A DNA stretch of 39,241 nucleotides. Source: a virus. Below the pieces are notes generated by a model. The model had not been told where the DNA came from. It saw nothing but the letters and a program-made list of their open reading frames with translations, and searched no databases. Positions 1 through 39,241 of the stretch are shown one piece after another (the first letter of the stretch is position 1; each line of letters opens with the position of its first letter). Location of the stretch: the IMG/VR virus record IMGVR_UViG_3300031998_000320. The stretch is one strand, 5' to 3'. The position numbers and the translations under genes are program-made.

Positions 1-127
1 AAAATATTTTTTGATACTTCAAATTCAATACTTTCATTATCAAAGCAATAATATTCACTTGCTATATATTTTTCTAATTCATTGATTATGTTATTTAATC
101 TTTCTATTTCTTTGTCTTTTTCTTGAT
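1..127. repeat. Terminal direct repeat, copy 1 (identical to 39115..39241); circular-closure overlap
   Basis: Hand alignment shows 1..127 and 39115..39241 are identical base for base. An ORF reads in frame across the implied junction. Confidence 0.95.
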
Positions 128-182
128 TTTCTTTATATAATTCAGTTCTTTCAACAAAATATCTATCACTTTGGTCTGCCAT
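1..182 (-). CDS. Hypothetical coiled-coil protein: 5' part of a 75-aa ORF split by the window ends
   Basis: ATG at 180..182 (MADQSDRYFVERTELYKENQEKDKEIERLNNIINELEKYIASEYYCFDNESIEFEVSKNI...). The frame stays open to base 1 and continues from 39114 to a TAG at 39069..39071. It is absent from the track because it is split. Confidence 0.6.
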   Translation of the reverse strand, partial: MADQSDRYFVERTELYKENQEKDKEIERLNNIINELEKYIASEYYCFDNESIEFEVSKNI

Positions 183-243
183 ATCTTCTAAACTTTATAT
201 CCAGGCAAATACTTTTTCTTTATTCATTTGTTATTTCACTCTC

Positions 244-477
244 CTAACTACATTTAAAAAATTGTCTTAAATTTTCTTTTCGTATTTCTTTTTTAGCAAT
301 TTTTAATATTTTAGTTATGTCTTTTATACTCATACCAGCATTTATATTATTTGATAATTCGTGTATAAAATATATTTTGCCTGTTCTATATACTTCTATC
401 ATTCCTAATATACCTACATTTTTACGATAAATTTCTATTTCTATTGGGAAACCTTTTTCTATTATTCTATATTTCAT
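244..477 (-). CDS. Hypothetical protein (77 aa)
   Basis: Track ORF in the co-directional gene array. Its start overlaps the stop of the upstream gene by 4 nt (474..477). No motif recognised. Confidence 0.5.
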   Translation of the reverse strand: MKYRIIEKGFPIEIEIYRKNVGILGMIEVYRTGKIYFIHELSNNINAGMSIKDITKILKIAKKEIRKENLRQFFKCS

Positions 478-965
478 TCTTCATCACCACCTAATATCTT
501 TAATAATTTATCAAGATTTTGAACATCTCCATTATCATCACCAAATATGTATTCATAAAAAGGTTGTGGATTATTCATTGACGTTTTTATATATTCTATT
601 GCTTTATCTATTCTTGATTTGTAATTTTCTTTTTCTTTTGTCATATCTATTACTTTATTAGTTAATAATGTTACACCTTGTGTTAATCTTTTATTTTCTT
701 GTTCTAATAAATCTCTTTCTATTTGTGCTTTAGAGCCATAATCGGCTTTTAAATCTTGCACTTGTTGTTCTAGGTTTTTTATCTTATTTTCTAATTCAGC
801 GTTTTCACTTAATATAGCACTATATTGTTGTTCTATTGTTTCTAGTTTTGTTATGTAATCTAATATTAAACTCATTGTATATTTGCTTTCTATTACTTCC
901 CCTGTTTCTTTATCATCAATATACTTTCTTAAATTATCTAATATTTCTTTTATTTCTTTATTCAT
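474..965 (-). CDS. Hypothetical coiled-coil protein (163 aa)
   Basis: Track ORF with long E/K/L/Q-rich heptad-like stretches. Overlaps its neighbours by ATGA-type junctions. Confidence 0.55.
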   Translation of the reverse strand: MNKEIKEILDNLRKYIDDKETGEVIESKYTMSLILDYITKLETIEQQYSAILSENAELENKIKNLEQQVQDLKADYGSKAQIERDLLEQENKRLTQGVTLLTNKVIDMTKEKENYKSRIDKAIEYIKTSMNNPQPFYEYIFGDDNGDVQNLDKLLKILGGDEE

Positions 966-1105
966 TTTCTTTTCCTTTCTAATACTTTATATCCTTGTAT
1001 CATTTGTTTTTCTTGCTGTAATTGCTTTATTTCTTTCTTTGTTGCTTTTATTAGTTCACTTTTTAGATATAATAAGTAATCTATTTCTTTTTCTCTATCT
1101 TTCAT
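962..1105 (-). CDS. Small hypothetical coiled-coil ORF (47 aa, below track cutoff)
   Basis: Hand translation gives MKDREKEIDYLLYLKSELIKATKKEIKQLQQEKQMIQGYKVLERKRK. It fills the gap between two genes exactly, and its TGA overlaps the next ATG (ATGA). Confidence 0.35.
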   Translation of the reverse strand: MKDREKEIDYLLYLKSELIKATKKEIKQLQQEKQMIQGYKVLERKRK

Positions 1106-1106
1106 A

Positions 1107-1442
1107 TTACTCACCTACTTTATATTGCATACTTTCAAATTGTTCTTTTGTAACAATATTTTCTATATTTTTTTCATTATATCTTAATAATAAACCACAT
1201 ACTAATTCATTATTTTCTTTATGTAAAACAGGACACCCATTTACATAATCTCCAACTTCTATTAAATCTATTATGTTTGGACTTGATTTGATAACTTGAT
1301 TTATAGTACAACAATTTCTATAACAATCCATATTACAAATCATAATATCTTTATCTAAATTAATAACTTCTTTATTTTTTGTTTCAAAACTTTTTATTTT
1401 TGCTATACCACATTCAGTTCTTACATAATATCCTACATTCAT
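1107..1442 (-). CDS. Hypothetical protein, paralogue of 7999..8346
   Basis: Shares YVRT..GIAKI, IKSSPNIIDLIEVGDYVNG and VTKEQFESM.YKV blocks with the 115-aa ORF at 7999..8346. Nucleotide-level similarity is visible at about 1245..1300 versus about 8172..8228. Confidence 0.6.
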   Translation of the reverse strand: MNVGYYVRTECGIAKIKSFETKNKEVINLDKDIMICNMDCYRNCCTINQVIKSSPNIIDLIEVGDYVNGCPVLHKENNELVCGLLLRYNEKNIENIVTKEQFESMQYKVGE

Positions 1443-1444
1443 TA

Positions 1445-1675
1445 TTACTCACCTTTGCTTTCTAACTTTCTTCCACAAAATGGGCAATAATATATTTCTT
1501 TTTGAAATCTTACTTCCCAATAAGGACTAGGACATTTTTGTCTATCTATTTCCATTAAATATTTATTATTTTCTTCATCATAATGTAAATCTAAACAATA
1601 TAATGTATTTATTTCTCTAAATTTTATTGGCATAGAAGTATATCTTCCTTCTTCACACCATTCACATTTATTCAT
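1445..1675 (-). CDS. Small zinc-ribbon protein (76 aa)
   Basis: CEWC near the N-terminus and CPFC near the C-terminus (CxxC...CxxC). The last codons KGE carry the Shine-Dalgarno sequence of the next gene. Confidence 0.55.
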   Translation of the reverse strand: MNKCEWCEEGRYTSMPIKFREINTLYCLDLHYDEENNKYLMEIDRQKCPSPYWEVRFQKEIYYCPFCGRKLESKGE

Positions 1676-1676
1676 A

Positions 1677-1793
1677 TTATTCTCCTTTGCTTTCTAAATC
1701 TAACCATTTTTTAAATAGAATAAAACCTAATGGCATAAATATAAATGTTATTATCAAAAACATACTTATAACACCAAGAACTAAATTTTTCAT
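1677..1793 (-). CDS. Small membrane peptide (38 aa, below track cutoff)
   Basis: Hand translation gives MKNLVLGVISMFLIITFIFMPLGFILFKKWLDLESKGE, with one hydrophobic helix. It fills the gap between the methyltransferase and the zinc-ribbon gene. Confidence 0.35.
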   Translation of the reverse strand: MKNLVLGVISMFLIITFIFMPLGFILFKKWLDLESKGE

Positions 1794-1796
1794 ATT

Positions 1797-3332
1797 CTAT
1801 TCTCCTTTTCTTTCTAATAATTCATTTAATTTTGTTTTCCAATCTATTTCTAACAATTCTCCAAAAATAGCCATAAGAACATTGGTGCAAATTGAGTCTC
1901 CAAAACAGTGATAGGCACTTGAATCACTTTGATTAGATAATAATTTATCTATATCTTCATCTTTAACATTCATTAATCTTCCACATTCTTTTGGTGTTAA
2001 TTTTCTTATTCTTAAATCATTTATTACTTTTGGTATATTTCCACTACCTTCACTTGCTTTTAATGTTCTAGCACTACCATTTTCATCATAAACTTGTTGT
2101 TCAAATTGCCAACTTTTACCACTAATACCTTTTAATGGGTTTACTACTACTCCTAAATTATTTTGTGTAGTTAATGTTTGTATTTGTTCTTTTTGTACTC
2201 TACCTCTACGAGTTTCACTATTTGGTTGTGATAAATCTATACCATCTCCATCTGTTGCTTCTAAATATCCTTTTTTAGTAGCATTTTTTATTCTTAAATT
2301 AGTAGTTTTATCTAATTTATCACAGTACACTTTCATACTAGCATTTATTCCACCATCTTGACTTTCTGCAATTCTAGTTGTTATTGTTGGACTTATACTT
2401 TCATTTCCCATAACACTGTCTAATGGATTTTGATATGATTTCCAATTAGAAATTTGTAATAATGTTTTATCACTTAAATAATATTTTTCATCAACATTAT
2501 CTTCTAACATATCTTTTAATTTTAATTTAAGTGGTATTGGTTTAGGAAATGTATAACTATAATCACCTAATATGCTAATCATAAAACATCTATTTCTTGT
2601 TTGTGGGATTCCGTAATCGGTTGCTATTAAGTCTTGAAAGTAATTATTGTAGCCAAGCTCCTCTAATCTTAATTTCCATTTATTAAAATCCTCTAGATTA
2701 TCTTGGCTATGTACTTGTGGAACATTTTCCATTAAAAGTATTTGTGGTAGTGTTCCTAATTCGTGGCATTCAGTAAGTATTCTTTCTACTTCCCATAACA
2801 TACCAGAACGAGTAGATGTATCACTCATTCCTTTACCTTTACCAGCTAGTGATAAATCTTGACAAGGAAATGAGTAAGTCAATATATAATCATACTTGTC
2901 TTTATCTTTTATTTCTAAATCTTTACCTTTAACTTGTTGTATATTAACTAAATTATGTGTTGCACAAATGTTATTAAATATCGTTTTTCTTTGCAATTCA
3001 CTTAATCTCATTATTTGTTGTTTTGTCATTGGTTCATTATAATTACTTGATATACCTTTTTCATATAACCAACTTATTAACCATTCTTCTTTATTGCTAT
3101 ATGGTTGTTGTTCTAAATAATCAATATTATCATCAGTAAAATGTATATCTTTATATGCTTGAATACTTTTAACTGCCCATTCACATATTTTCCAATGTTC
3201 AAACTTAACTCCTAAATATTTTAAAGCAAGTGCTTGACTTCCGTAACCAGAAAACATTTCTATAAGTCTTATTGGTTTTGTTATTTTGTATTTAGGATAT
3301 AAGTAATCAAATATTGTCATTGTATCATTCAT
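1797..3332 (-). CDS. DNA (cytosine-5)-methyltransferase with an unusually long target-recognition region
   Basis: Motifs in canonical order: FSGYGSQ (I), FPCQDLS (IV), LMENVPQV (VI), QTRNR (VIII), RKLTPKECGRLM (IX), GDSICTNV (X). I start at MNDTMTIF (ATG 3330..3332, GAGG upstream, TAATG overlap) rather than the track start at 3350. Confidence 0.85.
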   Translation of the reverse strand: MNDTMTIFDYLYPKYKITKPIRLIEMFSGYGSQALALKYLGVKFEHWKICEWAVKSIQAYKDIHFTDDNIDYLEQQPYSNKEEWLISWLYEKGISSNYNEPMTKQQIMRLSELQRKTIFNNICATHNLVNIQQVKGKDLEIKDKDKYDYILTYSFPCQDLSLAGKGKGMSDTSTRSGMLWEVERILTECHELGTLPQILLMENVPQVHSQDNLEDFNKWKLRLEELGYNNYFQDLIATDYGIPQTRNRCFMISILGDYSYTFPKPIPLKLKLKDMLEDNVDEKYYLSDKTLLQISNWKSYQNPLDSVMGNESISPTITTRIAESQDGGINASMKVYCDKLDKTTNLRIKNATKKGYLEATDGDGIDLSQPNSETRRGRVQKEQIQTLTTQNNLGVVVNPLKGISGKSWQFEQQVYDENGSARTLKASEGSGNIPKVINDLRIRKLTPKECGRLMNVKDEDIDKLLSNQSDSSAYHCFGDSICTNVLMAIFGELLEIDWKTKLNELLERKGE

Positions 3333-3535
3333 TATTTTTCCTCTATCCAATACTTTTTATATTGCACTTTTTCTCCATAACGATTAGTTGAACTTATCCA
3401 TTCATCTACTATATGATAATCAAATCTTAATTGTCTAATATATTCACTTAATCTAGTACATCCTAATTCAGTAAATGCTTCAAATGTAGTTATACTTCCA
3501 AAGTCTTTTATATAATTTAATACTCTTTCTCTCAT
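3332..3535 (-). CDS. Small winged-helix/HTH DNA-binding protein (67 aa)
   Basis: The pattern ITTFEAFTELGCTRLSEYIRQLR....I........NRYGEKV.YKKY resembles small phage HTH proteins of the HTH_39-like type. Confidence 0.5.
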   Translation of the reverse strand: MRERVLNYIKDFGSITTFEAFTELGCTRLSEYIRQLRFDYHIVDEWISSTNRYGEKVQYKKYWIEEK

Positions 3536-3537
3536 TA

Positions 3538-3876
3538 TTATTCCCCTTTCGTATTATGCCACTCACGATTTAATTGTCCTTCAATTATTCTCATTTGCAA
3601 TTTAATTGAATTTATATTTTCTTGAGCTGTTTGATACATACTTTCTGCTACATCTCTTTTAAATCTTTTATCAGCAACTTCAGGAATGCCATATACTACT
3701 TGTTGAATTAGAGTAACAGGCATATCCTTTTCTGTTCTTAATTTGAGTGCTTCTTGTCTTAATGTTATTTTATAATCTCTTTCTGTTTCTGCAAGTTCTT
3801 TACCATATTTTGCTAATAGTTTTATTGATGTATTTAACTTTCTTATCAATTCTTGCAAATCGTTAAATAGATCCAT
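3538..3876 (-). CDS. Hypothetical helical protein (112 aa)
   Basis: Track ORF in the recombination/replication module. Predicted helical, no diagnostic motif. Confidence 0.5.
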   Translation of the reverse strand: MDLFNDLQELIRKLNTSIKLLAKYGKELAETERDYKITLRQEALKLRTEKDMPVTLIQQVVYGIPEVADKRFKRDVAESMYQTAQENINSIKLQMRIIEGQLNREWHNTKGE

Positions 3877-3879
3877 TAA

Positions 3880-4224
3880 TTATTCCTCCCAAGGAAGTTT
3901 TACATCATCTGTATTAAAGTGTTGTTGTACCTCTGTTCTTATGCTTAATTCATCTAGTTCTTCTAATGTTCCTTCTGTTTCTGGTATTTCTTTTTGCTTT
4001 TCTATTTTTCTATATTCAGTTATTATCAGTTTTAGCTCTACTGTACCATCTTTTTTTTCATAAGTTGATAAGAACCCATCTACTTCATATAATCCATATT
4101 CTAATTCAGTATTTTTTGGTATTTGTATTGTTAAATACTTTTCAGTATGTTTCCCATTATAATCGTTTTTTATTTTACTATAATATCCATTTCCATCTTT
4201 ATTTTTACTTATTAATAATTTCAT
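3880..4224 (-). CDS. Possible non-canonical single-stranded-DNA-binding protein
   Basis: Lies immediately downstream of the annealase gene. A beta-rich N-terminal body is followed by an acidic tail ending DDVKLPWEE, reminiscent of the acidic D-D-x-(I/L)-P-F tip of bacterial SSBs. Confidence 0.4.
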   Translation of the reverse strand: MKLLISKNKDGNGYYSKIKNDYNGKHTEKYLTIQIPKNTELEYGLYEVDGFLSTYEKKDGTVELKLIITEYRKIEKQKEIPETEGTLEELDELSIRTEVQQHFNTDDVKLPWEE

Positions 4225-4970
4225 TATTTATCCTTCTTTCTTAATATTTCTATTATTTTATCTATATCTTCATATCTTAATTGGCTATCATCTTCTGCAC
4301 CATAATAGTTATATATTGTCTTTCTATTAAATGTTTTATCTGTTTTTTCTTTCTCATCTATTAATTTTCTTAACTCTTGTATTTTCTTTAGCATTTCTTT
4401 TTCTGTTTCTTTTGTTACACTTGCAAATCTTGTGTTGTTCTTATGATCTTTTATTATTAAATCAGTTATATTCCTGTTATTGTCATATTTTATAAAATCT
4501 ACATGAAATCTTGTTTTTGTATTATATTTTCCATTTCCTTTATCAAAAAATTCAGGTTCAAATATTGCTTCTCCATTTTCATCTAGTTTTTTTGTTTTCT
4601 TTCCCATTTCTTTTTTAGGAAATATTATTATACTTGGTGTTGTATATAGTTCTCTACCTATTCCCCAATTTACACAAGCTCTTTTAAAACTATCACTTGC
4701 TAAACCTTTTTCTTGTTCTGTATTACTTTCTGTTCCTGTATCTTCTTTTGATACCCACTCTTTTTTATCAGTATCATATATTGACACTACACAATTAGCA
4801 TTCTCTCTTAAATGACTTCTTTTCCAATTCATAGCACCAACTGTTTCATCTAATATATTCATATCACATCTTGCATCTTTATATAGTAATAAAGTACAAT
4901 AATTGCTTTCTATTTGATTTACTCTACAATCTATTTCATCTGCTCTTAATGTTCTAAATGTTAATTCCAT
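4224..4970 (-). CDS. Rad52/Sak-family single-strand annealing protein
   Basis: LRADEIDCRV...LLLYKDARCDMNILDETVGAMNWKR...EKGLASDSFKRACVNWGIGRELYT matches the conserved core of Sak/DUF1071 Rad52-like phage recombinases. Start taken at MELTF (ATG 4968..4970, AGAGG upstream). Confidence 0.75.
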   Translation of the reverse strand: MELTFRTLRADEIDCRVNQIESNYCTLLLYKDARCDMNILDETVGAMNWKRSHLRENANCVVSIYDTDKKEWVSKEDTGTESNTEQEKGLASDSFKRACVNWGIGRELYTTPSIIIFPKKEMGKKTKKLDENGEAIFEPEFFDKGNGKYNTKTRFHVDFIKYDNNRNITDLIIKDHKNNTRFASVTKETEKEMLKKIQELRKLIDEKEKTDKTFNRKTIYNYYGAEDDSQLRYEDIDKIIEILRKKDK

Positions 4971-4971
4971 A

Positions 4972-5199
4972 CTATTTACCTCTCTTTTCTTCAACTAATT
5001 TTTTTAATTCTTTCTTTTCTTCTTTTAATTTTTCTATCTGTTTTTGAAATTCTACATTTTGCAATACTAATATTTGTACTGTTTCTAGTGATTTTATGTA
5101 ATCTTCATTTCTTGCTTCATATTTATTTAATGCTGTATTTCTTTGTCTTTTATACTTTATTACATCAAAGAAATCTTTTATTCTATCCCCTATTTTCAT
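4972..5199 (-). CDS. Hypothetical coiled-coil protein (75 aa)
   Basis: Track ORF, K/E-rich helical. Tightly packed against its neighbours. Confidence 0.5.
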   Translation of the reverse strand: MKIGDRIKDFFDVIKYKRQRNTALNKYEARNEDYIKSLETVQILVLQNVEFQKQIEKLKEEKKELKKLVEEKRGK

Positions 5200-5208
5200 A
5201 TTTACCTC

Positions 5209-5757
5209 CTATAATTCATCTATACTTTTTAAAATATCTGCTAATAACATATCAAACTCTTTTTCGTCTTCTTCAGTAAATTCTTCTTTAATAGTTTCTT
5301 CTGTCTCAATCATTTTAATATCTGTTCCTATTTGTGCTGTACCATCATCATATCCATATTTCTTCATATCTCTTAATAACCAATCTGGTATTATACCTTC
5401 TTCAACAAATTTTAGTGCTTTATTATAATTTCTATATTCCTGTTCACTATCTAATTCACAAAATTGACCTCTTTTAAAATAACCATCTTCATACATTTTG
5501 TCTATAATGTCATTTCTTTTACTTGTTCTATTAGATTCACATTTATCTATAATTTGTTTTAATGTTGGCATATAATCATTATTTCTAATAATTTCTTTAA
5601 TAGCTTCTGTTAATGTTTCCTCATTGTATTGACCTAATTCTTCTTGATACATAGCAAATAACGATATTGTTTCTTCTTCTGTTAGATTTTTAAAATAGTA
5701 AGGATATGCTGTTTTTAATTTACCAATTATATTACTAATTAACTGTGATTTGTCCAT
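5209..5757 (-). CDS. G39P-like replicative-helicase loader
   Basis: The N-terminal pattern IIGKLKTAYPYYFKNLTEEETISLFAMYQEELGQYNEETLTEAIKEIIRNNDYMPTLKQII resembles the SPP1 G39P loader family. It sits directly after the replisome organiser. Confidence 0.6.
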   Translation of the reverse strand: MDKSQLISNIIGKLKTAYPYYFKNLTEEETISLFAMYQEELGQYNEETLTEAIKEIIRNNDYMPTLKQIIDKCESNRTSKRNDIIDKMYEDGYFKRGQFCELDSEQEYRNYNKALKFVEEGIIPDWLLRDMKKYGYDDGTAQIGTDIKMIETEETIKEEFTEEDEKEFDMLLADILKSIDEL

Positions 5758-6508
5758 TTGCTAACGCCTCCAATAATTTATTTTGTTTTTGACTATGTGT
5801 TAAATTTTCACTTTTATTATATTTTTCTTCTTTTAACTCATAAACATCTTTCCAACTATTAACAATACTTTTTTCTATCATTTTATATTTTGTTTCATCA
5901 TCATATTTTGATAATTCATTTAATAAAGTTTTTATTGCTCTATCACTATTTACTGCTCCTATTTTTTTTCTAATTTGTAAAAACTCAATAAATATTTCAT
6001 TTAATTTATCATTTTCAAAGTATCTTTTTTCTTTTTTATTTTCTTTTTTATATATCTCTATATCTTTCTCTATCTCTTTCTCTATCTCTATCTCTGTGTT
6101 ACATTTTGTTACACCACTGTTACATTGTAACACTTCTTGCTTTTTTCTTTTTCTAAATTGTCTAACTCTTTCTGCACTTTTCCCTTCTTTACCAATTAAA
6201 TCTTGCATAGCAATCATATAAAACGAACCATCATCTAACACTTCTACTGCTTTTGTTTGTTCTAGTGCTTTTATCATTAATTGTATTATATTTGTATCTT
6301 CATCTAATATCATTGCAAGTTCTTCTATATTGCTTGGTAATACACTATCATATTTAATAAATCCTTCTGTTTTTAAACTTTTTAATTGCATTTTTAAATA
6401 TGCTATTACTAACTTATCTCCATCAGGTAAACTTCTTAAATATTTTATTTGTTTTTCTTCAAAAAAATCTTCTTTTAATTTTAACCAATAATATTTTTTA
6501 TTTTCCAT
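5735..6508 (-). CDS. Phage replisome organiser (N-terminal organiser domain plus DnaD-like C-terminal domain)
   Basis: The N-terminus YYWLKLKEDFFEEKQIKYLRSLPDGDKLVIAYLKM is the typical replisome-organiser opening. The C-terminus FLQIRKKIGAVNSDRAIKTLLNEL...SIVNSWKDV is DnaD-like. Confidence 0.75.
   Translation of the reverse strand: MENKKYYWLKLKEDFFEEKQIKYLRSLPDGDKLVIAYLKMQLKSLKTEGFIKYDSVLPSNIEELAMILDEDTNIIQLMIKALEQTKAVEVLDDGSFYMIAMQDLIGKEGKSAERVRQFRKRKKQEVLQCNSGVTKCNTEIEIEKEIEKDIEIYKKENKKEKRYFENDKLNEIFIEFLQIRKKIGAVNSDRAIKTLLNELSKYDDETKYKMIEKSIVNSWKDVYELKEEKYNKSENLTHSQKQNKLLEALANGQITVN
6096..6133. repeat. Iteron-like GTTACA repeats inside the replisome-organiser gene (candidate origin)
   Basis: GTTACA occurs at 6098, 6108 and 6119 (10- and 11-bp spacing). 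The last copy is half of the perfect palindrome GTTACA-T-TGTAAC (6119..6131). Outer arms GTGTTAC and GTAACAC are also inverted. Confidence 0.5.
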
Positions 6509-6510
6509 AG

Positions 6511-6768
6511 CTATTCTCCTTTTTTAATTGGTTTTAAAACTATTTTATCTTGGTATATTTCCATATAAAATTGATTTCCCCATTGTTCTATAATGGTTTT
6601 TGGAATAATCATTTTATTAGTAGTTTTATCTGCATTTTTTTGAAAAACTAATTTTGGTTTAGAAAAATAATATTCTTGAAATAATTTTGAATAATCATCT
6701 TTTAATTGATTAAATGCTATTATCATATCTTCTTTATTTTTTAATTTTTCAAATTCTATCTTTTCCAT
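6511..6768 (-). CDS. Hypothetical protein with a possible SpoVT/AbrB-like C-terminal segment
   Basis: The C-terminal MIIPKTIIEQWGNQFYMEIYQDKIVLKPI resembles the swapped-hairpin (V/I)xIPK....LG....V......I.L.P pattern. This is a weak call. Confidence 0.4.
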   Translation of the reverse strand: MEKIEFEKLKNKEDMIIAFNQLKDDYSKLFQEYYFSKPKLVFQKNADKTTNKMIIPKTIIEQWGNQFYMEIYQDKIVLKPIKKGE

Positions 6769-6791
6769 ATCTTTACCTCCTTTATAATATC

Positions 6792-6828
6792 ATTTTAATA
6801 CCTATTGTAGTAATAGTCAATACCTATT
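6792..6828 (-). promoter_or_regulatory. Sigma-A-type promoter with two flanking direct repeats
   Basis: Minus strand: -35 TTGACT (6815..6820), 17-bp spacer, -10 TAAAAT (6792..6797). AATAGGTATT is repeated at 6797..6806 and 6819..6828 (22-bp period), one copy in the spacer and one over the -35. Confidence 0.55.
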
Positions 6829-6863
6829 TTTAAATTTCTTTAATTTCTTTTTGATACTTGTAT

Positions 6864-7496
6864 TTATTTTTTTAAACCAAATATTTTTTCAATATCTTTC
6901 CAATTTTTAAATCTCCAATACAATACTGATTTTTTAATATTTAAAATTTCAGCCCATTCGCTTATACAATGTGTTTCATTGTTATAAGTTATATTTCTAT
7001 TTGTTCTTAAATTATGACATTGTTCTCTTTGTGTTACCCATCTACAATTAGATGGTTCATAATTACCATTTGTATCAATTCTATCTATACTTAAATTATC
7101 TTTATAATTATGATTTATTGCCCAATTATAAAAATTTATAAATCCATCTTTTTTATTTGACCATTCTTCACATACTTTAATTCCACGTCCACCATATAAA
7201 TAATATTGAAAATATTTATCATTATTACATCTATTTTTCATTTTTGACCATATTTTATATATTCTTGTTTTACTTAATTTATGTTTGGTATTTGGTGCAT
7301 TGTATTTATTTATTTCTTTAGTTATACACCCACAACTTTTTGTTCTACCATTTATAACATTAAATCCTAAAAGTGATTTTATATTTCCACACTCACATTG
7401 ACATTTATAATATGTTCCTCTTTTATTTATGTTTTTATCTTCTTCTAATATAAGTAATTTACCATATTTTTTCCCTATTTGATTTTTATACTTCAT
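6864..7496 (-). CDS. Free-standing HNH-like homing-endonuclease-type protein (GRGI...IDRID.NGNYEPSNCRW family)
   Basis: Has a CQCECG...CGC zinc-ribbon-like N-terminus, then YGGRGIKVCEEW...LSIDRIDTNGNYEPSNCRWVTQREQ. Paralogue of 26740..27300, with a 39-nt identical stretch. Start taken at MKYKNQ (ATG 7494..7496, AAAGGA upstream). Confidence 0.6.
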   Translation of the reverse strand: MKYKNQIGKKYGKLLILEEDKNINKRGTYYKCQCECGNIKSLLGFNVINGRTKSCGCITKEINKYNAPNTKHKLSKTRIYKIWSKMKNRCNNDKYFQYYLYGGRGIKVCEEWSNKKDGFINFYNWAINHNYKDNLSIDRIDTNGNYEPSNCRWVTQREQCHNLRTNRNITYNNETHCISEWAEILNIKKSVLYWRFKNWKDIEKIFGLKK

Positions 7497-7515
7497 TTTA
7501 TTTTTCCTTTCTTGC

Positions 7516-7591
7516 AAAAAAACAAAAAAGTGCTTATACAGATATACTAGATCTACTGCTAGGACTGACCTAATATATCCATATAAACACT
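7516..7591 (-). terminator. Long hairpin plus U-tract (intrinsic terminator or attenuator) in front of the nuclease gene
   Basis: A 19-bp stem (7573..7591 with 7529..7547, four G-U pairs) is followed by UUUUUUGUUUUUUU. An extra 8-bp pairing GCUAGGAC/GUCCUAGC (7597..7604 with 7558..7565) reaches into the hairpin loop. Confidence 0.6.
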
Positions 7592-7610
7592 CTTTTGTCC
7601 TAGCAATTTA

Positions 7611-7639
7611 ATTATATCAAATAATTTCTTCAAAATCAA
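7611..7639 (-). promoter_or_regulatory. Extended -10 promoter inside the 3' end of the upstream gene
   Basis: Minus strand: -35 TTGATT (7634..7639), 17 bp, TGaTATAAT (-10 at 7611..7616). The 16-mer TGATATAATTAAATTG (7604..7619) recurs exactly at 32363..32378. Confidence 0.5.
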
Positions 7640-8012
7640 TGTCAGGATATTTACTTAATAACATTTTTATTTTTAATCTGTATATTTTATCTTTTCTGGT
7701 TATTTCACTTTTAACATCTTCTACAATTGTTCTGCCACTTTTAACATCTGTGTATTGAAAGTCTGCATAATATTTAGTCTTTGGATATGTTTTGCCTTTA
7801 TATTTTATTGTATCTATAAGTAAATATGGAACTTGTCTTTGTAAGTTTTGTATTACACCTAGTCTTTCTAATTGTTTTAATCCTATATATCTGTTTTTTT
7901 CTTTAATTGAATCAAACTTGATTCCATCATATTCTACTTTTTTATTATGATATTTATTTTGTTTTGTATAATTGCCTATAAATTGTCTATATTGTGATTC
8001 ACTTATTCTCAT
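7617..8012 (-). CDS. DUF1064-type nuclease-fold protein
   Basis: KYHNKKVEYDGIKFDSIKEKNRYIGLKQLERLGVIQNLQRQV...YYADFQYTD..SGRTIVEDVKS..T....YRLK matches the DUF1064 signature (K..N.K...DG..FDS..E..RY..L......I..L..Q......Y.ADF.Y......VEDVK). Start taken at MRISESQ (ATG 8010..8012); the track start is a TTG. Confidence 0.7.
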   Translation of the reverse strand: MRISESQYRQFIGNYTKQNKYHNKKVEYDGIKFDSIKEKNRYIGLKQLERLGVIQNLQRQVPYLLIDTIKYKGKTYPKTKYYADFQYTDVKSGRTIVEDVKSEITRKDKIYRLKIKMLLSKYPDIDFEEII

Positions 8013-8346
8013 TATTATTAACCTTATATTCCATACTTTCAAATTGTTCTTTTGTTACTATTGATTTAATTTGTTTTGCCAACATTTCTTCATAACCATA
8101 ATCACTAGGAATTTCATAATATAATACTTTTACATCATATTTATTTATAGAAATTTCTTCTATTCTATGCCCATTAACATAATCTCCAACTTCTATTAAA
8201 TCAATTATGTTTGGACTTGATTTAATTATTTCTTTAATTCCATAAGGTTGTTTATCAGTTGCTATTATATCTATTCCTTTATATTTACCTATTGAACCAA
8301 TTTTTGCTATTCCATATTTAGTTCTTACATAATCTTCTACTTTCAT
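7999..8346 (-). CDS. Hypothetical protein, paralogue of 1107..1442
   Basis: Shares the conserved blocks IKSSPNIIDLIEVGDYVNG and VTKEQFESMEYKV with 1107..1442. Confidence 0.6.
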   Translation of the reverse strand: MKVEDYVRTKYGIAKIGSIGKYKGIDIIATDKQPYGIKEIIKSSPNIIDLIEVGDYVNGHRIEEISINKYDVKVLYYEIPSDYGYEEMLAKQIKSIVTKEQFESMEYKVNNNENK

Positions 8347-8355
8347 AATAACCTC

Positions 8356-8676
8356 CTATAACCAATTTTTACCATATCTTTGTATAAAATCATCTATTGT
8401 TTTATCATAATATTCTAACCATCTTTTTTCTGCTTCTTTTTTTATCATCAAATCTAATTTATGCCCATTTTTACCATGTACTCCATTTGTTCCCTCGTGA
8501 TTTTCATGTGTAAGAAACACTATTAAACCATCTTCTATTGATATTTTTCTGTTTTTTGTTCCAAAAAATGCTTCATGTCTATTGCATATAAAAGGATTAT
8601 TACTAAATCTAAAATTTCTCCAATATGGTGGATTATCTGGCATTATACAAAATTCTTCTTTAGTCATTAGAATCAC
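8356..8676 (-). CDS. Hypothetical protein with a possible His-Me-finger (HNH-like) core
   Basis: The segment NRHEAFFGTKNRKISIEDGLIVFLTHENHEGTNGVHGKNGHKLD resembles a widespread phage family (H-E..G..NRK.S...GL...L....H....GVH). Function is not established. Confidence 0.35.
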   Translation of the reverse strand: MILMTKEEFCIMPDNPPYWRNFRFSNNPFICNRHEAFFGTKNRKISIEDGLIVFLTHENHEGTNGVHGKNGHKLDLMIKKEAEKRWLEYYDKTIDDFIQRYGKNWL

Positions 8677-8848
8677 CTAATATATTTAGTAAATCTCTAA
8701 TCCAACCTGGACTGATTGGCAATAATTCTTCTTCACATTCTAATACATAACTTCTTGCTTTATTTATCTTTTCTTGTAGTTCTTTATTTTCTTTTTCTAT
8801 ATCTTGATATATTCTTAATGTTTCTATTGAAATATACTCGCCTTTCAT
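8660..8848 (-). CDS. Hypothetical protein (62 aa)
   Basis: Track ORF in the co-directional array. No motif recognised. Confidence 0.45.
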   Translation of the reverse strand: MKGEYISIETLRIYQDIEKENKELQEKINKARSYVLECEEELLPISPGWIRDLLNILGDSND

Positions 8849-8850
8849 TA

Positions 8851-9231
8851 TTATTCTCCTTTGCTTTTAAGATAATCTATAACTTCATTTAATTTATCTG
8901 CTATTATTTTTTGTGGTGTTGAAATATTATATGAGTGTTCTTTCCCATATACTTTCCATTTCCAATTATTTTTAATGTTTTTTTCTTGTCTTATATCTAA
9001 TTTTTCAGGTATTTTCTTTTCTTCTTCTAAGATTTCTACTTCATCATTTAAAATATTACATATACTAAAATCAGTTGTTAATGCTATCCAATTACTACCT
9101 ACAACACTTCTATAATAATTTTTACGGTCTGTATGATAAAAATAATTATAACCATTATATATTATTTCCTTTGGTACTTCTTCTCCTTTACTAATCATAT
9201 TAAGTAAGTCAATAACTTTTATTTTATTCAT
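8851..9231 (-). CDS. Hypothetical protein (126 aa)
   Basis: Track ORF. The N-terminus MNKIKVIDLLNMISKGEE resembles the N-terminus of the upstream HNH gene. The protein ends in KGE (SD of the next gene). Confidence 0.5.
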   Translation of the reverse strand: MNKIKVIDLLNMISKGEEVPKEIIYNGYNYFYHTDRKNYYRSVVGSNWIALTTDFSICNILNDEVEILEEEKKIPEKLDIRQEKNIKNNWKWKVYGKEHSYNISTPQKIIADKLNEVIDYLKSKGE

Positions 9232-9757
9232 TTACAAACCTCCAACTATAACCACCCGTTTTATTTCTTTTACCTCTACAACAATCGCTAATATGTGAAT
9301 GATTGATATTTAATTTAGTTTCAACATCTTTTGCACTATCATATATAATACCTGTTTCTATACATTGCACTTTCTTTTTACAACTAGCACTTGCCTTCTT
9401 TATTCTATTTCCATAAGTATTGTTATATTTTATATCGCACCATTCTAAATTAGAAATATCATTATTTAAAGGATTTTCATCTTTATGATTTATAAATTTT
9501 TTGTTTTCAAAATTAAGTATAAATGTTTCTGCAACCAATCGATGAATACAAATAAATTTTCTTTTGCCATTTTTATCTCTCAACATTATTCTTGGATATC
9601 CGTTTTTATCTATTTGTTGTTTTAATATTTTCCCTTTTTGATTGCAAATTCTTCCTTGTGTACTTATAAAATAAGTATTATATGTTCCATAATCGTTTAA
9701 TTGTTTCCAATACTCATTTTCATTTGCTATTTTATTTAATAAATCTATTATTTTCAT
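9224..9757 (-). CDS. HNH homing endonuclease (NUMOD4-like / HNH_3 / C-terminal DNA-binding repeat architecture)
   Basis: YFISTQGRICN, then HRLVAETFILN....INHKDENPLNNDISNLEW, then a C-terminal IYDSAKDV...HSHISDCCRGKRNKTGGYSWRF. Confidence 0.8.
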   Translation of the reverse strand: MKIIDLLNKIANENEYWKQLNDYGTYNTYFISTQGRICNQKGKILKQQIDKNGYPRIMLRDKNGKRKFICIHRLVAETFILNFENKKFINHKDENPLNNDISNLEWCDIKYNNTYGNRIKKASASCKKKVQCIETGIIYDSAKDVETKLNINHSHISDCCRGKRNKTGGYSWRFVNE

Positions 9758-9905
9758 ATCTTTTCTCCTTTACTTTTTCTTTGTGCAAATCTACTTCTAT
9801 TGGTTCTTTGTATTGTTTTAATATATCAACTAATTCCATTAAATTTTTTATTTGTTTTTCTGTTATTTTATTTTTTTCATTTGTTATTTTTACTATATAG
9901 CTCAT
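9744..9905 (-). CDS. Small hypothetical ORF (53 aa, below track cutoff)
   Basis: Hand translation gives MSYIVKITNEKNKITEKQIKNLMELVDILKQYKEPIEVDLHKEKVKEKRYENNRFIK. Its ATG overlaps the upstream stop (ATGA at 9902..9905). Confidence 0.3.
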
Positions 9906-10132
9906 ACTAATATCCCTCTTTTTTTCATTTCATATTTTAATTTTGCTTTTTCATTTTTAAATACATAATAACCACAATTAGGACATATAAGCCATTCTCT
10001 ATTACTTTTACTATCATAAAATATTACACCATGTCCATCTCCACAATGTTCACAATATACTTTATGTTCTGTATTATATTTTAATAATTTAGCATCATAA
10101 TCATTATTTGTTATATTTCTATATTTTGCCAT
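9902..10132 (-). CDS. Small zinc-ribbon protein (76 aa)
   Basis: CEHCGDGH....CPNCGYYVF gives a CxxC...CxxC arrangement. Confidence 0.5.
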   Translation of the reverse strand: MAKYRNITNNDYDAKLLKYNTEHKVYCEHCGDGHGVIFYDSKSNREWLICPNCGYYVFKNEKAKLKYEMKKRGILV

Positions 10133-10331
10133 ATATTTCCTCCAAAACCTCTATAAGTGGTTTATCTTCTTTCCAATTTCTTACTTTTAAGAATTTTAAT
10201 AATACTTCACTTGGTATAACTCTTTTACCATTTTCATAATTAGCATAAGCAGGTGTACTAATACCTAACTTATATGCCATTTCTTTTTGTCCTAAATCAT
10301 TATTTATTCTATATTCTTTCAATATTGTCAT
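10119..10331 (-). CDS. XRE-family (Cro-like) helix-turn-helix regulator
   Basis: LKEYRINNDLGQKEMAYKLGISTPAYANYENGKRVIP is a classic XRE HTH. Start taken at MTILKEY (ATG 10329..10331, AGAGGAGAAAAAATA upstream, TAATG overlap) rather than the track start at 10412. Confidence 0.75.
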   Translation of the reverse strand: MTILKEYRINNDLGQKEMAYKLGISTPAYANYENGKRVIPSEVLLKFLKVRNWKEDKPLIEVLEEIYGKI

Positions 10332-10513
10332 TATTTTTTCTCCTCTCTGTATTTGTACCCATCTTCTATCAAACCATAAATACTTATATATAATCTTTCT
10401 ATATCTTCCCATTTTTCAGCTTCTTTGTTTCTATCTGCTTCTAAATATTCCATTTTCTTTTTATTTGCATTTTCTATTGCCCTTGATATAACATTTTCTT
10501 CAATAGTTTTCAT
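10331..10513 (-). CDS. Hypothetical protein (60 aa)
   Basis: Track ORF with a strong SD (TAGGAGGT) 5 nt upstream of the ATG. Confidence 0.5.
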   Translation of the reverse strand: MKTIEENVISRAIENANKKKMEYLEADRNKEAEKWEDIERLYISIYGLIEDGYKYREEKK

Positions 10514-10617
10514 AACATACCTCCTAAACTTATTTTTATGCCTTTTTTAGCTTTGTTTTTGTCTTTCTTGATAATTTATACTATCTTGCCAAAAAATGTC
10601 TTAAAATGCCTTTAAAA

Positions 10618-10812
10618 CTATTTTTTTAATTCTGTTATTTGCTGATTTAATTCATCTATTTTTTCATATAAATTTTCTAATTCATAATTCATATCATTCA
10701 TTAATTTTAATATTTCATCTATTGAAATTAAATCTTTATCAAAATAATTTGCTATACTTTTAGTTAAAATATTTTCAGTTAAATCTTCTTTTTTTATAAA
10801 TACATTATTCAT
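10618..10812 (-). CDS. Hypothetical acidic coiled-coil protein (64 aa)
   Basis: Track ORF with SD AGGAGGT upstream. D/E-rich. Confidence 0.5.
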   Translation of the reverse strand: MNNVFIKKEDLTENILTKSIANYFDKDLISIDEILKLMNDMNYELENLYEKIDELNQQITELKK

Positions 10813-10821
10813 ATTTACCTC

Positions 10822-10986
10822 CTATTTTAAATCTTTTTTTGTTATATCTTCTACTATTTCATCTTCTGGTTTAAAGTCTTTTGTTTCTTCTTTCATCTGA
10901 TATTCATAAAAACTTAAACCTCTATTTATTATTCTATAACAGCATATTATTAATAATGCTAATACTAAAAATTCTCCAACACCCAT
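10822..10986 (-). CDS. Small membrane protein (54 aa, below track cutoff)
   Basis: Hand translation gives MGVGEFLVLALLIICCYRIINRGLSFYEYQMKEETKDFKPEDEIVEDITKKDLK. There is an AGGAGG SD upstream and one N-terminal hydrophobic helix. Confidence 0.45.
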   Translation of the reverse strand: MGVGEFLVLALLIICCYRIINRGLSFYEYQMKEETKDFKPEDEIVEDITKKDLK

Positions 10987-11000
10987 TTTATTCTCCTCCT

Positions 11001-11309
11001 TTAAAAATCACTTCTACTTACTCCATAATAGGAATAAGTATCACTTTTATAAGAATCATAGTCTTTTTCAATATCTCTAACTACTTCACTTTCACATCTA
11101 ATGAAATCGTCAAATGCCTCATTAAAATATTCATCATCTTCTAAATACAAATCTGCATAAACTAATTCGTTTTCTAATTTCTCTATGTTAGTATTATCAC
11201 TACCTAACATTTCTTGTAGTATTTCTAAATATACTTTTGGTTTTGTCTTTTTGAACTCTCTTAATATTTCATCTTTATAAAATTCTTTATAAAATTCTGT
11301 ATCAATCAT
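11001..11309 (-). CDS. Strongly acidic early protein (102 aa), function unknown
   Basis: By hand count it has 28 D/E against 12 K/R. It is the second ORF after the early promoter. Confidence 0.55.
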   Translation of the reverse strand: MIDTEFYKEFYKDEILREFKKTKPKVYLEILQEMLGSDNTNIEKLENELVYADLYLEDDEYFNEAFDDFIRCESEVVRDIEKDYDSYKSDTYSYYGVSRSDF

Positions 11310-11318
11310 ATTTTCCTC

Positions 11319-11480
11319 CTATTTATCTCTTTCACATTCGCATACTACTATCATTTCTCCATTGTTGATTTTTTCTATTCTGTTTAAATATAATATCGTG
11401 CCTATTATTACTACTGCAAATATTAATATTACATATAGTAATGTTTTTCCTTTTTCGTTTAATTTATAGTGTTTTTTCAT
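11319..11480 (-). CDS. Small membrane protein (53 aa, below track cutoff), first ORF of the early operon
   Basis: Hand translation gives MKKHYKLNEKGKTLLYVILIFAVVIIGTILYLNRIEKINNGEMIVVCECERDK. SD GGAGGT lies upstream of the ATG at 11478..11480. Confidence 0.45.
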   Translation of the reverse strand: MKKHYKLNEKGKTLLYVILIFAVVIIGTILYLNRIEKINNGEMIVVCECERDK

Positions 11481-11504
11481 TTCTTTTACCTCCTTACATA
11501 TATA

Positions 11505-11544
11505 ATAATACTATACATTTGTATAAAAGTCAATACATTTGTAT
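11505..11544 (-). promoter_or_regulatory. Early promoter with two palindromic operator-like sites
   Basis: Minus strand: -35 TTGACT (11528..11533), 17 bp, -10 TATTAT (11505..11510). ATACA-TT-TGTAT occurs at 11513..11524 (in the spacer) and 11533..11544 (over the -35), exactly 20 bp apart. Confidence 0.65.
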
Positions 11545-11549
11545 AAAAA

Positions 11550-11587
11550 AATTAAAAAAATAAAAAAGTGTAAAGTTACTTACACTT
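11550..11587 (-). terminator. Intrinsic terminator closing the late/lysis operon
   Basis: 8-bp stem AAGUGUAA/UUACACUU (11566..11573 with 11580..11587), 6-nt loop, then a long U-rich run on the minus strand (11550..11565). Confidence 0.7.
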
Positions 11588-11878
11588 TCTTTTTATTTTA
11601 TGCTTACTTTTTATATCAATTATTTCTTTCTTTAATTCCATACAAGACATTTGCTTAAGTTTTTTTGTTTTATATTCTTTTATATATTGTAGATATTCAT
11701 CTCTTGTTTTTATTGATTTGTATATTTCGTCCATATCTTGTTCTCTATCATAATGAATAATTAGAAATCTTGTTCCAAATCTTCCATGAAAATATGTACT
11801 CATTGTTGTTATTATATCATATTCATCTTCACTTTTATCTATTAATGTATGGACATCATAATCATATAACTTATACAT
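11576..11878 (-). CDS. Hypothetical protein (100 aa) downstream of the endolysin
   Basis: Track ORF and last gene before the terminator. No motif recognised. Confidence 0.5.
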   Translation of the reverse strand: MYKLYDYDVHTLIDKSEDEYDIITTMSTYFHGRFGTRFLIIHYDREQDMDEIYKSIKTRDEYLQYIKEYKTKKLKQMSCMELKKEIIDIKSKHKIKRKCK

Positions 11879-11887
11879 AAATATCTC

Positions 11888-12805
11888 CTATCTTACTATT
11901 GAATTTTTATCACAATATACTATATTTGGTCTAAATGTTTCTCCATAGATTTTATATCTACCATTTACTTCTCCCTCAACAGTTACTTTTCTATCTGCTT
12001 GACAACTAGATGGATAACGATTACCATTTACATCATATAAAGCACTACCTTTTTTAATTATTGCAGGGAATGGATAACCACTACCTTTTTTAGTTACATT
12101 TGATTTATCTGTATATACTATACTTGGTTTAAATGAACTACAATATACTTTATACTTACCACTAACTTTGTCAGTTCCTTCACCTTGTACAGTACAATCT
12201 CTATTTGCTTTGCAATCACTTGGATATTTATAACCTTCTTCATTATATAATTTTGCACCTTGTTTTATGATACCTTCAAATGGATAATCTGTTGGCTGTG
12301 GATCATCTTCTGGTTTAGGATTTGCTGGATTTACTATACAACCTAAATAAGGATAATTTGAATTTGTTCCCCATCTTCCATTATTATTATCTCTAGTATA
12401 ATTAGCAAAATCAAAATGATTATAACCTGATTCACTTGTTAAAACTGTGTTGCTATCTATTACTTTTTCTACTACAGCAACGTGTCCTGCTAATGAACCT
12501 TTACCTTCCCATACCATGATACCACCATTTGTTGGTTCTTGTCTTACTTCAAGTCCTAATTCTTTAGCTTTATTATAAAATTTTTCAGCATTACAACAAA
12601 GTTGTGGGTATTTCATACCTTCATATCCTGTTTCTATTGAATAGATTTCGTTAAATCTACCACAAGCCCATCCTACACAGTTACATAATACATTTAATCC
12701 ATCTACAGTAGGTACTCCTGTTATACACCAAGAATAACCACCATTATCACCATTGTTATAAAATTTATTACCTTTATTAGGCAATGTTTTCTGTATCTTG
12801 TACAT
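11888..12805 (-). CDS. Endolysin: CHAP/papain-like catalytic domain plus two SH3-like cell-wall-binding repeats
   Basis: Candidate nucleophile in NCVGWACGRF and histidine in GHVAVVEKV. Two tandem repeats of about 60 aa follow (YPFEGIIKQGAKLY...KPSIVYTDKS and YPFPAIIKKGSALY...RPNIVYCDKN). Start taken at MYKIQ (ATG 12803..12805, GAAGGAGGAG upstream). Confidence 0.8.
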   Translation of the reverse strand: MYKIQKTLPNKGNKFYNNGDNGGYSWCITGVPTVDGLNVLCNCVGWACGRFNEIYSIETGYEGMKYPQLCCNAEKFYNKAKELGLEVRQEPTNGGIMVWEGKGSLAGHVAVVEKVIDSNTVLTSESGYNHFDFANYTRDNNNGRWGTNSNYPYLGCIVNPANPKPEDDPQPTDYPFEGIIKQGAKLYNEEGYKYPSDCKANRDCTVQGEGTDKVSGKYKVYCSSFKPSIVYTDKSNVTKKGSGYPFPAIIKKGSALYDVNGNRYPSSCQADRKVTVEGEVNGRYKIYGETFRPNIVYCDKNSIVR

Positions 12806-12887
12806 CAATATCTCCTCCTTCAACTAATACTTCGTTTACATCAAATTCATTAAAAGTTGTTTGTATTTCTTCCATAATTTCATCTCC

Positions 12888-13016
12888 TTATCTTTTTAAT
12901 ACTTTTTGTTTAAAATTAACATTATCTTTCACTTGTGGAAATCTTTTTGTTATTTCAATACACAACTTGTTATACTTTAATATTAACAGCTCTATATTAT
13001 TATCAAGTTCTGACAT
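12888..13016 (-). CDS. Small ORF between holin and endolysin (42 aa, below track cutoff)
   Basis: Hand translation gives MSELDNNIELLILKYNKLCIEITKRFPQVKDNVNFKQKVLKR. A second 32-aa ORF (12777..12875) with a good SD follows it. Confidence 0.3.
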   Translation of the reverse strand: MSELDNNIELLILKYNKLCIEITKRFPQVKDNVNFKQKVLKR

Positions 13017-13065
13017 ATCATGTAATATCTCTGTTGTAGGTTTTTTACTTAAATCTTCTTCTATA

Positions 13066-13287
13066 TTAGTTACCTTTTTCTATAGTTTTATTGTAATTCT
13101 TTGTTGATATTCCTAAAAGAACACCTAACAATGTATCAAATGCCATTATAGTACCTGCTATTTGTGTTCCATAAGGAATGTTCCATATTTCAAATACTGC
13201 CACTATAAAGGTTGCTATTGCAGGTAAATAATACATAGCTACTTTTTTCCAAAAATCGTAAGTTTCATTTTTAAGTGTAAAATTCAC
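13066..13287 (-). CDS. Holin (Dp-1-type family)
   Basis: 73 aa. WKKVAMYYLPAIATFIVAVFEIWNIPYGTQIAGTIMAFDTLLGVLLGIS matches the LPA......IW.(I/L)PY...I.GT......LG.LLG.S pattern, and it sits just upstream of the endolysin. Confidence 0.7.
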   Translation of the reverse strand: MNFTLKNETYDFWKKVAMYYLPAIATFIVAVFEIWNIPYGTQIAGTIMAFDTLLGVLLGISTKNYNKTIEKGN

Positions 13288-13298
13288 ATTCTCACCTC

Positions 13299-13748
13299 CT
13301 AATTAAATATTCCTGTTTTATAACCTACTATATATTGTGGAATTAATCTTCCATTTGAATTTGAACCATTTAAAGTAGCATTTTGTACTGATAATTTAGT
13401 ATCATTTGTATAATTTATCCATCTTACTATTGCCTCGGCAGCAGAACCACCCCACGAAACAAGTTGTAATCTTACACCTTTACCTTTTATAGATTTCATA
13501 GATGTATAAGGGTCAGATGCTCCTGTACCTGATGTAAAAAACACTTCATATACATCATAATCACTACTAGACAAATTAATATCTTGTGCTGCAAAATTAC
13601 TTGTAGGATTTTCATTAGTCCATAATATAGTTCCACCAAAGGCTTTATTAGTATAATCACAACTGTAAGCATTTTCTGTACTTGTACTATATGTATTTAC
13701 TACTTCTGCTTGTACTGGTGTTGTTTGGCTTGTTTTCTTTATTCTCAT
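13299..13748 (-). CDS. Putative tail-tip/receptor-binding accessory protein (149 aa)
   Basis: Position after the tail fibre genes, S/T/N/G-rich beta-type composition. No specific motif. Confidence 0.4.
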   Translation of the reverse strand: MRIKKTSQTTPVQAEVVNTYSTSTENAYSCDYTNKAFGGTILWTNENPTSNFAAQDINLSSSDYDVYEVFFTSGTGASDPYTSMKSIKGKGVRLQLVSWGGSAAEAIVRWINYTNDTKLSVQNATLNGSNSNGRLIPQYIVGYKTGIFN

Positions 13749-13757
13749 AATTTCCTC

Positions 13758-14519
13758 CTATTTATAATATACATATAATTTTGAAGTAGAAGTTACTCCT
13801 GGTGCATATTCGATTGTTATTTTATTTGTTGAAGGAACATATTTAATTGCTCCCATATATCCTTGTGAGTTCCCAGTAGAGCCACCTGATGGAATACTAG
13901 GAATACCAAATACCGTTGCACTTACTGGAGATTGTGTATATTCTTTTAATATATTGAATGTACTTGCTTTTGTTGTATCTCCAGCATATAAAAATATACA
14001 ATTCAATTCTTTCCAAGATGTAGGCAAATCAAGATTTGTTTGTCCTGTTATAGTTCCTACATAAGTCCATTCACTCTCTACTTCTTCCCAACCATCTGGA
14101 ATATCTTGAGCTGTTCCTGTATAATCTATTTCACTTCCAACAGGTAGTGTTTCTCCGCCACCACTAGCTCCACCTCCTACACTTATTAATGTTGTTCCAT
14201 TATAAGCATAAGCTGTTTGTGTTCCAAATACTATATATGTTATTCCTATTTTTGCTTGTTCTCCTGTTGTTCCCCATACATTAGTTTCTATTGCTGTATA
14301 TATTAAATTAGTTGTTGTGTTAAAATATTGGTCTCCTGTATAACAAGTTGATGGTTCTGTACTACTTACAGCAACTAATGTAACATTACTAGGTATCAAA
14401 CTTTCTACTGCTATTTTCTTTGTTTCATTAGCACTTGTATCTACTATTGGTACATAATCATTGTTTGACCTAGTTGCTTGTGTTAATTCATTTAATTCAC
14501 TTATTTTTATGTTTGCCAT
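13758..14519 (-). CDS. Putative tail fibre protein (253 aa)
   Basis: The N-terminus MANIKISELNELTQATRSNNDYVPIVDTSANETKKI is the common tail-fibre/structural-protein opening of Firmicute phages. It also has a Gly-rich linker GGGASGGGE. Confidence 0.55.
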   Translation of the reverse strand: MANIKISELNELTQATRSNNDYVPIVDTSANETKKIAVESLIPSNVTLVAVSSTEPSTCYTGDQYFNTTTNLIYTAIETNVWGTTGEQAKIGITYIVFGTQTAYAYNGTTLISVGGGASGGGETLPVGSEIDYTGTAQDIPDGWEEVESEWTYVGTITGQTNLDLPTSWKELNCIFLYAGDTTKASTFNILKEYTQSPVSATVFGIPSIPSGGSTGNSQGYMGAIKYVPSTNKITIEYAPGVTSTSKLYVYYK

Positions 14520-17083
14520 TATTTATCACTCTCCTTTAATTGTTTTATTTCTTCTTTCAAAGAATTTATTTCTTTCTTCATTTCTTGGCAGTATTGTATT
14601 AAAGCATTTGTTATATTCCCATAAGCAATAGAATAATATCCTTCTTGATTTTCATTTAAAAAATATTTTCCATATTCTTTATCTAAATAATCTTGTGCTA
14701 TTAAACCTATTTGTTTTTTATTTGGTATTTTCTTATACTCAAATTCTTTTACTTTAAGTTCATCTATCCAAGATGTATTTATATCTTTTATTTCTTGCTT
14801 TAATCTTTCATCACTGCCTATTGTAGGTTGTACTGACAAATTAATATATGTATCTCCCATCATTATATCAGTATATCTATTATTTATTAAAGTAAAATCA
14901 GGTTTTGCTTGAAATAAATTAAAGTTTTCTCCCAGACCATTATTATATTGAACCTCAAATGTATTGCCTGTTCTTGCTTGTAATGTTTCTTCGCCATAAG
15001 CATACCATCTTCCTAAATGACACATACCTGAAAAATTGATAAACTTTGAATCAACAGTAGTCGAAGATTGATTTTGTCCTACATATAAATCATTACCAAC
15101 ATAACAATTTTGTGAAGTGTTTACATCACCTTTAAATGTTCCACTATTCAAAGTAACATTGTTTGCAGTAATATTACCACCACTATCTACATTAAAATTA
15201 GTAGAACTAATAGTAATATCATCAGTAGTAAGTTTTATTTCTTTTCCAGCAAGTGAAATCTTTTCAGCATTTATTTCAGCACCACTTTCATCTAGGTTTA
15301 TTTCATTTATAACTTCACCTTTATTAACTTTGGCTCTAATACTACCATTTTGCTTATCTACTATAAATGATACTTCTTTATCTGTTTTACTTGAAGTTTT
15401 ATAATTTGTTACTGTTTCTTCTGGTTCTTCTGTGTAGACACTTTCTTCTAGCCCTTGATTTATTTTTATTTCATCATTTAGCATTAAACATTTATAAGTT
15501 TTGCCATCTACTGTTACATTGTAGAAATCTAACCAATCAAGATAAGTTATACCTATGCTTGAATAATCATTTATATAGTATTCTAAACCATTTAATTGTT
15601 CAAATATCTCATCTATATAATCTTCTCTATCATCATATAGCATTATTAAGTTATCTTTTATTTTAAATTCGTGTACACCATTTTCTGCTATGCTTTGTTC
15701 ATCTCTACGATATATTGTATCATTATCTTCACTTCTACTTAACACAACACTATTTATCATATATTTTTCTCCAAAACTAACATTAGTGTCTTTTAAGTAT
15801 CTTTCATCTATATCTCCTGTTATAGTACCTGCATTTTCTAGTTGTGCTATTAAGTTAGTATCTGTTATTACTGTATTAGTAGTAGTTGCTAATGGATAAT
15901 ATAAAGTTACATTATTATTTGATAACCAAGTTTTGAAATTATCTGCTGTATCTTGTGTTCCATATCTTATTCTTATTTCTGTTCCATTAGTTATTAATAA
16001 TATACCCTGTGTTGTATTACTATTATATATACCAGCATTAGGATAATGACTACATAATTCTTGAAGTTGATTTGCTGTTGGATTATTTGCTGTTATTTTA
16101 TAATACCAATTAGCAGTTCCTGAATTTGTTATTGTTATATTTTCTGTTCCATTTAAAACTACTTTACCTATTTCTTTATGTATATACCAACTTCCATTAT
16201 TTTTATATATTTTATCTTGATATGTTCCTATTTTACATAGTTCTATATCTCCTAAATCTATTGTTTTATTATTATGTGTTATTTCTCCTGTTACTGTTTT
16301 TATTTCAATAGGTTCACTTGGTGTTGGAGTTCCATCTTGTATTGTGTTTCCTTTTATCTCATAAGGTTCAAAACAACTACTTTCTTGTGGTGTTTTTAAT
16401 TTTAAGTCTTTACCATCAACTATCATTGACAACCCTAAAGCTTGACATATCATATCAAGTATATCTCTATAAGTTATTTGCATATCTGTAAATGTTCCTT
16501 CATTTATTGTTTTACTTAAATTAGGGTATGCAGTTAATTCTTCTTGACTTGCAGTATAATTTAAACCTACTGTATCACATATTGTATGTATTGCATAAGC
16601 AAGCGTTTGATTATCTAAATTAGATAAAAACTCTTGGCTTGTTTCTTGCATTGTTAATAACATTCTATCATAAGCAACATAACTATAAGTTTTAGTATCT
16701 TCATTAAATTCTTTTGAAAATACCATATAATTACCAAAATCTATATATTCATAGCTTCCATTAACTTTTAAACCAAATTGGCAACCTATTACATCACCAA
16801 TTCTTAAATCTTCTTTTAATTCAAAGTCAATTTCTTTCATCATCGTTGATAATAAAGAACCATTTGTTATTATTTGTGCATTATATATATCTGCACTTGT
16901 TATTGTTTCATCTACTTCTATTTCATCAAATTGTTCTACTACTAAATGTCTATTATTTTGTGTTATTAAAAACTTACCATCTTCTGTTATTATTTTATCG
17001 TTAGTATGTAAAAAAAACTTTAAATCTATTTCTCTACCAAGTTTTTTTAGTTCTTGTTTATAATCATAAGTTATTGTCTTCAT
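14519..17083 (-). CDS. Tail-associated (Tal-like) minor structural protein with a C-terminal S74-type intramolecular chaperone domain
   Basis: 854 aa, in the position after the Dit-like gene. The C-terminal GSDERLKQEIKDI...IGLIAQD...YSIAYGNI matches the self-cleaving chaperone domain of endosialidase-type tail fibres. Confidence 0.7.
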   Translation of the reverse strand: MKTITYDYKQELKKLGREIDLKFFLHTNDKIITEDGKFLITQNNRHLVVEQFDEIEVDETITSADIYNAQIITNGSLLSTMMKEIDFELKEDLRIGDVIGCQFGLKVNGSYEYIDFGNYMVFSKEFNEDTKTYSYVAYDRMLLTMQETSQEFLSNLDNQTLAYAIHTICDTVGLNYTASQEELTAYPNLSKTINEGTFTDMQITYRDILDMICQALGLSMIVDGKDLKLKTPQESSCFEPYEIKGNTIQDGTPTPSEPIEIKTVTGEITHNNKTIDLGDIELCKIGTYQDKIYKNNGSWYIHKEIGKVVLNGTENITITNSGTANWYYKITANNPTANQLQELCSHYPNAGIYNSNTTQGILLITNGTEIRIRYGTQDTADNFKTWLSNNNVTLYYPLATTTNTVITDTNLIAQLENAGTITGDIDERYLKDTNVSFGEKYMINSVVLSRSEDNDTIYRRDEQSIAENGVHEFKIKDNLIMLYDDREDYIDEIFEQLNGLEYYINDYSSIGITYLDWLDFYNVTVDGKTYKCLMLNDEIKINQGLEESVYTEEPEETVTNYKTSSKTDKEVSFIVDKQNGSIRAKVNKGEVINEINLDESGAEINAEKISLAGKEIKLTTDDITISSTNFNVDSGGNITANNVTLNSGTFKGDVNTSQNCYVGNDLYVGQNQSSTTVDSKFINFSGMCHLGRWYAYGEETLQARTGNTFEVQYNNGLGENFNLFQAKPDFTLINNRYTDIMMGDTYINLSVQPTIGSDERLKQEIKDINTSWIDELKVKEFEYKKIPNKKQIGLIAQDYLDKEYGKYFLNENQEGYYSIAYGNITNALIQYCQEMKKEINSLKEEIKQLKESDK

Positions 17084-17466
17084 TATGACCTCCTACTTAC
17101 AGCAATAAATGAACAACTAAACCCTTCATTTTTTCTATCATTGCCTATTATATATTTATTTACTATTTCATAATCACCTGTATATGTTGTCATTGTTGTT
17201 TGTGCTTGTTTAGTAGGGTCATAATAGCTTAATGTTTGTCTAGCACTATCTATTATTGGTGTTATTATTTCTAACTCACTTTTAGTAAGTTTTCTAAATT
17301 GTAATGTTAATTTAACATATATTCCTATAAGTGTGCCTGTTTGGTCTCCAGCAAGATTTCTTCCACTATCACTACTCCATAATTTATTGTAACCATATTT
17401 TGCATCTACTAGATATTGTCCCATTGATATTCCATTTATTACAATACTATCTTTATCTATAAACAT
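17083..17466 (-). CDS. Putative distal tail protein (short, 127 aa)
   Basis: Called only from synteny: it lies between the tape measure gene and the Tal-like gene, with start/stop overlaps. Confidence 0.4.
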   Translation of the reverse strand: MFIDKDSIVINGISMGQYLVDAKYGYNKLWSSDSGRNLAGDQTGTLIGIYVKLTLQFRKLTKSELEIITPIIDSARQTLSYYDPTKQAQTTMTTYTGDYEIVNKYIIGNDRKNEGFSCSFIAVSRRS

Positions 17467-17470
17467 ATTA

Positions 17471-19066
17471 TCACCTATTTAAGACAAAGTCATTGTTTTG
17501 TTGAACTTTATCTACCTTTCTTGCAATTTGTCTACTATCTAATTTAGTAACATTAGTTAGATTTATTATTACATTCTTTCCTATTTCTTGTCCAAGTGTA
17601 CTCATAATTTGACTATCAGTAAGTGGCAAATATCCTTCTGCTCCTGCCTCTGCCCATCTTGCACCACCACTAAGCGTTGGTATTCCACGTCCTGGTTGAT
17701 TGGCTATTGCACCTTTTGCTAATTTAGGTACTACAACTCCACCTTTTGCAAAACCAAAGAATTTCCCAATACTTCCTATTCCTTTCCCTATACCTTTACC
17801 TAAATCTCCAAGTATGTTGATAGGATTAACTTTATCTAAAGCCTTATTTATATTTTTTACCAAACTTTCTATTGGCTTTTTAATGTTATCCCATAATTTT
17901 TTTATAAAGTCTATCATAGCTTGAAAAGGTTTTTTTAACAAATTGCCTATTTGACCAACACCGTTACTTATTGGCTTTATAACATATTTATAAAATACAT
18001 CCCATATTTCCATAAAAATACCTTTTATAAAACCAAATACTACTGATAACGTTCCTTCTACCATTTCAAAGAATCCAACTAATAAATTCTTTATGCCTTC
18101 AAGTAATATATTAAAGCCTTGCTTGACTAAATCAAAATTGCCTGTTACAACGCCAAATATCATTTGTATTAATCCAATTATTATTTCTCCATAACCTTTT
18201 AATATATCCCATATACCTTTCCAAAAAGTAATAATTCCCTCAAAAAATGTTTTCCAGTTTCCATCTAAAGTGTTGATAAATTCTTTCCAATCCTTTTCCC
18301 AAAAGTTAAAAATATCTTCCCAAAATTTTTTGACATTTTTAACGTCTTTGTTATTAAACATATCATCTAGGCTAAATTGTGGCGTTGGTATTCCTCCTCC
18401 ACCACCACCTGTGATACTACCATCAGCTTGTAACACATTCATTTCATCAAATCCAGCAAGTGTTTTTTGTAATTGTTTTGCTTCTTTATTAGCACCACCA
18501 AGATTACTTTTTGCTCTTTTAAATGCATCTGCACCAGCATTAGCAAAAATATTTACATTAAACAAAGATTTAGCTATCGAACCTATAACACCAAGTAATG
18601 TATATACTGCTTTTATTATCCATTCTATAATTGGTTTTATTGTAGTTGCTAAAGCCCATCTCATGTACTCCATATCTGTTGCTAATTGTTCATCATATTG
18701 TGAAAGTGTACTCATTGATTGCCTTACAAACATATAAGCACTTCTTACACCAAATATTGCCAATGCCCATCTACTAACTTTTTTAATAATACTATTCATT
18801 GAATTACCAATATTGCCCAGAGAAGAAATCATATTAGAATATCCTTGCTTATTCAAAGCATCTTGTTTTTTTCTTAAATCTATTAATTGATTTCTTAATT
18901 TTTCTGCTTTTAAGCTAAATTTTTCTACTGCTTCTGTACTTAATTTGTATTCTTTTTTCTTTTCTAGCATTCCTTCTACAAAATTAAGTTCTTTTTCTAT
19001 TTGTTCTATTTGTGTATCAAAACTTTTTGTATCAATTTCTGTTCCTATAACAATTTTTCCATCCAT
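17471..19066 (-). CDS. Tail tape measure protein (531 aa)
   Basis: Sits after the chaperone pair. It has an N-terminal coiled coil, hydrophobic and Gly-rich segments (GGGGGG), and repetitive W/F-spaced helices. Confidence 0.75.
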   Translation of the reverse strand: MDGKIVIGTEIDTKSFDTQIEQIEKELNFVEGMLEKKKEYKLSTEAVEKFSLKAEKLRNQLIDLRKKQDALNKQGYSNMISSLGNIGNSMNSIIKKVSRWALAIFGVRSAYMFVRQSMSTLSQYDEQLATDMEYMRWALATTIKPIIEWIIKAVYTLLGVIGSIAKSLFNVNIFANAGADAFKRAKSNLGGANKEAKQLQKTLAGFDEMNVLQADGSITGGGGGGIPTPQFSLDDMFNNKDVKNVKKFWEDIFNFWEKDWKEFINTLDGNWKTFFEGIITFWKGIWDILKGYGEIIIGLIQMIFGVVTGNFDLVKQGFNILLEGIKNLLVGFFEMVEGTLSVVFGFIKGIFMEIWDVFYKYVIKPISNGVGQIGNLLKKPFQAMIDFIKKLWDNIKKPIESLVKNINKALDKVNPINILGDLGKGIGKGIGSIGKFFGFAKGGVVVPKLAKGAIANQPGRGIPTLSGGARWAEAGAEGYLPLTDSQIMSTLGQEIGKNVIINLTNVTKLDSRQIARKVDKVQQNNDFVLNR

Positions 19067-19080
19067 AAAATCACTCCTTT

Positions 19081-19662
19081 CTACAAGCCAAGTATTTCAT
19101 TTAATCTTTCCATACTTTCTTCTTGTTCTTTTGTTAAATGATTCTCTTTTTTATATTTCTTTAATGCAACTTGTTCTTTAGCTTTTGCTATTTTTTGTCT
19201 TTCTTTGTTATCTTTAATTTCACTCAAGTCAAAGTTTCTCAAATTTCTAATTCTATTTAATACACAACAATTACCCATTTCACTATTGGACAACCCATTC
19301 ATTAATTTGTTAAATTTATGCCAATCCATTTTTTCATTTTCCAAGTCAATATGATAATCACTCATAAAACTTGCTTCAATATATTCCATATCTTCTACAT
19401 AGTCCATATCAGGTTGTTTATGTGTATCAACTATTTCTTGACCACAAGAAAGATAATTTAAAGCCCATTTAAGCAACTTTTCATAGTGGTTAGGATTATC
19501 TAACGCAGAACCACCAAACATCGTGCAAATGATACCTAAAACACGTTCAAAATCGCCTATTTTGTCGTCAGTTGCTATTTCATTACACCTTATAGCAATT
19601 CTAAAGTCGGTATTTGCTTCATAGATAGTATCTTCAATTTTTATTTTTTTGGTACAAGCCAT
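19081..19662 (-). CDS. Tail assembly chaperone, Gp15-like
   Basis: The N-terminus IYEANTDFRIAIRCNEIATDD.IGDFERVLGIICTMFGG resembles the Listeria/Streptococcus phage Gp15 family. It lies immediately upstream of the tape measure gene. Confidence 0.55.
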   Translation of the reverse strand: MACTKKIKIEDTIYEANTDFRIAIRCNEIATDDKIGDFERVLGIICTMFGGSALDNPNHYEKLLKWALNYLSCGQEIVDTHKQPDMDYVEDMEYIEASFMSDYHIDLENEKMDWHKFNKLMNGLSNSEMGNCCVLNRIRNLRNFDLSEIKDNKERQKIAKAKEQVALKKYKKENHLTKEQEESMERLNEILGL

Positions 19663-20162
19663 TATTCTATCACTTCAATATCTTCGCTTTTCTTAACTGC
19701 TTGGCTATATTTTTCTTTTACTTTATCAGTAATATTTTTCATATTAACATCTAAATGTGGTGCTATTTGTTTTTCAATTATTTCATCTATTTCTTGTAAT
19801 GTAGTCCATGTGAACTTTCTACCATTTAATAACTTCTCAACACCTCTTGCACCTAAAAACATATTATATACTTCTATTTCCTTAATAAAAAAATCATTTA
19901 ATGCTTTGATTTTATCTTCTTCATTCTTGCTTAATAGTTTCTTTCCTTTAACATCTTGTCTTTTATCAATTATTAACATTTGATTTCTCAAATTTTCTTT
20001 ATTCTTTTTATCCTTTTCAATCATTTCTTGATATCTTAAAGGAATTTCAATGTCATCCAATTGAAACTCTAAATATTCTCCTGTATCTTTTCCATCACTT
20101 GTTTGTATTCCTAATCTAAATACACTATCTTTATTTAATTTTATAATATTATTGTCTGTCAT
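19662..20162 (-). CDS. Tail assembly chaperone (gpG-position protein)
   Basis: Synteny between the major tail protein and the Gp15-like gene. TAATG overlap with the next gene. Confidence 0.5.
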   Translation of the reverse strand: MTDNNIIKLNKDSVFRLGIQTSDGKDTGEYLEFQLDDIEIPLRYQEMIEKDKKNKENLRNQMLIIDKRQDVKGKKLLSKNEEDKIKALNDFFIKEIEVYNMFLGARGVEKLLNGRKFTWTTLQEIDEIIEKQIAPHLDVNMKNITDKVKEKYSQAVKKSEDIEVIE

Positions 20163-20187
20163 AATATTATCTCCTCTCTTTCTTAAT

Positions 20188-20221
20188 TAAAAATAAGAGC
20201 TAGGGCTATTCCTACCCTAAC
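20188..20221 (-). terminator. Weak hairpin plus U-rich tract after the major tail gene (possible partial terminator)
   Basis: 7-bp stem GUUAGGG/CCCUAGC (20215..20221 with 20199..20205, one G-U pair) followed by UCUUAUUUUU. Confidence 0.4.
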
Positions 20222-20236
20222 CCTTAATAGGTTTTA

Positions 20237-20731
20237 TTATAAACTTGTTGTTGGTGTGAATGTTGGAGTAGAACCTGTAAATGTTACTGTTCCTTCAGTA
20301 GCATCTCCATCATAATAGATGTCATATTCTATTTCAGCATTTTCTCCCATATAGCTTGTTACTGTTATAATAACATCATTTAATTTTGCTGGATATGTAG
20401 TTCCAGTTCCGTTCCATCTATCTATATCAAGAACTTGTGTTTTATAGTTTAATTGGTCACGTCCTGCATTGATAAATTCAAATACTGGATCGCCTTTGTA
20501 ACATCTTTGAGTTACACTACCTTGTTTTTGATTAGAAGAATGGTCATTTCTAGCATTGTCTTCAATAATCCATTTTTCAGTATCTACTTGTGGATTATAA
20601 TCAATTCCATATTCAGTAATACCTACACCTAGAACACTCCAAACTGGTACAGCAGAAGTTCCTGTGTTTAAGTAAGTTAAGAATTGACTTCTTTTGATTT
20701 TTTCAATTCCACTTGGTACATAATCTGCCAT
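20237..20731 (-). CDS. Major tail protein
   Basis: 164 aa, in the position before the chaperone pair. The N-terminal FLTYLNTGTSAVPVWSVLGVGITEYGIDYNPQ pattern is typical of siphovirus major tail proteins. Confidence 0.65.
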   Translation of the reverse strand: MADYVPSGIEKIKRSQFLTYLNTGTSAVPVWSVLGVGITEYGIDYNPQVDTEKWIIEDNARNDHSSNQKQGSVTQRCYKGDPVFEFINAGRDQLNYKTQVLDIDRWNGTGTTYPAKLNDVIITVTSYMGENAEIEYDIYYDGDATEGTVTFTGSTPTFTPTTSL

Positions 20732-20922
20732 TATAATCTTTCCTCCTTTTTAGGTTTTTCTAGCTCTCTTTTTATAAGAACTAAATCTCTATATGTAAGA
20801 GGTTCAATAAAACCTAATTCATTTAATTTAACTATTTGATTATAATTAAGTCCTTTAATTTCATCACCTTTAATGTATTGTTCGTTATTAGCTGTAAAAT
20901 CTATTTTAGCAATTATTTTCAT
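20731..20922 (-). CDS. Hypothetical protein (63 aa)
   Basis: Track ORF with ATGA-type overlaps on both sides. Confidence 0.45.
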   Translation of the reverse strand: MKIIAKIDFTANNEQYIKGDEIKGLNYNQIVKLNELGFIEPLTYRDLVLIKRELEKPKKEERL

Positions 20923-21371
20923 AGGCTTATTACCTCCTCTTTGTTATCTCTATAAGTTATTTGTATTTGTATGTCAAATTCTGCTTGTTTTCCATCTGCA
21001 CTATTCATTGTTGCGCAGTTTAGACATTCTATACTTTCTATATTTGGTATATCAGGCAAATTGCCTTCTTCATTATTAGTTTTGATAGCATTTTCAAATT
21101 GTTCAAAGAACCCAACATTTTTTAGATTAACAATAGTATCTTGTGAATAAGATTTTCTACTTCTAAATGAATAGACATCTCTATTTACTGCAATACCTAT
21201 TATCCAGTTTTCAACTTCTTTATTAGTAGGTATTTTATCAAGTGAATAATCATCTATTTTATTTGATAACATATTGGCATTTATTTGATAGTTTCTATTT
21301 GTAGTAAGAGTATTTATTATTTCAAATAGATAACTTCTTAACTTTGATATTCTTAAATCTTCTACACTCAT
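20919..21371 (-). CDS. Putative tail terminator / head-tail joining protein
   Basis: Called only from synteny: it is the last connector-position gene before the major tail protein. Confidence 0.4.
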   Translation of the reverse strand: MSVEDLRISKLRSYLFEIINTLTTNRNYQINANMLSNKIDDYSLDKIPTNKEVENWIIGIAVNRDVYSFRSRKSYSQDTIVNLKNVGFFEQFENAIKTNNEEGNLPDIPNIESIECLNCATMNSADGKQAEFDIQIQITYRDNKEEVISL

Positions 21372-21715
21372 TTTTTACCTCCAACATATTTTTGTACTTC
21401 TTGAACAACATCTTGCATTTCTGCACTTTTCATTCGTTTATCCCAATAAGTACCTGTACCAGGAGTAGTATAGTTTTTTACTTGATGCGTTCCATCTTCT
21501 CTTACTCCATAGTATTGATACCTAGCGTAAGGACTTTCATATGTAATATAATCTGTTCCAATATCAATATTGTTTCTTAAATCACCATTATCCATTGGAA
21601 CATATTTATCCATGTGCTTGTAGCAAGTGTTTGTTAAGAATTTCTGTACTCTACCATTAGGTTCTATTCCTAATCGTGCTTTAATAACACTTATAGGTTT
21701 CATTTTAGCAGGCAT
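21368..21715 (-). CDS. Head-tail joining protein (minor capsid / HK97 gp10-like position)
   Basis: YESPYARYQYYG...TTPGTGTYWDKR resembles the minor-capsid/tail-completion family of Sfi11/A118-type phages. Confidence 0.5.
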   Translation of the reverse strand: MPAKMKPISVIKARLGIEPNGRVQKFLTNTCYKHMDKYVPMDNGDLRNNIDIGTDYITYESPYARYQYYGVREDGTHQVKNYTTPGTGTYWDKRMKSAEMQDVVQEVQKYVGGKK

Positions 21716-21716
21716 A

Positions 21717-22070
21717 TTACTTACCTCCTAAATGTATATGTTGATTATTACCAAAGTTATTATCATTTATGCTTGTTATGTTATATATTTGATAAGTAGA
21801 TAAATCATCTTGTGTAGTTATATCAGTTTCAAGTTTGCCTTGTACAATAATATCGCCAATAGCAAAATTATTTATATTTAAACCATTATTTTGGTCATAA
21901 GGTATTCGAACCTGTACATCGTTTGCATTGTCATATCCTTTATTGATTCCAGCACCCTTGCCTCCAAAGAACCACACATTATCATAGTTATGTCTAGTCC
22001 ATTTTTCTAAATGTGTAGATGTATCTAATCCACTCATGTGATATATTGTTACTTTTGAATTAGTAATCAT
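21717..22070 (-). CDS. Head-tail joining protein (minor capsid family)
   Basis: The pattern VTIYH.......W.R...DNVWFFGGKG......Y..ANDVQVRIPYD and synteny support the call. Confidence 0.5.
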   Translation of the reverse strand: MITNSKVTIYHMSGLDTSTHLEKWTRHNYDNVWFFGGKGAGINKGYDNANDVQVRIPYDQNNGLNINNFAIGDIIVQGKLETDITTQDDLSTYQIYNITSINDNNFGNNQHIHLGGK

Positions 22071-22471
22071 TCTATTCCACCATTATAAATAATATGTTCA
22101 CCATTAACCACAACACCATACAAATCACTTAACATAATGTCTTGCAATTCACTATTTTTAGAAACCACAAGTTCTTTTATTTTATCAGCAGTTATATAAC
22201 TAATTGAATAACCATCTGTATTCTCACTTGCTACATTTCCACCAATACTACTTGTTGCTTCTGCATAGCTTTGTATTTTTTGGATTAAATTAAATTCACA
22301 TATTTTTACTTTTTGTGGTATTGTTTCTTCATTTACCAATCTTTGATGTGTTCTTAAATCAATTTGATTTCTTGCTTCAAATTCTAATAGATTAAAAGGC
22401 ATTTCGCCAATTGCAGAACCACCTAATGCTTGAAATTCTGCGTATGTTAGGTATTGTCCTTCAAATGTCAT
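22067..22471 (-). CDS. Head-tail connector (gp6-like adaptor position)
   Basis: Called only from synteny: it lies directly after the major capsid gene. Confidence 0.45.
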   Translation of the reverse strand: MTFEGQYLTYAEFQALGGSAIGEMPFNLLEFEARNQIDLRTHQRLVNEETIPQKVKICEFNLIQKIQSYAEATSSIGGNVASENTDGYSISYITADKIKELVVSKNSELQDIMLSDLYGVVVNGEHIIYNGGIE

Positions 22472-22488
22472 AAAATGCCTCCTTTATA

Positions 22489-23406
22489 TTATAGACTTAC
22501 TGATCCTTCAGGTACTAATGCAGCAAATGGATATCTATTTTCAGTTCCATCTAATGAAGTTACTGGATTAGGTACTGCATAACCGAATCTGAATGTAACT
22601 CTTATTGCTGACATATCTTCTTGCATTAAGTTGTAAGCGATAGATCCATCAGTGTTTTGAATTACACCTTCTCTAAATACATCAAATGTAACATCTTGGC
22701 GAATAGAATAAACTGCTTGATTGAAATCTCCTGCAACTAATGTAGCAACTGATTTATCCCATGCTCCATTGTCAACAAATGCTCTATTTAATGAACCAAT
22801 TTCAGTTGTATTTAATGGTTGACCAGTTGTATCAGTCATCATACGGAATTTTCCTTTAAGTCCAACTCCACCAAGTAATCCTGTTACTTCATATCCTGAT
22901 TCTTCAACTTCTGTCATAACATCATTAATATCACTGTATAATTTTCCAGTTTCAGTAATAGCTTTTGATTTACTAACTATTGTAGGAATTATACCATTTC
23001 CAAATGATACTGGTGCGTCTACACCAAATAATACAGCTTGGTCAATTTTCTTACCAATAGCTTTTGCTAATTCAGGTTTAACTTGAGCCCAAATATCAAC
23101 ATCAGCGTCATTTAATACATTGTCTTTAATTGGAATTATAACTGCTAATTCTTCGGCTGTTATATAAACATTATCCCATGCCATTTTAGTAGTATTTTTT
23201 CTACCATTGTTTGAACTTTCATTTACCCAATATGTTACTGGTAAACTATCAACTACTTTTAGTCTTAATTTATCACTTGTCATATTTGGTAATCTTCTAA
23301 ATAATTGTAAAGTTTTTGAATATTTTTCAGCTTCTTTAAATATTTCCCCAAATACTTGTTCAGGAATTAAAGCTGAAGCGTCTGATTTTGTAATCATGTT
23401 TGCCAT
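22489..23406 (-). CDS. Major capsid protein (HK97-fold type)
   Basis: 305 aa, placed after the scaffold gene. The N-terminus SALIPEQVFGEIFKEAEKYSKTLQLFRRLPNMTSDKLRLKVVDSLPVTYWVNE is typical of this capsid family. Confidence 0.8.
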   Translation of the reverse strand: MANMITKSDASALIPEQVFGEIFKEAEKYSKTLQLFRRLPNMTSDKLRLKVVDSLPVTYWVNESSNNGRKNTTKMAWDNVYITAEELAVIIPIKDNVLNDADVDIWAQVKPELAKAIGKKIDQAVLFGVDAPVSFGNGIIPTIVSKSKAITETGKLYSDINDVMTEVEESGYEVTGLLGGVGLKGKFRMMTDTTGQPLNTTEIGSLNRAFVDNGAWDKSVATLVAGDFNQAVYSIRQDVTFDVFREGVIQNTDGSIAYNLMQEDMSAIRVTFRFGYAVPNPVTSLDGTENRYPFAALVPEGSVSL

Positions 23407-23429
23407 AATTTAATCTCTCCTTTTCTTAT

Positions 23430-23939
23430 TTAAGCATTTCTAATCATATTATTAAAAATATCATTAACACTGCTTACTTTATTACCACCATTTAAGTTTG
23501 GTGAACTTTGCACTTTTTTTACTACTGTTTCGCCAAAATATTGACTATTGTCTTTTTTATAGTTTTTTAGTGCAGTATCAAAATCATTAGTTTCATCAAC
23601 CATACTCATTACTTCACTTGTAACAAATTTCAAAAATTCAGGTTTAACATCACTTTTAGCAACTTCATTTGTTGCCTTTAATATTTTATTTTCACTAAAT
23701 AATTGATCTCTTTCAGCTTGTAATTCAGCAAGTTTTTCACTATCATTTTGATTAGTTTTTTTCCACTCCATAAATTCTTTATACTTTTCATCTTTTTGCC
23801 AGTCTTGACTAGCCTTTTTTCGACCAGCGTTAAATGAATTATCTAAATCCTCTTGAGTGTATGTTTTTGTAGATTCTTCCTTTTTAGGTTCTTCTACTTT
23901 TGTTTCTTCCGTTACTTGAACGTCTTTGTTATCTTCCAT
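23430..23939 (-). CDS. Capsid scaffolding protein (DUF4355-like)
   Basis: Acidic N-terminus, TYTQEDLDN....RKKASQDW, coiled coil, and position directly upstream of the capsid gene. Confidence 0.7.
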   Translation of the reverse strand: MEDNKDVQVTEETKVEEPKKEESTKTYTQEDLDNSFNAGRKKASQDWQKDEKYKEFMEWKKTNQNDSEKLAELQAERDQLFSENKILKATNEVAKSDVKPEFLKFVTSEVMSMVDETNDFDTALKNYKKDNSQYFGETVVKKVQSSPNLNGGNKVSSVNDIFNNMIRNA

Positions 23940-24031
23940 AACATTTTCTCCTTCTTTTATAGACTTAGTATAGTCTTATTCCACTTATTTGTGTCGTGTG
24001 CAACTTAAAGTTCTCACGAACTCTTAATATA

Positions 24032-24060
24032 ATTATAATATACGTGTAAAGGATTGTCAA
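24032..24060 (-). promoter_or_regulatory. Consensus sigma-A promoter for the scaffold/capsid genes
   Basis: Minus strand: TTGACA (24055..24060), exactly 17 bp, TATAAT (24032..24037). A leader of about 90 nt follows, with hairpins AGUUC-GUGA-GAACU and AGACU-AUACUA-AGUCU. Confidence 0.75.
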
Positions 24061-24063
24061 ATA

Positions 24064-24092
24064 CCACAAAAAAAGCAAGACTATTTCTTGCT
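24064..24092 (-). terminator. Intrinsic terminator closing the accessory island
   Basis: 7-bp stem AGCAAGA/UCUUGCU (24086..24092 with 24074..24080), 5-nt loop, then UUUUUUUG on the minus strand. Confidence 0.7.
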
Positions 24093-24419
24093 TGATTTTT
24101 TCTTTTTAGGCTTAATTGCTTTTTCTATTGCCTTACTTAATTTATCTAATTCTTCTTTATCTCCTAATGGTACAACATATTCTACATCATCTGCTCTATG
24201 CCCTATAATAGTTGGCATTTCAGGTTCTACTTCAATTACTTTAACAACTACTTGTTTATCTTTGTTACTACCCATTAAATATTTAGCCATTTCTTCTGTG
24301 CATTCAAAAGTATCTCCTACATATAGTTTCCCTTTTGTGTCAAAGCTTCTTCTTTGAATATTTTTTAATTCATCAAATCTTTCTAATGTAAATTCTTTTA
24401 TAACTTCACATCTTATCAT
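24081..24419 (-). CDS. Hypothetical protein with a lysine-rich tail (112 aa)
   Basis: Track ORF ending KPKKKKSSKK. No motif recognised. Confidence 0.5.
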   Translation of the reverse strand: MIRCEVIKEFTLERFDELKNIQRRSFDTKGKLYVGDTFECTEEMAKYLMGSNKDKQVVVKVIEVEPEMPTIIGHRADDVEYVVPLGDKEELDKLSKAIEKAIKPKKKKSSKK

Positions 24420-24429
24420 ATTATACCTC

Positions 24430-25065
24430 CTAAATATCTATATAATCCATTCTATATGTTTTTAAATTATTATTTAATACCCAGAATGAAAATGCTCTTT
24501 CTACTAAATGACTAATCATTCTTTTGTTTACTACTTTACCAACATCTTGTTCTAAAAACTCTTTTAATATGGGCATTACTATTGGAAATAACCATTCACA
24601 ATATTTATTCATTAATTCTCTTTTACATACAAACATTTCTCTATTGTTGAATCTATCTTTATCCATAAATTCTTTAAATCTAGGTATTGCTTGGCAAAAC
24701 TTTTCATAATACTTTTGGTATATATCAGGATTTTCAAATTCACTTTTTAATTGTTCGTGTATGCTTCTTTGAAATACTACATCATGTGTAATTATCATAT
24801 CATAATCTTTAAGTATTTCTTTGGCATCTTTTAATTTTAAATAGTCATCTTTATACCAAAACATTCTCCTATAATGACATAAACCTACTATATCATCATT
24901 TGTATTTTTCCATATATGATACAAACCAGTTACTTCATTTAAAAATAAATTAAGTACATTTATATTATCCATATCATAATGTTCAAACATATTACCTATG
25001 CCTAATTCTACATAATCTTTAGGTACTGGATTATCATATGGTATGTGTTTCATTATATAAATCAT
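24430..25065 (-). CDS. DUF4422-type putative glycosyltransferase
   Basis: The block HIWKNT.DDIVGLCHYRRMFW is the hallmark of DUF4422 proteins found in polysaccharide gene clusters. SD GGGAGGAG lies upstream. Confidence 0.6.
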   Translation of the reverse strand: MIYIMKHIPYDNPVPKDYVELGIGNMFEHYDMDNINVLNLFLNEVTGLYHIWKNTNDDIVGLCHYRRMFWYKDDYLKLKDAKEILKDYDMIITHDVVFQRSIHEQLKSEFENPDIYQKYYEKFCQAIPRFKEFMDKDRFNNREMFVCKRELMNKYCEWLFPIVMPILKEFLEQDVGKVVNKRMISHLVERAFSFWVLNNNLKTYRMDYIDI

Positions 25066-25068
25066 TTC

Positions 25069-25659
25069 TTACTCCTCCCTATGCATCTTTCTCCAAAAAA
25101 GACTTCCCTCTCTATTTGAATTATAAACATACAATACTCTATCTAAATAAGTTGTTTCCATTTGTTGAACTTCTACTTGAAAATCTACATCTTCTTCTCC
25201 CCACTCTAAATCTTCTCTAAATAAAGGGCATACATCATTTCTATATATTGCTTTCCACATTGCTGGATTTGTTGGCCTACACACTACTGCATTCTCACTT
25301 AATCCTAGCCAATTAAAGTTAATTACTTCTGTTGGTGTTTCATCTATTGCCTTTAATAATACATCTATATAATCCATTGTTACTGTATCATCACAGTCTA
25401 TAAAACCTATATATTGTCCTTTAGCTTTTTTTATGCCTTCATTTCTTGTTAAAGCTGTTCCCATATTTTTTTCATGTTCTATTAATCTAATATGGTTTAA
25501 TGCTAATTCTTTTCTCATATCATGAAATTCTTTTTTGCAATAATCATCAATAAGTATTATTTCAACTTTATCATTGACTTGTACCGATAAACCTTTTAAT
25601 AGCCTTTCAGTTAATTCATAAGTTTCAAAGTAAGGTATAATCAAACTTAATTTTACCAT
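25069..25659 (-). CDS. Family-2 (GT-A fold) glycosyltransferase, short form
   Basis: LSLIIPYFETYELTERLLKGL......VEIILIDD opening and the DxD motif IDCDDTV. Confidence 0.75.
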   Translation of the reverse strand: MVKLSLIIPYFETYELTERLLKGLSVQVNDKVEIILIDDYCKKEFHDMRKELALNHIRLIEHEKNMGTALTRNEGIKKAKGQYIGFIDCDDTVTMDYIDVLLKAIDETPTEVINFNWLGLSENAVVCRPTNPAMWKAIYRNDVCPLFREDLEWGEEDVDFQVEVQQMETTYLDRVLYVYNSNREGSLFWRKMHREE

Positions 25660-26684
25660 TGACGATCTCCTCCATTATTCATTTCTTGTTTTGTTTTTCT
25701 AACACGTTCATCCAAATACCTATCAATTACTGGGTCTTTTCCTTTAACACTTAATGCTAATTGCAATGTATCTGCATAATGTCTTATAGTAGAAGTCCCC
25801 CATATTACTTTTTCACGAATAGTTGTTACTGATTTTGTGTTTTGTTGATTCCATACATATACAGGTTCTTGTAACAATTTAAAATCATTCATATAAATAC
25901 ATATCTTACAATGCTGGTTTTTATCTTCTTTTAATGTACCCTCATTATATAGGCATTCTTGCCTTATAGCAAGGTTTTTCTTTATTACCTTACCAACACC
26001 ACTCCAACCTCTTATTGCCTCGTATTTGTCTTTATATTGTGGTATAAAGCAAGTCGTAAGTTTATCGTTTTTGTATTGTGCTAATCCACAAAACAACACA
26101 TCAGGTTGTGTCTGTAATTTATTGTTTATTTTTTCTAGTACTTCATTATCGTAAAGCCAATCATCACTATCTACACAGAATATATAATCAACATCATCAC
26201 TTAAATGTAAATAGCCTTCGTTTCTAGAACCACCATTTAATCGTTTTTGTTGTAACTCTTTTATTCTTATCACAATATCTGGAAAGTATTTAGTTGCTAC
26301 TTTTCTTGCTATTTCAACACTATTATCTGTACTCATATCATCTACAAATATTATTTCAAAGTTCTTGTATGTTTGAGTACATATACTTTCTAAACATTTT
26401 TCTATTGTATGTTCGTAATTATAGTTTGGTATTATAATTCCTATTTTGTAATCTACTTTTTCTGGCAACTTATTCCAATCTTTATCAGTTATCTTGCATT
26501 TTTTTATACAATCAATATCATAATCAGTTAAGTTTAAATCTACAAACTTGCAATATTCATAATGTAAACAATGAAGTCCTGTTTTTAATAAATCTTTATA
26601 ATTTTCATTATCAAATAAATAAATATATTTATTGTTATCTTTTTTTACAGCACTTATACTATTTTTATCGACTGCAATTGTCAT
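25653..26684 (-). CDS. Family-2 (GT-A fold) glycosyltransferase with an N-terminal extension of about 75 aa
   Basis: IGIIIPNYNYEHTIEKCLESICTQTYKNFEIIFVDDMSTDNSVEIA and the DxD motif VDSDDW. Start taken at MTIAVDK (ATG 26682..26684, AGGTGG upstream); the track start is a GTG. Confidence 0.8.
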   Translation of the reverse strand: MTIAVDKNSISAVKKDNNKYIYLFDNENYKDLLKTGLHCLHYEYCKFVDLNLTDYDIDCIKKCKITDKDWNKLPEKVDYKIGIIIPNYNYEHTIEKCLESICTQTYKNFEIIFVDDMSTDNSVEIARKVATKYFPDIVIRIKELQQKRLNGGSRNEGYLHLSDDVDYIFCVDSDDWLYDNEVLEKINNKLQTQPDVLFCGLAQYKNDKLTTCFIPQYKDKYEAIRGWSGVGKVIKKNLAIRQECLYNEGTLKEDKNQHCKICIYMNDFKLLQEPVYVWNQQNTKSVTTIREKVIWGTSTIRHYADTLQLALSVKGKDPVIDRYLDERVRKTKQEMNNGGDRQW

Positions 26685-26701
26685 AAGAACCACCTACATT
26701 A

Positions 26702-26730
26702 ATTATAACATAAAAATAAAAAGGTGTAAA
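26702..26730 (-). promoter_or_regulatory. Extended -10 promoter for the glycosyltransferase operon
   Basis: Minus strand: TTTACA (26725..26730), 17 bp, TGTTATAAT (26702..26710). The -35 lies inside the preceding terminator hairpin. Confidence 0.6.
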
Positions 26731-26738
26731 ATACACCC
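26710..26738 (-). terminator. Intrinsic terminator after the IDRID-type nuclease gene
   Basis: 7-bp stem GGGUGUA/UACACCU (26722..26738, one G-U pair), 3-nt loop, then UUUUAUUUUU. Confidence 0.55.
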
Positions 26739-26739
26739 T

Positions 26740-27300
26740 TTAATTTAATTTCAATGCTTTTTCTATGGTTTTGCCATCTTTTATTTTTTTCCATGCTGTT
26801 TGATAATTTATATTATATATTTTACACCATTCACTTAATAATTTAGTTTCATTGTTTATTGTAAAAAGTAATTTACCACCACTTTTTATAACTGGTTTAT
26901 TTAATGCTTCATTAATAGACAATCCTGCTTTTAATCTATCACTTAATGTTACTATGTTTATATTATATTCTCTAGACCATTGTGATAAAGTTTTTGTTTC
27001 ACCATTATAAGTTATTTTTCTATTATTTCTTCTATTGTTATCTTGTACTTCTTTTGTTACCCATCTACAATTAGATGGTTCATAATTACCATTTACATCT
27101 ATTCTATCTAATGTTAAACCTTTTTTGTAACCATTATTTATAGCCCAATCATAAAAACTATCAGGATTGTTTATCCATTCTTCGCATATTTTTATACCTC
27201 TCCCACCATATATTTCATATCCATGAGTAGCAGGATAATTACATCTACAATACATACTATGTCTTATAGTAATTAATCTTTTTTTATCTTCTTTGTTCAT
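26740..27300 (-). CDS. Free-standing HNH-like homing-endonuclease-type protein (paralogue of 6864..7496)
   Basis: YGGRGIKICEEW...LTLDRIDVNGNYEPSNCRWVTKEVQ, then two repeats of I(T/N)YNGETK.LS.W...YNI. Start taken at MNKEDKK (ATG 27298..27300, GGGAGGT upstream); the track start is a GTG. Confidence 0.6.
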   Translation of the reverse strand: MNKEDKKRLITIRHSMYCRCNYPATHGYEIYGGRGIKICEEWINNPDSFYDWAINNGYKKGLTLDRIDVNGNYEPSNCRWVTKEVQDNNRRNNRKITYNGETKTLSQWSREYNINIVTLSDRLKAGLSINEALNKPVIKSGGKLLFTINNETKLLSEWCKIYNINYQTAWKKIKDGKTIEKALKLN

Positions 27301-27314
27301 AATAAAAATACCTC

Positions 27315-27369
27315 CCACAACAAAGTATTAGAGGAGCAGTTGTGGTACTCCTCTATAAACATTATATCA
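27315..27369 (-). promoter_or_regulatory. Promoter plus structured leader (copy Y) of the nuclease gene
   Basis: TGaTATAAT at 27361..27369. Two interleaved helices: AGAGGAG/CUCCUCU (27348..27354 with 27330..27336) and CCACAAC/GUUGUGG (27339..27345 with 27315..27321). The second abuts the SD. Confidence 0.6.
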
Positions 27370-27373
27370 TATT

Positions 27374-27733
27374 TTATGATATTTTCCAAATATATTCAAT
27401 TTTTTTATCAGTGCAATCCCACGTGTCTATAACGTAGCCATTGATACACGCTGTTATATGATTATTAGTAGTTATTAAATATTTTCCAACAGGATGATTT
27501 TCAGCAAACTCTCCTATGTATATCTCATTGTAAGGTATTCTTTTAAACTTTTTATCTAAAAAATTCCTTACAAAAATAGCACTATCCATCATATAACCTT
27601 GTTCCATTGCACTTTTACATAATTCTTTATATGCTTCTTTCCATGTTATATCCATTACTATTGAATATGCCCTAGGAAAGCAGTCATCAATAAAATTATT
27701 ATGACTATTAGCATTATAAAAATAATATCTCAT
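27374..27733 (-). CDS. Possible papain/transglutaminase-like thiol enzyme (119 aa)
   Basis: Ordered candidate triad: Cys in IDDCFPRAYS, His in NNHITACINGY, Asp in IDTWD. Inferred from motif order only. Confidence 0.35.
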   Translation of the reverse strand: MRYYFYNANSHNNFIDDCFPRAYSIVMDITWKEAYKELCKSAMEQGYMMDSAIFVRNFLDKKFKRIPYNEIYIGEFAENHPVGKYLITTNNHITACINGYVIDTWDCTDKKIEYIWKIS

Positions 27734-27734
27734 A

Positions 27735-28193
27735 CTATCTCATACTATTTTGTAATGCTTCCATTAATTGTTGTTTTTGTTGTGGTGATTCTGCTTCTTG
27801 TTTTAATACCATAATGAAATCTTCAAGTGCTTTTACCATGTAATGAAATGATTTATCTGTTTCTTCACCAGCACCATATCTTTCACGACTATCCATATAA
27901 CGTCCATATTCTCCAGCCATTCTGTCCATTTCTTCTTCACCACGGTATTTCATATCATACCCTCTACGACCATAGTTATCTCTTCCATATTCTCCATAGT
28001 TGTCACGTCCATAACTATCATATCCTGGTCTTCTTGCACCATAATTGCCATAGTTCATATCATTCTCTCCTTCCTTTGCTATATGATTTATTTTTGCTAA
28101 TTTGTATAGATGATCTAAATTATTGGTTGTTATACCTTCATCTAATATCTTTTCTATACTTTCTTTAGTCTTTTCTTCTAACTTTTTGTGCAT
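27735..28193 (-). CDS. Tyr/Gly/Arg/Asp-repeat protein (152 aa), function unknown
   Basis: Central tract MNYGNYGARRPGYDSYGRDNYGEYGRDNYGRRGYDMKYRG is flanked by helical N- and C-terminal segments. Confidence 0.55.
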   Translation of the reverse strand: MHKKLEEKTKESIEKILDEGITTNNLDHLYKLAKINHIAKEGENDMNYGNYGARRPGYDSYGRDNYGEYGRDNYGRRGYDMKYRGEEEMDRMAGEYGRYMDSRERYGAGEETDKSFHYMVKALEDFIMVLKQEAESPQQKQQLMEALQNSMR

Positions 28194-28375
28194 TATTTTT
28201 CCTCCTTTCTTAAAAGAGTTATTATTTCTTCATTTTGTTTAATTATTTTTTCTAAATAATTGCTATCTTGTCTTTGTAATTCTTGCATTAAATCTCTATT
28301 ATTGTAATCTTGTAATAGTAAAATAACACTATATAATTGCAAGATTAAAGATGTCATATCTAAATTATTTCTCAT
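28193..28375 (-). CDS. Hypothetical protein (60 aa)
   Basis: Track ORF with single-nucleotide start/stop overlaps on both sides (28193 and 28375). Confidence 0.45.
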   Translation of the reverse strand: MRNNLDMTSLILQLYSVILLLQDYNNRDLMQELQRQDSNYLEKIIKQNEEIITLLRKEEK

Positions 28376-28836
28376 TAAATTCTACTTATACTAAATGTGG
28401 CATTAGTTATAATTGCTTGTGTTGTTGATATTGGTGTTGTAGGATCAGTTGGTGTTGGTACACTTGGAACACTTTGAACTGATATATTAGTAGTTCCACG
28501 TGGGCATACTCTTAATTTCTTATCAAAAGAAACTGTTTCATAATCGTCAGCTGCTGCAATAGTAACTGCTCTTACTGTATCAGGTATTAATACACCATCT
28601 TGGAATAAACCGATTGCTACAACTCCTGCTGTTGCTGTACTTACGGAAGCACTAAATTCTACATCATAATAACCTGTATAACCATTTCCAAATATTTTAA
28701 AGTTAGGATTACCATTTGAATAGTCTAGCCATCCACAGCAAGAAGCATATCTAGTTCTAACAGTTGTTTCATCAAAAGTTACTGGACTTGCGTTGCTTGG
28801 TAATGCTAATGGTTCATTTATAATTGTTTCTATCAT
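28375..28836 (-). CDS. Beta-rich protein, possibly a C1q/TNF-like jelly roll (BclA-C-terminal/BxpB-like)
   Basis: No TM segment, alternating hydrophobic strand patterns (YYDVEFSASVSTATAGVVAIGLFQDGVLIPDT...ITNATFSISRI) and a P/T-rich loop. The resemblance is by eye only. Confidence 0.35.
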   Translation of the reverse strand: MIETIINEPLALPSNASPVTFDETTVRTRYASCCGWLDYSNGNPNFKIFGNGYTGYYDVEFSASVSTATAGVVAIGLFQDGVLIPDTVRAVTIAAADDYETVSFDKKLRVCPRGTTNISVQSVPSVPTPTDPTTPISTTQAIITNATFSISRI

Positions 28837-28859
28837 TTTATCTTTCTCCTTTCAAATTT

Positions 28860-28928
28860 TGCACAATATATTGTAAAAACAGTGCATTTTATACTAAATT
28901 ATTACAATATTTTCACTTTTATTGTGCA
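28860..28928 (-). promoter_or_regulatory. Palindrome-rich control region upstream of 28375..28836
   Basis: Perfect 12-nt palindrome ACAATATATTGT (28863..28874). Distal inverted repeat TGCACAATA (28860..28868) / TATTGTGCA (28920..28928). A further ACAATAT copy occurs at about 28904..28910. Confidence 0.4.
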
Positions 28929-28934
28929 TTTCTA

Positions 28935-28969
28935 TAAAAAATAGAGAATAGAACTATGCCTATTCTCTA
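28935..28969 (-). terminator. Intrinsic terminator after the Gly/Cys-rich protein gene
   Basis: Perfect 10-bp stem UAGAGAAUAG/CUAUUCUCUA (28960..28969 with 28942..28951), 8-nt loop, then UUUUUU. Confidence 0.75.
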
Positions 28970-29004
28970 GTCCACTCTAGTACGGACAGATGTCCACTCT
29001 AGTA
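28970..29004. repeat. Tandem 13-nt direct repeat in the 3' untranslated region
   Basis: GTCCACTCTAGTA occurs at 28970..28982 and 28992..29004 (22-bp period). The spacer can pair as GGAC-AUCU-GUCC. Confidence 0.6.
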
Positions 29005-29055
29005 TGGAATTAGCAAGTTCTCGTAATCGAGTTAGTTGTATTCAACTCTATGCTA

Positions 29056-29877
29056 TTAAATAAATTGACTTGTTGTACCCATTCCACAACCACAACCACC
29101 ATTGTTGCAAGTGAATATAGGTGTTCTACCATAAACTGGTGTACTAGGTACTGGACAGTTTGCTAGTCTATTGTATAATTGGTCTACTTCATTAGCAAAG
29201 CCTTGTGCTATAAATGAGTTTTGTGCTACTTGACTTGCTTGTAAGTCTTTCATAAGAACTTCTCTTTGTAAATCAACTATCTTATCATTCTTACTGTCTA
29301 ATTCTAATTGACATAATTTATCAAGAACTGATTGTGTATTAGCTGTTTGATTTGCAATAATATCTCTTACACCTTCATTTAATGCTTGTCTATCAGCACA
29401 GTTTTCAGTTGCAACAGTATATTTTAAGTCAGCTATACCTAGTTTGTTTTCACAGCAACAGTTTAAGAATGAAGTATTAAGGTTATAAAAACCATTATTT
29501 ACTGCTGATGTAATATCTGACGTACTATTACATAACTGATTAGATAAACTATTTATTGCATCTCTATTACCTTCTAATTGGTTAGATAAGTGTAATGTGT
29601 CAAATCCATTGTTAGTGTTTTGCATAATTTCTTTTTGACCATTTGAAAGCCAAGCATATCCATCATCAAATCCACGTCCACCAAAGAATCCACCGTTGTT
29701 TCCGTTATTTCCCCAACCTCCAAATAAAGCAAGGATAACGATTACCCAAATCCAATCTGCACCGTAACCACCAAAGCCACCATTACCAAATCCACCCATT
29801 ACTGGATAAACTGGATAAGAATTATTAGTAGCTAAATCTACAGTAGGTACTATTCCTGAATTTCCGTTCATTTGCAT
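29056..29877 (-). CDS. Gly/Asn-rich single-pass membrane protein with a Cys-rich helical ectodomain (273 aa)
   Basis: GGFGNGGFGGYGADWIWVIVILALFGGWGNNGNNGGFFGGRG (Gly tracts flanking one hydrophobic helix, YjcZ-like). An N/Q-rich helical region follows, with 10 Cys including NCCCE and a C-terminal CNNGGCGCG. Confidence 0.6.
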   Translation of the reverse strand: MQMNGNSGIVPTVDLATNNSYPVYPVMGGFGNGGFGGYGADWIWVIVILALFGGWGNNGNNGGFFGGRGFDDGYAWLSNGQKEIMQNTNNGFDTLHLSNQLEGNRDAINSLSNQLCNSTSDITSAVNNGFYNLNTSFLNCCCENKLGIADLKYTVATENCADRQALNEGVRDIIANQTANTQSVLDKLCQLELDSKNDKIVDLQREVLMKDLQASQVAQNSFIAQGFANEVDQLYNRLANCPVPSTPVYGRTPIFTCNNGGCGCGMGTTSQFI

Positions 29878-29906
29878 TCTCCTTTCTTAATATTTTATAT
29901 CAAATG

Positions 29907-30152
29907 CTATTTAGCATTGATACCATTAATTTGGCTCATCATGTTATCCCATTGTTGTCTTTGTTCTGGACTAAATCCTCCTACAACTTCATTCAAAAAT
30001 TCATTAGGATTTCTATTTTCCTTTCTTGCTTGTTGATATTTTTTGTATGCTTGAGGATTTCTCATCTTCAACTGTTGTTCCATCTGTTTCATCATCCCTT
30101 GTGGTATTGATTGCATTTTCTGGTTGAATAACATTTGTATTAGGTTGTTCAT
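29907..30152 (-). CDS. Gln/Met-rich small protein (81 aa), overlapping the upstream ORF
   Basis: Track ORF in the +1 frame relative to 30013..30531, overlapping it by 140 nt. AAAGGA lies 10 nt upstream of the ATG. Confidence 0.45.
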   Translation of the reverse strand: MNNLIQMLFNQKMQSIPQGMMKQMEQQLKMRNPQAYKKYQQARKENRNPNEFLNEVVGGFSPEQRQQWDNMMSQINGINAK

Positions 30153-30531
30153 TTGTTATCATTCCTTTCTTTAATTCATCAATTTCTGCTTTTAACATTT
30201 CTATTTGCATATCTTTTGCATCTTTTGGTACTATTTCCGTTAATTCATAAGTTCTTATATTACCTCTTGTATCTTTAACCCATACAACACTCATATCTTT
30301 GCTAAAATATGGTGTATCACCTATTACTACATTTCTTTGTACTTCTTCTAATGAATTAGCATATCTTATAGCATCATGATTTGTAGGTGCTAATTGAAAG
30401 TTCTGTGTTATAGGTTGTTGTACTGGTTGTTGTTGATACTGTGCTTTTGCTTTTTCTAGTTCATTTATTTGTGCATTTATTCTGTCTAAACTTGCTTGTG
30501 GACTATAAATATTAAATGGACTATTATACAT
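30013..30531 (-). CDS. Hypothetical protein with a Gln-rich N-terminal region (172 aa)
   Basis: Track ORF with SD AAGGAG upstream. It contains QYQQQPVQQPITQNFQ, then a globular segment AIRYANSLEEVQRNVVIGDTPYFSKDMSVVWVKDTRGNIRTYELTEI. Confidence 0.55.
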   Translation of the reverse strand: MYNSPFNIYSPQASLDRINAQINELEKAKAQYQQQPVQQPITQNFQLAPTNHDAIRYANSLEEVQRNVVIGDTPYFSKDMSVVWVKDTRGNIRTYELTEIVPKDAKDMQIEMLKAEIDELKKGMITNEQPNTNVIQPENAINTTRDDETDGTTVEDEKSSSIQKISTSKKGK

Positions 30532-30642
30532 AAATTCATCTCCTTACAATAGAAAAAGAGGACACAGTATTATTACTTCTCAAATCGTGTTTTAAACAAC
30601 TCTAACAAGTTCTGTTTCCTCCTTTTCAATACCATTATCACA

Positions 30643-30674
30643 TAAAAAAAGAACCCAATTTTGTTGAGTTCTTC
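30643..30674 (-). terminator. Intrinsic terminator after the small HTH gene
   Basis: Stem AAGAAC/GUUCUU (30668..30673 with 30649..30654) plus one inner pair, followed by UUUUUUU on the minus strand. Confidence 0.55.
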
Positions 30675-30682
30675 TAAAAAAA

Positions 30683-30883
30683 TTATATAATTTTTCTAAT
30701 CTTTTTCTTTAATTTTTTAATCATTACATCTAGTGTTGATTCACTAACACCTAATTCCATAGCCATTTTAACACGACTATATCCTTTTATTTTGTATTCT
30801 AACAACTTTTGATATTCTTTATCTAGCATACATTGTTCAACAATATATTCATAATCTATTTTTGTAAAGTCAAAAAAATTCAT
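30683..30883 (-). CDS. Small sigma-70-region-4 / LuxR-like HTH protein (66 aa)
   Basis: EYKIKGYSRVKMAMELGVSESTLDVMIKKLKKKI resembles a stand-alone sigma region 4 type HTH. Confidence 0.5.
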   Translation of the reverse strand: MNFFDFTKIDYEYIVEQCMLDKEYQKLLEYKIKGYSRVKMAMELGVSESTLDVMIKKLKKKIRKII

Positions 30884-30954
30884 TATTTCCTTTTTGATCT
30901 ACGATATTTTCTTTTAACAGTCGTTTTGATATATCTTACTCTTTGTTTTGCCAT
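30883..30954 (-). CDS. Possible 23-aa highly basic peptide
   Basis: Hand translation gives MAKQRVRYIKTTVKRKYRRSKRK. GAGGTG lies 8 nt upstream, and the ORF has TAATG overlaps with both neighbours (30954 and 30883). Confidence 0.35.
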   Translation of the reverse strand: MAKQRVRYIKTTVKRKYRRSKRK

Positions 30955-31250
30955 TAGTTATTCACCTCATTACTCTTACCATTAATAAAATTGTTATTTC
31001 CATTATCACCTGAATCTTGAGTAACATCATAACTTTCAGTAGTAACTTCCTCATAGCCTATATCATTAAGAATATATACTAAATATACTATAGTAGCAAA
31101 CCACATTAAAAGCATAGTTAGAATAATAATAAATAGTCTTTTATTTGTTTTTTTATAATCTTTTAGCATTTCCATTGCTAAACTTTGTTCTCTTACTGCT
31201 TGAACTTCTTTTTTCATTTCTAAAACTTCCTCCTTCAAGCTCATAATCAA
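30954..31250 (-). CDS. Single-pass membrane protein (98 aa)
   Basis: Coiled-coil N-terminus, the TM helix RLFIIILTMLLMWFATIVYLVYIL, and a polar D/N/G-rich tail. Confidence 0.55.
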   Translation of the reverse strand: MIMSLKEEVLEMKKEVQAVREQSLAMEMLKDYKKTNKRLFIIILTMLLMWFATIVYLVYILNDIGYEEVTTESYDVTQDSGDNGNNNFINGKSNEVNN

Positions 31251-31513
31251 CTATCCTTTCGATGATACTCCCTTATATGATGTGCCATTGCTTCTTCTAT
31301 TTGAACTTTAATCTCTTTATCATAATCATCTAATTTGTCTAATATTCTTTGCACTTTTTTGTCTAGTTCATTTAATCTATAGTCAATTAATCCTATATTT
31401 TCTTCTTTTGCGTCTTTGACAGCTTTATCTTTTCTATTTACTACAAAATTAGCAACTGTCATTACTGCTGACAATATACTAATAGACAAAGCAACTGTTA
31501 GTTCCATAGACAT
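31247..31513 (-). CDS. N-terminally anchored membrane protein with a coiled coil (88 aa)
   Basis: TM helix LTVALSISILSAVMTVANFVV, then a K/D/E-rich helix. 4-nt overlap with the next gene. Confidence 0.55.
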   Translation of the reverse strand: MSMELTVALSISILSAVMTVANFVVNRKDKAVKDAKEENIGLIDYRLNELDKKVQRILDKLDDYDKEIKVQIEEAMAHHIREYHRKDS

Positions 31514-31541
31514 ACCTCCTATTTTTACTCTTACTAATTAA

Positions 31542-31570
31542 ATTATAACATAAAAAAAGAATAATACCAA
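31542..31570 (-). promoter_or_regulatory. Extended -10 promoter for the membrane-protein/HTH operon
   Basis: Minus strand: TTGGTA (31565..31570), 17 bp, TGTTATAAT (31542..31550). It is embedded in the preceding terminator. Confidence 0.55.
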
Positions 31571-31582
31571 ATAGCATTATTC
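31551..31582 (-). terminator. Intrinsic terminator after the 77-aa zinc-ribbon gene
   Basis: 7-bp stem GAAUAAU/AUUAUUC (31576..31582 with 31559..31565), 10-nt loop, then UUUUUUU. Confidence 0.55.
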
Positions 31583-31810
31583 CCATATAATATCACTAAC
31601 ACCAAGATTATCAAGCATATCATTATAGCAATTTTCACATAAACAACATAACTTCTTTTGTTGAAATTTATTGTTATTTCTTACATTAATTGTATAATCT
31701 GCATTTGCTTTACCACACTTTATACAATTACTACTTTTTCTGTCTGCTAATGATTTTAAATATGCTTGTAATTCTGCGTCATTCATACTCCTTATTTTGT
31801 TTAAATCCAC
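31577..31810 (-). CDS. Small zinc-ribbon protein (77 aa)
   Basis: CIKCGK....CCLCENC. GTG start with AGGAGG 8 nt upstream. Confidence 0.5.
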   Translation of the reverse strand: MDLNKIRSMNDAELQAYLKSLADRKSSNCIKCGKANADYTINVRNNNKFQQKKLCCLCENCYNDMLDNLGVSDIIWE

Positions 31811-31830
31811 ATTATCTACCTCCTAATATA

Positions 31831-31859
31831 ATAATACCACTTTTTACATATTTTATCAA
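31831..31859 (-). promoter_or_regulatory. Sigma-A promoter immediately after the RNA-unit terminator
   Basis: Minus strand: TTGATA (31854..31859), 17 bp, TGgTATTAT (-10 at 31831..31836). Confidence 0.6.
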
Positions 31860-31860
31860 T

Positions 31861-31885
31861 AAAAAAAGAACGATATTATCGTTCT
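31861..31885 (-). terminator. Strong intrinsic terminator ending the ORF-free unit
   Basis: Perfect palindrome AGAACGATA-T-TATCGTTCT (31867..31885), followed on the minus strand by a run of U (31861..31866). Confidence 0.8.
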
Positions 31886-32362
31886 TGCGTTTTAAGTGCT
31901 ATCTTATAAGCACTGTACTAATGATATAAAGGTTATAACTTAGCCATTTGTTGTGGAGTACAAGAATTACATAAGGAAGTTGGCTCTAACTATTAACACT
32001 TGTCATCCCTTTAACCACATCATCTTTTATATATCATCAGTACACTACCTATAAAAGATAAACCAAGCAACCCCTCCGCTATTGCTCGGACTTGATATAA
32101 CACAAATATATCTCCAAGTGCCTATTATAAGCACCATTGAATAGATATAGACAGTGGTGCAAGGATACCCTTGATAATCGTTTCCTTTAGTCTTAAATCG
32201 CTTCCCACACTAGAAGTTGTGTACTTAACTTCTTTACTTAAGACATTATTCACTAATCTGCAGTTCGTGAAATTATCAATGTACCGATTATATCTACTCA
32301 ATGCTACCTATAAAGGTAACACCAAAAATTTATAGCTTCCAATCCTCATAGAAGTAATTGGA
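31861..32362 (-). ncRNA. Candidate large structured non-coding RNA (about 0.5 kb), family unassigned
   Basis: No ORF of 60 aa or more in any frame, and composition is visibly less A+T-rich than the flanks. It has its own promoter and terminator and several clean hand-paired helices (see findings). Confidence 0.55.
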
Positions 32363-32369
32363 CAATTTA

Positions 32370-32398
32370 ATTATATCACTTTAATTTACTTTTGGCAA
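32370..32398 (-). promoter_or_regulatory. Extended -10 promoter of the ORF-free unit
   Basis: Minus strand: TTGCCA (32393..32398), 17 bp, TGaTATAAT (32370..32378). The 16-mer TGATATAATTAAATTG (32363..32378) is identical to 7604..7619. Confidence 0.55.
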
Positions 32399-32920
32399 CT
32401 TATCATCTGCATATTTCCATTTGTAGCCATAAGCATTAGATATTCTTCCTTTTGCACAAGCAATTATATTACTTCTATTAAAATTAAATTCTTTTTCAAT
32501 TTCAGTTATTGAATTATATTTCTTAATAAAATTATTGTTTTTATCGTATTGTTTAATTGATTTTATTATACCTAATCTTGCTTTTTGTGTTCTAGTTCCA
32601 TAGTTTATATTATATGTATGCTCACACCATTCTAAATTATCAACGCAGTTATTACTAGGATTTTCATCTTTATGGTTAATTTCATTATAATTATTAGGGT
32701 TAGGTAAAAATGTTATTGCCACTAATCTGTGTACTCTAAAATGATGTCTTCTACCATCTTTTGTAAATAAACACACCCTTTTATAATTATGATTACTTTC
32801 TTGTTTTAATATTTCTTCTTTATTATGATGTCTATATTTCATACTTTTTACTCTACCCAAATTAGACACCATGTATCTTCCTTCAAAATCAGGAATATCT
32901 TTCCACACTTCTTCTATCAT
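32381..32920 (-). CDS. HNH homing endonuclease (NUMOD4 / HNH_3 / C-terminal DNA-binding repeat)
   Basis: WKDIPDFEGRYMVSNLGRVKS, then HRLVAITFLPNPNNYNEINHKDENPSNNCVDNLEW, then a C-terminal NIIACAKGRISNAYGYKWKY. Start taken at MIEEVWKD (ATG 32918..32920, GGGAGGTG upstream). Confidence 0.85.
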   Translation of the reverse strand: MIEEVWKDIPDFEGRYMVSNLGRVKSMKYRHHNKEEILKQESNHNYKRVCLFTKDGRRHHFRVHRLVAITFLPNPNNYNEINHKDENPSNNCVDNLEWCEHTYNINYGTRTQKARLGIIKSIKQYDKNNNFIKKYNSITEIEKEFNFNRSNIIACAKGRISNAYGYKWKYADDKLPKVN

Positions 32921-32931
32921 ATATAACACCT

Positions 32932-32988
32932 CCCGAATAAGTGTTAGAGGAAGCAATTCGGGTACTTCCTCTATATATAATCATAACA
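32932..32988 (-). promoter_or_regulatory. Promoter plus structured leader (copy X) of the HNH gene
   Basis: TGTTATGAT at 32980..32988. Two interleaved helices: AGAGGAAG/CUUCCUCU (32965..32972 with 32946..32953) and CCCGAAU/AUUCGGG (32956..32962 with 32932..32938). The second abuts the SD. Confidence 0.6.
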
Positions 32989-32991
32989 TAT

Positions 32992-34227
32992 TTACTTCAT
33001 TTTAGCAATATTTACACGACGATAGCCACTAACTTTAGCACGTTCGATTTTACTTTTTAAACCACTTGCTTTCAATATATCCCTATATTTGCTTGTTAAT
33101 TGAGTTATTCTACTTTGCATTTCTCCAACTAATTCAGTGTTATTGCTAGAATAAGCAAGTATTTGAGTGTCTTTAGATTTTCTTAATTCTAATTCTACTT
33201 TACGAAGTAATTGTTCACCATCATATAAGCTATAATGTTTGCCTTCAAATTCAAAACCTTTATTATTGCTATCAATTATTTCTTTTAATTGCTTATCGCT
33301 ATATTCAGGTTCACTAACACCTAAAACAATGCTAAATATGTAGTGGTAACAGTTAAGCTCACTAATTGGACGATAACCATTTTTGTTATCGTGATCTAAC
33401 GTATAAGTATTGCCTTTATAATCTTTTGCTTCAAGTCCACTATTTAATCTATCGTATTCTGCTAGTGAAAATTGTCTACCTTGTACTTTTTCATGGTCTA
33501 TTGCTGGATTACTATGTACACTTATTTCATACCCATCACTATCAAATTCAGCACCTAATATTTTTTGGTTTTCATTATGTAATTCTCTTAATCTACCTTT
33601 TAAGTGCATTCTTATAGCACTATCTAATCTTATAGAACGTCCACTTTCATATTGAATAGTCTTTAAACCACTACCACCAATGTCTTTCATAATTCTACTC
33701 ATAGCACTATCGAATGTTTCTTTACCTTGCCCAACATTTAATAATGCCTCATCTAATACACGATTATAAGTTTCTCTTAACCCCATAAATTGAACTCGTC
33801 CATTTATATCACGAATAGTATAGCCTAATACATTTGCACGAGTAAAATTATACATTTCGTTCTTAACTATATTTGCAAGTGCCTCTGTTTGACGTTTTAA
33901 TGCCTCATTTTGCTCGTATTCTACAAAAGGTATATTTCTATACTGGTAGAACTTTTCATAGAATAATTGGTCTTTTTTAGCGTAATTAGAGAATATATCA
34001 TCAATATCTTTTATATTCAAATCTGTATATTTAGCAATTTCTCTTATAATATCTTCATAATTGCCACCATATTTCAAGATATTCACAAGTTGTTGTGCTT
34101 GACTTGGTGTTAATTCTCTTATTTTTTTAATAGAAGAACCCATTTTCATTAGAAAATAGGTGTTTGCTTCTTCTATTCTATTCAAAAGTCTTTCAACTAA
34201 CAACTCAATTTGTTCTTCACTTATCAT
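32992..34227 (-). CDS. Minor head protein (head morphogenesis, minor-capsid-2 / MuF-like position)
   Basis: 411 aa, encoded just downstream of the portal gene (separated only by the 162-aa HExxH ORF). The N-terminus EEQIELLVERLLNRIEEANTYFLMKMG is typical of this family. Confidence 0.65.
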   Translation of the reverse strand: MISEEQIELLVERLLNRIEEANTYFLMKMGSSIKKIRELTPSQAQQLVNILKYGGNYEDIIREIAKYTDLNIKDIDDIFSNYAKKDQLFYEKFYQYRNIPFVEYEQNEALKRQTEALANIVKNEMYNFTRANVLGYTIRDINGRVQFMGLRETYNRVLDEALLNVGQGKETFDSAMSRIMKDIGGSGLKTIQYESGRSIRLDSAIRMHLKGRLRELHNENQKILGAEFDSDGYEISVHSNPAIDHEKVQGRQFSLAEYDRLNSGLEAKDYKGNTYTLDHDNKNGYRPISELNCYHYIFSIVLGVSEPEYSDKQLKEIIDSNNKGFEFEGKHYSLYDGEQLLRKVELELRKSKDTQILAYSSNNTELVGEMQSRITQLTSKYRDILKASGLKSKIERAKVSGYRRVNIAKMK

Positions 34228-34240
34228 ATAGGATTACCTC

Positions 34241-34729
34241 CTATTCTATTTTTGATACTATTTGGTCGCCTATATTACCAACCATATAACAAAATAACTC
34301 TTCATTTATATCACATTCATCTGTGCCTTCTATTATATTGCCTACTTCATCTACTTTAGTAAATATATCTTGATATGGTTTTAATTTCCTACTAAAATAT
34401 CCAATTACTGCGTGTGTGCTTTCATGTGATATTGAACTCATATAATAATACTCTTTATTAAATATCATGTGTCCACATAAAGGACTTGTTTTTATATACT
34501 TTCCACTTTTAGCATCCAAATAATTTTTTGTATAACACCAAGTTCTTGCACCATAATCTTCTTCAACATATTGTTTTTCTAGTTTATTTTCTAATCTATA
34601 CATTTCTTCAAATGTATCACAAATATAAACATTCATATAATCTCTTAATCTATCTTTATATTTTATTTTTATTTCTTTAAATAATTGTTTAGGTAAATGT
34701 TTCCAAAAATATACTTTGAATTTTTGCAT
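34241..34729 (-). CDS. Putative zinc metallopeptidase (HExxH) of unknown role
   Basis: The only recognisable motif is ISHESTHAVIGYF (HExxH). It is located between the portal and minor head genes. Confidence 0.4.
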   Translation of the reverse strand: MQKFKVYFWKHLPKQLFKEIKIKYKDRLRDYMNVYICDTFEEMYRLENKLEKQYVEEDYGARTWCYTKNYLDAKSGKYIKTSPLCGHMIFNKEYYYMSSISHESTHAVIGYFSRKLKPYQDIFTKVDEVGNIIEGTDECDINEELFCYMVGNIGDQIVSKIE

Positions 34730-34737
34730 ACTATCAC

Positions 34738-36171
34738 CTATTCTTCATTATTTCTAATTCCTAGTAAATCACTTGTACTTGGTTCTTCTTCTTTTATTTT
34801 TCTAATTTCTTGTTCAGCAATTTCAGGAGTTTCACCAAATATCTTTTCACGATATTCAACTTTACTCATTAATCCTGCATTTACTTCTCTTAATGCTCTA
34901 TTGCTTTCAGCTTCTTTGTCTTCAATTATTGAATCATCAAATTGAATAACCATATCTTCTGTATTAATATTATAAGTTCCAAATTGACTTGAAGCATAAC
35001 ATATAGCTTTTACTAAATCAAATATTGCACTTTCATAACCTATTTCAAGTTTTTTCTTTCTTCTAAATAACTTACTATTACTTGATACAACAGCAGTCGC
35101 AGTTGATAAGTTTACACCGTCAAAATGATAATGGTTTTCACCAAATCCAACTTTATTACCTAAGATGTTCAAGTTAGTATTTAATGTTTCTATTTGTTGT
35201 GCAGTTCTTAAACTATCACTATCACTTTGAATTAAATCATCTTTTGTTGCTCCACTAGGTAATTGATAAACTGTTGTATCGTTTGGATCAAATGTCATTT
35301 TTTGAGTTCCATCATCATAGCTAAGCATATCAGCTCTTACAAATGTTCTTTTTCTTCCATCTTGTATTTCGTTTTTAAGTGCGTCAAATGATATATCAAC
35401 TGCTTTTAAATTATCAATAGCATTTGCATAATGTGGAATACCAAATGGACTATTATTAAATAAGTTATTTGTAAGTAATGGTTTAAATATTGCGAACCAA
35501 GGTATGTTTGACTTTGTATCAAATTCAGCCATTGTTCCTTCTTCTGTTATTTCAGTTAAATTACCATTGCTATCTCTAAATAAGTGATTGTAAATAACAT
35601 AATTACCATTGTCAGCTATTTTGTGTACTGAACATACTACATATTTTTGACCTTTACTATATTCAACACTACCAAAAGCACATTCAGTTATTCCTTTATT
35701 ATTCCAACTTAACGGATATATCCAGTCAATGTCTACTAAATCAACGCGTGTTTTAGCATTTGATACATCTAAATACATACCATCTTCATTTTGTACTAAA
35801 TCATAAACACTAACAACCGTTGATTCAGTTCCTAATGCTCCTGATTTTTCTATTGATTGGTTAATAAGTGAGTATAAATCAAGTGAGTTCACAAGTTCTT
35901 CAAGCTGTTCTTGTGAGTTTTCATCTTTCATGTTAATCTCACATTTTTCACTCCAAAGAATATCACTCCAATCTTCACTTATTTCCTTTGCCATATTCAT
36001 TGTAAATCTTTTTTGATTTACTTTCTTTTTACCATTGTAAATAAAATAGTTGTGAAAACTTTTAACATTTCCTGCATACCAACTTTTCCATTGTTCTATG
36101 TATGTTTTTAATACATCCTTAACATCAGGGTTATAATTATAATTTTTTTGTAAAAAATCTTCTAATTTCAT
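34738..36171 (-). CDS. Portal protein
   Basis: 477 aa, directly after terL with an ATGA overlap. Acidic C-terminus, and size and position typical of SPP1/A118-type portals. Confidence 0.8.
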   Translation of the reverse strand: MKLEDFLQKNYNYNPDVKDVLKTYIEQWKSWYAGNVKSFHNYFIYNGKKKVNQKRFTMNMAKEISEDWSDILWSEKCEINMKDENSQEQLEELVNSLDLYSLINQSIEKSGALGTESTVVSVYDLVQNEDGMYLDVSNAKTRVDLVDIDWIYPLSWNNKGITECAFGSVEYSKGQKYVVCSVHKIADNGNYVIYNHLFRDSNGNLTEITEEGTMAEFDTKSNIPWFAIFKPLLTNNLFNNSPFGIPHYANAIDNLKAVDISFDALKNEIQDGRKRTFVRADMLSYDDGTQKMTFDPNDTTVYQLPSGATKDDLIQSDSDSLRTAQQIETLNTNLNILGNKVGFGENHYHFDGVNLSTATAVVSSNSKLFRRKKKLEIGYESAIFDLVKAICYASSQFGTYNINTEDMVIQFDDSIIEDKEAESNRALREVNAGLMSKVEYREKIFGETPEIAEQEIRKIKEEEPSTSDLLGIRNNEE

Positions 36172-37520
36172 TAATATCCTCCTTTAATATCAACTAAAAA
36201 TTTATCATAAAAACTAAATATTGAATACTCGTGAGCATCTAAACTGTCCACATCAAAAGTGCCATTATCTAATCGTTCATCTGGGTGGTCTTTATCCCAT
36301 ATTGCTTGTGAATATGCCTCTATCATGTGTTTGCATTTTTTTAATATATATCTTTTACCTTTTGCAAATAATTGACAATCAAGTTGTATTCTATCGGTTA
36401 TTTTTCCTTTGTAACAATCTTGTATTTGTAATGGTATTCCATGTTGTTGCATATATTTATTAATTCCTAATGTAATTACTTGACCAAGACTTCCATAATC
36501 ACCATAAGCATGAGTTACTTTGCCATAATTATTTACTACTCTATGATAAAATTCATCAAACTTTTGGTATATTTCTTCAGGTGAATTTATACCTTCAATT
36601 TTTTCCTCGTCCAAAGTCCACACTTCTTTAAAATATGGTGTTATTCCTGTTGCTTTAAAAGCAGTTGAACTTTGATTTGCACCATAGTCAATACCTATTG
36701 AAATTATCATAAAATGAATTGGATTGCCATTTTCATCTACTGGTTTTTCTTTTATAAATAAATCTTGGTGGTTGCAAAATTGCACATAAATAATACCTTC
36801 AGCACTAACACGCATACCTTTAATGTTACGTTTCCACCAAACACTTCCAGGTTCATATCTACTTTCAATTTGTTTCTTACGTTCTTCCGTAATAGACATA
36901 TTATCTTCAATAGTAAAATGTTGATATTGATAACCTCCAACAAGTCCTTGTTCTTGCCATTTATCTATGTAATTTGTATATATTGCGTGTTTTGGATAAC
37001 TAGGGTTTAAATCCCATAAAGTAAGCATTTTATCAGCTGCAATTTGTCGGTCAAACGCAACTTTGATAAAACTTGTTTGTGCGTCATCACTATCATAATG
37101 TTCATTTATTTCGGTTGCTATCCATAAGCCATAAGAGTTACCTAATATTTTTTTATATGAATCAGCTTTGCCACCACCAACAAATATAACTACTTTTTCG
37201 CCAGTCTTGGTGTTTATGAATAATGCCTCATTATCTTTATATTTTCCCCAATGGCAACGTCCTTTAAATAAACATTCAAGCCCAAATCCATTACAATAAC
37301 CAATATTAAGTTTTGCATTTGCTAATGTACTACCACTCGCTAAATGGACTTTGTCTTTGCAAGTTTCAAGATACATTTGTGCAATAATACAATGATCTAT
37401 TGTTTTACCACTTCTTACTGCTCCTTCAGCCACATTCATTATGTTATCAAGTGCGTGTGTTATATAATCAATATGTTTTTGTGAAAATGGAGCCCAATTT
37501 ATTGTTTGGACAAAATTCAT
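36171..37520 (-). CDS. terL: Terminase large subunit (PBSX-type)
   Basis: Walker A motif EGAVRSGKT near the N-terminus, a nuclease-half acidic motif region (IGIDYG), size 449 aa, and a 4-nt overlap with terS. Confidence 0.85.
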   Translation of the reverse strand: MNFVQTINWAPFSQKHIDYITHALDNIMNVAEGAVRSGKTIDHCIIAQMYLETCKDKVHLASGSTLANAKLNIGYCNGFGLECLFKGRCHWGKYKDNEALFINTKTGEKVVIFVGGGKADSYKKILGNSYGLWIATEINEHYDSDDAQTSFIKVAFDRQIAADKMLTLWDLNPSYPKHAIYTNYIDKWQEQGLVGGYQYQHFTIEDNMSITEERKKQIESRYEPGSVWWKRNIKGMRVSAEGIIYVQFCNHQDLFIKEKPVDENGNPIHFMIISIGIDYGANQSSTAFKATGITPYFKEVWTLDEEKIEGINSPEEIYQKFDEFYHRVVNNYGKVTHAYGDYGSLGQVITLGINKYMQQHGIPLQIQDCYKGKITDRIQLDCQLFAKGKRYILKKCKHMIEAYSQAIWDKDHPDERLDNGTFDVDSLDAHEYSIFSFYDKFLVDIKGGY

Positions 37521-37909
37521 TTCTTTTCTCCTTTAAGAAGTTCAGCAAGTGGTGTTAAATCTTCAATAGGATCTTTTCTAATTTCCATTTCTGTTTTATC
37601 TTGCCAACCATAATTGTTCTTTAAATTGAATATTGTAAATGTTGAATTAGACTTTCCCATTAAAGCATTTTCTTCAAGTTGACATTCTACTTTTTGTTTG
37701 GCTTTTTTTATTAGGGTGGAATACGAATCTCTTTCACTATAATTAATTAATGTTTTTCTATCAATTCCAAGTGATAAAGCAAGACCACTCATTGTATATG
37801 GTTTTTCTTTTACATCACACTCTTGGAAATATTTATCAATACCTTTTTGTAAATCTTCAATATTTTTATACTTTAAAGCATTATCATTCCCAATTTTAGC
37901 TTCTTGCAC
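37517..37909 (-). CDS. terS: Terminase small subunit
   Basis: DLQKGIDKYFQECDVKEKPYTMSGLALSLGIDRKTLINY is the characteristic HTH-containing N-terminus of small terminases. GTG start with AGGTGA upstream. Confidence 0.75.
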   Translation of the reverse strand: MQEAKIGNDNALKYKNIEDLQKGIDKYFQECDVKEKPYTMSGLALSLGIDRKTLINYSERDSYSTLIKKAKQKVECQLEENALMGKSNSTFTIFNLKNNYGWQDKTEMEIRKDPIEDLTPLAELLKGEKK

Positions 37910-37941
37910 TCTATCACCTACTTTTTTCTAAATTCCCTTTA

Positions 37942-37970
37942 ATTATAACACATAACTTTAAAAGTGTCTA
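37942..37970 (-). promoter_or_regulatory. Extended -10 promoter upstream of terS
   Basis: Minus strand: TAGACA (37965..37970), 17 bp, TGTTATAAT (37942..37950). Confidence 0.6.
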
Positions 37971-38060
37971 ATCATGCCAATGCTTGATAAAAAGATAGAT
38001 ACAGTATAATAAGTATAGACACATAAAAACAAAGGCAAATTCAACCATATAAACAACCCC

Positions 38061-38306
38061 CTATAAGTATTTGTTAAGTTCTTCTAGTTCAATGTTGTCA
38101 TTTAAGTATTCCCAAATCTTGCTAGATTGCCAGTTTTCTATATTTAAAGAATATATCTGTTCTTTAATTCCTCTTAAATATAAAACCTTTTCGCGTAAAT
38201 GGAAATAAGAAAAAGAGGATAGTTGTGCGTAAAAATCCTCTTTTATTTTTTCAATATTAATAATTATTTGCTTAAATTTCCAACTTGGATCAATGTGTAA
38301 GTTCAT
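38061..38306 (-). CDS. Hypothetical protein (81 aa)
   Basis: Track ORF. Start taken at MNLHIDPSW (ATG 38304..38306, AGGGGTG upstream). Confidence 0.5.
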   Translation of the reverse strand: MNLHIDPSWKFKQIIINIEKIKEDFYAQLSSFSYFHLREKVLYLRGIKEQIYSLNIENWQSSKIWEYLNDNIELEELNKYL

Positions 38307-38367
38307 AAGCACCCCTACTTTCTTTACTTTATTGTAACATATACATAAAAAAAAGGCAATATAAAAA

Positions 38368-38434
38368 GAGAATAGGTAGAAAGGTGATACATGAAAAACA
38401 AAAAATAATAAAAGGGGCGATGTTTCCTATTCTC
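38368..38434 (-). promoter_or_regulatory. Long-range stem plus U-tract in the leader of 38061..38306 (possible attenuator)
   Basis: GAGAAUAGG (38426..38434) pairs with CCUAUUCUC (38368..38376) across about 50 nt and is followed by UUUUUA. The arm sequence is shared with the terminator at 28942..28969. Confidence 0.35.
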
Positions 38435-38489
38435 AATTCTATATTAAAAATATAGAGGTAAATGTGTGGTTTATTGTACCACCAGTATA

Positions 38490-38518
38490 ATTATAACACA
38501 GAATATAAAAAAAGACAA
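38490..38518 (-). promoter_or_regulatory. Extended -10 promoter
   Basis: Minus strand: TTGTCT (38513..38518), 17 bp, TGTTATAAT (38490..38498). It overlaps the preceding terminator. Confidence 0.5.
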
Positions 38519-38536
38519 ATCACTTATTGATTTGCC
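38505..38536 (-). terminator. Intrinsic terminator after 38520..38708
   Basis: 9-bp stem GGCAAAUCA/UGAUUUGUC (38528..38536 with 38514..38522, one G-U pair), 5-nt loop, then UUUUUUU. Confidence 0.6.
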
Positions 38537-38708
38537 AATTCAACTTTTCTTTCCTTAATTTCTTTAACTCTTGTTTACATTCATATTTTTCTTTCTTTAG
38601 TTGTATATTTATTTCTCTACTTCTGAAATTGTCATATACTATTATTGTTATTAATAAACATAATATTAGTATAAATGGTATTAGTATTAATATTGATTTA
38701 TCTTTCAT
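38520..38708 (-). CDS. Small membrane protein (62 aa)
   Basis: N-terminal TM helix ILILIPFILILCLLITIIVY, then a K/E-rich helix. Confidence 0.5.
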   Translation of the reverse strand: MKDKSILILIPFILILCLLITIIVYDNFRSREINIQLKKEKYECKQELKKLRKEKLNWQINK

Positions 38709-39085
38709 TATTTGCCTTCTTTCAATGCTTTTAATTTATCTAAAACATACAACCAATGTGAGTTACTAATAATATTTAATCTATCTTCATCTATTTTACT
38801 TTGTAAATCTTTTTCTAATTCTTCTATTATATTATTTTGTTTTATTATTACTTTTTCTTTATTACCATTTTCTTTCAATAATGTTTTTATTTCATTATTT
38901 AATCTTTCTATTTCTTTGTCTTTTATTTCTTTTTCTCTTTTTAATTTATGATATTTTTCATACCAACTGTTTAATGCTTTATTTTGTTCTTCTATTTGTG
39001 TTTTTAAATCATCTTTTTCATCTAAAACTTCTCTTATAGCATTTGCTATTTCATTTGGTGTTATTTCTCTATTCATTATCATCAC
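38708..39085 (-). CDS. Hypothetical coiled-coil protein (125 aa)
   Basis: Track ORF. It shares KDKEIERLNN, and a 30-nt identical stretch (38895..38924 = 91..120), with the junction-spanning ORF upstream. Confidence 0.55.
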   Translation of the reverse strand: MMIMNREITPNEIANAIREVLDEKDDLKTQIEEQNKALNSWYEKYHKLKREKEIKDKEIERLNNEIKTLLKENGNKEKVIIKQNNIIEELEKDLQSKIDEDRLNIISNSHWLYVLDKLKALKEGK

Positions 39086-39241
39086 TCTTTTCTTTTAATT
39101 CTTTTAATTTATCTAAAATATTTTTTGATACTTCAAATTCAATACTTTCATTATCAAAGCAATAATATTCACTTGCTATATATTTTTCTAATTCATTGAT
39201 TATGTTATTTAATCTTTCTATTTCTTTGTCTTTTTCTTGAT
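39069..39241 (-). CDS. 3' part of the junction-spanning 75-aa ORF (39115..39241 duplicates 1..127)
   Basis: Same reading frame as 1..182 once the duplicated 127 bp is collapsed. Ends ...LDKLKELKEKSDDNE, with TAG at 39069..39071 overlapping the next gene start. Confidence 0.6.
   Translation of the reverse strand, partial: QEKDKEIERLNNIINELEKYIASEYYCFDNESIEFEVSKNILDKLKELKEKSDDNE
39115..39241. repeat. Terminal direct repeat, copy 2 (identical to 1..127)
   Basis: Same hand alignment as copy 1. A length of exactly 127 bp is typical of a k-mer overlap left by an assembler on a circular contig. Confidence 0.95.

Follow-up and report, generated by a model that had tools for sequence, protein, structure and literature searches.

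A mobile seven-gene phage cassette around a Cys-rich, putatively membrane-anchored protein and a small protein resembling BclA and C1q

BclA and BxpB of the Bacillus exosporium share a β-sandwich fold with the C1q head and the TNF-family ligands, and BclA furthermore has collagen-like repeats and an N-terminal targeting motif. Phage ejection proteins typically contain transmembrane or hydrophobic segments and no signal peptide. Accessory 'moron' genes, finally, are usually found close to a prophage end, near the host genes. The region described here is a seven-gene phage cassette around C273, a Cys-rich protein that is probably membrane-anchored, and the small BclA/C1q-like protein D153.

The window, i.e. 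the whole stretch of 39,241 nucleotides analyzed here (IMG/VR virus record IMGVR_UViG_3300031998_000320), contains the seven co-oriented ORFs on its minus strand in two terminator-bounded units, A172-B81-C273 and D153-E60-F152-G119. All six ORFs listed in a preliminary description are present on this strand with the positions and motifs reported, and their arrangement in two units was confirmed; their number has to be corrected, as the 60-aa ORF E60 (28193..28375, minus strand), which is conserved in relatives, had been missed. The units had been taken to be delimited by promoters and terminators. Three terminator-like hairpins on the minus strand were indeed found, at 30647..30675 (a 12-pair stem followed by a T run, separating an HTH gene from the first unit), at 28942..28969 (end of the first unit) and at 27329..27355 (end of the second unit), with 9 such sites observed between 24000 and 33000 versus 1.7 expected, whereas matches to sigma-70-type promoters (68 versus 64 expected) were not above chance. 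Between the C273 stop codon and the terminator of the first unit, two exact copies of ACTAGAGTGGAC lie 10 nt apart (28970..29003, minus strand). These are the only matches in the whole window; a pair of them is nothing unusual by chance (46 of 100 shuffles).

Just upstream of the cassette, a separate transcription unit encodes a 66-aa HTH protein of the sigma-70 region 4/GerE-like type (30683..30883, minus strand), with weak Pfam matches to GerE and Sigma70_r4_2 under the curated cut-offs and PHROG matches to sigma-factor/HTH families. A homologue precedes the cassette in L003, L007, L008, L015, L018, L020 and L021, and in L034 its position is occupied by a GerE-domain gene. This protein is likely a dedicated regulator of the cassette. 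The cassette's own terminators and the recurrent HTH gene upstream are pointers to its autonomy.

The extreme amino acid compositions noted before are genuine: when the 68 minus-strand ORFs with a length of 60 aa or more are compared, cassette proteins show the highest local density of Gly, of Tyr+Gly+Arg and also of Gln+Asn. They are not orphans as had been proposed, however, since three of them match PHROG families and have numerous relatives: C273 (phrog_16490, E 5.6e-37) at least 8,000 homologues, with E ≤ 0.001 for each of the 8,000 candidates scored, D153 (phrog_20016) 582 homologues, and G119 (phrog_3754, E 1.8e-21) 1,476 cluster representatives, which come without genomic context. No component has a sequence match to any characterized family.

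The core protein C273 (29056..29877, minus strand; 273 aa) begins with a short acidic N-terminus, a Gly-rich tract, a single hydrophobic segment and a second Gly-rich tract, with 17 Gly within 45 residues around the segment. These tracts and the 10 Cys of the protein (positions 116, 140-142, 160, 189, 241, 257, 262 and 264) are as previously described; the suggested likeness to YjcZ-type peptides is not borne out by Pfam or NCBIfam, where no YjcZ match was obtained. The hydrophobic segment has an acidic N-terminal flank and is followed by a conserved Arg. Its core is short, about 12-15 residues (Kyte-Doolittle 19-residue maximum 1.61), and in the homologue from an E. coli phage it is barely more than a glycine zipper. 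The remainder of C273 consists of a long Asn/Gln-rich helical region with an invariant CCCE motif and a C-terminal Pro-rich part with a CGCG cluster, and this C-terminal Cys cluster is conserved as well. Relatives of the same architecture are present in phages of Clostridium perfringens, Butyrivibrio and E. coli, where CCCE is kept, and in Bacteroides and crAss-like phages, where the motif is QCCCS or QCCCD; the Gly-flanked single hydrophobic segment is maintained in Firmicutes phages as well as in E. coli and crAss-like ones. Relatives of this architecture are likewise carried by viruses that have been assigned to methanogenic archaea (Methanomassiliicoccales). No relative was found in Pfam, NCBIfam or the PDB.

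In the same unit, A172 (30013..30531, minus strand) combines a Pro/Gln-rich N-terminus, a small β-rich middle domain and a C-terminal coiled coil. Homologues lie upstream of the C gene in L003-L016, and the counterparts in Butyrivibrio virus Ceridwen and in XP41-N3 belong to phrog_21718; no match was obtained in Pfam, NCBIfam or the PDB. Its tail (the last ~46 residues) is overlapped by 140 nt in the +1 frame by B81 (29907..30152, minus strand), a mini-protein that is Gln/Met-rich as stated earlier (17% Gln, 11% Met). In closer relatives the B frame of this overlap is better conserved than the A frame, e.g. with 37/47 versus 28/46 identities in L003. In Ceridwen-type loci the A-like and B-like genes share a few bases at most, and the Ceridwen counterpart of B81 belongs to phrog_22984.

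D153 (28375..28836, minus strand; 153 aa) had been likened by eye to C1q/TNF-type heads such as those of BclA or BxpB, and an AlphaFold2 model together with Foldseek searches agrees with this. Behind 33 disordered N-terminal residues with a CC motif, D153 models as an eight-stranded β-sandwich of the C1q/TNF/BclA-C-terminal/BxpB-like type with a Thr/Pro-rich loop at residues ~122-141 (mean pLDDT 68, core about 80-87). Matches in the PDB are the BclA C-terminal domain (E 1.4e-4), BxpB (TM 0.51, rmsd 3.3), TNF-family ligands and the C1q head; weaker ones include CBM35 and CBM6 domains, and D153 may be a carbohydrate-binding domain. In the BFVD, the matches were small gut-phage proteins, some of which bear the name 'BclA protein', together with distal domains of phage proteins that have collagen repeats. 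D153 is the most conserved member of the cassette (91-95% identity in L003, L004, L006, L012 and L015, versus 52-80% for C273), and the N-terminal and core Cys are conserved in D-like proteins. The helical E60, hydrophobic in its N-terminal and charged in its C-terminal half, is kept behind the D gene in L002-L016. F152 (27735..28193, minus strand) has helical ends around a predicted-disordered Tyr/Gly/Arg/Asp repeat region with 13 Tyr, 13 Gly and 11 Arg within 73 residues. It has no database match, PHROG and Pfam included; homologues with 30-84% identity are encoded in L003-L028, and both in Ceridwen-type loci ('RGRGRNARRDSMGRY') and in Bacteroides phage C3_41T2LP ('YGREYDRDYDRDYDRE...RRGRRRRR') the D-like gene is followed by one for an analogous repeat protein.

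G119 (27374..27733, minus strand; 119 aa) is a small α/β protein for which an ordered Cys...His...Asp set and a papain/transglutaminase-like nature had been proposed. The former is conserved: a comparison of 70 diverse family members shows H92 and D103 without exception and C18 in at least 90%, and in the AlphaFold2 model (pLDDT 87) the Cys lies near the N-terminus of helix 1 and the His and Asp on adjacent strands. The latter could not be substantiated, as neither Foldseek nor HMM searches gave a significant match. G119 is a putative thiol hydrolase or peptidase. It heads the cassette in Ceridwen-type loci. Because relatives are also encoded on their own in the early regions of Bacillus, Pseudomonas and Lak phages, G119 may target the host rather than cassette proteins. 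A putative peptidase is a constant companion of the cassette, be it G119 or, in Bacteroides and crAss-like phages, small HExxH proteins that fill its slot (annotated as PolyVal metallopeptidase in C3_41T2LP).

The cassette is found repeatedly in phages from gut and rumen whose hosts are unrelated. Its order A-B-C-D-E-F-G is found in L003, L004, L006-L016, L028 and L034-L038, and a permuted order G-A-B-C-D(-F) in Ceridwen and L018-L027; tblastn against GenBank phages gave no match for A172, D153 and F152. Contrary to the earlier statement that such compositions are not typical of phage structural or replication proteins, the carriers are phage genomes, a prophage and phage-sized contigs, and the notion of a module was correct, the genes recurring together as a block in many phages, which supports a functional module. 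A near-identical cassette (78-80% identity for C, 91% for D) was found in three genomic settings: two genes upstream of the large terminase gene of a phage with a P22-type portal (L003), in phages with SPP1-type portals, with the minor head gene on one side and the scaffold and major capsid genes on the other (the window, L004 and L006), and between tail genes and M23 peptidase and SSB/RecT genes (L034-L038). The cassette genes travel together, and as a block they pass between phages whose head genes are unrelated, taking up different positions in the genome.

With a probability of roughly 0.4, we tentatively favor a self-contained accessory cassette of tailed phages that spreads horizontally and whose products form a protein assembly anchored in the membrane of the infected or lysogenic cell. 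At the end of an integrated prophage of the cultured Vescimonas fastidiosa MM35, where the cassette follows holin and amidase genes, only a few small ORFs separate it from host genes. The location of the canonical lysis genes elsewhere in the window was counted in favor of an accessory role; counted against it were the short hydrophobic core of C273, the lack of homology to a characterized protein that would back a particular activity, and the position among head and packaging genes in the window, crAss-like phages and Nonanavirus, which fits a role in the virion equally well.

Such a virion-associated module, whose products would be packaged in or on the particle, is the main rival, although we consider it rather unlikely. 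C273 would then be a membrane-inserting ejection or 'pilot' protein, G119 a maturation peptidase and D153 a trimeric knob on head or fibre, to whose Thr/Pro loop the adjoining glycosyltransferases might add O-glycans. The hydrophobic Gly-rich segment and long Asn/Gln-rich coiled coil of C273 recall phiX174 protein H and podovirus ejection proteins, and, as in ejection proteins, transmembrane or hydrophobic segments occur here in proteins that have no signal peptide. Head or packaging genes adjoin the cassette in four settings, i.e. the window with L004/L006, L003, the crAss-like cr116_1 (between the small terminase gene and scaffold-like and capsid genes) and Nonanavirus (between large terminase and portal genes). 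Distal domains of collagen-repeat and tail-fibre proteins are among the viral structures that D153 matches most closely, and depositors have named crAss-like C273 homologues 'spike protein/glycoprotein' or 'outer capsid protein/viral fiber' in unverified annotations. However, 78-91% identity across unrelated portal types is hard to square with fitting a particular capsid or portal, and receptor-binding and decoration proteins usually diverge fast, unlike D153. Moreover, XP41-N3 and C3_41T2LP carry the cassette among early or recombination genes, and it is found behind tail or lysis genes in Ceridwen, in L034-L038 and in the Vescimonas prophage. Terminators and a regulator of its own also speak against a virion role.

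A lysis or envelope accessory, in which C273 would act like an i-spanin or lysis regulator and, with the peptidase, breach the outer layer or time its breakdown, appears improbable. Endolysin-type domains are the commonest neighbors across 22 loci (PG_binding_1 in 6 ORFs, CHAP in 3, plus ELLD and Hydrolase_2), an M23 peptidase gene lies at most 3 ORFs downstream in L034-L038, and the cassette follows an endolysin gene in Ceridwen and the holin and amidase genes in Vescimonas. Upstream of the cassette, the window encodes two small membrane proteins, one of them weakly holin-like, which are also present in L012 and L014. A place after lysis genes is, however, also a mere module junction where accessory genes gather, and in the window the holin-like ORF (13066..13287) and the CHAP endolysin gene (11888..12823) are 14 kb away from the cassette. 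No cassette ORF matched a holin or spanin family in PHROG or Pfam. Furthermore, the hosts span Gram-positive, Gram-negative and archaeal envelopes; the C273 family therefore meets no common outer layer.

The reading originally put forward, in which building blocks of spore-coat or exosporium type and glycosyltransferases make a cross-linked, glycosylated layer on spore or host, is largely refuted because most identified carriers infect non-spore-forming hosts. It could draw on BclA and BxpB as being among the best solved structural matches of D153, on the genuine compositional features, on the related cassette in C. perfringens phages and on three glycosyltransferase-like genes in the window, two GT2 genes (25653..26693 and 25069..25659) and a DUF4422 gene (24430..25065), all on the minus strand, beyond an HNH endonuclease gene (26740..27318) downstream of the cassette. 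These genes adjoin it as claimed; they are not a conserved part of it, since GT2 genes are present in 3 of the 22 surveyed loci (with DUF4422 only in L004 and L006, a single GT2 gene in L003) and in none of the further contexts examined. Carriers include crAss-like phages, methanogen-assigned viruses, the Vescimonas prophage and phages that infect Butyrivibrio, Bacteroides or E. coli; Butyrivibrio, Bacteroides, E. coli and methanogens do not form spores, and Vescimonas is not known to do so. No cassette ORF matched sporulation families, YjcZ included, in Pfam or NCBIfam, nor was there a match to coat, exosporium or transglutaminase families. D153 has neither the collagen-like repeats nor the N-terminal targeting motif of BclA, and export signals are absent from six of the seven proteins, all those other than C273 being devoid of a hydrophobic leader. 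An accidental run of unrelated small low-complexity phage genes, to which several low-complexity members, the missing tblastn matches and mosaic identity levels (e.g. G119 with 34-39% in some relatives and 86-87% in others) could point, is equally implausible and contradicted by the conserved synteny, as order and co-occurrence persist in dozens of loci from several phage lineages, some of them very distant and with analogous components.

In the mobile accessory cassette that we favor, C273 would be held in the cytoplasmic membrane by its Gly-flanked hydrophobic segment, with the Asn/Gln-rich coiled-coil and Cys-cluster domain on the cytoplasmic side, as a weak charge asymmetry may suggest. 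This domain might recruit the companions, which lack signal peptides and whose co-occurrence points to an interaction: D153, by analogy probably trimeric, A172 and E60 with their coiled coils, and the low-complexity B81 and F152. The conserved Cys could hold the assembly together via metal sites or disulfides, and G119, as a thiol peptidase or hydrolase, would process a component or a host target. Our guess is that such an assembly would modify the membrane interface of the infected or lysogenic cell, e.g. by excluding other phages or controlling envelope events.

All genes of the window are located on the minus strand, and the G+C content is about 27%. Followed along the direction of transcription, the gene order resembles that of a small siphophage. 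Genes for the large terminase, an SPP1-type portal and a minor head protein come first; one HNH endonuclease gene and some small ORFs separate them from the cassette region. Downstream of the cassette lie a second HNH endonuclease gene, the genes for two GT2 glycosyltransferases and a DUF4422 protein, then those for the scaffold, the major capsid protein, a 531-aa tape measure protein and the tail fibre, then a holin-like ORF and a CHAP endolysin gene and, last, the replication and recombination genes. The preliminary description had listed six ORFs in the cassette region; all six are present, but the region contains seven, one small ORF (E60) having been overlooked. Named by a letter and their number of amino acids, these are A172 (30013..30531), B81 (29907..30152), C273 (29056..29877), D153 (28375..28836), E60 (28193..28375), F152 (27735..28193) and G119 (27374..27733). 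Every motif that had been quoted was found in the ORFs, and the compositions are as extreme as had been claimed: when all 68 ORFs of 60 aa or more on the minus strand of the window are compared, C273 contains the densest Gly stretch (17 of 45 residues), F152 the densest Tyr+Gly+Arg stretch (25 of 40) and A172 the densest Gln+Asn stretch (12 of 30). The two units, A-B-C and D-E-F-G, are set off by terminator-like hairpins at 30675-30647, 28969-28942 and 27355-27329, and nine terminator-like sites were observed between 24000 and 33000 as compared to 1.7 expected. Of the promoter/terminator-delimited units proposed earlier, the terminators were thus borne out; matches to sigma-70-type promoters, in contrast, did not exceed the chance level, and such promoters were rejected as unit boundaries. 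A small gene for an HTH protein of the GerE/sigma-region-4 type (30683..30883 in the window) is often found 5' of the block in relatives.

The A172 and B81 genes overlap by 140 nt in different frames (30013-30152). In the closer relatives the B81 frame is more conserved than the A172 tail, with 37 of 47 versus 28 of 46 identities in L003, one of the related phage loci, and in loci of the type found in the Butyrivibrio virus Ceridwen the overlap between the A-like and B-like genes amounts to a few bases or none. This gives the tail of A172 the appearance of an overprinted extension. Two identical direct copies of ACTAGAGTGGAC with a 10-nt spacer (28970-29003) follow the stop codon of C273 and precede the terminator of the first unit. 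No further copies are present elsewhere in the window, and a role as a shared operator was rejected, as there are only two copies, both within a single intergenic spacer. Just 5' of the scaffold gene, a perfect sigma-70 consensus (TTGACA, 17 nt, TATAAT) is found on the minus strand within 24032-24093, directly preceded by a hairpin (24073-24093) that scores as a terminator on both strands. Four HNH homing-endonuclease genes are present in this 39-kb genome (26740-27318, 32381-32956, 6864-7517 and 9224-9757), two of which flank the cassette region. In the related loci L011, L020, L021, L025 and L036, HNH genes are inserted at varying points within or beside the cassette, and in the deposited annotation of the crAss-like phage cr116_1 the major capsid protein gene is apparently split by an HNH endonuclease gene (8391-10507 of this locus, L031). 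Furthermore, three small ORFs located 5' of the HTH gene (30954-31810) may be part of an extended module. They encode a 77-aa Cys4 zinc-ribbon-like protein, an 88-aa coiled-coil protein with an N-terminal TM segment and weak holin and 8xMP matches, and a 98-aa protein that combines a coiled coil and a TM segment. Upstream of the cassette, the 88-aa ORF has homologues in L012 and L014 and the 98-aa ORF in L012.

The cassette proteins had been regarded as orphans. This view was refuted by HMM matches of C273, D153 and G119 to PHROG families 16490 (E 5.6e-37), 20016 (E 2e-5) and 3754 (E 1.8e-21), respectively, all three labelled 'unknown function', and by the many homologues of these proteins. 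For C273, at least 8,000 homologues were recovered from the metagenome collection, all scored candidates being significant and many located on contigs of 36-50 kb; D153 has 582 homologues, and a profile search with G119 returned 1,476 cluster representatives. None of the seven ORFs had a significant match in Pfam, NCBIfam or PADLOC, and as no PADLOC defence-system model was matched, the cassette was rejected as a known defence system. Sequence and profile searches of PDB chains with C273, D153, G119, A172 and F152 yielded noise only, to which we also assign the coiled-coil matches and the weak influenza HA2 matches (E 0.2-4) of the C273 profile. In distant relatives of G119, and in longer ones with several domains, Pfam revealed no informative domain. 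No GenBank phage was matched by half of the window in megablast or by D153, A172 or F152 in tblastn, and the cassette block of the E. coli phages is absent from 5,426 E. coli genomes. A description of the cassette or of its protein families was not found in the searchable literature. Existing annotations read 'hypothetical protein' or, at most, are unverified labels driven by coiled coils. The names 'lateral tail fiber chaperone' and, for the C273-type proteins carried by many crAss-like phages, 'spike protein/glycoprotein' and 'outer capsid protein/viral fiber' were rejected as informative, as they are unverified names given by the depositors, probably on the basis of coiled-coil similarity.

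The cassette is a portable and conserved multi-gene unit that brings along its terminators and, in most cases, an HTH gene. The order A-B-C-D-E-F-G is repeated in the related loci L003, L004, L006-L016, L028 and L034-L038. A permuted order G-A-B-C-D together with an F-like repeat protein occurs in Ceridwen and in L018-L027, and the Clostridium perfringens phage XP41-N3 contains A-, B-, C-, D- and E-type genes consecutively. Conservation within the cassette is mosaic: in L003, L004, L006, L012 and L015, identity to D153 is 91-95%, to C273 52-80% and to A172 42-65%, and for G119 there are two classes, one at about 35-40% and the other at 86-87%. Close copies are present in three genomic settings. 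In L003, a phage with a P22-type portal, the cassette lies 5' of a glycosyltransferase gene and the large terminase gene; in the SPP1-type phages (the window, L004 and L006) it lies between the genes for the minor head protein and the scaffold; and in L034-L038 it is found between tail genes and the genes for an M23 peptidase and SSB/RecT, with an integrase gene nearby in L038. A related cassette is located at the end of an integrated prophage in the cultured isolate Vescimonas fastidiosa MM35, directly 3' of holin and amidase genes and separated by a few small ORFs from the lactate genes of the host; all its genes are annotated as 'hypothetical protein' by NCBI's annotation pipeline (PGAP).

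The neighbourhood of the cassette was surveyed with Pfam in 125 flanking ORFs from 22 loci. The most frequent families were PG_binding_1 (six ORFs), Glycos_transf_2 (five ORFs at only three loci) and RecT, CHAP and AgrB (three ORFs each). The three glycosyltransferase-like genes near the cassette, to which attention had been drawn previously, are indeed present in the window, but as this family is confined to three of the 22 loci they are a local circumstance and not a feature of the cassette. AgrB-like genes (quorum-sensing peptide processing) are situated 5' of the cassette in several related phage contigs (7996-9216 in L004, 6265-6843 in L034 and 5826-6389 in L038), adjoining or close to an HTH gene; the window contains none. 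In the 68-kb contig L004, a second, diverged block with the order D(partial)-E-F-G followed by two glycosyltransferase genes is found at 17239-20229, about 6 kb 3' of the first, and is the result of a tandem duplication or of a chimeric assembly that joins two strains.

Metagenome-assembled genome bins with close relatives of the window's cassette are labelled as Clostridia, Coprobacillaceae, Erysipelotrichaceae, Lachnospiraceae and 'Tenericutes' and come from the guts of ruminants and other animals. The architecture of C273 recurs in many lineages. In it, a single hydrophobic segment is flanked by glycine tracts, a helical region rich in Asn and Gln carries CCC(E/S/D), and a Pro-rich C-terminus ends in a Cys cluster. 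This architecture is retained in Ceridwen, in six C. perfringens phages, in the Bacteroides phage C3_41T2LP, in many crAss-like phages and in two viruses assigned to Methanomassiliicoccales, as well as in E. coli phages of the Nonanavirus/Sashavirus group, where the large terminase and portal genes flank the C273-type gene. In Bacteroides and crAss-like phages the neighbouring genes are analogous to those of the window and encode a beta-rich protein that contains Cys, a protein with beta structure plus a coiled coil, a short and charged protein with repeats ('YGREYDRDYDRDYDRE...RRGRRRRR') and small HExxH proteins in the place of G119.

The i-spanin Rz, p16.7 of phi29 and the pilot protein H of phiX174 are built from an N-terminal hydrophobic anchor followed by a long helical region. 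C273 would share this layout with all three, its cysteines with Rz and its Asn/Gln-rich coiled coil with protein H. Homology of C273 to these membrane-anchored coiled-coil phage proteins was not detectable, and neither glycine tracts flanking the anchor nor the invariant CCCE or a CGCG cluster at the C-terminus are known from any of them. The C273 family is found in phages of hosts with and without an outer membrane. The proposed likeness to YjcZ-type sporulation peptides did not hold, as there was no Pfam or NCBIfam match at E <= 0.1 and C273, with 273 aa, has a large additional domain. An identity of the cassette with the lysis cassette was rejected, since the lysis genes of the window are located elsewhere (11888..13287); they comprise a 73-aa holin-like ORF with two TM segments (13066..13287) and the gene for a 311-aa CHAP-domain endolysin (11888..12823), which has two C-terminal repeats and is without a PHROG match.

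D153 was modelled with AlphaFold2 from 26 homologues. The model, with a mean pLDDT of 68, is an eight-stranded beta-sandwich with a core at about 80-87 and disordered residues 1-33. Foldseek comparison with the PDB returned a coherent set consisting of the C-terminal domain of BclA, F-BclA (the tip domain of endospore appendages), TNF-family ligands, the C1q head and BxpB. The best match to the BclA C-terminal domain had an E value of 1.4e-4 with TM 0.46-0.51, and the entries 3twi, 3tyj, 1wck and 2z5w were matched by this model of pLDDT 68 at E 1.4e-4 to 6e-4 and TM 0.39-0.51. For BxpB (8d02), TM was 0.51-0.53 with an rmsd of 3.3 over 125 columns, E 2.6e-3 and 15% identity in the structural alignment. 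The best viral matches in BFVD had E values of 3e-7 to 1e-4 and TM up to 0.65 (normalised to target length); at the top are uncharacterised gut-phage proteins that, like D153, stand alone and have a length of 130-150 aa, and two of which bear the name 'BclA protein'; distal domains of collagen-repeat, C1q-domain and tail-fibre proteins come next. Since the matches in both databases are of the C1q/TNF/BclA type, the earlier by-eye assignment of D153 to this fold is upheld at the level of the predicted structure. By sequence, no link to BclA or BxpB was detected in Pfam, NCBIfam or the sequence and profile searches of PDB chains.

Like BxpB/ExsFA of the Bacillus exosporium, D153 would be a TNF-like jelly-roll of about 150 aa with a flexible or disordered N-terminus. 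BclA has collagen-like repeats and an exosporium-targeting N-terminus, whereas D153 is devoid of both; neither Gly-X-Y repeats nor a Pfam Collagen match were found. In addition, BclA and BxpB belong to the Bacillus exosporium, whereas D153 stems from phages whose hosts are mostly non-sporulating, a host range that speaks against a location of D153 on the spore surface. D153 also differs from the knobs of phage collagen-repeat and tail-fibre proteins in that it is without a stalk or fibre domain, and receptor-binding domains are usually far less conserved than the 91-95% seen here. In the Ena (DUF3992) subunits of endospore appendages, a jelly-roll domain follows an N-terminal Cys-containing connector. 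The disordered N-terminus of D153 contains a CC motif, and a Cys in the core is conserved; D153 had no Pfam match at E <= 0.1, and no Ena structure was among its best 50 Foldseek matches. D-type proteins keep Cys in the N-terminal extension and in the core, as well as a Thr/Pro-rich loop ('PSVPTPTDPTTPISTT' in the window) which could serve as an O-glycosylation site in phages carrying glycosyltransferases.

In the model of G119 (pLDDT 87), the first helix carries Cys18 close to its beginning, and two neighbouring strands carry His92 and Asp103; an Asp-Cys pair opens this helix, the His opens a beta-strand and the Asp follows 11 residues on. Among 70 diverse homologues His92 and Asp103 are invariant, and Asn7, Asn9, Asp17, Cys18, Arg21 and Gly99 are at least 90% conserved. 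We take this order and placement of Cys, His and Asp to be the arrangement expected of a clan-CA-type thiol hydrolase. With respect to the papain/transglutaminase-like enzyme suggested previously, the ordered and conserved Cys/His/Asp set thus stands, but a significant structural or sequence match to a known member was not obtained: the best Foldseek match had E 0.15, Tae4, Josephin-2 and PaToxP were reached only at E 1.1-3.2, and searches of Pfam, NCBIfam and the PDB with single sequences and a profile gave no match. With 119 aa, G119 is smaller than known papain-like or NlpC/P60-like thiol hydrolases such as Tae4, Josephin, CHAP and C39 peptidases. Relatives of G119 also occur as solitary genes among the early genes of large Bacillus phages, Pakpunavirus and Lak megaphages, where a few depositors have labelled them 'peptidase'. 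In the equivalent cassette of C3_41T2LP, the corresponding slot is filled by PolyVal-type small metallopeptidases of phages, and in cr116_1 by unannotated HExxH proteins. These are of the metallo class, whereas G119 has Cys/His/Asp, and no sequence similarity exists between them; their presence in the slot of G119 suggests that the cassette needs a small peptidase.

Overall, we favour a role of the cassette as an accessory module that acts on the cell. The main rival is a role in the virion, with the cassette products as ejection, pilot or decoration proteins, and the head or packaging genes that adjoin the cassette in the window, in Nonanavirus and in the crAss-like phages speak for it, as does the resemblance of the D153 model to fibre knobs. 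In favour of the cell-acting role, the same cassette works in phages with unrelated head architectures and is often found at module junctions; in the one integrated prophage examined it lies near the prophage end, where accessory genes accumulate; and the conservation of D153 is far above that usual for virion surface proteins. Moreover, only C273 has a membrane segment and the other cassette proteins are without an export signal, which also suggests assembly on the cytoplasmic face of the membrane. An accessory role in lysis is possible but weaker; no match to holin or spanin families was found among the seven ORFs. The spore-coat or exosporium module envisaged in the preliminary description is essentially excluded by the host range of the carriers and by the absence of matches to any sporulation family, and spore-coat biology should not be read from composition alone.

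In the most far-reaching reading, to which we assign a probability of roughly one in four, the cassette would be an unrecognised, widely shared phage machine at the cytoplasmic membrane, in which a coiled-coil protein with a glycine zipper, a trimer of C1q type, scaffold proteins of low complexity and a dedicated peptidase form an anchored assembly cross-linked by cysteines or metal. It would serve genome entry, exclusion of competitors or organisation of the infection in phages of Bacillota, Bacteroidota, Proteobacteria and possibly archaea, and would be without a counterpart among characterised phage systems. We rate the cassette as probably lying outside the known kinds of phage system.

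The core C273 family has a very large membership, and among its carriers are some of the gut phages of highest abundance, crAss-like phages included. As a portable multi-gene cassette it offers a concrete unit for deletion or expression, and cultured, tractable carriers are available with the phages Bas82/PJ16 (E. coli), XP41-N3 (C. perfringens), Ceridwen (Butyrivibrio) and C3_41T2LP (Bacteroides) and with the Vescimonas prophage. Should the membrane be its site of action, the cassette could disclose a new way, common to phages across bacterial phyla, of entering cells, excluding other phages or manipulating the host.

What the first reader, a model, noticed from the sequence alone, without database searches (positions are those of the whole stretch)
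31861..32398. Self-contained ORF-free transcription unit of about 0.5 kb inside the head-gene cluster: candidate large structured RNA
31930..32380 has no ORF of 60 aa or more in any frame, which is exceptional in this tightly packed genome. It is also visibly less A+T-rich than its flanks (for example cccctccgc at 32071..32079).

On the minus strand it reads as a discrete gene. The promoter is -35 TTGCCA (32393..32398, inside the end of the HNH ORF), a 17-bp spacer, then an extended -10 TGaTATAAT (32370..32378). About 500 nt downstream lies a perfect palindromic hairpin (31867..31885) followed by a U-run.

Several clean helices can be paired by hand:
- GAAGUU/AACUUC (32227..32232 with 32213..32218)
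- GCACCA/UGGUGC (32155..32160 with 32131..32136)
- CCGAGCAA/UUGCUUGG (32082..32089 with 32063..32070), closing an 11-nt loop UAGCGGAGGGG
- AUCUUUUAU/AUAAAAGAU (32051..32059 with 32022..32030)

Two hairpin modules are each present twice. GUGC-UUAUAA-n-GCAC occurs at 32118..32134 and 31896..31913. UACC-UUUAUA-GGUA occurs at 32303..32320, with a degenerate copy near 32043..32062.

Large ornate RNAs such as the ROOL and GOLLD classes are known to reside in phages and prophages of Firmicutes. This locus has the right size, context and architecture, but I cannot assign it to a family from the sequence alone. It may be new.
Basis: partly seen in the sequence, partly recalled or inferred. Interest (0 to 1): 0.85.

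Follow-up and report, generated by a model that had tools for sequence, protein, structure and literature searches.

The report
Two stalk-enclosed small phage RNAs
The gene-free 0.5 kb is a real promoter-to-terminator RNA unit, but it is not one large ornate RNA: it holds two small RNAs, each clamped shut by the same conserved 25-base-pair stalk, which in hundreds of gut and rumen phage sequences encloses very different cargo (small RNAs, tRNAs, even a small protein gene).

Summary
31930..32380 is the longest ORF-free stretch in the window, it is richer in G+C than its flanks, and it sits between the best sigma-70-like promoter in a 4-kb scan around it and an intrinsic terminator.

No Rfam family matches (ROOL, GOLLD, introns, tmRNA and RNase P included). 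The "duplicated hairpin modules" are the two strands of two long-range 25-bp helices ("stalks"), which close unit B (32125..32313) and unit A (31904..32054).

The same stalk closes 187 distinct units in uncultivated gut and rumen Bacillota phages and MAGs:
- It always carries a G/G mismatch at position 10 and conserved G-U wobbles.
- It has 580 G-U against 23 A-C pairs, so it folds as gene-sense RNA.
- Its interior is highly variable: structured small RNAs, tRNAs or tRNA-like domains, and an 84-aa ORF.

Unit B's interior is itself a conserved structured RNA (12 members, 15 compensated pairs). Unit A's interior has no relatives.

Most likely the stalk defines and protects the ends of short phage transcripts and is an RNase III substrate. 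That step is inferred, not shown. I rate it a new variant of a known kind, with moderately high interest.

The parts
32370..32398 (-). Promoter: -35 TTGCCA (32398..32393), 17-nt spacer, extended -10 TGaTATAAT (32378..32370). It overlaps the last codons of the HNH ORF.
   Evidence: The consensus scan gives 11/12 matches plus TG, the best site in 30500..34500. The motif is conserved, with at most 5 mismatches, in L001, L002, L011, L013, L019, L022 and L025. Function as a promoter is inferred.
32338..32362 (-). Short 5' leader hairpin (UCCAAU...AUUGGA) between the predicted start site and unit B.
   Evidence: Present in the MFE fold. The leader has only weak similarity in L001 and L114. Weak evidence.
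32125..32313 (-). Unit B. The type-1 stalk has its 5' arm at 32289..32313 and its 3' arm at 32125..32149, with the G/G mismatch at 32304/32134. It encloses a 139-nt conserved structured interior (32150..32288).
   Evidence: The inverted repeat is found. The stalk census over 187 units is. The interior family has 12 members, 61 pairs and 15 compensated pairs. 98.5% of cells pair, and 0 of 500 shuffles reach the observed covariation.
32254..32266 (-). 13-nt loop GAACUGCAGAUUA of the unit B interior, closed by UCAC/GUGA. It carries a 6-nt palindrome that switches CUGCAG to CUCGAG among relatives.
   Evidence: Alignments. Self-pairing (kissing) is an inference from the palindrome being preserved.
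32190..32244 (-). Unit B interior helices P4 (GUCUUAAGU 32244..32236 with AUUUAAGAC 32198..32190) and P5 (AGAAGUU 32233..32227 with AACUUCU 32218..32212).
   Evidence: P4 has 5 pairs with compensatory changes and P5 has 2.
32063..32089 (-). G+C-rich hairpin in the spacer between the units: CCGAGCAA, loop UAGCGGAGGGG, UUGCUUGG.
   Evidence: Present in the MFE fold. nhmmer finds no homologue of the spacer in any held locus, so conservation cannot be tested.
31904..32054 (-). Unit A. The type-2 stalk has its 5' arm at 32030..32054 and its 3' arm at 31904..31928, with the G/G mismatch at 32045/31913. It encloses a 101-nt orphan interior (31929..32029).
   Evidence: The inverted repeat is found. 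The stalk arms are 92 to 100% identical to type-2 arms in L004, L005, L015, L022 and L025. The interior has no relative and no excess folding stability (z = +0.72).
31860..31886 (-). Intrinsic terminator: 9-bp stem AAGAACGAU/AUCGUUCUU followed by a T-run.
   Evidence: Terminator scan: 3 sites found against 0.7 expected in 4 kb. Similar terminators lie 25 to 60 nt after units in L092, L102, L109, L044 and others.
32381..32956 (-). Neighbour: free-standing I-HmuI-like HNH homing endonuclease (NUMOD4, HNH_3, NUMOD1). It is inserted between the minor capsid gene and the RNA promoter. It is not part of the RNA unit.
   Evidence: Pfam and PHROG matches. L022, L025 and L030 lack this gene and carry the same promoter and units directly after the capsid gene.

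Best explanation
What it is (shown). On the minus strand, a conserved extended -10 promoter drives a non-coding transcript of about 500 nt that ends at an intrinsic terminator. The transcript carries two independent modules.

Each module is closed by a 25-position helix formed between its 5' and 3' ends. This 'stalk' has 24 pairs plus an invariant G/G mismatch at position 10, and conserved G-U wobbles at positions 6, 8 and 17. The stalk is a portable element. In uncultivated gut and rumen Bacillota phages it encloses interiors of about 22 to 300 nt that are mostly unrelated to each other.

The interiors include:
- conserved structured small RNAs, such as the interior of the window's unit B;
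- complete tRNAs and tRNA-like domains;
- an 84-aa protein gene.

How it most likely works (inferred). The stalk pairs the two ends of a short transcript. This defines and shields those ends against the 5' and 3' exonucleases of Bacillota. The stalk is also the kind of long-range duplex of 20 bp or more that RNase III cuts. It would therefore release the enclosed RNA from longer read-through or tRNA-array transcripts, as the processing stalks of rRNA and of B. subtilis scRNA precursors do.

The interior is the working part. Unit B's conserved multi-helix RNA, with its palindromic loop, probably acts in trans. Its target is unknown.
For: Folding strand:
- In 187 distinct units the stalk has 3814 Watson-Crick, 580 G-U and only 23 A-C pairs, so only the gene-sense strand folds. 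G/G at position 10 is kept in 184 of 187, and many positions show 2 to 4 pair types.
- L013 has a double compensatory swap, UUAAUGGUA with UGCUAUUAA.
- Stalks retrieved through the interior alone, so not biased by my stalk pattern, still pair at 97.9% with 7 compensated pairs.

RNA-gene behaviour:
- No unit lies inside an ORF of 80 aa or more. Flanking ORFs are co-oriented on both sides for 103 units and opposed on both sides for 11.
- Many arrays have an extended -10 promoter 40 to 130 nt upstream and a terminator 25 to 60 nt downstream.

Link to stable-RNA processing:
- Units sit in or beside phage tRNA arrays, in several cases only 1 to 3 nt from a tRNA end (L133, L065, L034, L358; also L042, L066, L223, L259).
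- A complete tRNA-Trp with CCA lies inside the stalk in L124.
- In L059 a tRNA-like RNA uses the top of the stalk as its acceptor stem. Both score above the Rfam tRNA threshold (48.7 and 44.5 bits).
- A strict T-arm motif occurs in 12 of 187 interiors against 0.2 expected, mostly abutting the 3' strand of the stalk.

Modularity:
- The 187 interiors fall into 144 similarity clusters.
- The same interior B sits in a type-1 stalk (window, L041), a type-2 stalk (L100) and a third variant (L272, L275, L276).

Enclosure of an mRNA:
- An 84-aa ORF that belongs to a real family (86 clusters) is enclosed in L178 and L227.
- It is enclosed again in homologues at 69% and 57% identity. At 57% the stalk sequence has diverged.

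Precedent: B. subtilis RNase III cuts long-range intramolecular duplexes, with U-G wobbles in the distal box (PMC11780869).
Against: - No cleavage, transcript-end or expression data exist for any member.
- Where tRNAs flank a unit at 1 to 3 nt, RNase P and the 3' tRNA-processing enzymes alone could release it with the stalk intact. RNase III is then not needed.
- The stalk is more conserved in sequence than a generic dsRNA substrate requires. Its arms are 96 to 100% identical between phages whose neighbouring capsid proteins share 66% identity. The G/G mismatch is invariant. Both facts point to a sequence-specific partner.
- Most interiors show no excess folding stability (mean z = -0.59). Unit A's interior has no relatives, so some 'cargo' may be filler.
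- No target was found for either interior in the phage's own transcripts.
Confidence: 0.5

Rival explanations
1. The stalk is a sequence-specific handle for a dedicated protein, so each unit is an RNP scaffold. This would resemble the closing stem of Y RNA/YrlA that binds Ro60/Rsr, or the 5'/3' helix of phi29 pRNA. The interior would be the effector or adaptor domain, and the mature RNA would keep the stalk.
For: - Stalk sequence is conserved far above the neighbouring genes.
- The G/G mismatch is invariant and three wobbles are conserved.
- A T arm abuts the stalk in several units, which is the YrlA-like layout of a long stem plus a tRNA-like domain (PMC4201824).
- tRNA-array spacing would release units with the stalk intact.
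Against: - No protein gene is constantly next to units.
- No TROVE/Ro, RNA ligase or other RNA-binding enzyme is found among 57 window ORFs.
- YrlA genes lie next to rsr; these units do not.
- Stalks retrieved through the interior vary in sequence and length (25 to 27 positions) with compensation, so pairing matters more than sequence.
- A stalk of different sequence encloses the 84-aa ORF in L281.
Confidence: 0.2
2. The units are mobile DNA cassettes bounded by 25-bp terminal inverted repeats, comparable to Neisseria Correia repeat-enclosed elements or other MITEs. The RNA hairpin, and any RNase III cleavage of it, would be a by-product of transcription through the element.
For: - The ends are conserved while the interior is variable.
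- There are several copies at different places in one phage (L015, L035, L064, L100, L130, L146).
- The same interior occurs with different stalk classes.
- Presence and number of units differ among orthologous loci (W, L013, L001, L022).
- Correia elements are inverted-repeat-enclosed and are bound or cut by RNase III (PMC2649163).
Against: - There is no target-site duplication at any offset or length; observed counts equal permuted controls.
- Units are strongly biased to the gene-sense orientation: 103 against 11.
- Differences between the arms are almost only G-U-compatible on one strand, 580 against 23. DNA repeats recognised by a transposase would not show this.
- No transposase or recombinase is linked to the units.
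- Interior B is in the same orientation in all 12 members.
Confidence: 0.1
3. The region is a cis-acting leader. A constitutive promoter, a structured leader and a strong terminator would control read-through into the downstream head genes. This would resemble lambda PR'-qut-tR' or HK022 put RNAs, with the stalks acting on RNA polymerase or on terminator choice.
For: - The promoter, leader and terminator lie directly upstream of further late genes on the same strand.
- In L277 to L280 the units lie between a sigma-region-4-like regulator gene and terS, at the start of a late operon.
- Units are most often found after the minor capsid/portal genes and before the scaffold/terS genes.
Against: - A second promoter (31859..31831) and an AGGAGG ribosome-binding site serve the next ORF independently.
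- Units also occur inside tRNA arrays and around an ORF. A leader or antiterminator model does not explain these.
- A 24-bp perfect rod with a free interior does not resemble put or nut elements (my own knowledge of those families).
Confidence: 0.1
4. One reading: the whole 0.5 kb is one large ornate structured RNA of the ROOL/GOLLD type.
For: - The size, the phage context, the whole-transcript z-score of -5.4 and the raised G+C.
Against: - There is no Rfam match at gathering score or at E up to 10.
- The locus breaks into two autonomous modules that occur separately elsewhere.
- Only the stalks and the unit B interior are conserved. The spacer and the unit A interior have no relatives.
- There is no long-range pairing between the two units in the MFE or centroid fold, apart from a short outermost helix.
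Confidence: 0.03
5. The region is a decayed or very small protein-coding gene, for example the 58-aa ORF at 32125..32301.
For: - A 58-aa ORF spans unit B. The 3' arm of the stalk reads ...ISIQWCL* in one frame.
Against: - The 58-aa ORF has no PHROG match.
- The window differs from the other interior-B members by a 1-nt indel in the middle of that ORF.
- Variation among the 12 members is concentrated in compensated helix positions.
- The type-1 5' arm, which closes unit B, carries stop codons in all three frames (read directly from the sequence).
Confidence: 0.02

Closest known systems
RNase III processing stalks of bacterial rRNA and of the B. subtilis scRNA precursor; long-range RNase III duplexes in B. 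subtilis mRNAs (PMC11780869, PMC1935012)
   Same: A duplex of 20 bp or more forms between sequences flanking the 5' and 3' ends of an enclosed RNA. The partners are tens to hundreds of nt apart, and G-U wobbles are tolerated or preferred.
   Different: Here one nearly fixed stalk sequence is reused around unrelated cargo in many phages. It carries an invariant G/G mismatch and also encloses tRNAs and an ORF. Cleavage has not been shown.
RNase III sites of phage T7 and of B. subtilis phage SP82 early mRNAs (from my own knowledge; SP82 is named as a term in the papers)
   Same: They are phage-encoded, lie between genes, are sense-oriented, are similar in sequence within a phage, and define and stabilise transcript ends.
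   Different: Those sites are local hairpins between genes and do not enclose a cargo. The family here is shared across many distantly related phages.
Neisseria Correia repeat-enclosed elements (PMC2649163)
   Same: They have terminal inverted repeats of about 26 bp around a short interior. When transcribed they form a hairpin that RNase III binds or cuts, and they occur in many copies.
   Different: Correia elements are MITEs. From my own knowledge, they have a TA target duplication, a conserved core and no transcriptional orientation. Here there is no target duplication, strong sense-strand bias, one-strand G-U asymmetry and an unrelated interior in most copies.
Bacterial Y RNAs (YrlA) (PMC4201824)
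   Same: A long stem is formed by the 5' and 3' ends, with an internal tRNA-like domain in a subset of units (L059, L077, L094, L095 and others). YrlA also occurs in phages.
   Different: No Ro60/Rsr gene is nearby or in the window. Most interiors, including both in this window, are not tRNA-like. Whether the stalk resembles the Ro-binding helix was not tested.
Large ornate RNAs ROOL and GOLLD (Rfam)
   Same: Phage or prophage context in Bacillota, non-coding, several hundred nt.
   Different: There is no match to either model. The architecture is two simple rods with free interiors, not a single multi-domain fold.

Membership tests
ROOL / GOLLD / any Rfam 15 family (including group I and II introns, RNase P, tmRNA, pRNA, 6S, Y RNA) | Match to the family covariance model at the gathering score. 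| tested here: not met
   There are 0 matches over the whole window. At E up to 10 over 31700..32500 there are only three chance hits of 12.8 to 16.9 bits, against thresholds of 50 to 87.
Group I intron carrying the HNH ORF | A catalytic core is detectable and a host gene is interrupted. | tested here: not met
   There is no intron model hit. The upstream minor capsid gene is complete (Pfam positions 2-365 of 366). Relatives without the HNH gene have the same promoter and units right after the capsid gene. The next ORF has its own ribosome-binding site and promoter.
tRNA / tmRNA | Cloverleaf detected by ARAGORN or the Rfam tRNA model. | tested here: not met
   None is found in the window. This feature is met in other members of the stalk family: L124 at 48.7 bits and L059 at 44.5 bits.
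YrlA / bacterial Y RNA | Encoded next to a Ro60/Rsr (TROVE) gene. | tested here: not met
   There is no TROVE family among 57 window ORFs. It is also not among the commonest neighbour clusters of 130 loci.
YrlA / bacterial Y RNA | A closing stem formed by the 5' and 3' ends plus a tRNA-like T and D arm domain. | tested here: inconclusive
   The closing stem is present. A T-arm motif is found in 12 of 187 interiors, but in neither interior of this window.
RNase III processing stalk | A duplex of 20 bp or more formed by sequences flanking the enclosed RNA. | tested here: met
   24 of 25 positions pair in both units of the window. The helix is conserved with covariation in 187 units and in the interior-B alignment.
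RNase III processing stalk | Staggered cleavage by RNase III that leaves 2-nt 3' overhangs. | not testable with these tools
   No transcript-end data or enzyme assay is available.
MITE / Correia-like inverted-repeat element | Target-site duplication flanking the terminal repeats. | tested here: not met
   For k = 2 to 8 at 49 offset combinations, observed counts are within permuted controls.
MITE / Correia-like inverted-repeat element | Insertion without regard to the direction of transcription, with repeats read as DNA. | tested here: not met
   103 co-oriented against 11 opposed. 580 G-U against 23 A-C pairs.
Sigma-70 promoter and intrinsic terminator bounding an independent RNA gene | Consensus -35 and extended -10 upstream, and a G+C hairpin with a T-run downstream. 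| tested here: met
   for the window. for relatives. Activity itself was not tested.

The most novel reading that the evidence does not exclude
The stalk is the address label of an RNA-level cassette system in gut and rumen phages. A dedicated factor would recognise the G/G-marked duplex and license whatever lies inside it (tRNA, small RNA or mRNA) for a common fate beyond trimming. That fate could be circularisation, loading into a particle or complex, or exchange of cassettes between co-infecting phages through the shared arms. This would be a phage counterpart of integron-like modularity, acting on or through RNA.
Probability: 0.12. Interest if true: 0.85.

Novelty: new variant of a known kind. 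Interest (0 to 1): 0.62.

Why it matters
If the reading is right, many uncultivated phages of gut and rumen Bacillota share a reusable RNA module. It is a fixed 25-bp closing duplex into which very different genes for small RNAs, tRNAs and even a small protein are placed.

- It would be a natural RNA expression scaffold, with obvious use in RNA engineering for Gram-positive hosts.
- It would be a handle for finding phage small RNAs that evolve too fast to detect by sequence: search for the stalk and read the interior.
- It gives a concrete, testable substrate family for RNase III or another dsRNA-recognising factor in phage gene expression.
- The unit B interior is in addition a new, well-supported structured RNA family of unknown function.

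Tried and rejected
- Rfam at gathering score and at E up to 10: nothing.
- GenBank/INPHARED phages: no match for the locus, for the 7-kb neighbourhood, or for a consensus unit at E up to 10.
- Literature string searches for the arm sequences: only chance hits.
- Stop-codon recoding: all three stop codons occur in all three minus-strand frames of the region.
- Group I intron carrying the HNH gene: rejected (see the membership tests).
- Constant protein partner: none among the neighbour clusters or among the window ORFs.
- MITE: no target duplication.
- Inverton: no recombinase, and interior B has the same orientation in all 12 members.
- Host sequence mimicry: pattern hits in genomes that lack a partner arm are chance matches in unrelated taxa.
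- Antisense targets of the two interiors in the phage's own transcripts: longest matches of 11 and 12 nt, within the shuffled distribution.
- Relatives of the unit A interior: none by nhmmer in any held locus, and none from two IMG/VR k-mer scans.
- Extension of the stalk into the flanks: one extra pair at 74%, then chance level in a fixed register.
- Fixed order of stalk classes in arrays: none. Order 12 occurs 16 times, 11 ten times, 21 seven times and 22 twice.
- The supplements of the 10,006 viral csRNA catalogue (PMC10690425) are not held. I could not check whether the motif is listed there.
Full report
**1. The observation**

The window is a low-G+C (27%) siphovirus-type genome with essentially all genes on the minus strand. 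On that strand the order is:
- terS and terL;
- portal;
- a 162-aa ORF;
- minor capsid protein 2 (32992..34227);
- an I-HmuI-like HNH endonuclease (32381..32956);
- the gap studied here;
- small ORFs, scaffold-like and capsid genes.

31930..32380 is the longest stretch of the window without an ORF of 60 aa or more in any frame: 451 nt, against 266 nt for the next. Its G+C is 0.34, against 0.26 in the flanks.

The hairpin with a T-run at 31886..31866 is one of three terminator-like sites, where 0.7 are expected. The 505-nt transcript folds at -145 kcal/mol, z = -5.4.

**2. Anatomy**

The 'hairpin modules present twice' are the arms of two long-range inverted repeats:
- 32289..32313 with 32125..32149, 139 nt apart (unit B);
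- 32030..32054 with 31904..31928, 101 nt apart (unit A).

On the minus strand each pair forms 24 pairs out of 25 positions when G-U is allowed. The one mismatch is a G/G at position 10.

The two units are paralogous. The outer 10 positions and the top of the helix are alike. Positions 11 to 16 and 18 to 19 differ on both strands in a compensated way: type 1 is CAUUGAGUAG and type 2 is UGUACUGAUG.

I saw no support for them in relatives.

**3. Relatives**

Nothing in Rfam 15 matches, at gathering score or at E up to 10. GenBank phages have no match.

Thirty-two IMG/VR loci encode relatives of the minor capsid protein at 56 to 92% identity. Many carry the same promoter and the same stalk arms immediately after that gene.
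- L022, L025 and L030 lack the HNH gene, so the endonuclease in the window is an insertion.
- In L022 the two stalks are 96 to 100% identical to those of the window, yet the interiors cannot be aligned.

Among 120 genome stretches it found about 45 with a matching 3' arm. All of these are in gut or rumen MAGs labelled Bacilli, 'Tenericutes', Erysipelotrichaceae or Clostridia. Hits without a partner arm are chance matches.

In all I collected 187 distinct units. Within 250 nt they stand alone or in arrays of up to 4. The full range of unit length is 72 to 376 nt, with a median near 120 nt.

**4. The stalk is an RNA helix**

Over 187 units and 25 positions there are 3814 Watson-Crick pairs, 580 G-U pairs and 23 A-C pairs. 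Of the 258 other cells, 184 are the G/G at position 10. A-C is what G-U would become on the opposite strand, so only the gene-sense strand folds.

Positions 11 to 19 show two to four Watson-Crick pair types each.
- L013, an orthologue of unit B, has UUAAUGGUA with UGCUAUUAA in place of UUAUAGGUA with UGCUUAUAA.
- My pattern fixed much of the 5' arm, so I also retrieved units through their interior (see section 6). Those stalks vary more (UUAUGGAUAG, UUGUGAGCAG, UUAUAAGUAG; 25 to 27 positions). They still pair in 97.9% of cells, with seven compensated pairs.

No unit lies inside an ORF of 80 aa or more. Flanking ORFs are co-oriented on both sides for 103 units and opposed on both sides for 11. 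Many arrays have an extended -10 promoter 40 to 130 nt upstream and an intrinsic terminator 25 to 60 nt downstream. No target-site duplication flanks the units.

**5. What the stalk encloses**

The 187 interiors fall into 144 similarity clusters. On average they fold barely better than shuffles (mean z = -0.59). The window's two interiors score -0.09 and +0.72.

Some interiors are clearly genes:
- L124 holds a complete tRNA-Trp with CCA (Rfam tRNA, 48.7 bits).
- L059 holds a tRNA-like RNA (44.5 bits) whose acceptor stem is the top of the stalk.
- A strict T-arm motif occurs in 12 interiors against 0.2 expected, mostly abutting the 3' strand of the stalk.
- In L178 and L227 a type-2 stalk encloses an 84-aa ORF that belongs to a real protein family of 86 clusters. 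Homologues at 69% identity (L277 to L280) and 57% identity (L281) are again enclosed by a 5'/3' duplex of 19 out of 20 pairs. In L281 the stalk sequence has diverged. A homologue at 47% identity has no stalk.

Units also sit in or next to phage tRNA arrays, in several cases 1 to 3 nt from a tRNA end (L133, L065, L034, L358; also L042, L066, L067, L223, L259).

The commonest protein neighbours are the minor capsid/portal genes upstream and the scaffold/terS genes downstream. No protein is a constant partner.

**6. Unit B of the window is a conserved structured RNA**

Its 139-nt interior has relatives in IMG/VR and in metagenomes, 12 distinct members in all. RNAalifold predicts 61 pairs, 15 of them with compensatory changes.

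For that structure:
- 98.5% of cells pair.
- None of 500 column shuffles reaches the observed covariation.
- Sliding the partners drops pairing to 35 to 46%.

P4 (GUCUU with AAGAC) occurs in four fully compensated versions.

A 13-nt loop carries a palindrome that switches from CUGCAG to CUCGAG. This suggests loop-loop self-pairing, which is an inference.

The same interior sits in a type-1 stalk (window, L041), a type-2 stalk (L100) and a third variant (L272, L275, L276). Stalk and interior are therefore separable modules.

A 1-nt indel between the window and its relatives lies inside the 58-aa ORF that spans unit B. Together with the absence of any PHROG match, this argues against coding.

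Unit A's interior and the spacer hairpin have no relatives. Neither interior has above-chance complementarity to the phage's own transcripts.

**7. Mechanism**

Shown: this is a family of RNA helices that close short transcripts of very different content.

Inferred: the stalk pairs the two ends of a transcript. This defines and shields the ends and offers a long-range duplex of 20 bp or more for RNase III. The processing stalks of rRNA and of the B. subtilis scRNA precursor work this way. So do the long-range RNase III duplexes recently mapped in B. subtilis mRNAs, where U-G wobbles are enriched in the distal box (PMC11780869).

This one idea accounts for the enclosure of small RNAs, tRNAs and an mRNA, for the sense orientation, and for membership of tRNA arrays.

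It does not explain two things: why the stalk sequence and the G/G mismatch are so well kept, and why tRNA-flanked units would need RNase III at all.

The main rival is therefore a sequence-specific protein handle (an RNP scaffold, like Y RNA). A mobile inverted-repeat cassette of the Correia kind (PMC2649163) is disfavoured by the one-strand G-U asymmetry, the orientation bias and the lack of target duplications. A cis leader or antitermination role is disfavoured by the tRNA-array and ORF-enclosing cases.

**8. Verdict**

The finding is real and non-coding, but it is not a ROOL/GOLLD-like giant. It is a two-unit array of a widespread modular family of 'stalk-enclosed' phage RNAs. The family is absent from Rfam 15 and from cultured phages.

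It may be listed without characterisation in the catalogue of 10,006 viral candidate RNAs (PMC10690425). I could not check this because the supplements are not held.

Confidence is about 0.85 in the structural description and about 0.4 to 0.5 in the processing and protection mechanism.

Noticed in passing
window 32381..32956 (minus strand), compared with L022 6185..6230: The HNH homing endonuclease is an insertion. Its last codons (KLPKVN*) and the -35 box correspond to the end of the minor capsid gene (ELQNLN*) and the same -35 box in L022, which lacks the HNH gene. The endonuclease gene therefore landed in, or borrowed, the 3' end of the capsid gene without disturbing the RNA promoter.
   Followed up: partly
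L178 about 247..589 (minus strand), L227, L277-L281 about 1440..1800: The same kind of stalk encloses a conserved 84-aa protein gene of unknown function (86 clusters). The enclosure is kept at 69% and 57% protein identity, with a diverged stalk sequence at 57%. In L178 the enclosed gene follows a tRNA array.
   Followed up: partly
L124 1682..1818; L059 8919..9045: In L124 a complete tRNA-Trp(CCA) lies inside a stalk. In L059 a tRNA-like RNA with a long variable arm uses the top 7 bp of the stalk as its acceptor stem and has no encoded CCA.
   Followed up: partly
window 32254..32266 (minus strand): The conserved 13-nt loop of the unit B interior carries a 6-nt palindrome that changes from CUGCAG to CUCGAG among relatives and stays palindromic. 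This would fit a kissing-loop dimerisation site.
   Followed up: partly
window 31831..31859 and 31577..31810 (minus strand): Right after the terminator lies a second extended -10 promoter (TTGATA, 17 nt, TATTAT) and an AGGAGG ribosome-binding site. They serve a GTG-start 77-aa ORF with a CxxC...CxxC pattern and no confident family match.
   Followed up: no
window 30683..30883; L277-L280 about 780..1190: A 66-aa sigma-region-4/LuxR-like protein lies about 1 kb downstream of the RNA unit in the window. In L277, L278 and L280 a 135-aa protein, with a weak Sigma70_r4 hit in L277 and L278, lies directly upstream of the units and terS. This hints that units mark the start of late operons.
   Followed up: no
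window, several ORFs outside the finding: Besides 32381..32956, PHROG scans of the other 57 ORFs hit several HNH endonuclease families (phrog_374, 3377, 2081 and 953, two members each, plus phrog_59 and 959). The genome therefore carries several homing-endonuclease-like genes.
   Followed up: no
window 11310..11575: This is the second longest ORF-free stretch (266 nt). It has a 21-nt A/T-rich palindrome at 11553..11600 that looks like a bidirectional terminator. It was not examined further.
   Followed up: no
5' arms of stalks, e.g. window 32289..32313: The type-1 5' arm (UUAUAGGUAGCAUUGAGUAG) has a UAG stop codon in each of the three reading frames. Any ribosome reading in from upstream would stop before the stalk. 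This may be incidental.
   Followed up: no

Follow-up and report, generated by a model that had tools for sequence, protein, structure and literature searches.

A compact covarying leader with complementary hairpin loops upstream of unrelated homing-endonuclease genes in uncultured phages

Introduction

Homing-endonuclease genes need to be expressed without harm to the phage that carries them, and how such safe expression is achieved outside the T4-like phages is, to our knowledge, almost unexplored. The question is raised by two genes in a 39,241-nt stretch of viral DNA (IMG/VR record IMGVR_UViG_3300031998_000320; the whole stretch is hereafter the window). An earlier note, made from the sequence alone, had pointed out that these two genes (here X and Y) encode nucleases of different families and share a leader in which two interleaved helices covary, and had read the arrangement as either a pseudoknot or two mutually exclusive hairpins occluding the ribosome-binding site (RBS). 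What is this leader built of, how widely does it occur, and what may it do to the synthesis of the nuclease encoded downstream?

Results

The two leaders, their promoters and their genes

Both leaders are present as they had been written out, on the minus strand, at 32972..32925 (X, with the AUG at 32920) and 27354..27307 (Y, with the AUG at 27300); their features are given in Table 1. The two nucleases are indeed of different families: the gene X protein falls in phrog_59 and phrog_959 and the gene Y protein in phrog_3377 and phrog_374, a Pfam search with the latter gave no match, and the only BLASTP similarity between the two is a 21-residue C-terminal stretch (E = 0.004), nothing else being significant. 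The PHROG families are thus separate, yet PHROGs labels both as HNH-type nucleases.

Each leader copy comes with its own promoter. The extended -10 elements that had been assigned to X and Y are in fact part of full promoters of the form TTGnnn-17-TGnTATAAT, with the Y promoter (27389..27361) matching the consensus at 10 of 12 positions and having the TG. The TTGnnn-17-TATAAT geometry is found in most other contexts, and relatives carry TGTTATAAT or TGATATAAT as the -10 at the matching distance. The distance between the -10 and helix 1 is 5-7 nt in all contexts. Going by the promoter consensus, transcription would start at the first base of helix 1, which is predicted to be at or beside 32972 in X and the A at 27354, the 7th nucleotide past TATAAT, in Y. 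Over the whole window the motif TGNTATAAT shows no enrichment (12 occurrences vs 8.4 expected), although 11 of the 12 are on the coding strand. No conserved opposite-strand promoter was found near leader X or leader Y. For other genes of this phage, e.g. near 26702 and 31542, a short leader directly follows TGnTATAAT.

Table 1. Positions of the promoter elements, leader segments and genes X and Y in the window.
Feature	Position	Strand	Basis
X -35-like hexamer TTGCTA, 17 nt 5' of the -10	33003..33008	-	read from sequence
X extended -10 TGTTATGAT	32980..32988	-	read from sequence
X helix 1 5' arm AGAGGAAGUA (HP1)	32963..32972	-	covariation, RNAalifold
X loop b CCCGAAU, 7-nt HP1 loop, complementary to 32938..32932	32956..32962	-	
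X helix 1 3' arm UGCUUCCUCU	32946..32955	-	covariation
X helix 3 5' arm AACACUU (HP2)	32939..32945	-	covariation, RNAalifold
X loop b' AUUCGGG, 7-nt HP2 loop	32932..32938	-	
X helix 3 3' arm AGGUGUU, holds most of the Shine-Dalgarno	32925..32931	-	covariation, RNAalifold
Gene X, homing endonuclease, 179 aa, NUMOD4 + HNH_3 + NUMOD1	32381..32920	-	Pfam
Y -35-like hexamer TTGGAA	27384..27389	-	promoter scan
Y extended -10 TGATATAAT	27361..27369	-	read from sequence
Y helix 1 5' arm AGAGGAGUA	27346..27354	-	covariation
Y loop b CCACAAC	27339..27345	-	
Y helix 1 3' arm UGCUCCUCU	27330..27338	-	covariation
Y helix 3 5' arm AAUACUUU	27322..27329	-	covariation, RNAalifold
Y loop b' GUUGUGG	27315..27321	-	
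Y helix 3 3' arm GAGGUAUU (Shine-Dalgarno)	27307..27314	-	covariation, RNAalifold
Gene Y, homing endonuclease, 186 aa, 'IDRID'-type nuclease	26740..27300	-	PHROG

Three covarying helices at a fixed position

The leader (~55 nt) consists of two neighbouring hairpins, HP1 and HP2, each with a 7-nt loop and separated by a linker of only 0-1 nt. Helix 1 (8-11 bp) is the stem of HP1, whose whole loop is strand b. Helix 3 (7-9 bp), the stem of HP2, is formed by the nucleotides from helix 1 up to strand b' together with the Shine-Dalgarno (SD) region, and b' is the loop of HP2. The C-rich loop of HP1 and the G-rich loop of HP2 are complementary to each other, forming helix 2 (b:b'), which is 7/7 Watson-Crick in every copy across five loop versions. 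This arrangement revises the earlier reading in two respects. The 'UA' and 'UG' dinucleotides, taken for linkers, are paired in helix 1 (U.G plus A-U in X and Y) and covary in relatives (UG/CA, UA/UA, UG/UG and CA/UG), and the spacer AACACUU/AAUACUUU, taken as unpaired, is the 5' arm of helix 3. The proposed choice between a pseudoknot and mutually exclusive hairpins was therefore right in that the interleaved helices do covary, but helices 1 and 2 are not alternatives, as b is the loop of HP1; the competition would be between helix 2 and the SD-pairing helix 3 that had been missed.

All 22 pairs of the three helices are formed (100% paired) in 16 distinct sequences, and 17 of the 22 have changed on both sides. 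Broken down, 12 of the 15 pairs in helices 1 and 2 have done so, as have 5 of the 7 in helix 3, which exists in four sequence versions. None of 500 shuffles reached the observed level, and slid controls were ~50% paired. The differences between X and Y are likewise compensatory, as had been claimed (helix 1 of X is longer by an A:U pair, and helix 2 has double changes at three positions), and RNAalifold independently predicted HP1 and HP2 from the alignment. For the pair counts, alignment rows were re-registered on both loops with N padding; a plain MAFFT alignment, which had gaps within helix 1 and shifted L071, was excluded. Wobbles are numerous in helices 1 and 3 but absent from helix 2, which is strictly Watson-Crick. 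The G.U pairs are consistent only with the sense-strand reading, since they would be A.C mismatches on the opposite strand, and this points to RNA. Furthermore, a blind scan of 2.13 Mb for the architecture, with no sequence constraint, gave 43 matches, all of them family members, and no match in three shuffled copies, and a loose pattern for helix 1 matched only the X and Y sites in the window, vs 0.02 matches expected. Part of the family was found via patterns with fixed helix-1 bases, a bias from which the protein-anchored retrieval and the blind scan are free; the loose DNA patterns gave mostly chance matches, which were filtered by structure, and one of them was essentially uninformative.

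The position of the leader relative to the expression signals is equally fixed. The SD always spans the junction between loop b' and the 3' arm of HP2, and the AUG follows 0-6 nt past HP2. Nearly all nucleotides from the predicted +1 through the SD are paired. In all 16 distinct sequences the spacer and 1-5 nt of the SD are base-paired in helix 3. In X the final two G of loop b' open the SD GGAGGUG, and in Y the final G of b' is the first G of GGAGGU. That the RBS is part of the structure thus holds, being shared between loop b' and the 3' arm of helix 3. Its occlusion by helix 2 was only partly right: helix 2 covers 1-2 nt of GGAGG in X and Y, with helix 3 covering the remainder, and 3-4 nt in two other types (Z and L071).

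A module shared by different nuclease families

About 50 further copies of the leader were found in IMG/VR, metagenome and MAG contigs, and these fall into five types with different loops (X, Y, Z, W and L071). They occur in uncultured rumen/gut phages, in at least 8 genomic contexts and with three nuclease families, and every intact copy lies 5' of a nuclease ORF (phrog_3377/374, phrog_59/959 or phrog_1035), bearing out the view that the leader is portable and common to different nuclease families. The unit that moves is a promoter-leader module of 75-100 nt, which turns up in varying combinations with IDRID-type, NUMOD4-HNH and endonuclease VII-like genes. Homology between the window and one other contig (L011) is limited to a 75-nt module with 98.7% identity, and sequence comparison of the X module with two copies in another genomic context (L216/L217) places the beginning of homology at 33016. 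Moreover, X in the window and a further locus (L081) have the identical site and the same leader with different nuclease families, and at the phrog_3754 site the Y leader precedes six different ORFs. Such cases of the same leader at the same site with different nuclease ORFs suggest that the module probably serves as a 5' homology arm.

Members of one type have almost identical leaders, which may be due to recent spread and not to selection. Leaders within one genome differ in loops and in stems, and co-resident leaders have different loop pairs (X and Y in the window, Z and Y in L001). Among 80 distant IDRID-type nuclease loci from metagenomes, only one had the leader upstream; the leader is therefore confined to a lineage and does not belong to the protein family as such.

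No match was found when the region and the 101-nt module were compared by megablast/blastn with 50,697 phage records, and the window has no close isolate relative, its best portal match being 39%. The whole window gave no Rfam match at the gathering threshold, and both leaders gave only noise at E <= 10 (<= 16 bits vs thresholds of 40-90), the Rfam 15 families covered including preQ1-I/II/III, SAM-II, guanidine-II/III, pistol and HEARO. The leader fits no described RNA family, in keeping with the suspicion that a leader of this shape had not been reported. As to possible targets in trans within the window, the 7-mers of the X loops occur nowhere outside the leader and there is no other loop-complementary hairpin, and the 7-mers of the Y loops occur at chance frequency, none of them in hairpin loops.

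Geometry, energetics and a possible gate on translation

The crossing strand of a pseudoknot in cis (7-10 nt over 8-11 bp) is adequate for an H-type fold by rule of thumb; without opening of the topmost pair(s) of helix 1 its first loop would have a length of 0 nt, and the crossing strand doubles as the 5' arm of helix 3. Helix 2 and both stems together would not fit into one molecule with a linker of only 0-1 nt, judging from a coaxial kissing complex, in which the bases of the stems would be ~65 Angstrom apart. A pseudoknot of helices 2 and 3 with helix 1 open was also rejected, as it would require a 0-nt loop across a 7-bp stem. Within one molecule, helices 2 and 3 would thus be mutually exclusive.

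HP1 is stable (-12 to -13 kcal/mol), HP2, which is rich in G.U and A-U pairs, much less so (-3.2 to -6.8 kcal/mol), and the stacking of helix 2 amounts to -10.7 to -12.9 kcal/mol. The form with both hairpins closed and the pseudoknotted form are plausibly near-isoenergetic, within the error of a crude pseudoknot penalty. In a nested model, opening positions -18 to +3 costs 5.6 kcal/mol in X (rank 21 of 55 phage genes) and 2.8 kcal/mol in Y (rank 40 of 55). These RBS opening energies are ordinary, indicating that HP2 alone is no unusually strong block, and simple occlusion, as might be drawn from the earlier note, would not be strong.

The function of the leader is most likely the translational gating of toxic nucleases. 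As to how, we give an even chance to a bistable promoter-leader gate that would operate as follows. A host-type promoter would fire at the first base of the leader; HP1 would form strongly at the extreme 5' end, where it would additionally shield the mRNA end, and the weak HP2 would hold the SD in its 3' arm and loop. In this closed form, pairing would involve the spacer and the 3' portion of the SD. The loop-loop helix would then displace HP2 in cis, giving an H-type pseudoknot of HP1 and the b:b' helix, in which the 5' part of the SD would be paired and the remainder released. The net outcome would be that a nuclease which may be toxic, although transcribed from a strong promoter, is translated little or only for a limited time; both this lowering of translation and the stabilisation by HP1 are what we infer. 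The switch logic, however, differs by type: in X, Y and W, 5 nt of the SD would be released on formation of the pseudoknot, whereas in Z and L071 the pseudoknot would itself cover 3-4 nt of GGAGG, and this non-uniformity counts against the gating explanation. For a trigger, no ORF within the 55-nt leader, no upstream ORF, no antisense promoter and no ligand pocket was evident.

Alternative explanations

The loops could also pair between molecules, hand in hand, with HP1 of one leader kissing HP2 of another and reciprocally. Closed dimers or chains would then contain all three helices and bury the whole SD in a continuous stack of 22-25 bp, so that translation would drop as the mRNA accumulates, i.e. 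dosage control at the RNA level. This would account for several observations. All three helices covary in every type, of which the simplest cause is a state containing all of them; helix 2, unlike helices 1 and 3, lacks wobbles, to which kissing helices are sensitive; the scheme works identically for the five types, including Z and L071 with the SD in the loop; and if the leader represses, HP2 alone is too weak for an RBS block and an extra lock is needed. The different loop pairs of co-resident leaders would fit as well, and in phi29 pRNA complementary loops that are unable to pair in cis do pair in trans. A pseudoknot in cis, however, has a large advantage in effective concentration, differing loops in co-resident leaders are expected by chance about half the time, and the summed helix length is not tightly conserved. 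Furthermore, we know of no bacterial precedent for the dimerisation of mRNA leaders as a regulatory device. We consider pairing between leaders possible but rather unlikely. If it did occur, leaders would pair with others of their own type, each of the five loop types having a specificity orthogonal to the rest, and an assembly principle like that of pRNA or DIS would be used for the dosage control of selfish genes.

The start of helix 1 at the predicted +1 in all contexts, the pairing of nearly every nucleotide from there to the SD and the ordinary RBS opening energies would also suit a 5' mRNA stabiliser acting against 5'-end-dependent decay in a Bacillota host, with the involvement of the SD a by-product of compactness. 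In Bacillus, 5'-terminal hairpins stabilise mRNAs such as ermC and aprE, and the timP pseudoknot also increased mRNA levels (PMC11228461). Such a role seems improbable, as it would leave unexplained the perfect complementarity of the two loops, the constant position of the SD across the junction of b' and the 3' arm, and the restriction of the leader to nuclease genes when other phage genes have short leaders.

Quite improbable is a static H-type pseudoknot in which helices 1 and 2 make up the sole functional fold and occlude the SD, helix 3 being incidental. The full covariation of helices 1 and 2 and the loop lengths (7-10 nt crossing 8-11 bp, with a 7-bp second stem) agree with it, and the T2/T4 gene 32 pseudoknot has similar H-type dimensions. 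But helix 3 is fully paired and covarying in all 16 sequences and predicted by RNAalifold, b' is always exactly its 7-nt loop, and the knot would leave AGGUG (X) or GAGGU (Y) free, i.e. with minimal occlusion.

That the leader is the binding site of a ligand (a riboswitch) or of a protein (a translational repressor, possibly the nuclease itself) is very unlikely. A conserved shape with varying sequence would be expected of such a site, and small pseudoknot riboswitches that sequester the SD exist (preQ1, SAM-II and guanidine-III); the guanidine-II riboswitch has two kissing hairpins (PMC7544219), and I-TevI autoregulates, but at the DNA level (PMC2988022). There was, however, no Rfam match even at the relaxed threshold, hardly any conserved unpaired nucleotides are available for a pocket, the same leader serves three unrelated nuclease families, and leaders of one genome are unlike in both loops and stems.

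A DNA-level element (a homing/recombination handle, operator or terminator, with RNA structure secondary) would fit the exchange of the 75-100 nt module between different ORFs and the flagging of Y helix 1 as terminator-like, but is just as hard to sustain, given the frequent G.U pairs of helices 1 and 3, compensatory change in three helices, which is unexpected for a protein operator, and the fact that a role as a recombination handle is compatible with RNA function and no alternative to it. Helix 1 itself was rejected as a terminator or attenuator: X is not flagged as terminator-like, the stretch 3' of the stem always begins with AA, and the helix sits downstream of its own promoter.

Discussion

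The closest counterparts of the leader are the T-even phage endonuclease genes with RBS-sequestering hairpins, namely I-TevI, I-TevII, I-TevIII, segB and Aeh1 mobE (PMC2988022). As in these, a structured leader lies just 5' of a selfish nuclease gene and pairs the SD, presumably to limit or time synthesis. The T4 leaders, however, have a single very stable hairpin that is bypassed by a late promoter starting within it, whereas here the predicted start is upstream of all arms (the -10 preceding helix 1 by 5-7 nt), the SD hairpin is weak (HP2, above), an extra 5' hairpin has a loop complementary to that of the SD hairpin, and one module is common to several nuclease families. The two systems are not alike in sequence.

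Gating by mutually exclusive folds is described for the timP toxin mRNA, in which alternative conformers and a 7-bp pseudoknot gate translation (PMC11228461), and for the pseudoknot of ColIb-P9 repZ (Asano and Mizobuchi 1998, cited in PMC10724649). In these systems, the loop of an upstream hairpin pairs beside an otherwise sequestered RBS, as b pairs with b' abutting or overlapping the SD here, and mutually exclusive folds decide the translation of a harmful protein, with the pairing backed by covariation. Unlike the present leader, those systems have much longer leaders and a partner, be it a translated leader peptide or an antisense RNA, of which none was found here; moreover, what the loop is complementary to here is precisely the loop of the hairpin that holds the SD.

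Like RNAs that assemble through loop-loop contacts, such as phi29 pRNA, the retroviral DIS and ColE1 RNA I/II, the leader has a pair of hairpin loops in the range of 6-7 nt whose Watson-Crick complementarity is complete. The complementary loops of pRNA are in one molecule and covary between phages. These are, however, stable non-coding RNAs or genomes, and not mRNA leaders. Firmicute sRNAs have C-rich hairpin loops that pair with G-rich SD regions, as in RNAIII-rot, which involves two loop-loop contacts. Here too initiation would be controlled by the pairing of a C-rich loop (CC.....) with a G-rich hairpin loop in which the SD lies, but both partners are within one leader and there is no separate sRNA. 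Finally, the guanidine-II (mini-ykkC) motif has two tandem small hairpins 5' of the SD, with loops proposed to kiss and to control access to the RBS (PMC7544219). Its loops are conserved ACGR tetraloops with a ligand and a linker of 7-40 nt, in contrast to the variable but complementary 7-nt loops, near-absent linker and lack of an Rfam match described above.

What emerges is a compact and strongly covarying RNA module whose association is with nuclease genes and not with a single protein family. Its promoter moves along with it, and it passes from one nuclease ORF to another, unrelated one in the manner of a portable expression cassette for selfish genes. It is also an unusually clean natural case of adjacent hairpins with fully complementary loops, a design that forces either a conformational switch or intermolecular pairing. 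With its five natural compensatory 'alleles', the ~55-nt leader would make a sound new entry in an RNA family database, and it may be a part for the synthetic control of toxic genes in Bacillota.

Architecture of the leader

The leaders previously placed upstream of two nuclease genes of the window, leader X ahead of a NUMOD4/HNH gene and leader Y ahead of the gene of an IDRID-type nuclease, were both found as described, and a loose helix-1 pattern matched only these two sites in the window (0.02 expected). The nucleases do belong to different protein families: their Pfam and PHROG assignments are separate and the sole BLASTP similarity covers 21 C-terminal residues (E = 0.004). Nuclease X contains NUMOD4, HNH_3 and NUMOD1 (Pfam; phrog_59 and phrog_959), and nuclease Y (phrog_3377/374; core LDRID...NCRW) gave no domain when searched against Pfam. 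The window belongs to a siphovirus-like phage with every gene on the minus strand, encoding a terminase, an SPP1-type portal and a minor capsid protein; none of 50,697 phage records is a close relative.

The earlier note had read the leader as two interleaved helices. Both are fully paired and covary, but ViennaRNA folds of five variants revealed a second hairpin that this reading had missed. The dinucleotides 'UA' and 'UG', taken for linkers, instead form base pairs that covary (UG/CA, UA/UA, UG/UG, CA/UG, AG/CU), and helix 1 is thus an 8–11 bp hairpin (HP1) whose whole 7-nt loop is strand b of helix 2. In the five folds, the segment 3′ of helix 1 pairs with the sequence immediately after b′, the complementary strand, giving a hairpin (HP2, helix 3) in which b′ makes up the entire 7-nt loop. 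The leader therefore consists of two hairpins with a 0–1 nt linker and mutually complementary 7-nt loops. The Shine-Dalgarno sequence (SD) always begins in loop b′ and runs on into the 3′ arm of HP2, with 1–4 nt of GGAGG in the loop and the remainder in the stem, and the AUG lies 0–6 nt after HP2.

Loop b and HP2 arms of the five leader types
Type	Loop b	HP2 5′ arm	HP2 3′ arm
Y	CCACAAC	AAUACUUU	GAGGUAUU
X	CCCGAAU	AACACUU	AGGUGUU
Z	CCCUUAU	AUCAUUU	AGAUGAU
W	CCGUAAU	AAUACUUU	AGGGUAUU
L071	CUCCAAU	AUCUUAUAU	GUGUAAGAU

Evidence for the structure

The covariation expected of the helices was found in an alignment of 16 distinct sequences (A4), registered on both loops before pairs were counted. Seventeen pairs were changed on both sides; the leaders are nearly invariant within each type, so that the number of independent compensatory events is nearer to that of types plus sub-variants (about 15) than to the count of cells. 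Across the three helices, 22 pairs were 100% paired; none of 500 shuffles attained the observed values, and pairing fell to ~50% in a control with partners slid by 1–3 columns. RNAalifold independently gave HP1 and HP2 from A4, with a covariation term of −5.5 kcal/mol. Because registration of A4 relied on the structure, a sequence-blind scan of all 2.13 Mb of fetched DNA was also run for pairs of neighbouring hairpins, no more than 3 nt apart, whose 7-nt loops match each other in 7/7 Watson-Crick pairs. All 43 matches were family members, three shuffled copies of the 2.13 Mb gave no match, and a relaxed scan for family members with imperfect loop-loop pairing gave none. G·U pairs are many in helices 1 and 3 and never occur in helix 2; since these wobbles are A·C mismatches on the opposite strand, the structure is that of the sense RNA.

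A mobile promoter-leader module

As had been proposed, leaders carry their own extended −10 element: TGnTATAAT lies 5–7 nt upstream of helix 1 in almost all copies, and in most TTGnnn is found 17 nt farther upstream. By the usual 7-nt rule, the predicted +1 is the first base of helix 1. Other genes of the window phage have TGnTATAAT followed by short, unstructured leaders.

The motif search suggested earlier retrieved many further copies and variants from related genomes. An exact-pattern scan of IMG/VR yielded 12 loci. In 11 of them the leader is of the Y type and does not vary over the matched stretch (one, L008, retains the 5′ part only); at least eight different ORF N-termini come after it. 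Additional variants came from looser patterns and from retrieval anchored on both nuclease proteins; part of the family was retrieved by patterns with fixed helix-1 bases, and the protein-anchored retrieval is independent of leader sequence. A genome-collection scan added two copies. Y-type modules are present on two phage-sized contigs, L318 (JAEDHQ010000009.1, 44.5 kb), binned as a Bacilli MAG, and L320 (CACYFN010000004.1, 37.2 kb), binned as the rumen Erysipelotrichaceae MAG RUG11890, a binning that hints at the host of the phage lineage and the window. Among 80 metagenomic loci of distant IDRID-type nucleases a single one has the leader, and the 101-nt module was absent from isolate phages, while 1,016 phage records contain the nuclease protein family. 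The leader is therefore a trait of one narrow group of related, uncultured rumen/gut phages rather than of a nuclease protein family.

In two loci with a different upstream gene (L216/L217), BLASTN homology to X does not extend beyond promoter and leader plus the greater part of the ORF. Locus L011 shares only a 75-nt module with the window (98.7% identity, BLASTN); the ORF behind this module is unrelated and endonuclease VII-like (phrog_1035). NUMOD4 nucleases stand behind a Y-type leader in L014 and L106, and an IDRID-type nuclease behind an X-type leader in L081, at the same site 3′ of the minor capsid gene. Leader types are thus found in varying combinations with nuclease families, and in such ORF swaps the conserved module probably has a second role as the 5′ homology arm.

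Directly 3′ of nuclease gene Y lies a terminator hairpin (AAAGGGTGTATTTTACACCTTTT plus a T-run), followed by a further TGTTATAAT promoter, a short leader and a glycosyltransferase gene; the cassette is flanked by a backbone gene on one side and, on the other, by the terminator-promoter pair that belongs to the following gene. Decaying cassettes were also seen. Internal deletions in L008 and L377 kept the promoter and HP1, and the leader, cut short after helix 1 or after b′, now runs straight into a central or final part of the nuclease ORF; the start codon or start region is lost in L215, L043/L058 and L232 (changes including ATG to ATA), and L385 has a weakened SD and an early stop. These copies fit the usual life cycle of homing-endonuclease genes, the promoter and leader outliving the ORF.

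Energetics and possible mode of action

Calculated energies are −12 to −13 kcal/mol for HP1, −3.2 to −6.8 kcal/mol for HP2 and −10.7 to −12.9 kcal/mol for helix 2 (stacking only). In the 5′ arm of HP2 the bases opposite the SD guanines are often U, not C, so that HP2 stays weak. In a coaxial kissing complex the stem bases would be an estimated (9+7+8) × 2.8 Å = ~65 Å apart, against a linker of 0–1 nt and no spare loop nucleotides; the three helices should therefore be unable to coexist within one molecule. This would leave helix 2 either to displace HP2, as an H-type pseudoknot, or to form between molecules.

In the first case, the freed 5′ arm of HP2 (7–10 nt) would cross helix 1, a geometry similar to that of the T2/T4 gene 32 knot. 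Under a crude pseudoknot penalty, the closed form (HP1 and HP2) comes to −15 to −20 kcal/mol, not far from the −12.5 to −16 kcal/mol of the knotted form (HP1 and helix 2). We favour a bistable cis gate that would control ribosome access, with HP1 as a putative protector of the mRNA 5′ end. T4 endonuclease genes (PMC2988022) provide a documented case of this logic, as does timP, a toxin mRNA whose translation depends on folds that exclude each other and on a 7-bp pseudoknot with covariation (PMC11228461). Caution against a simple gating story comes from the opening cost of the ribosome-binding site, which under a nested model is not exceptional in this phage (X, 5.6 kcal/mol, rank 21/55; Y, 2.8 kcal/mol, rank 40/55), from the non-uniform effect of the knot, which frees the SD in types X, Y and W and covers it in Z and L071, and from the search for a trigger, which found none. 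A closed dimer with two kissing contacts, in which all three helices would form and the SD be buried in a 22–25 bp stack, would account uniformly for all leader types and explain the strict Watson-Crick pairing of helix 2, but no mRNA leader is known to act in this way and we consider it unlikely.

Other structured elements

Directly 3′ of nuclease gene X, ~500 nt without ORFs, bounded by TGATATAAT and an intrinsic terminator, fold at −144.9 kcal/mol (shuffles, −110.6 ± 5.7; z = −6.0). The stretch holds two paralogous units of 25-nt imperfect inverted arms flanking 101 or 139 nt, whose arm centres differ between the units with compensating changes; it has no Rfam match and poor blastn conservation among relatives, and is a candidate for either a small inverted-repeat element or a structured non-coding RNA.

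An unrelated phage contig (L089) carries three intergenic copies of ggttctAGGAGAYTTTATCCTTAAAGYCTCCTTCCAATGAGGATTATCTATGATCCTC, ~40 nt ahead of the SD/ATG of consecutive genes, with a hairpin loop complementary to the 5′ arm of the next hairpin. In a further phage contig (L374), an 11-bp hairpin (loop CCUAUGG) is directly followed by a 7-bp hairpin (loop CUGUAGG), the gross architecture of the leader family, with loops that are complementary if two G·U pairs are counted and no SD or ATG downstream; the likeness could be chance. Homologous hairpins in L001 and L009, AAGGATAG-AACTTGT-CTATCCTT and AGAGTAGG-ACTTGC-CTACTCT, can pair through their loops with a segment a short way downstream and lie on the strand opposite to the phage genes, ~1.5 kb from the Y leader.

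Positions of the features discussed
Feature	Contig	Position	Strand
Nuclease gene X	window	32381..32920 (ORF start 32920)	minus
Nuclease gene Y	window	26740..27300 (ORF start 27300)	minus
Homology of X with L216/L217	window	33016-32403	
Stretch shared with L011	window	27371..27297	
Terminator hairpin and next promoter 3′ of gene Y	window	26702..26741	
ORF-less stretch 3′ of gene X	window	31866..32363	minus
TGATATAAT	window	32378..32370	
Intrinsic terminator	window	31886..31866	
Decaying cassette	L008	844..870	
Decaying cassette	L377	near 4977	minus
Intergenic repeats	L089	390, 2420, 3767	
Hairpin pair	L374	near 7851	minus
Homologous hairpin	L001	near 8975	minus
Homologous hairpin	L009	near 1987	minus

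Comparison with known systems

In line with the earlier view that no such leader had been described, an Rfam search gave no match, and in full-text literature on homing-endonuclease pseudoknots at ribosome binding sites only a review of T4 post-transcriptional control matched. The working principle would be like that of T4-type RBS hairpins, which however combine a very stable hairpin with a promoter inside it, neither of which the leader has. It also resembles the pseudoknot switches of repZ and timP, without a counterpart to their partner RNA or leader peptide, and it shares a similar loop design with phi29 pRNA and guanidine-II without being a member of either. We class the leader as a putative cis-regulatory, RBS-containing element of selfish nuclease genes, with an unusual, well-supported architecture and a portable format that includes a promoter.
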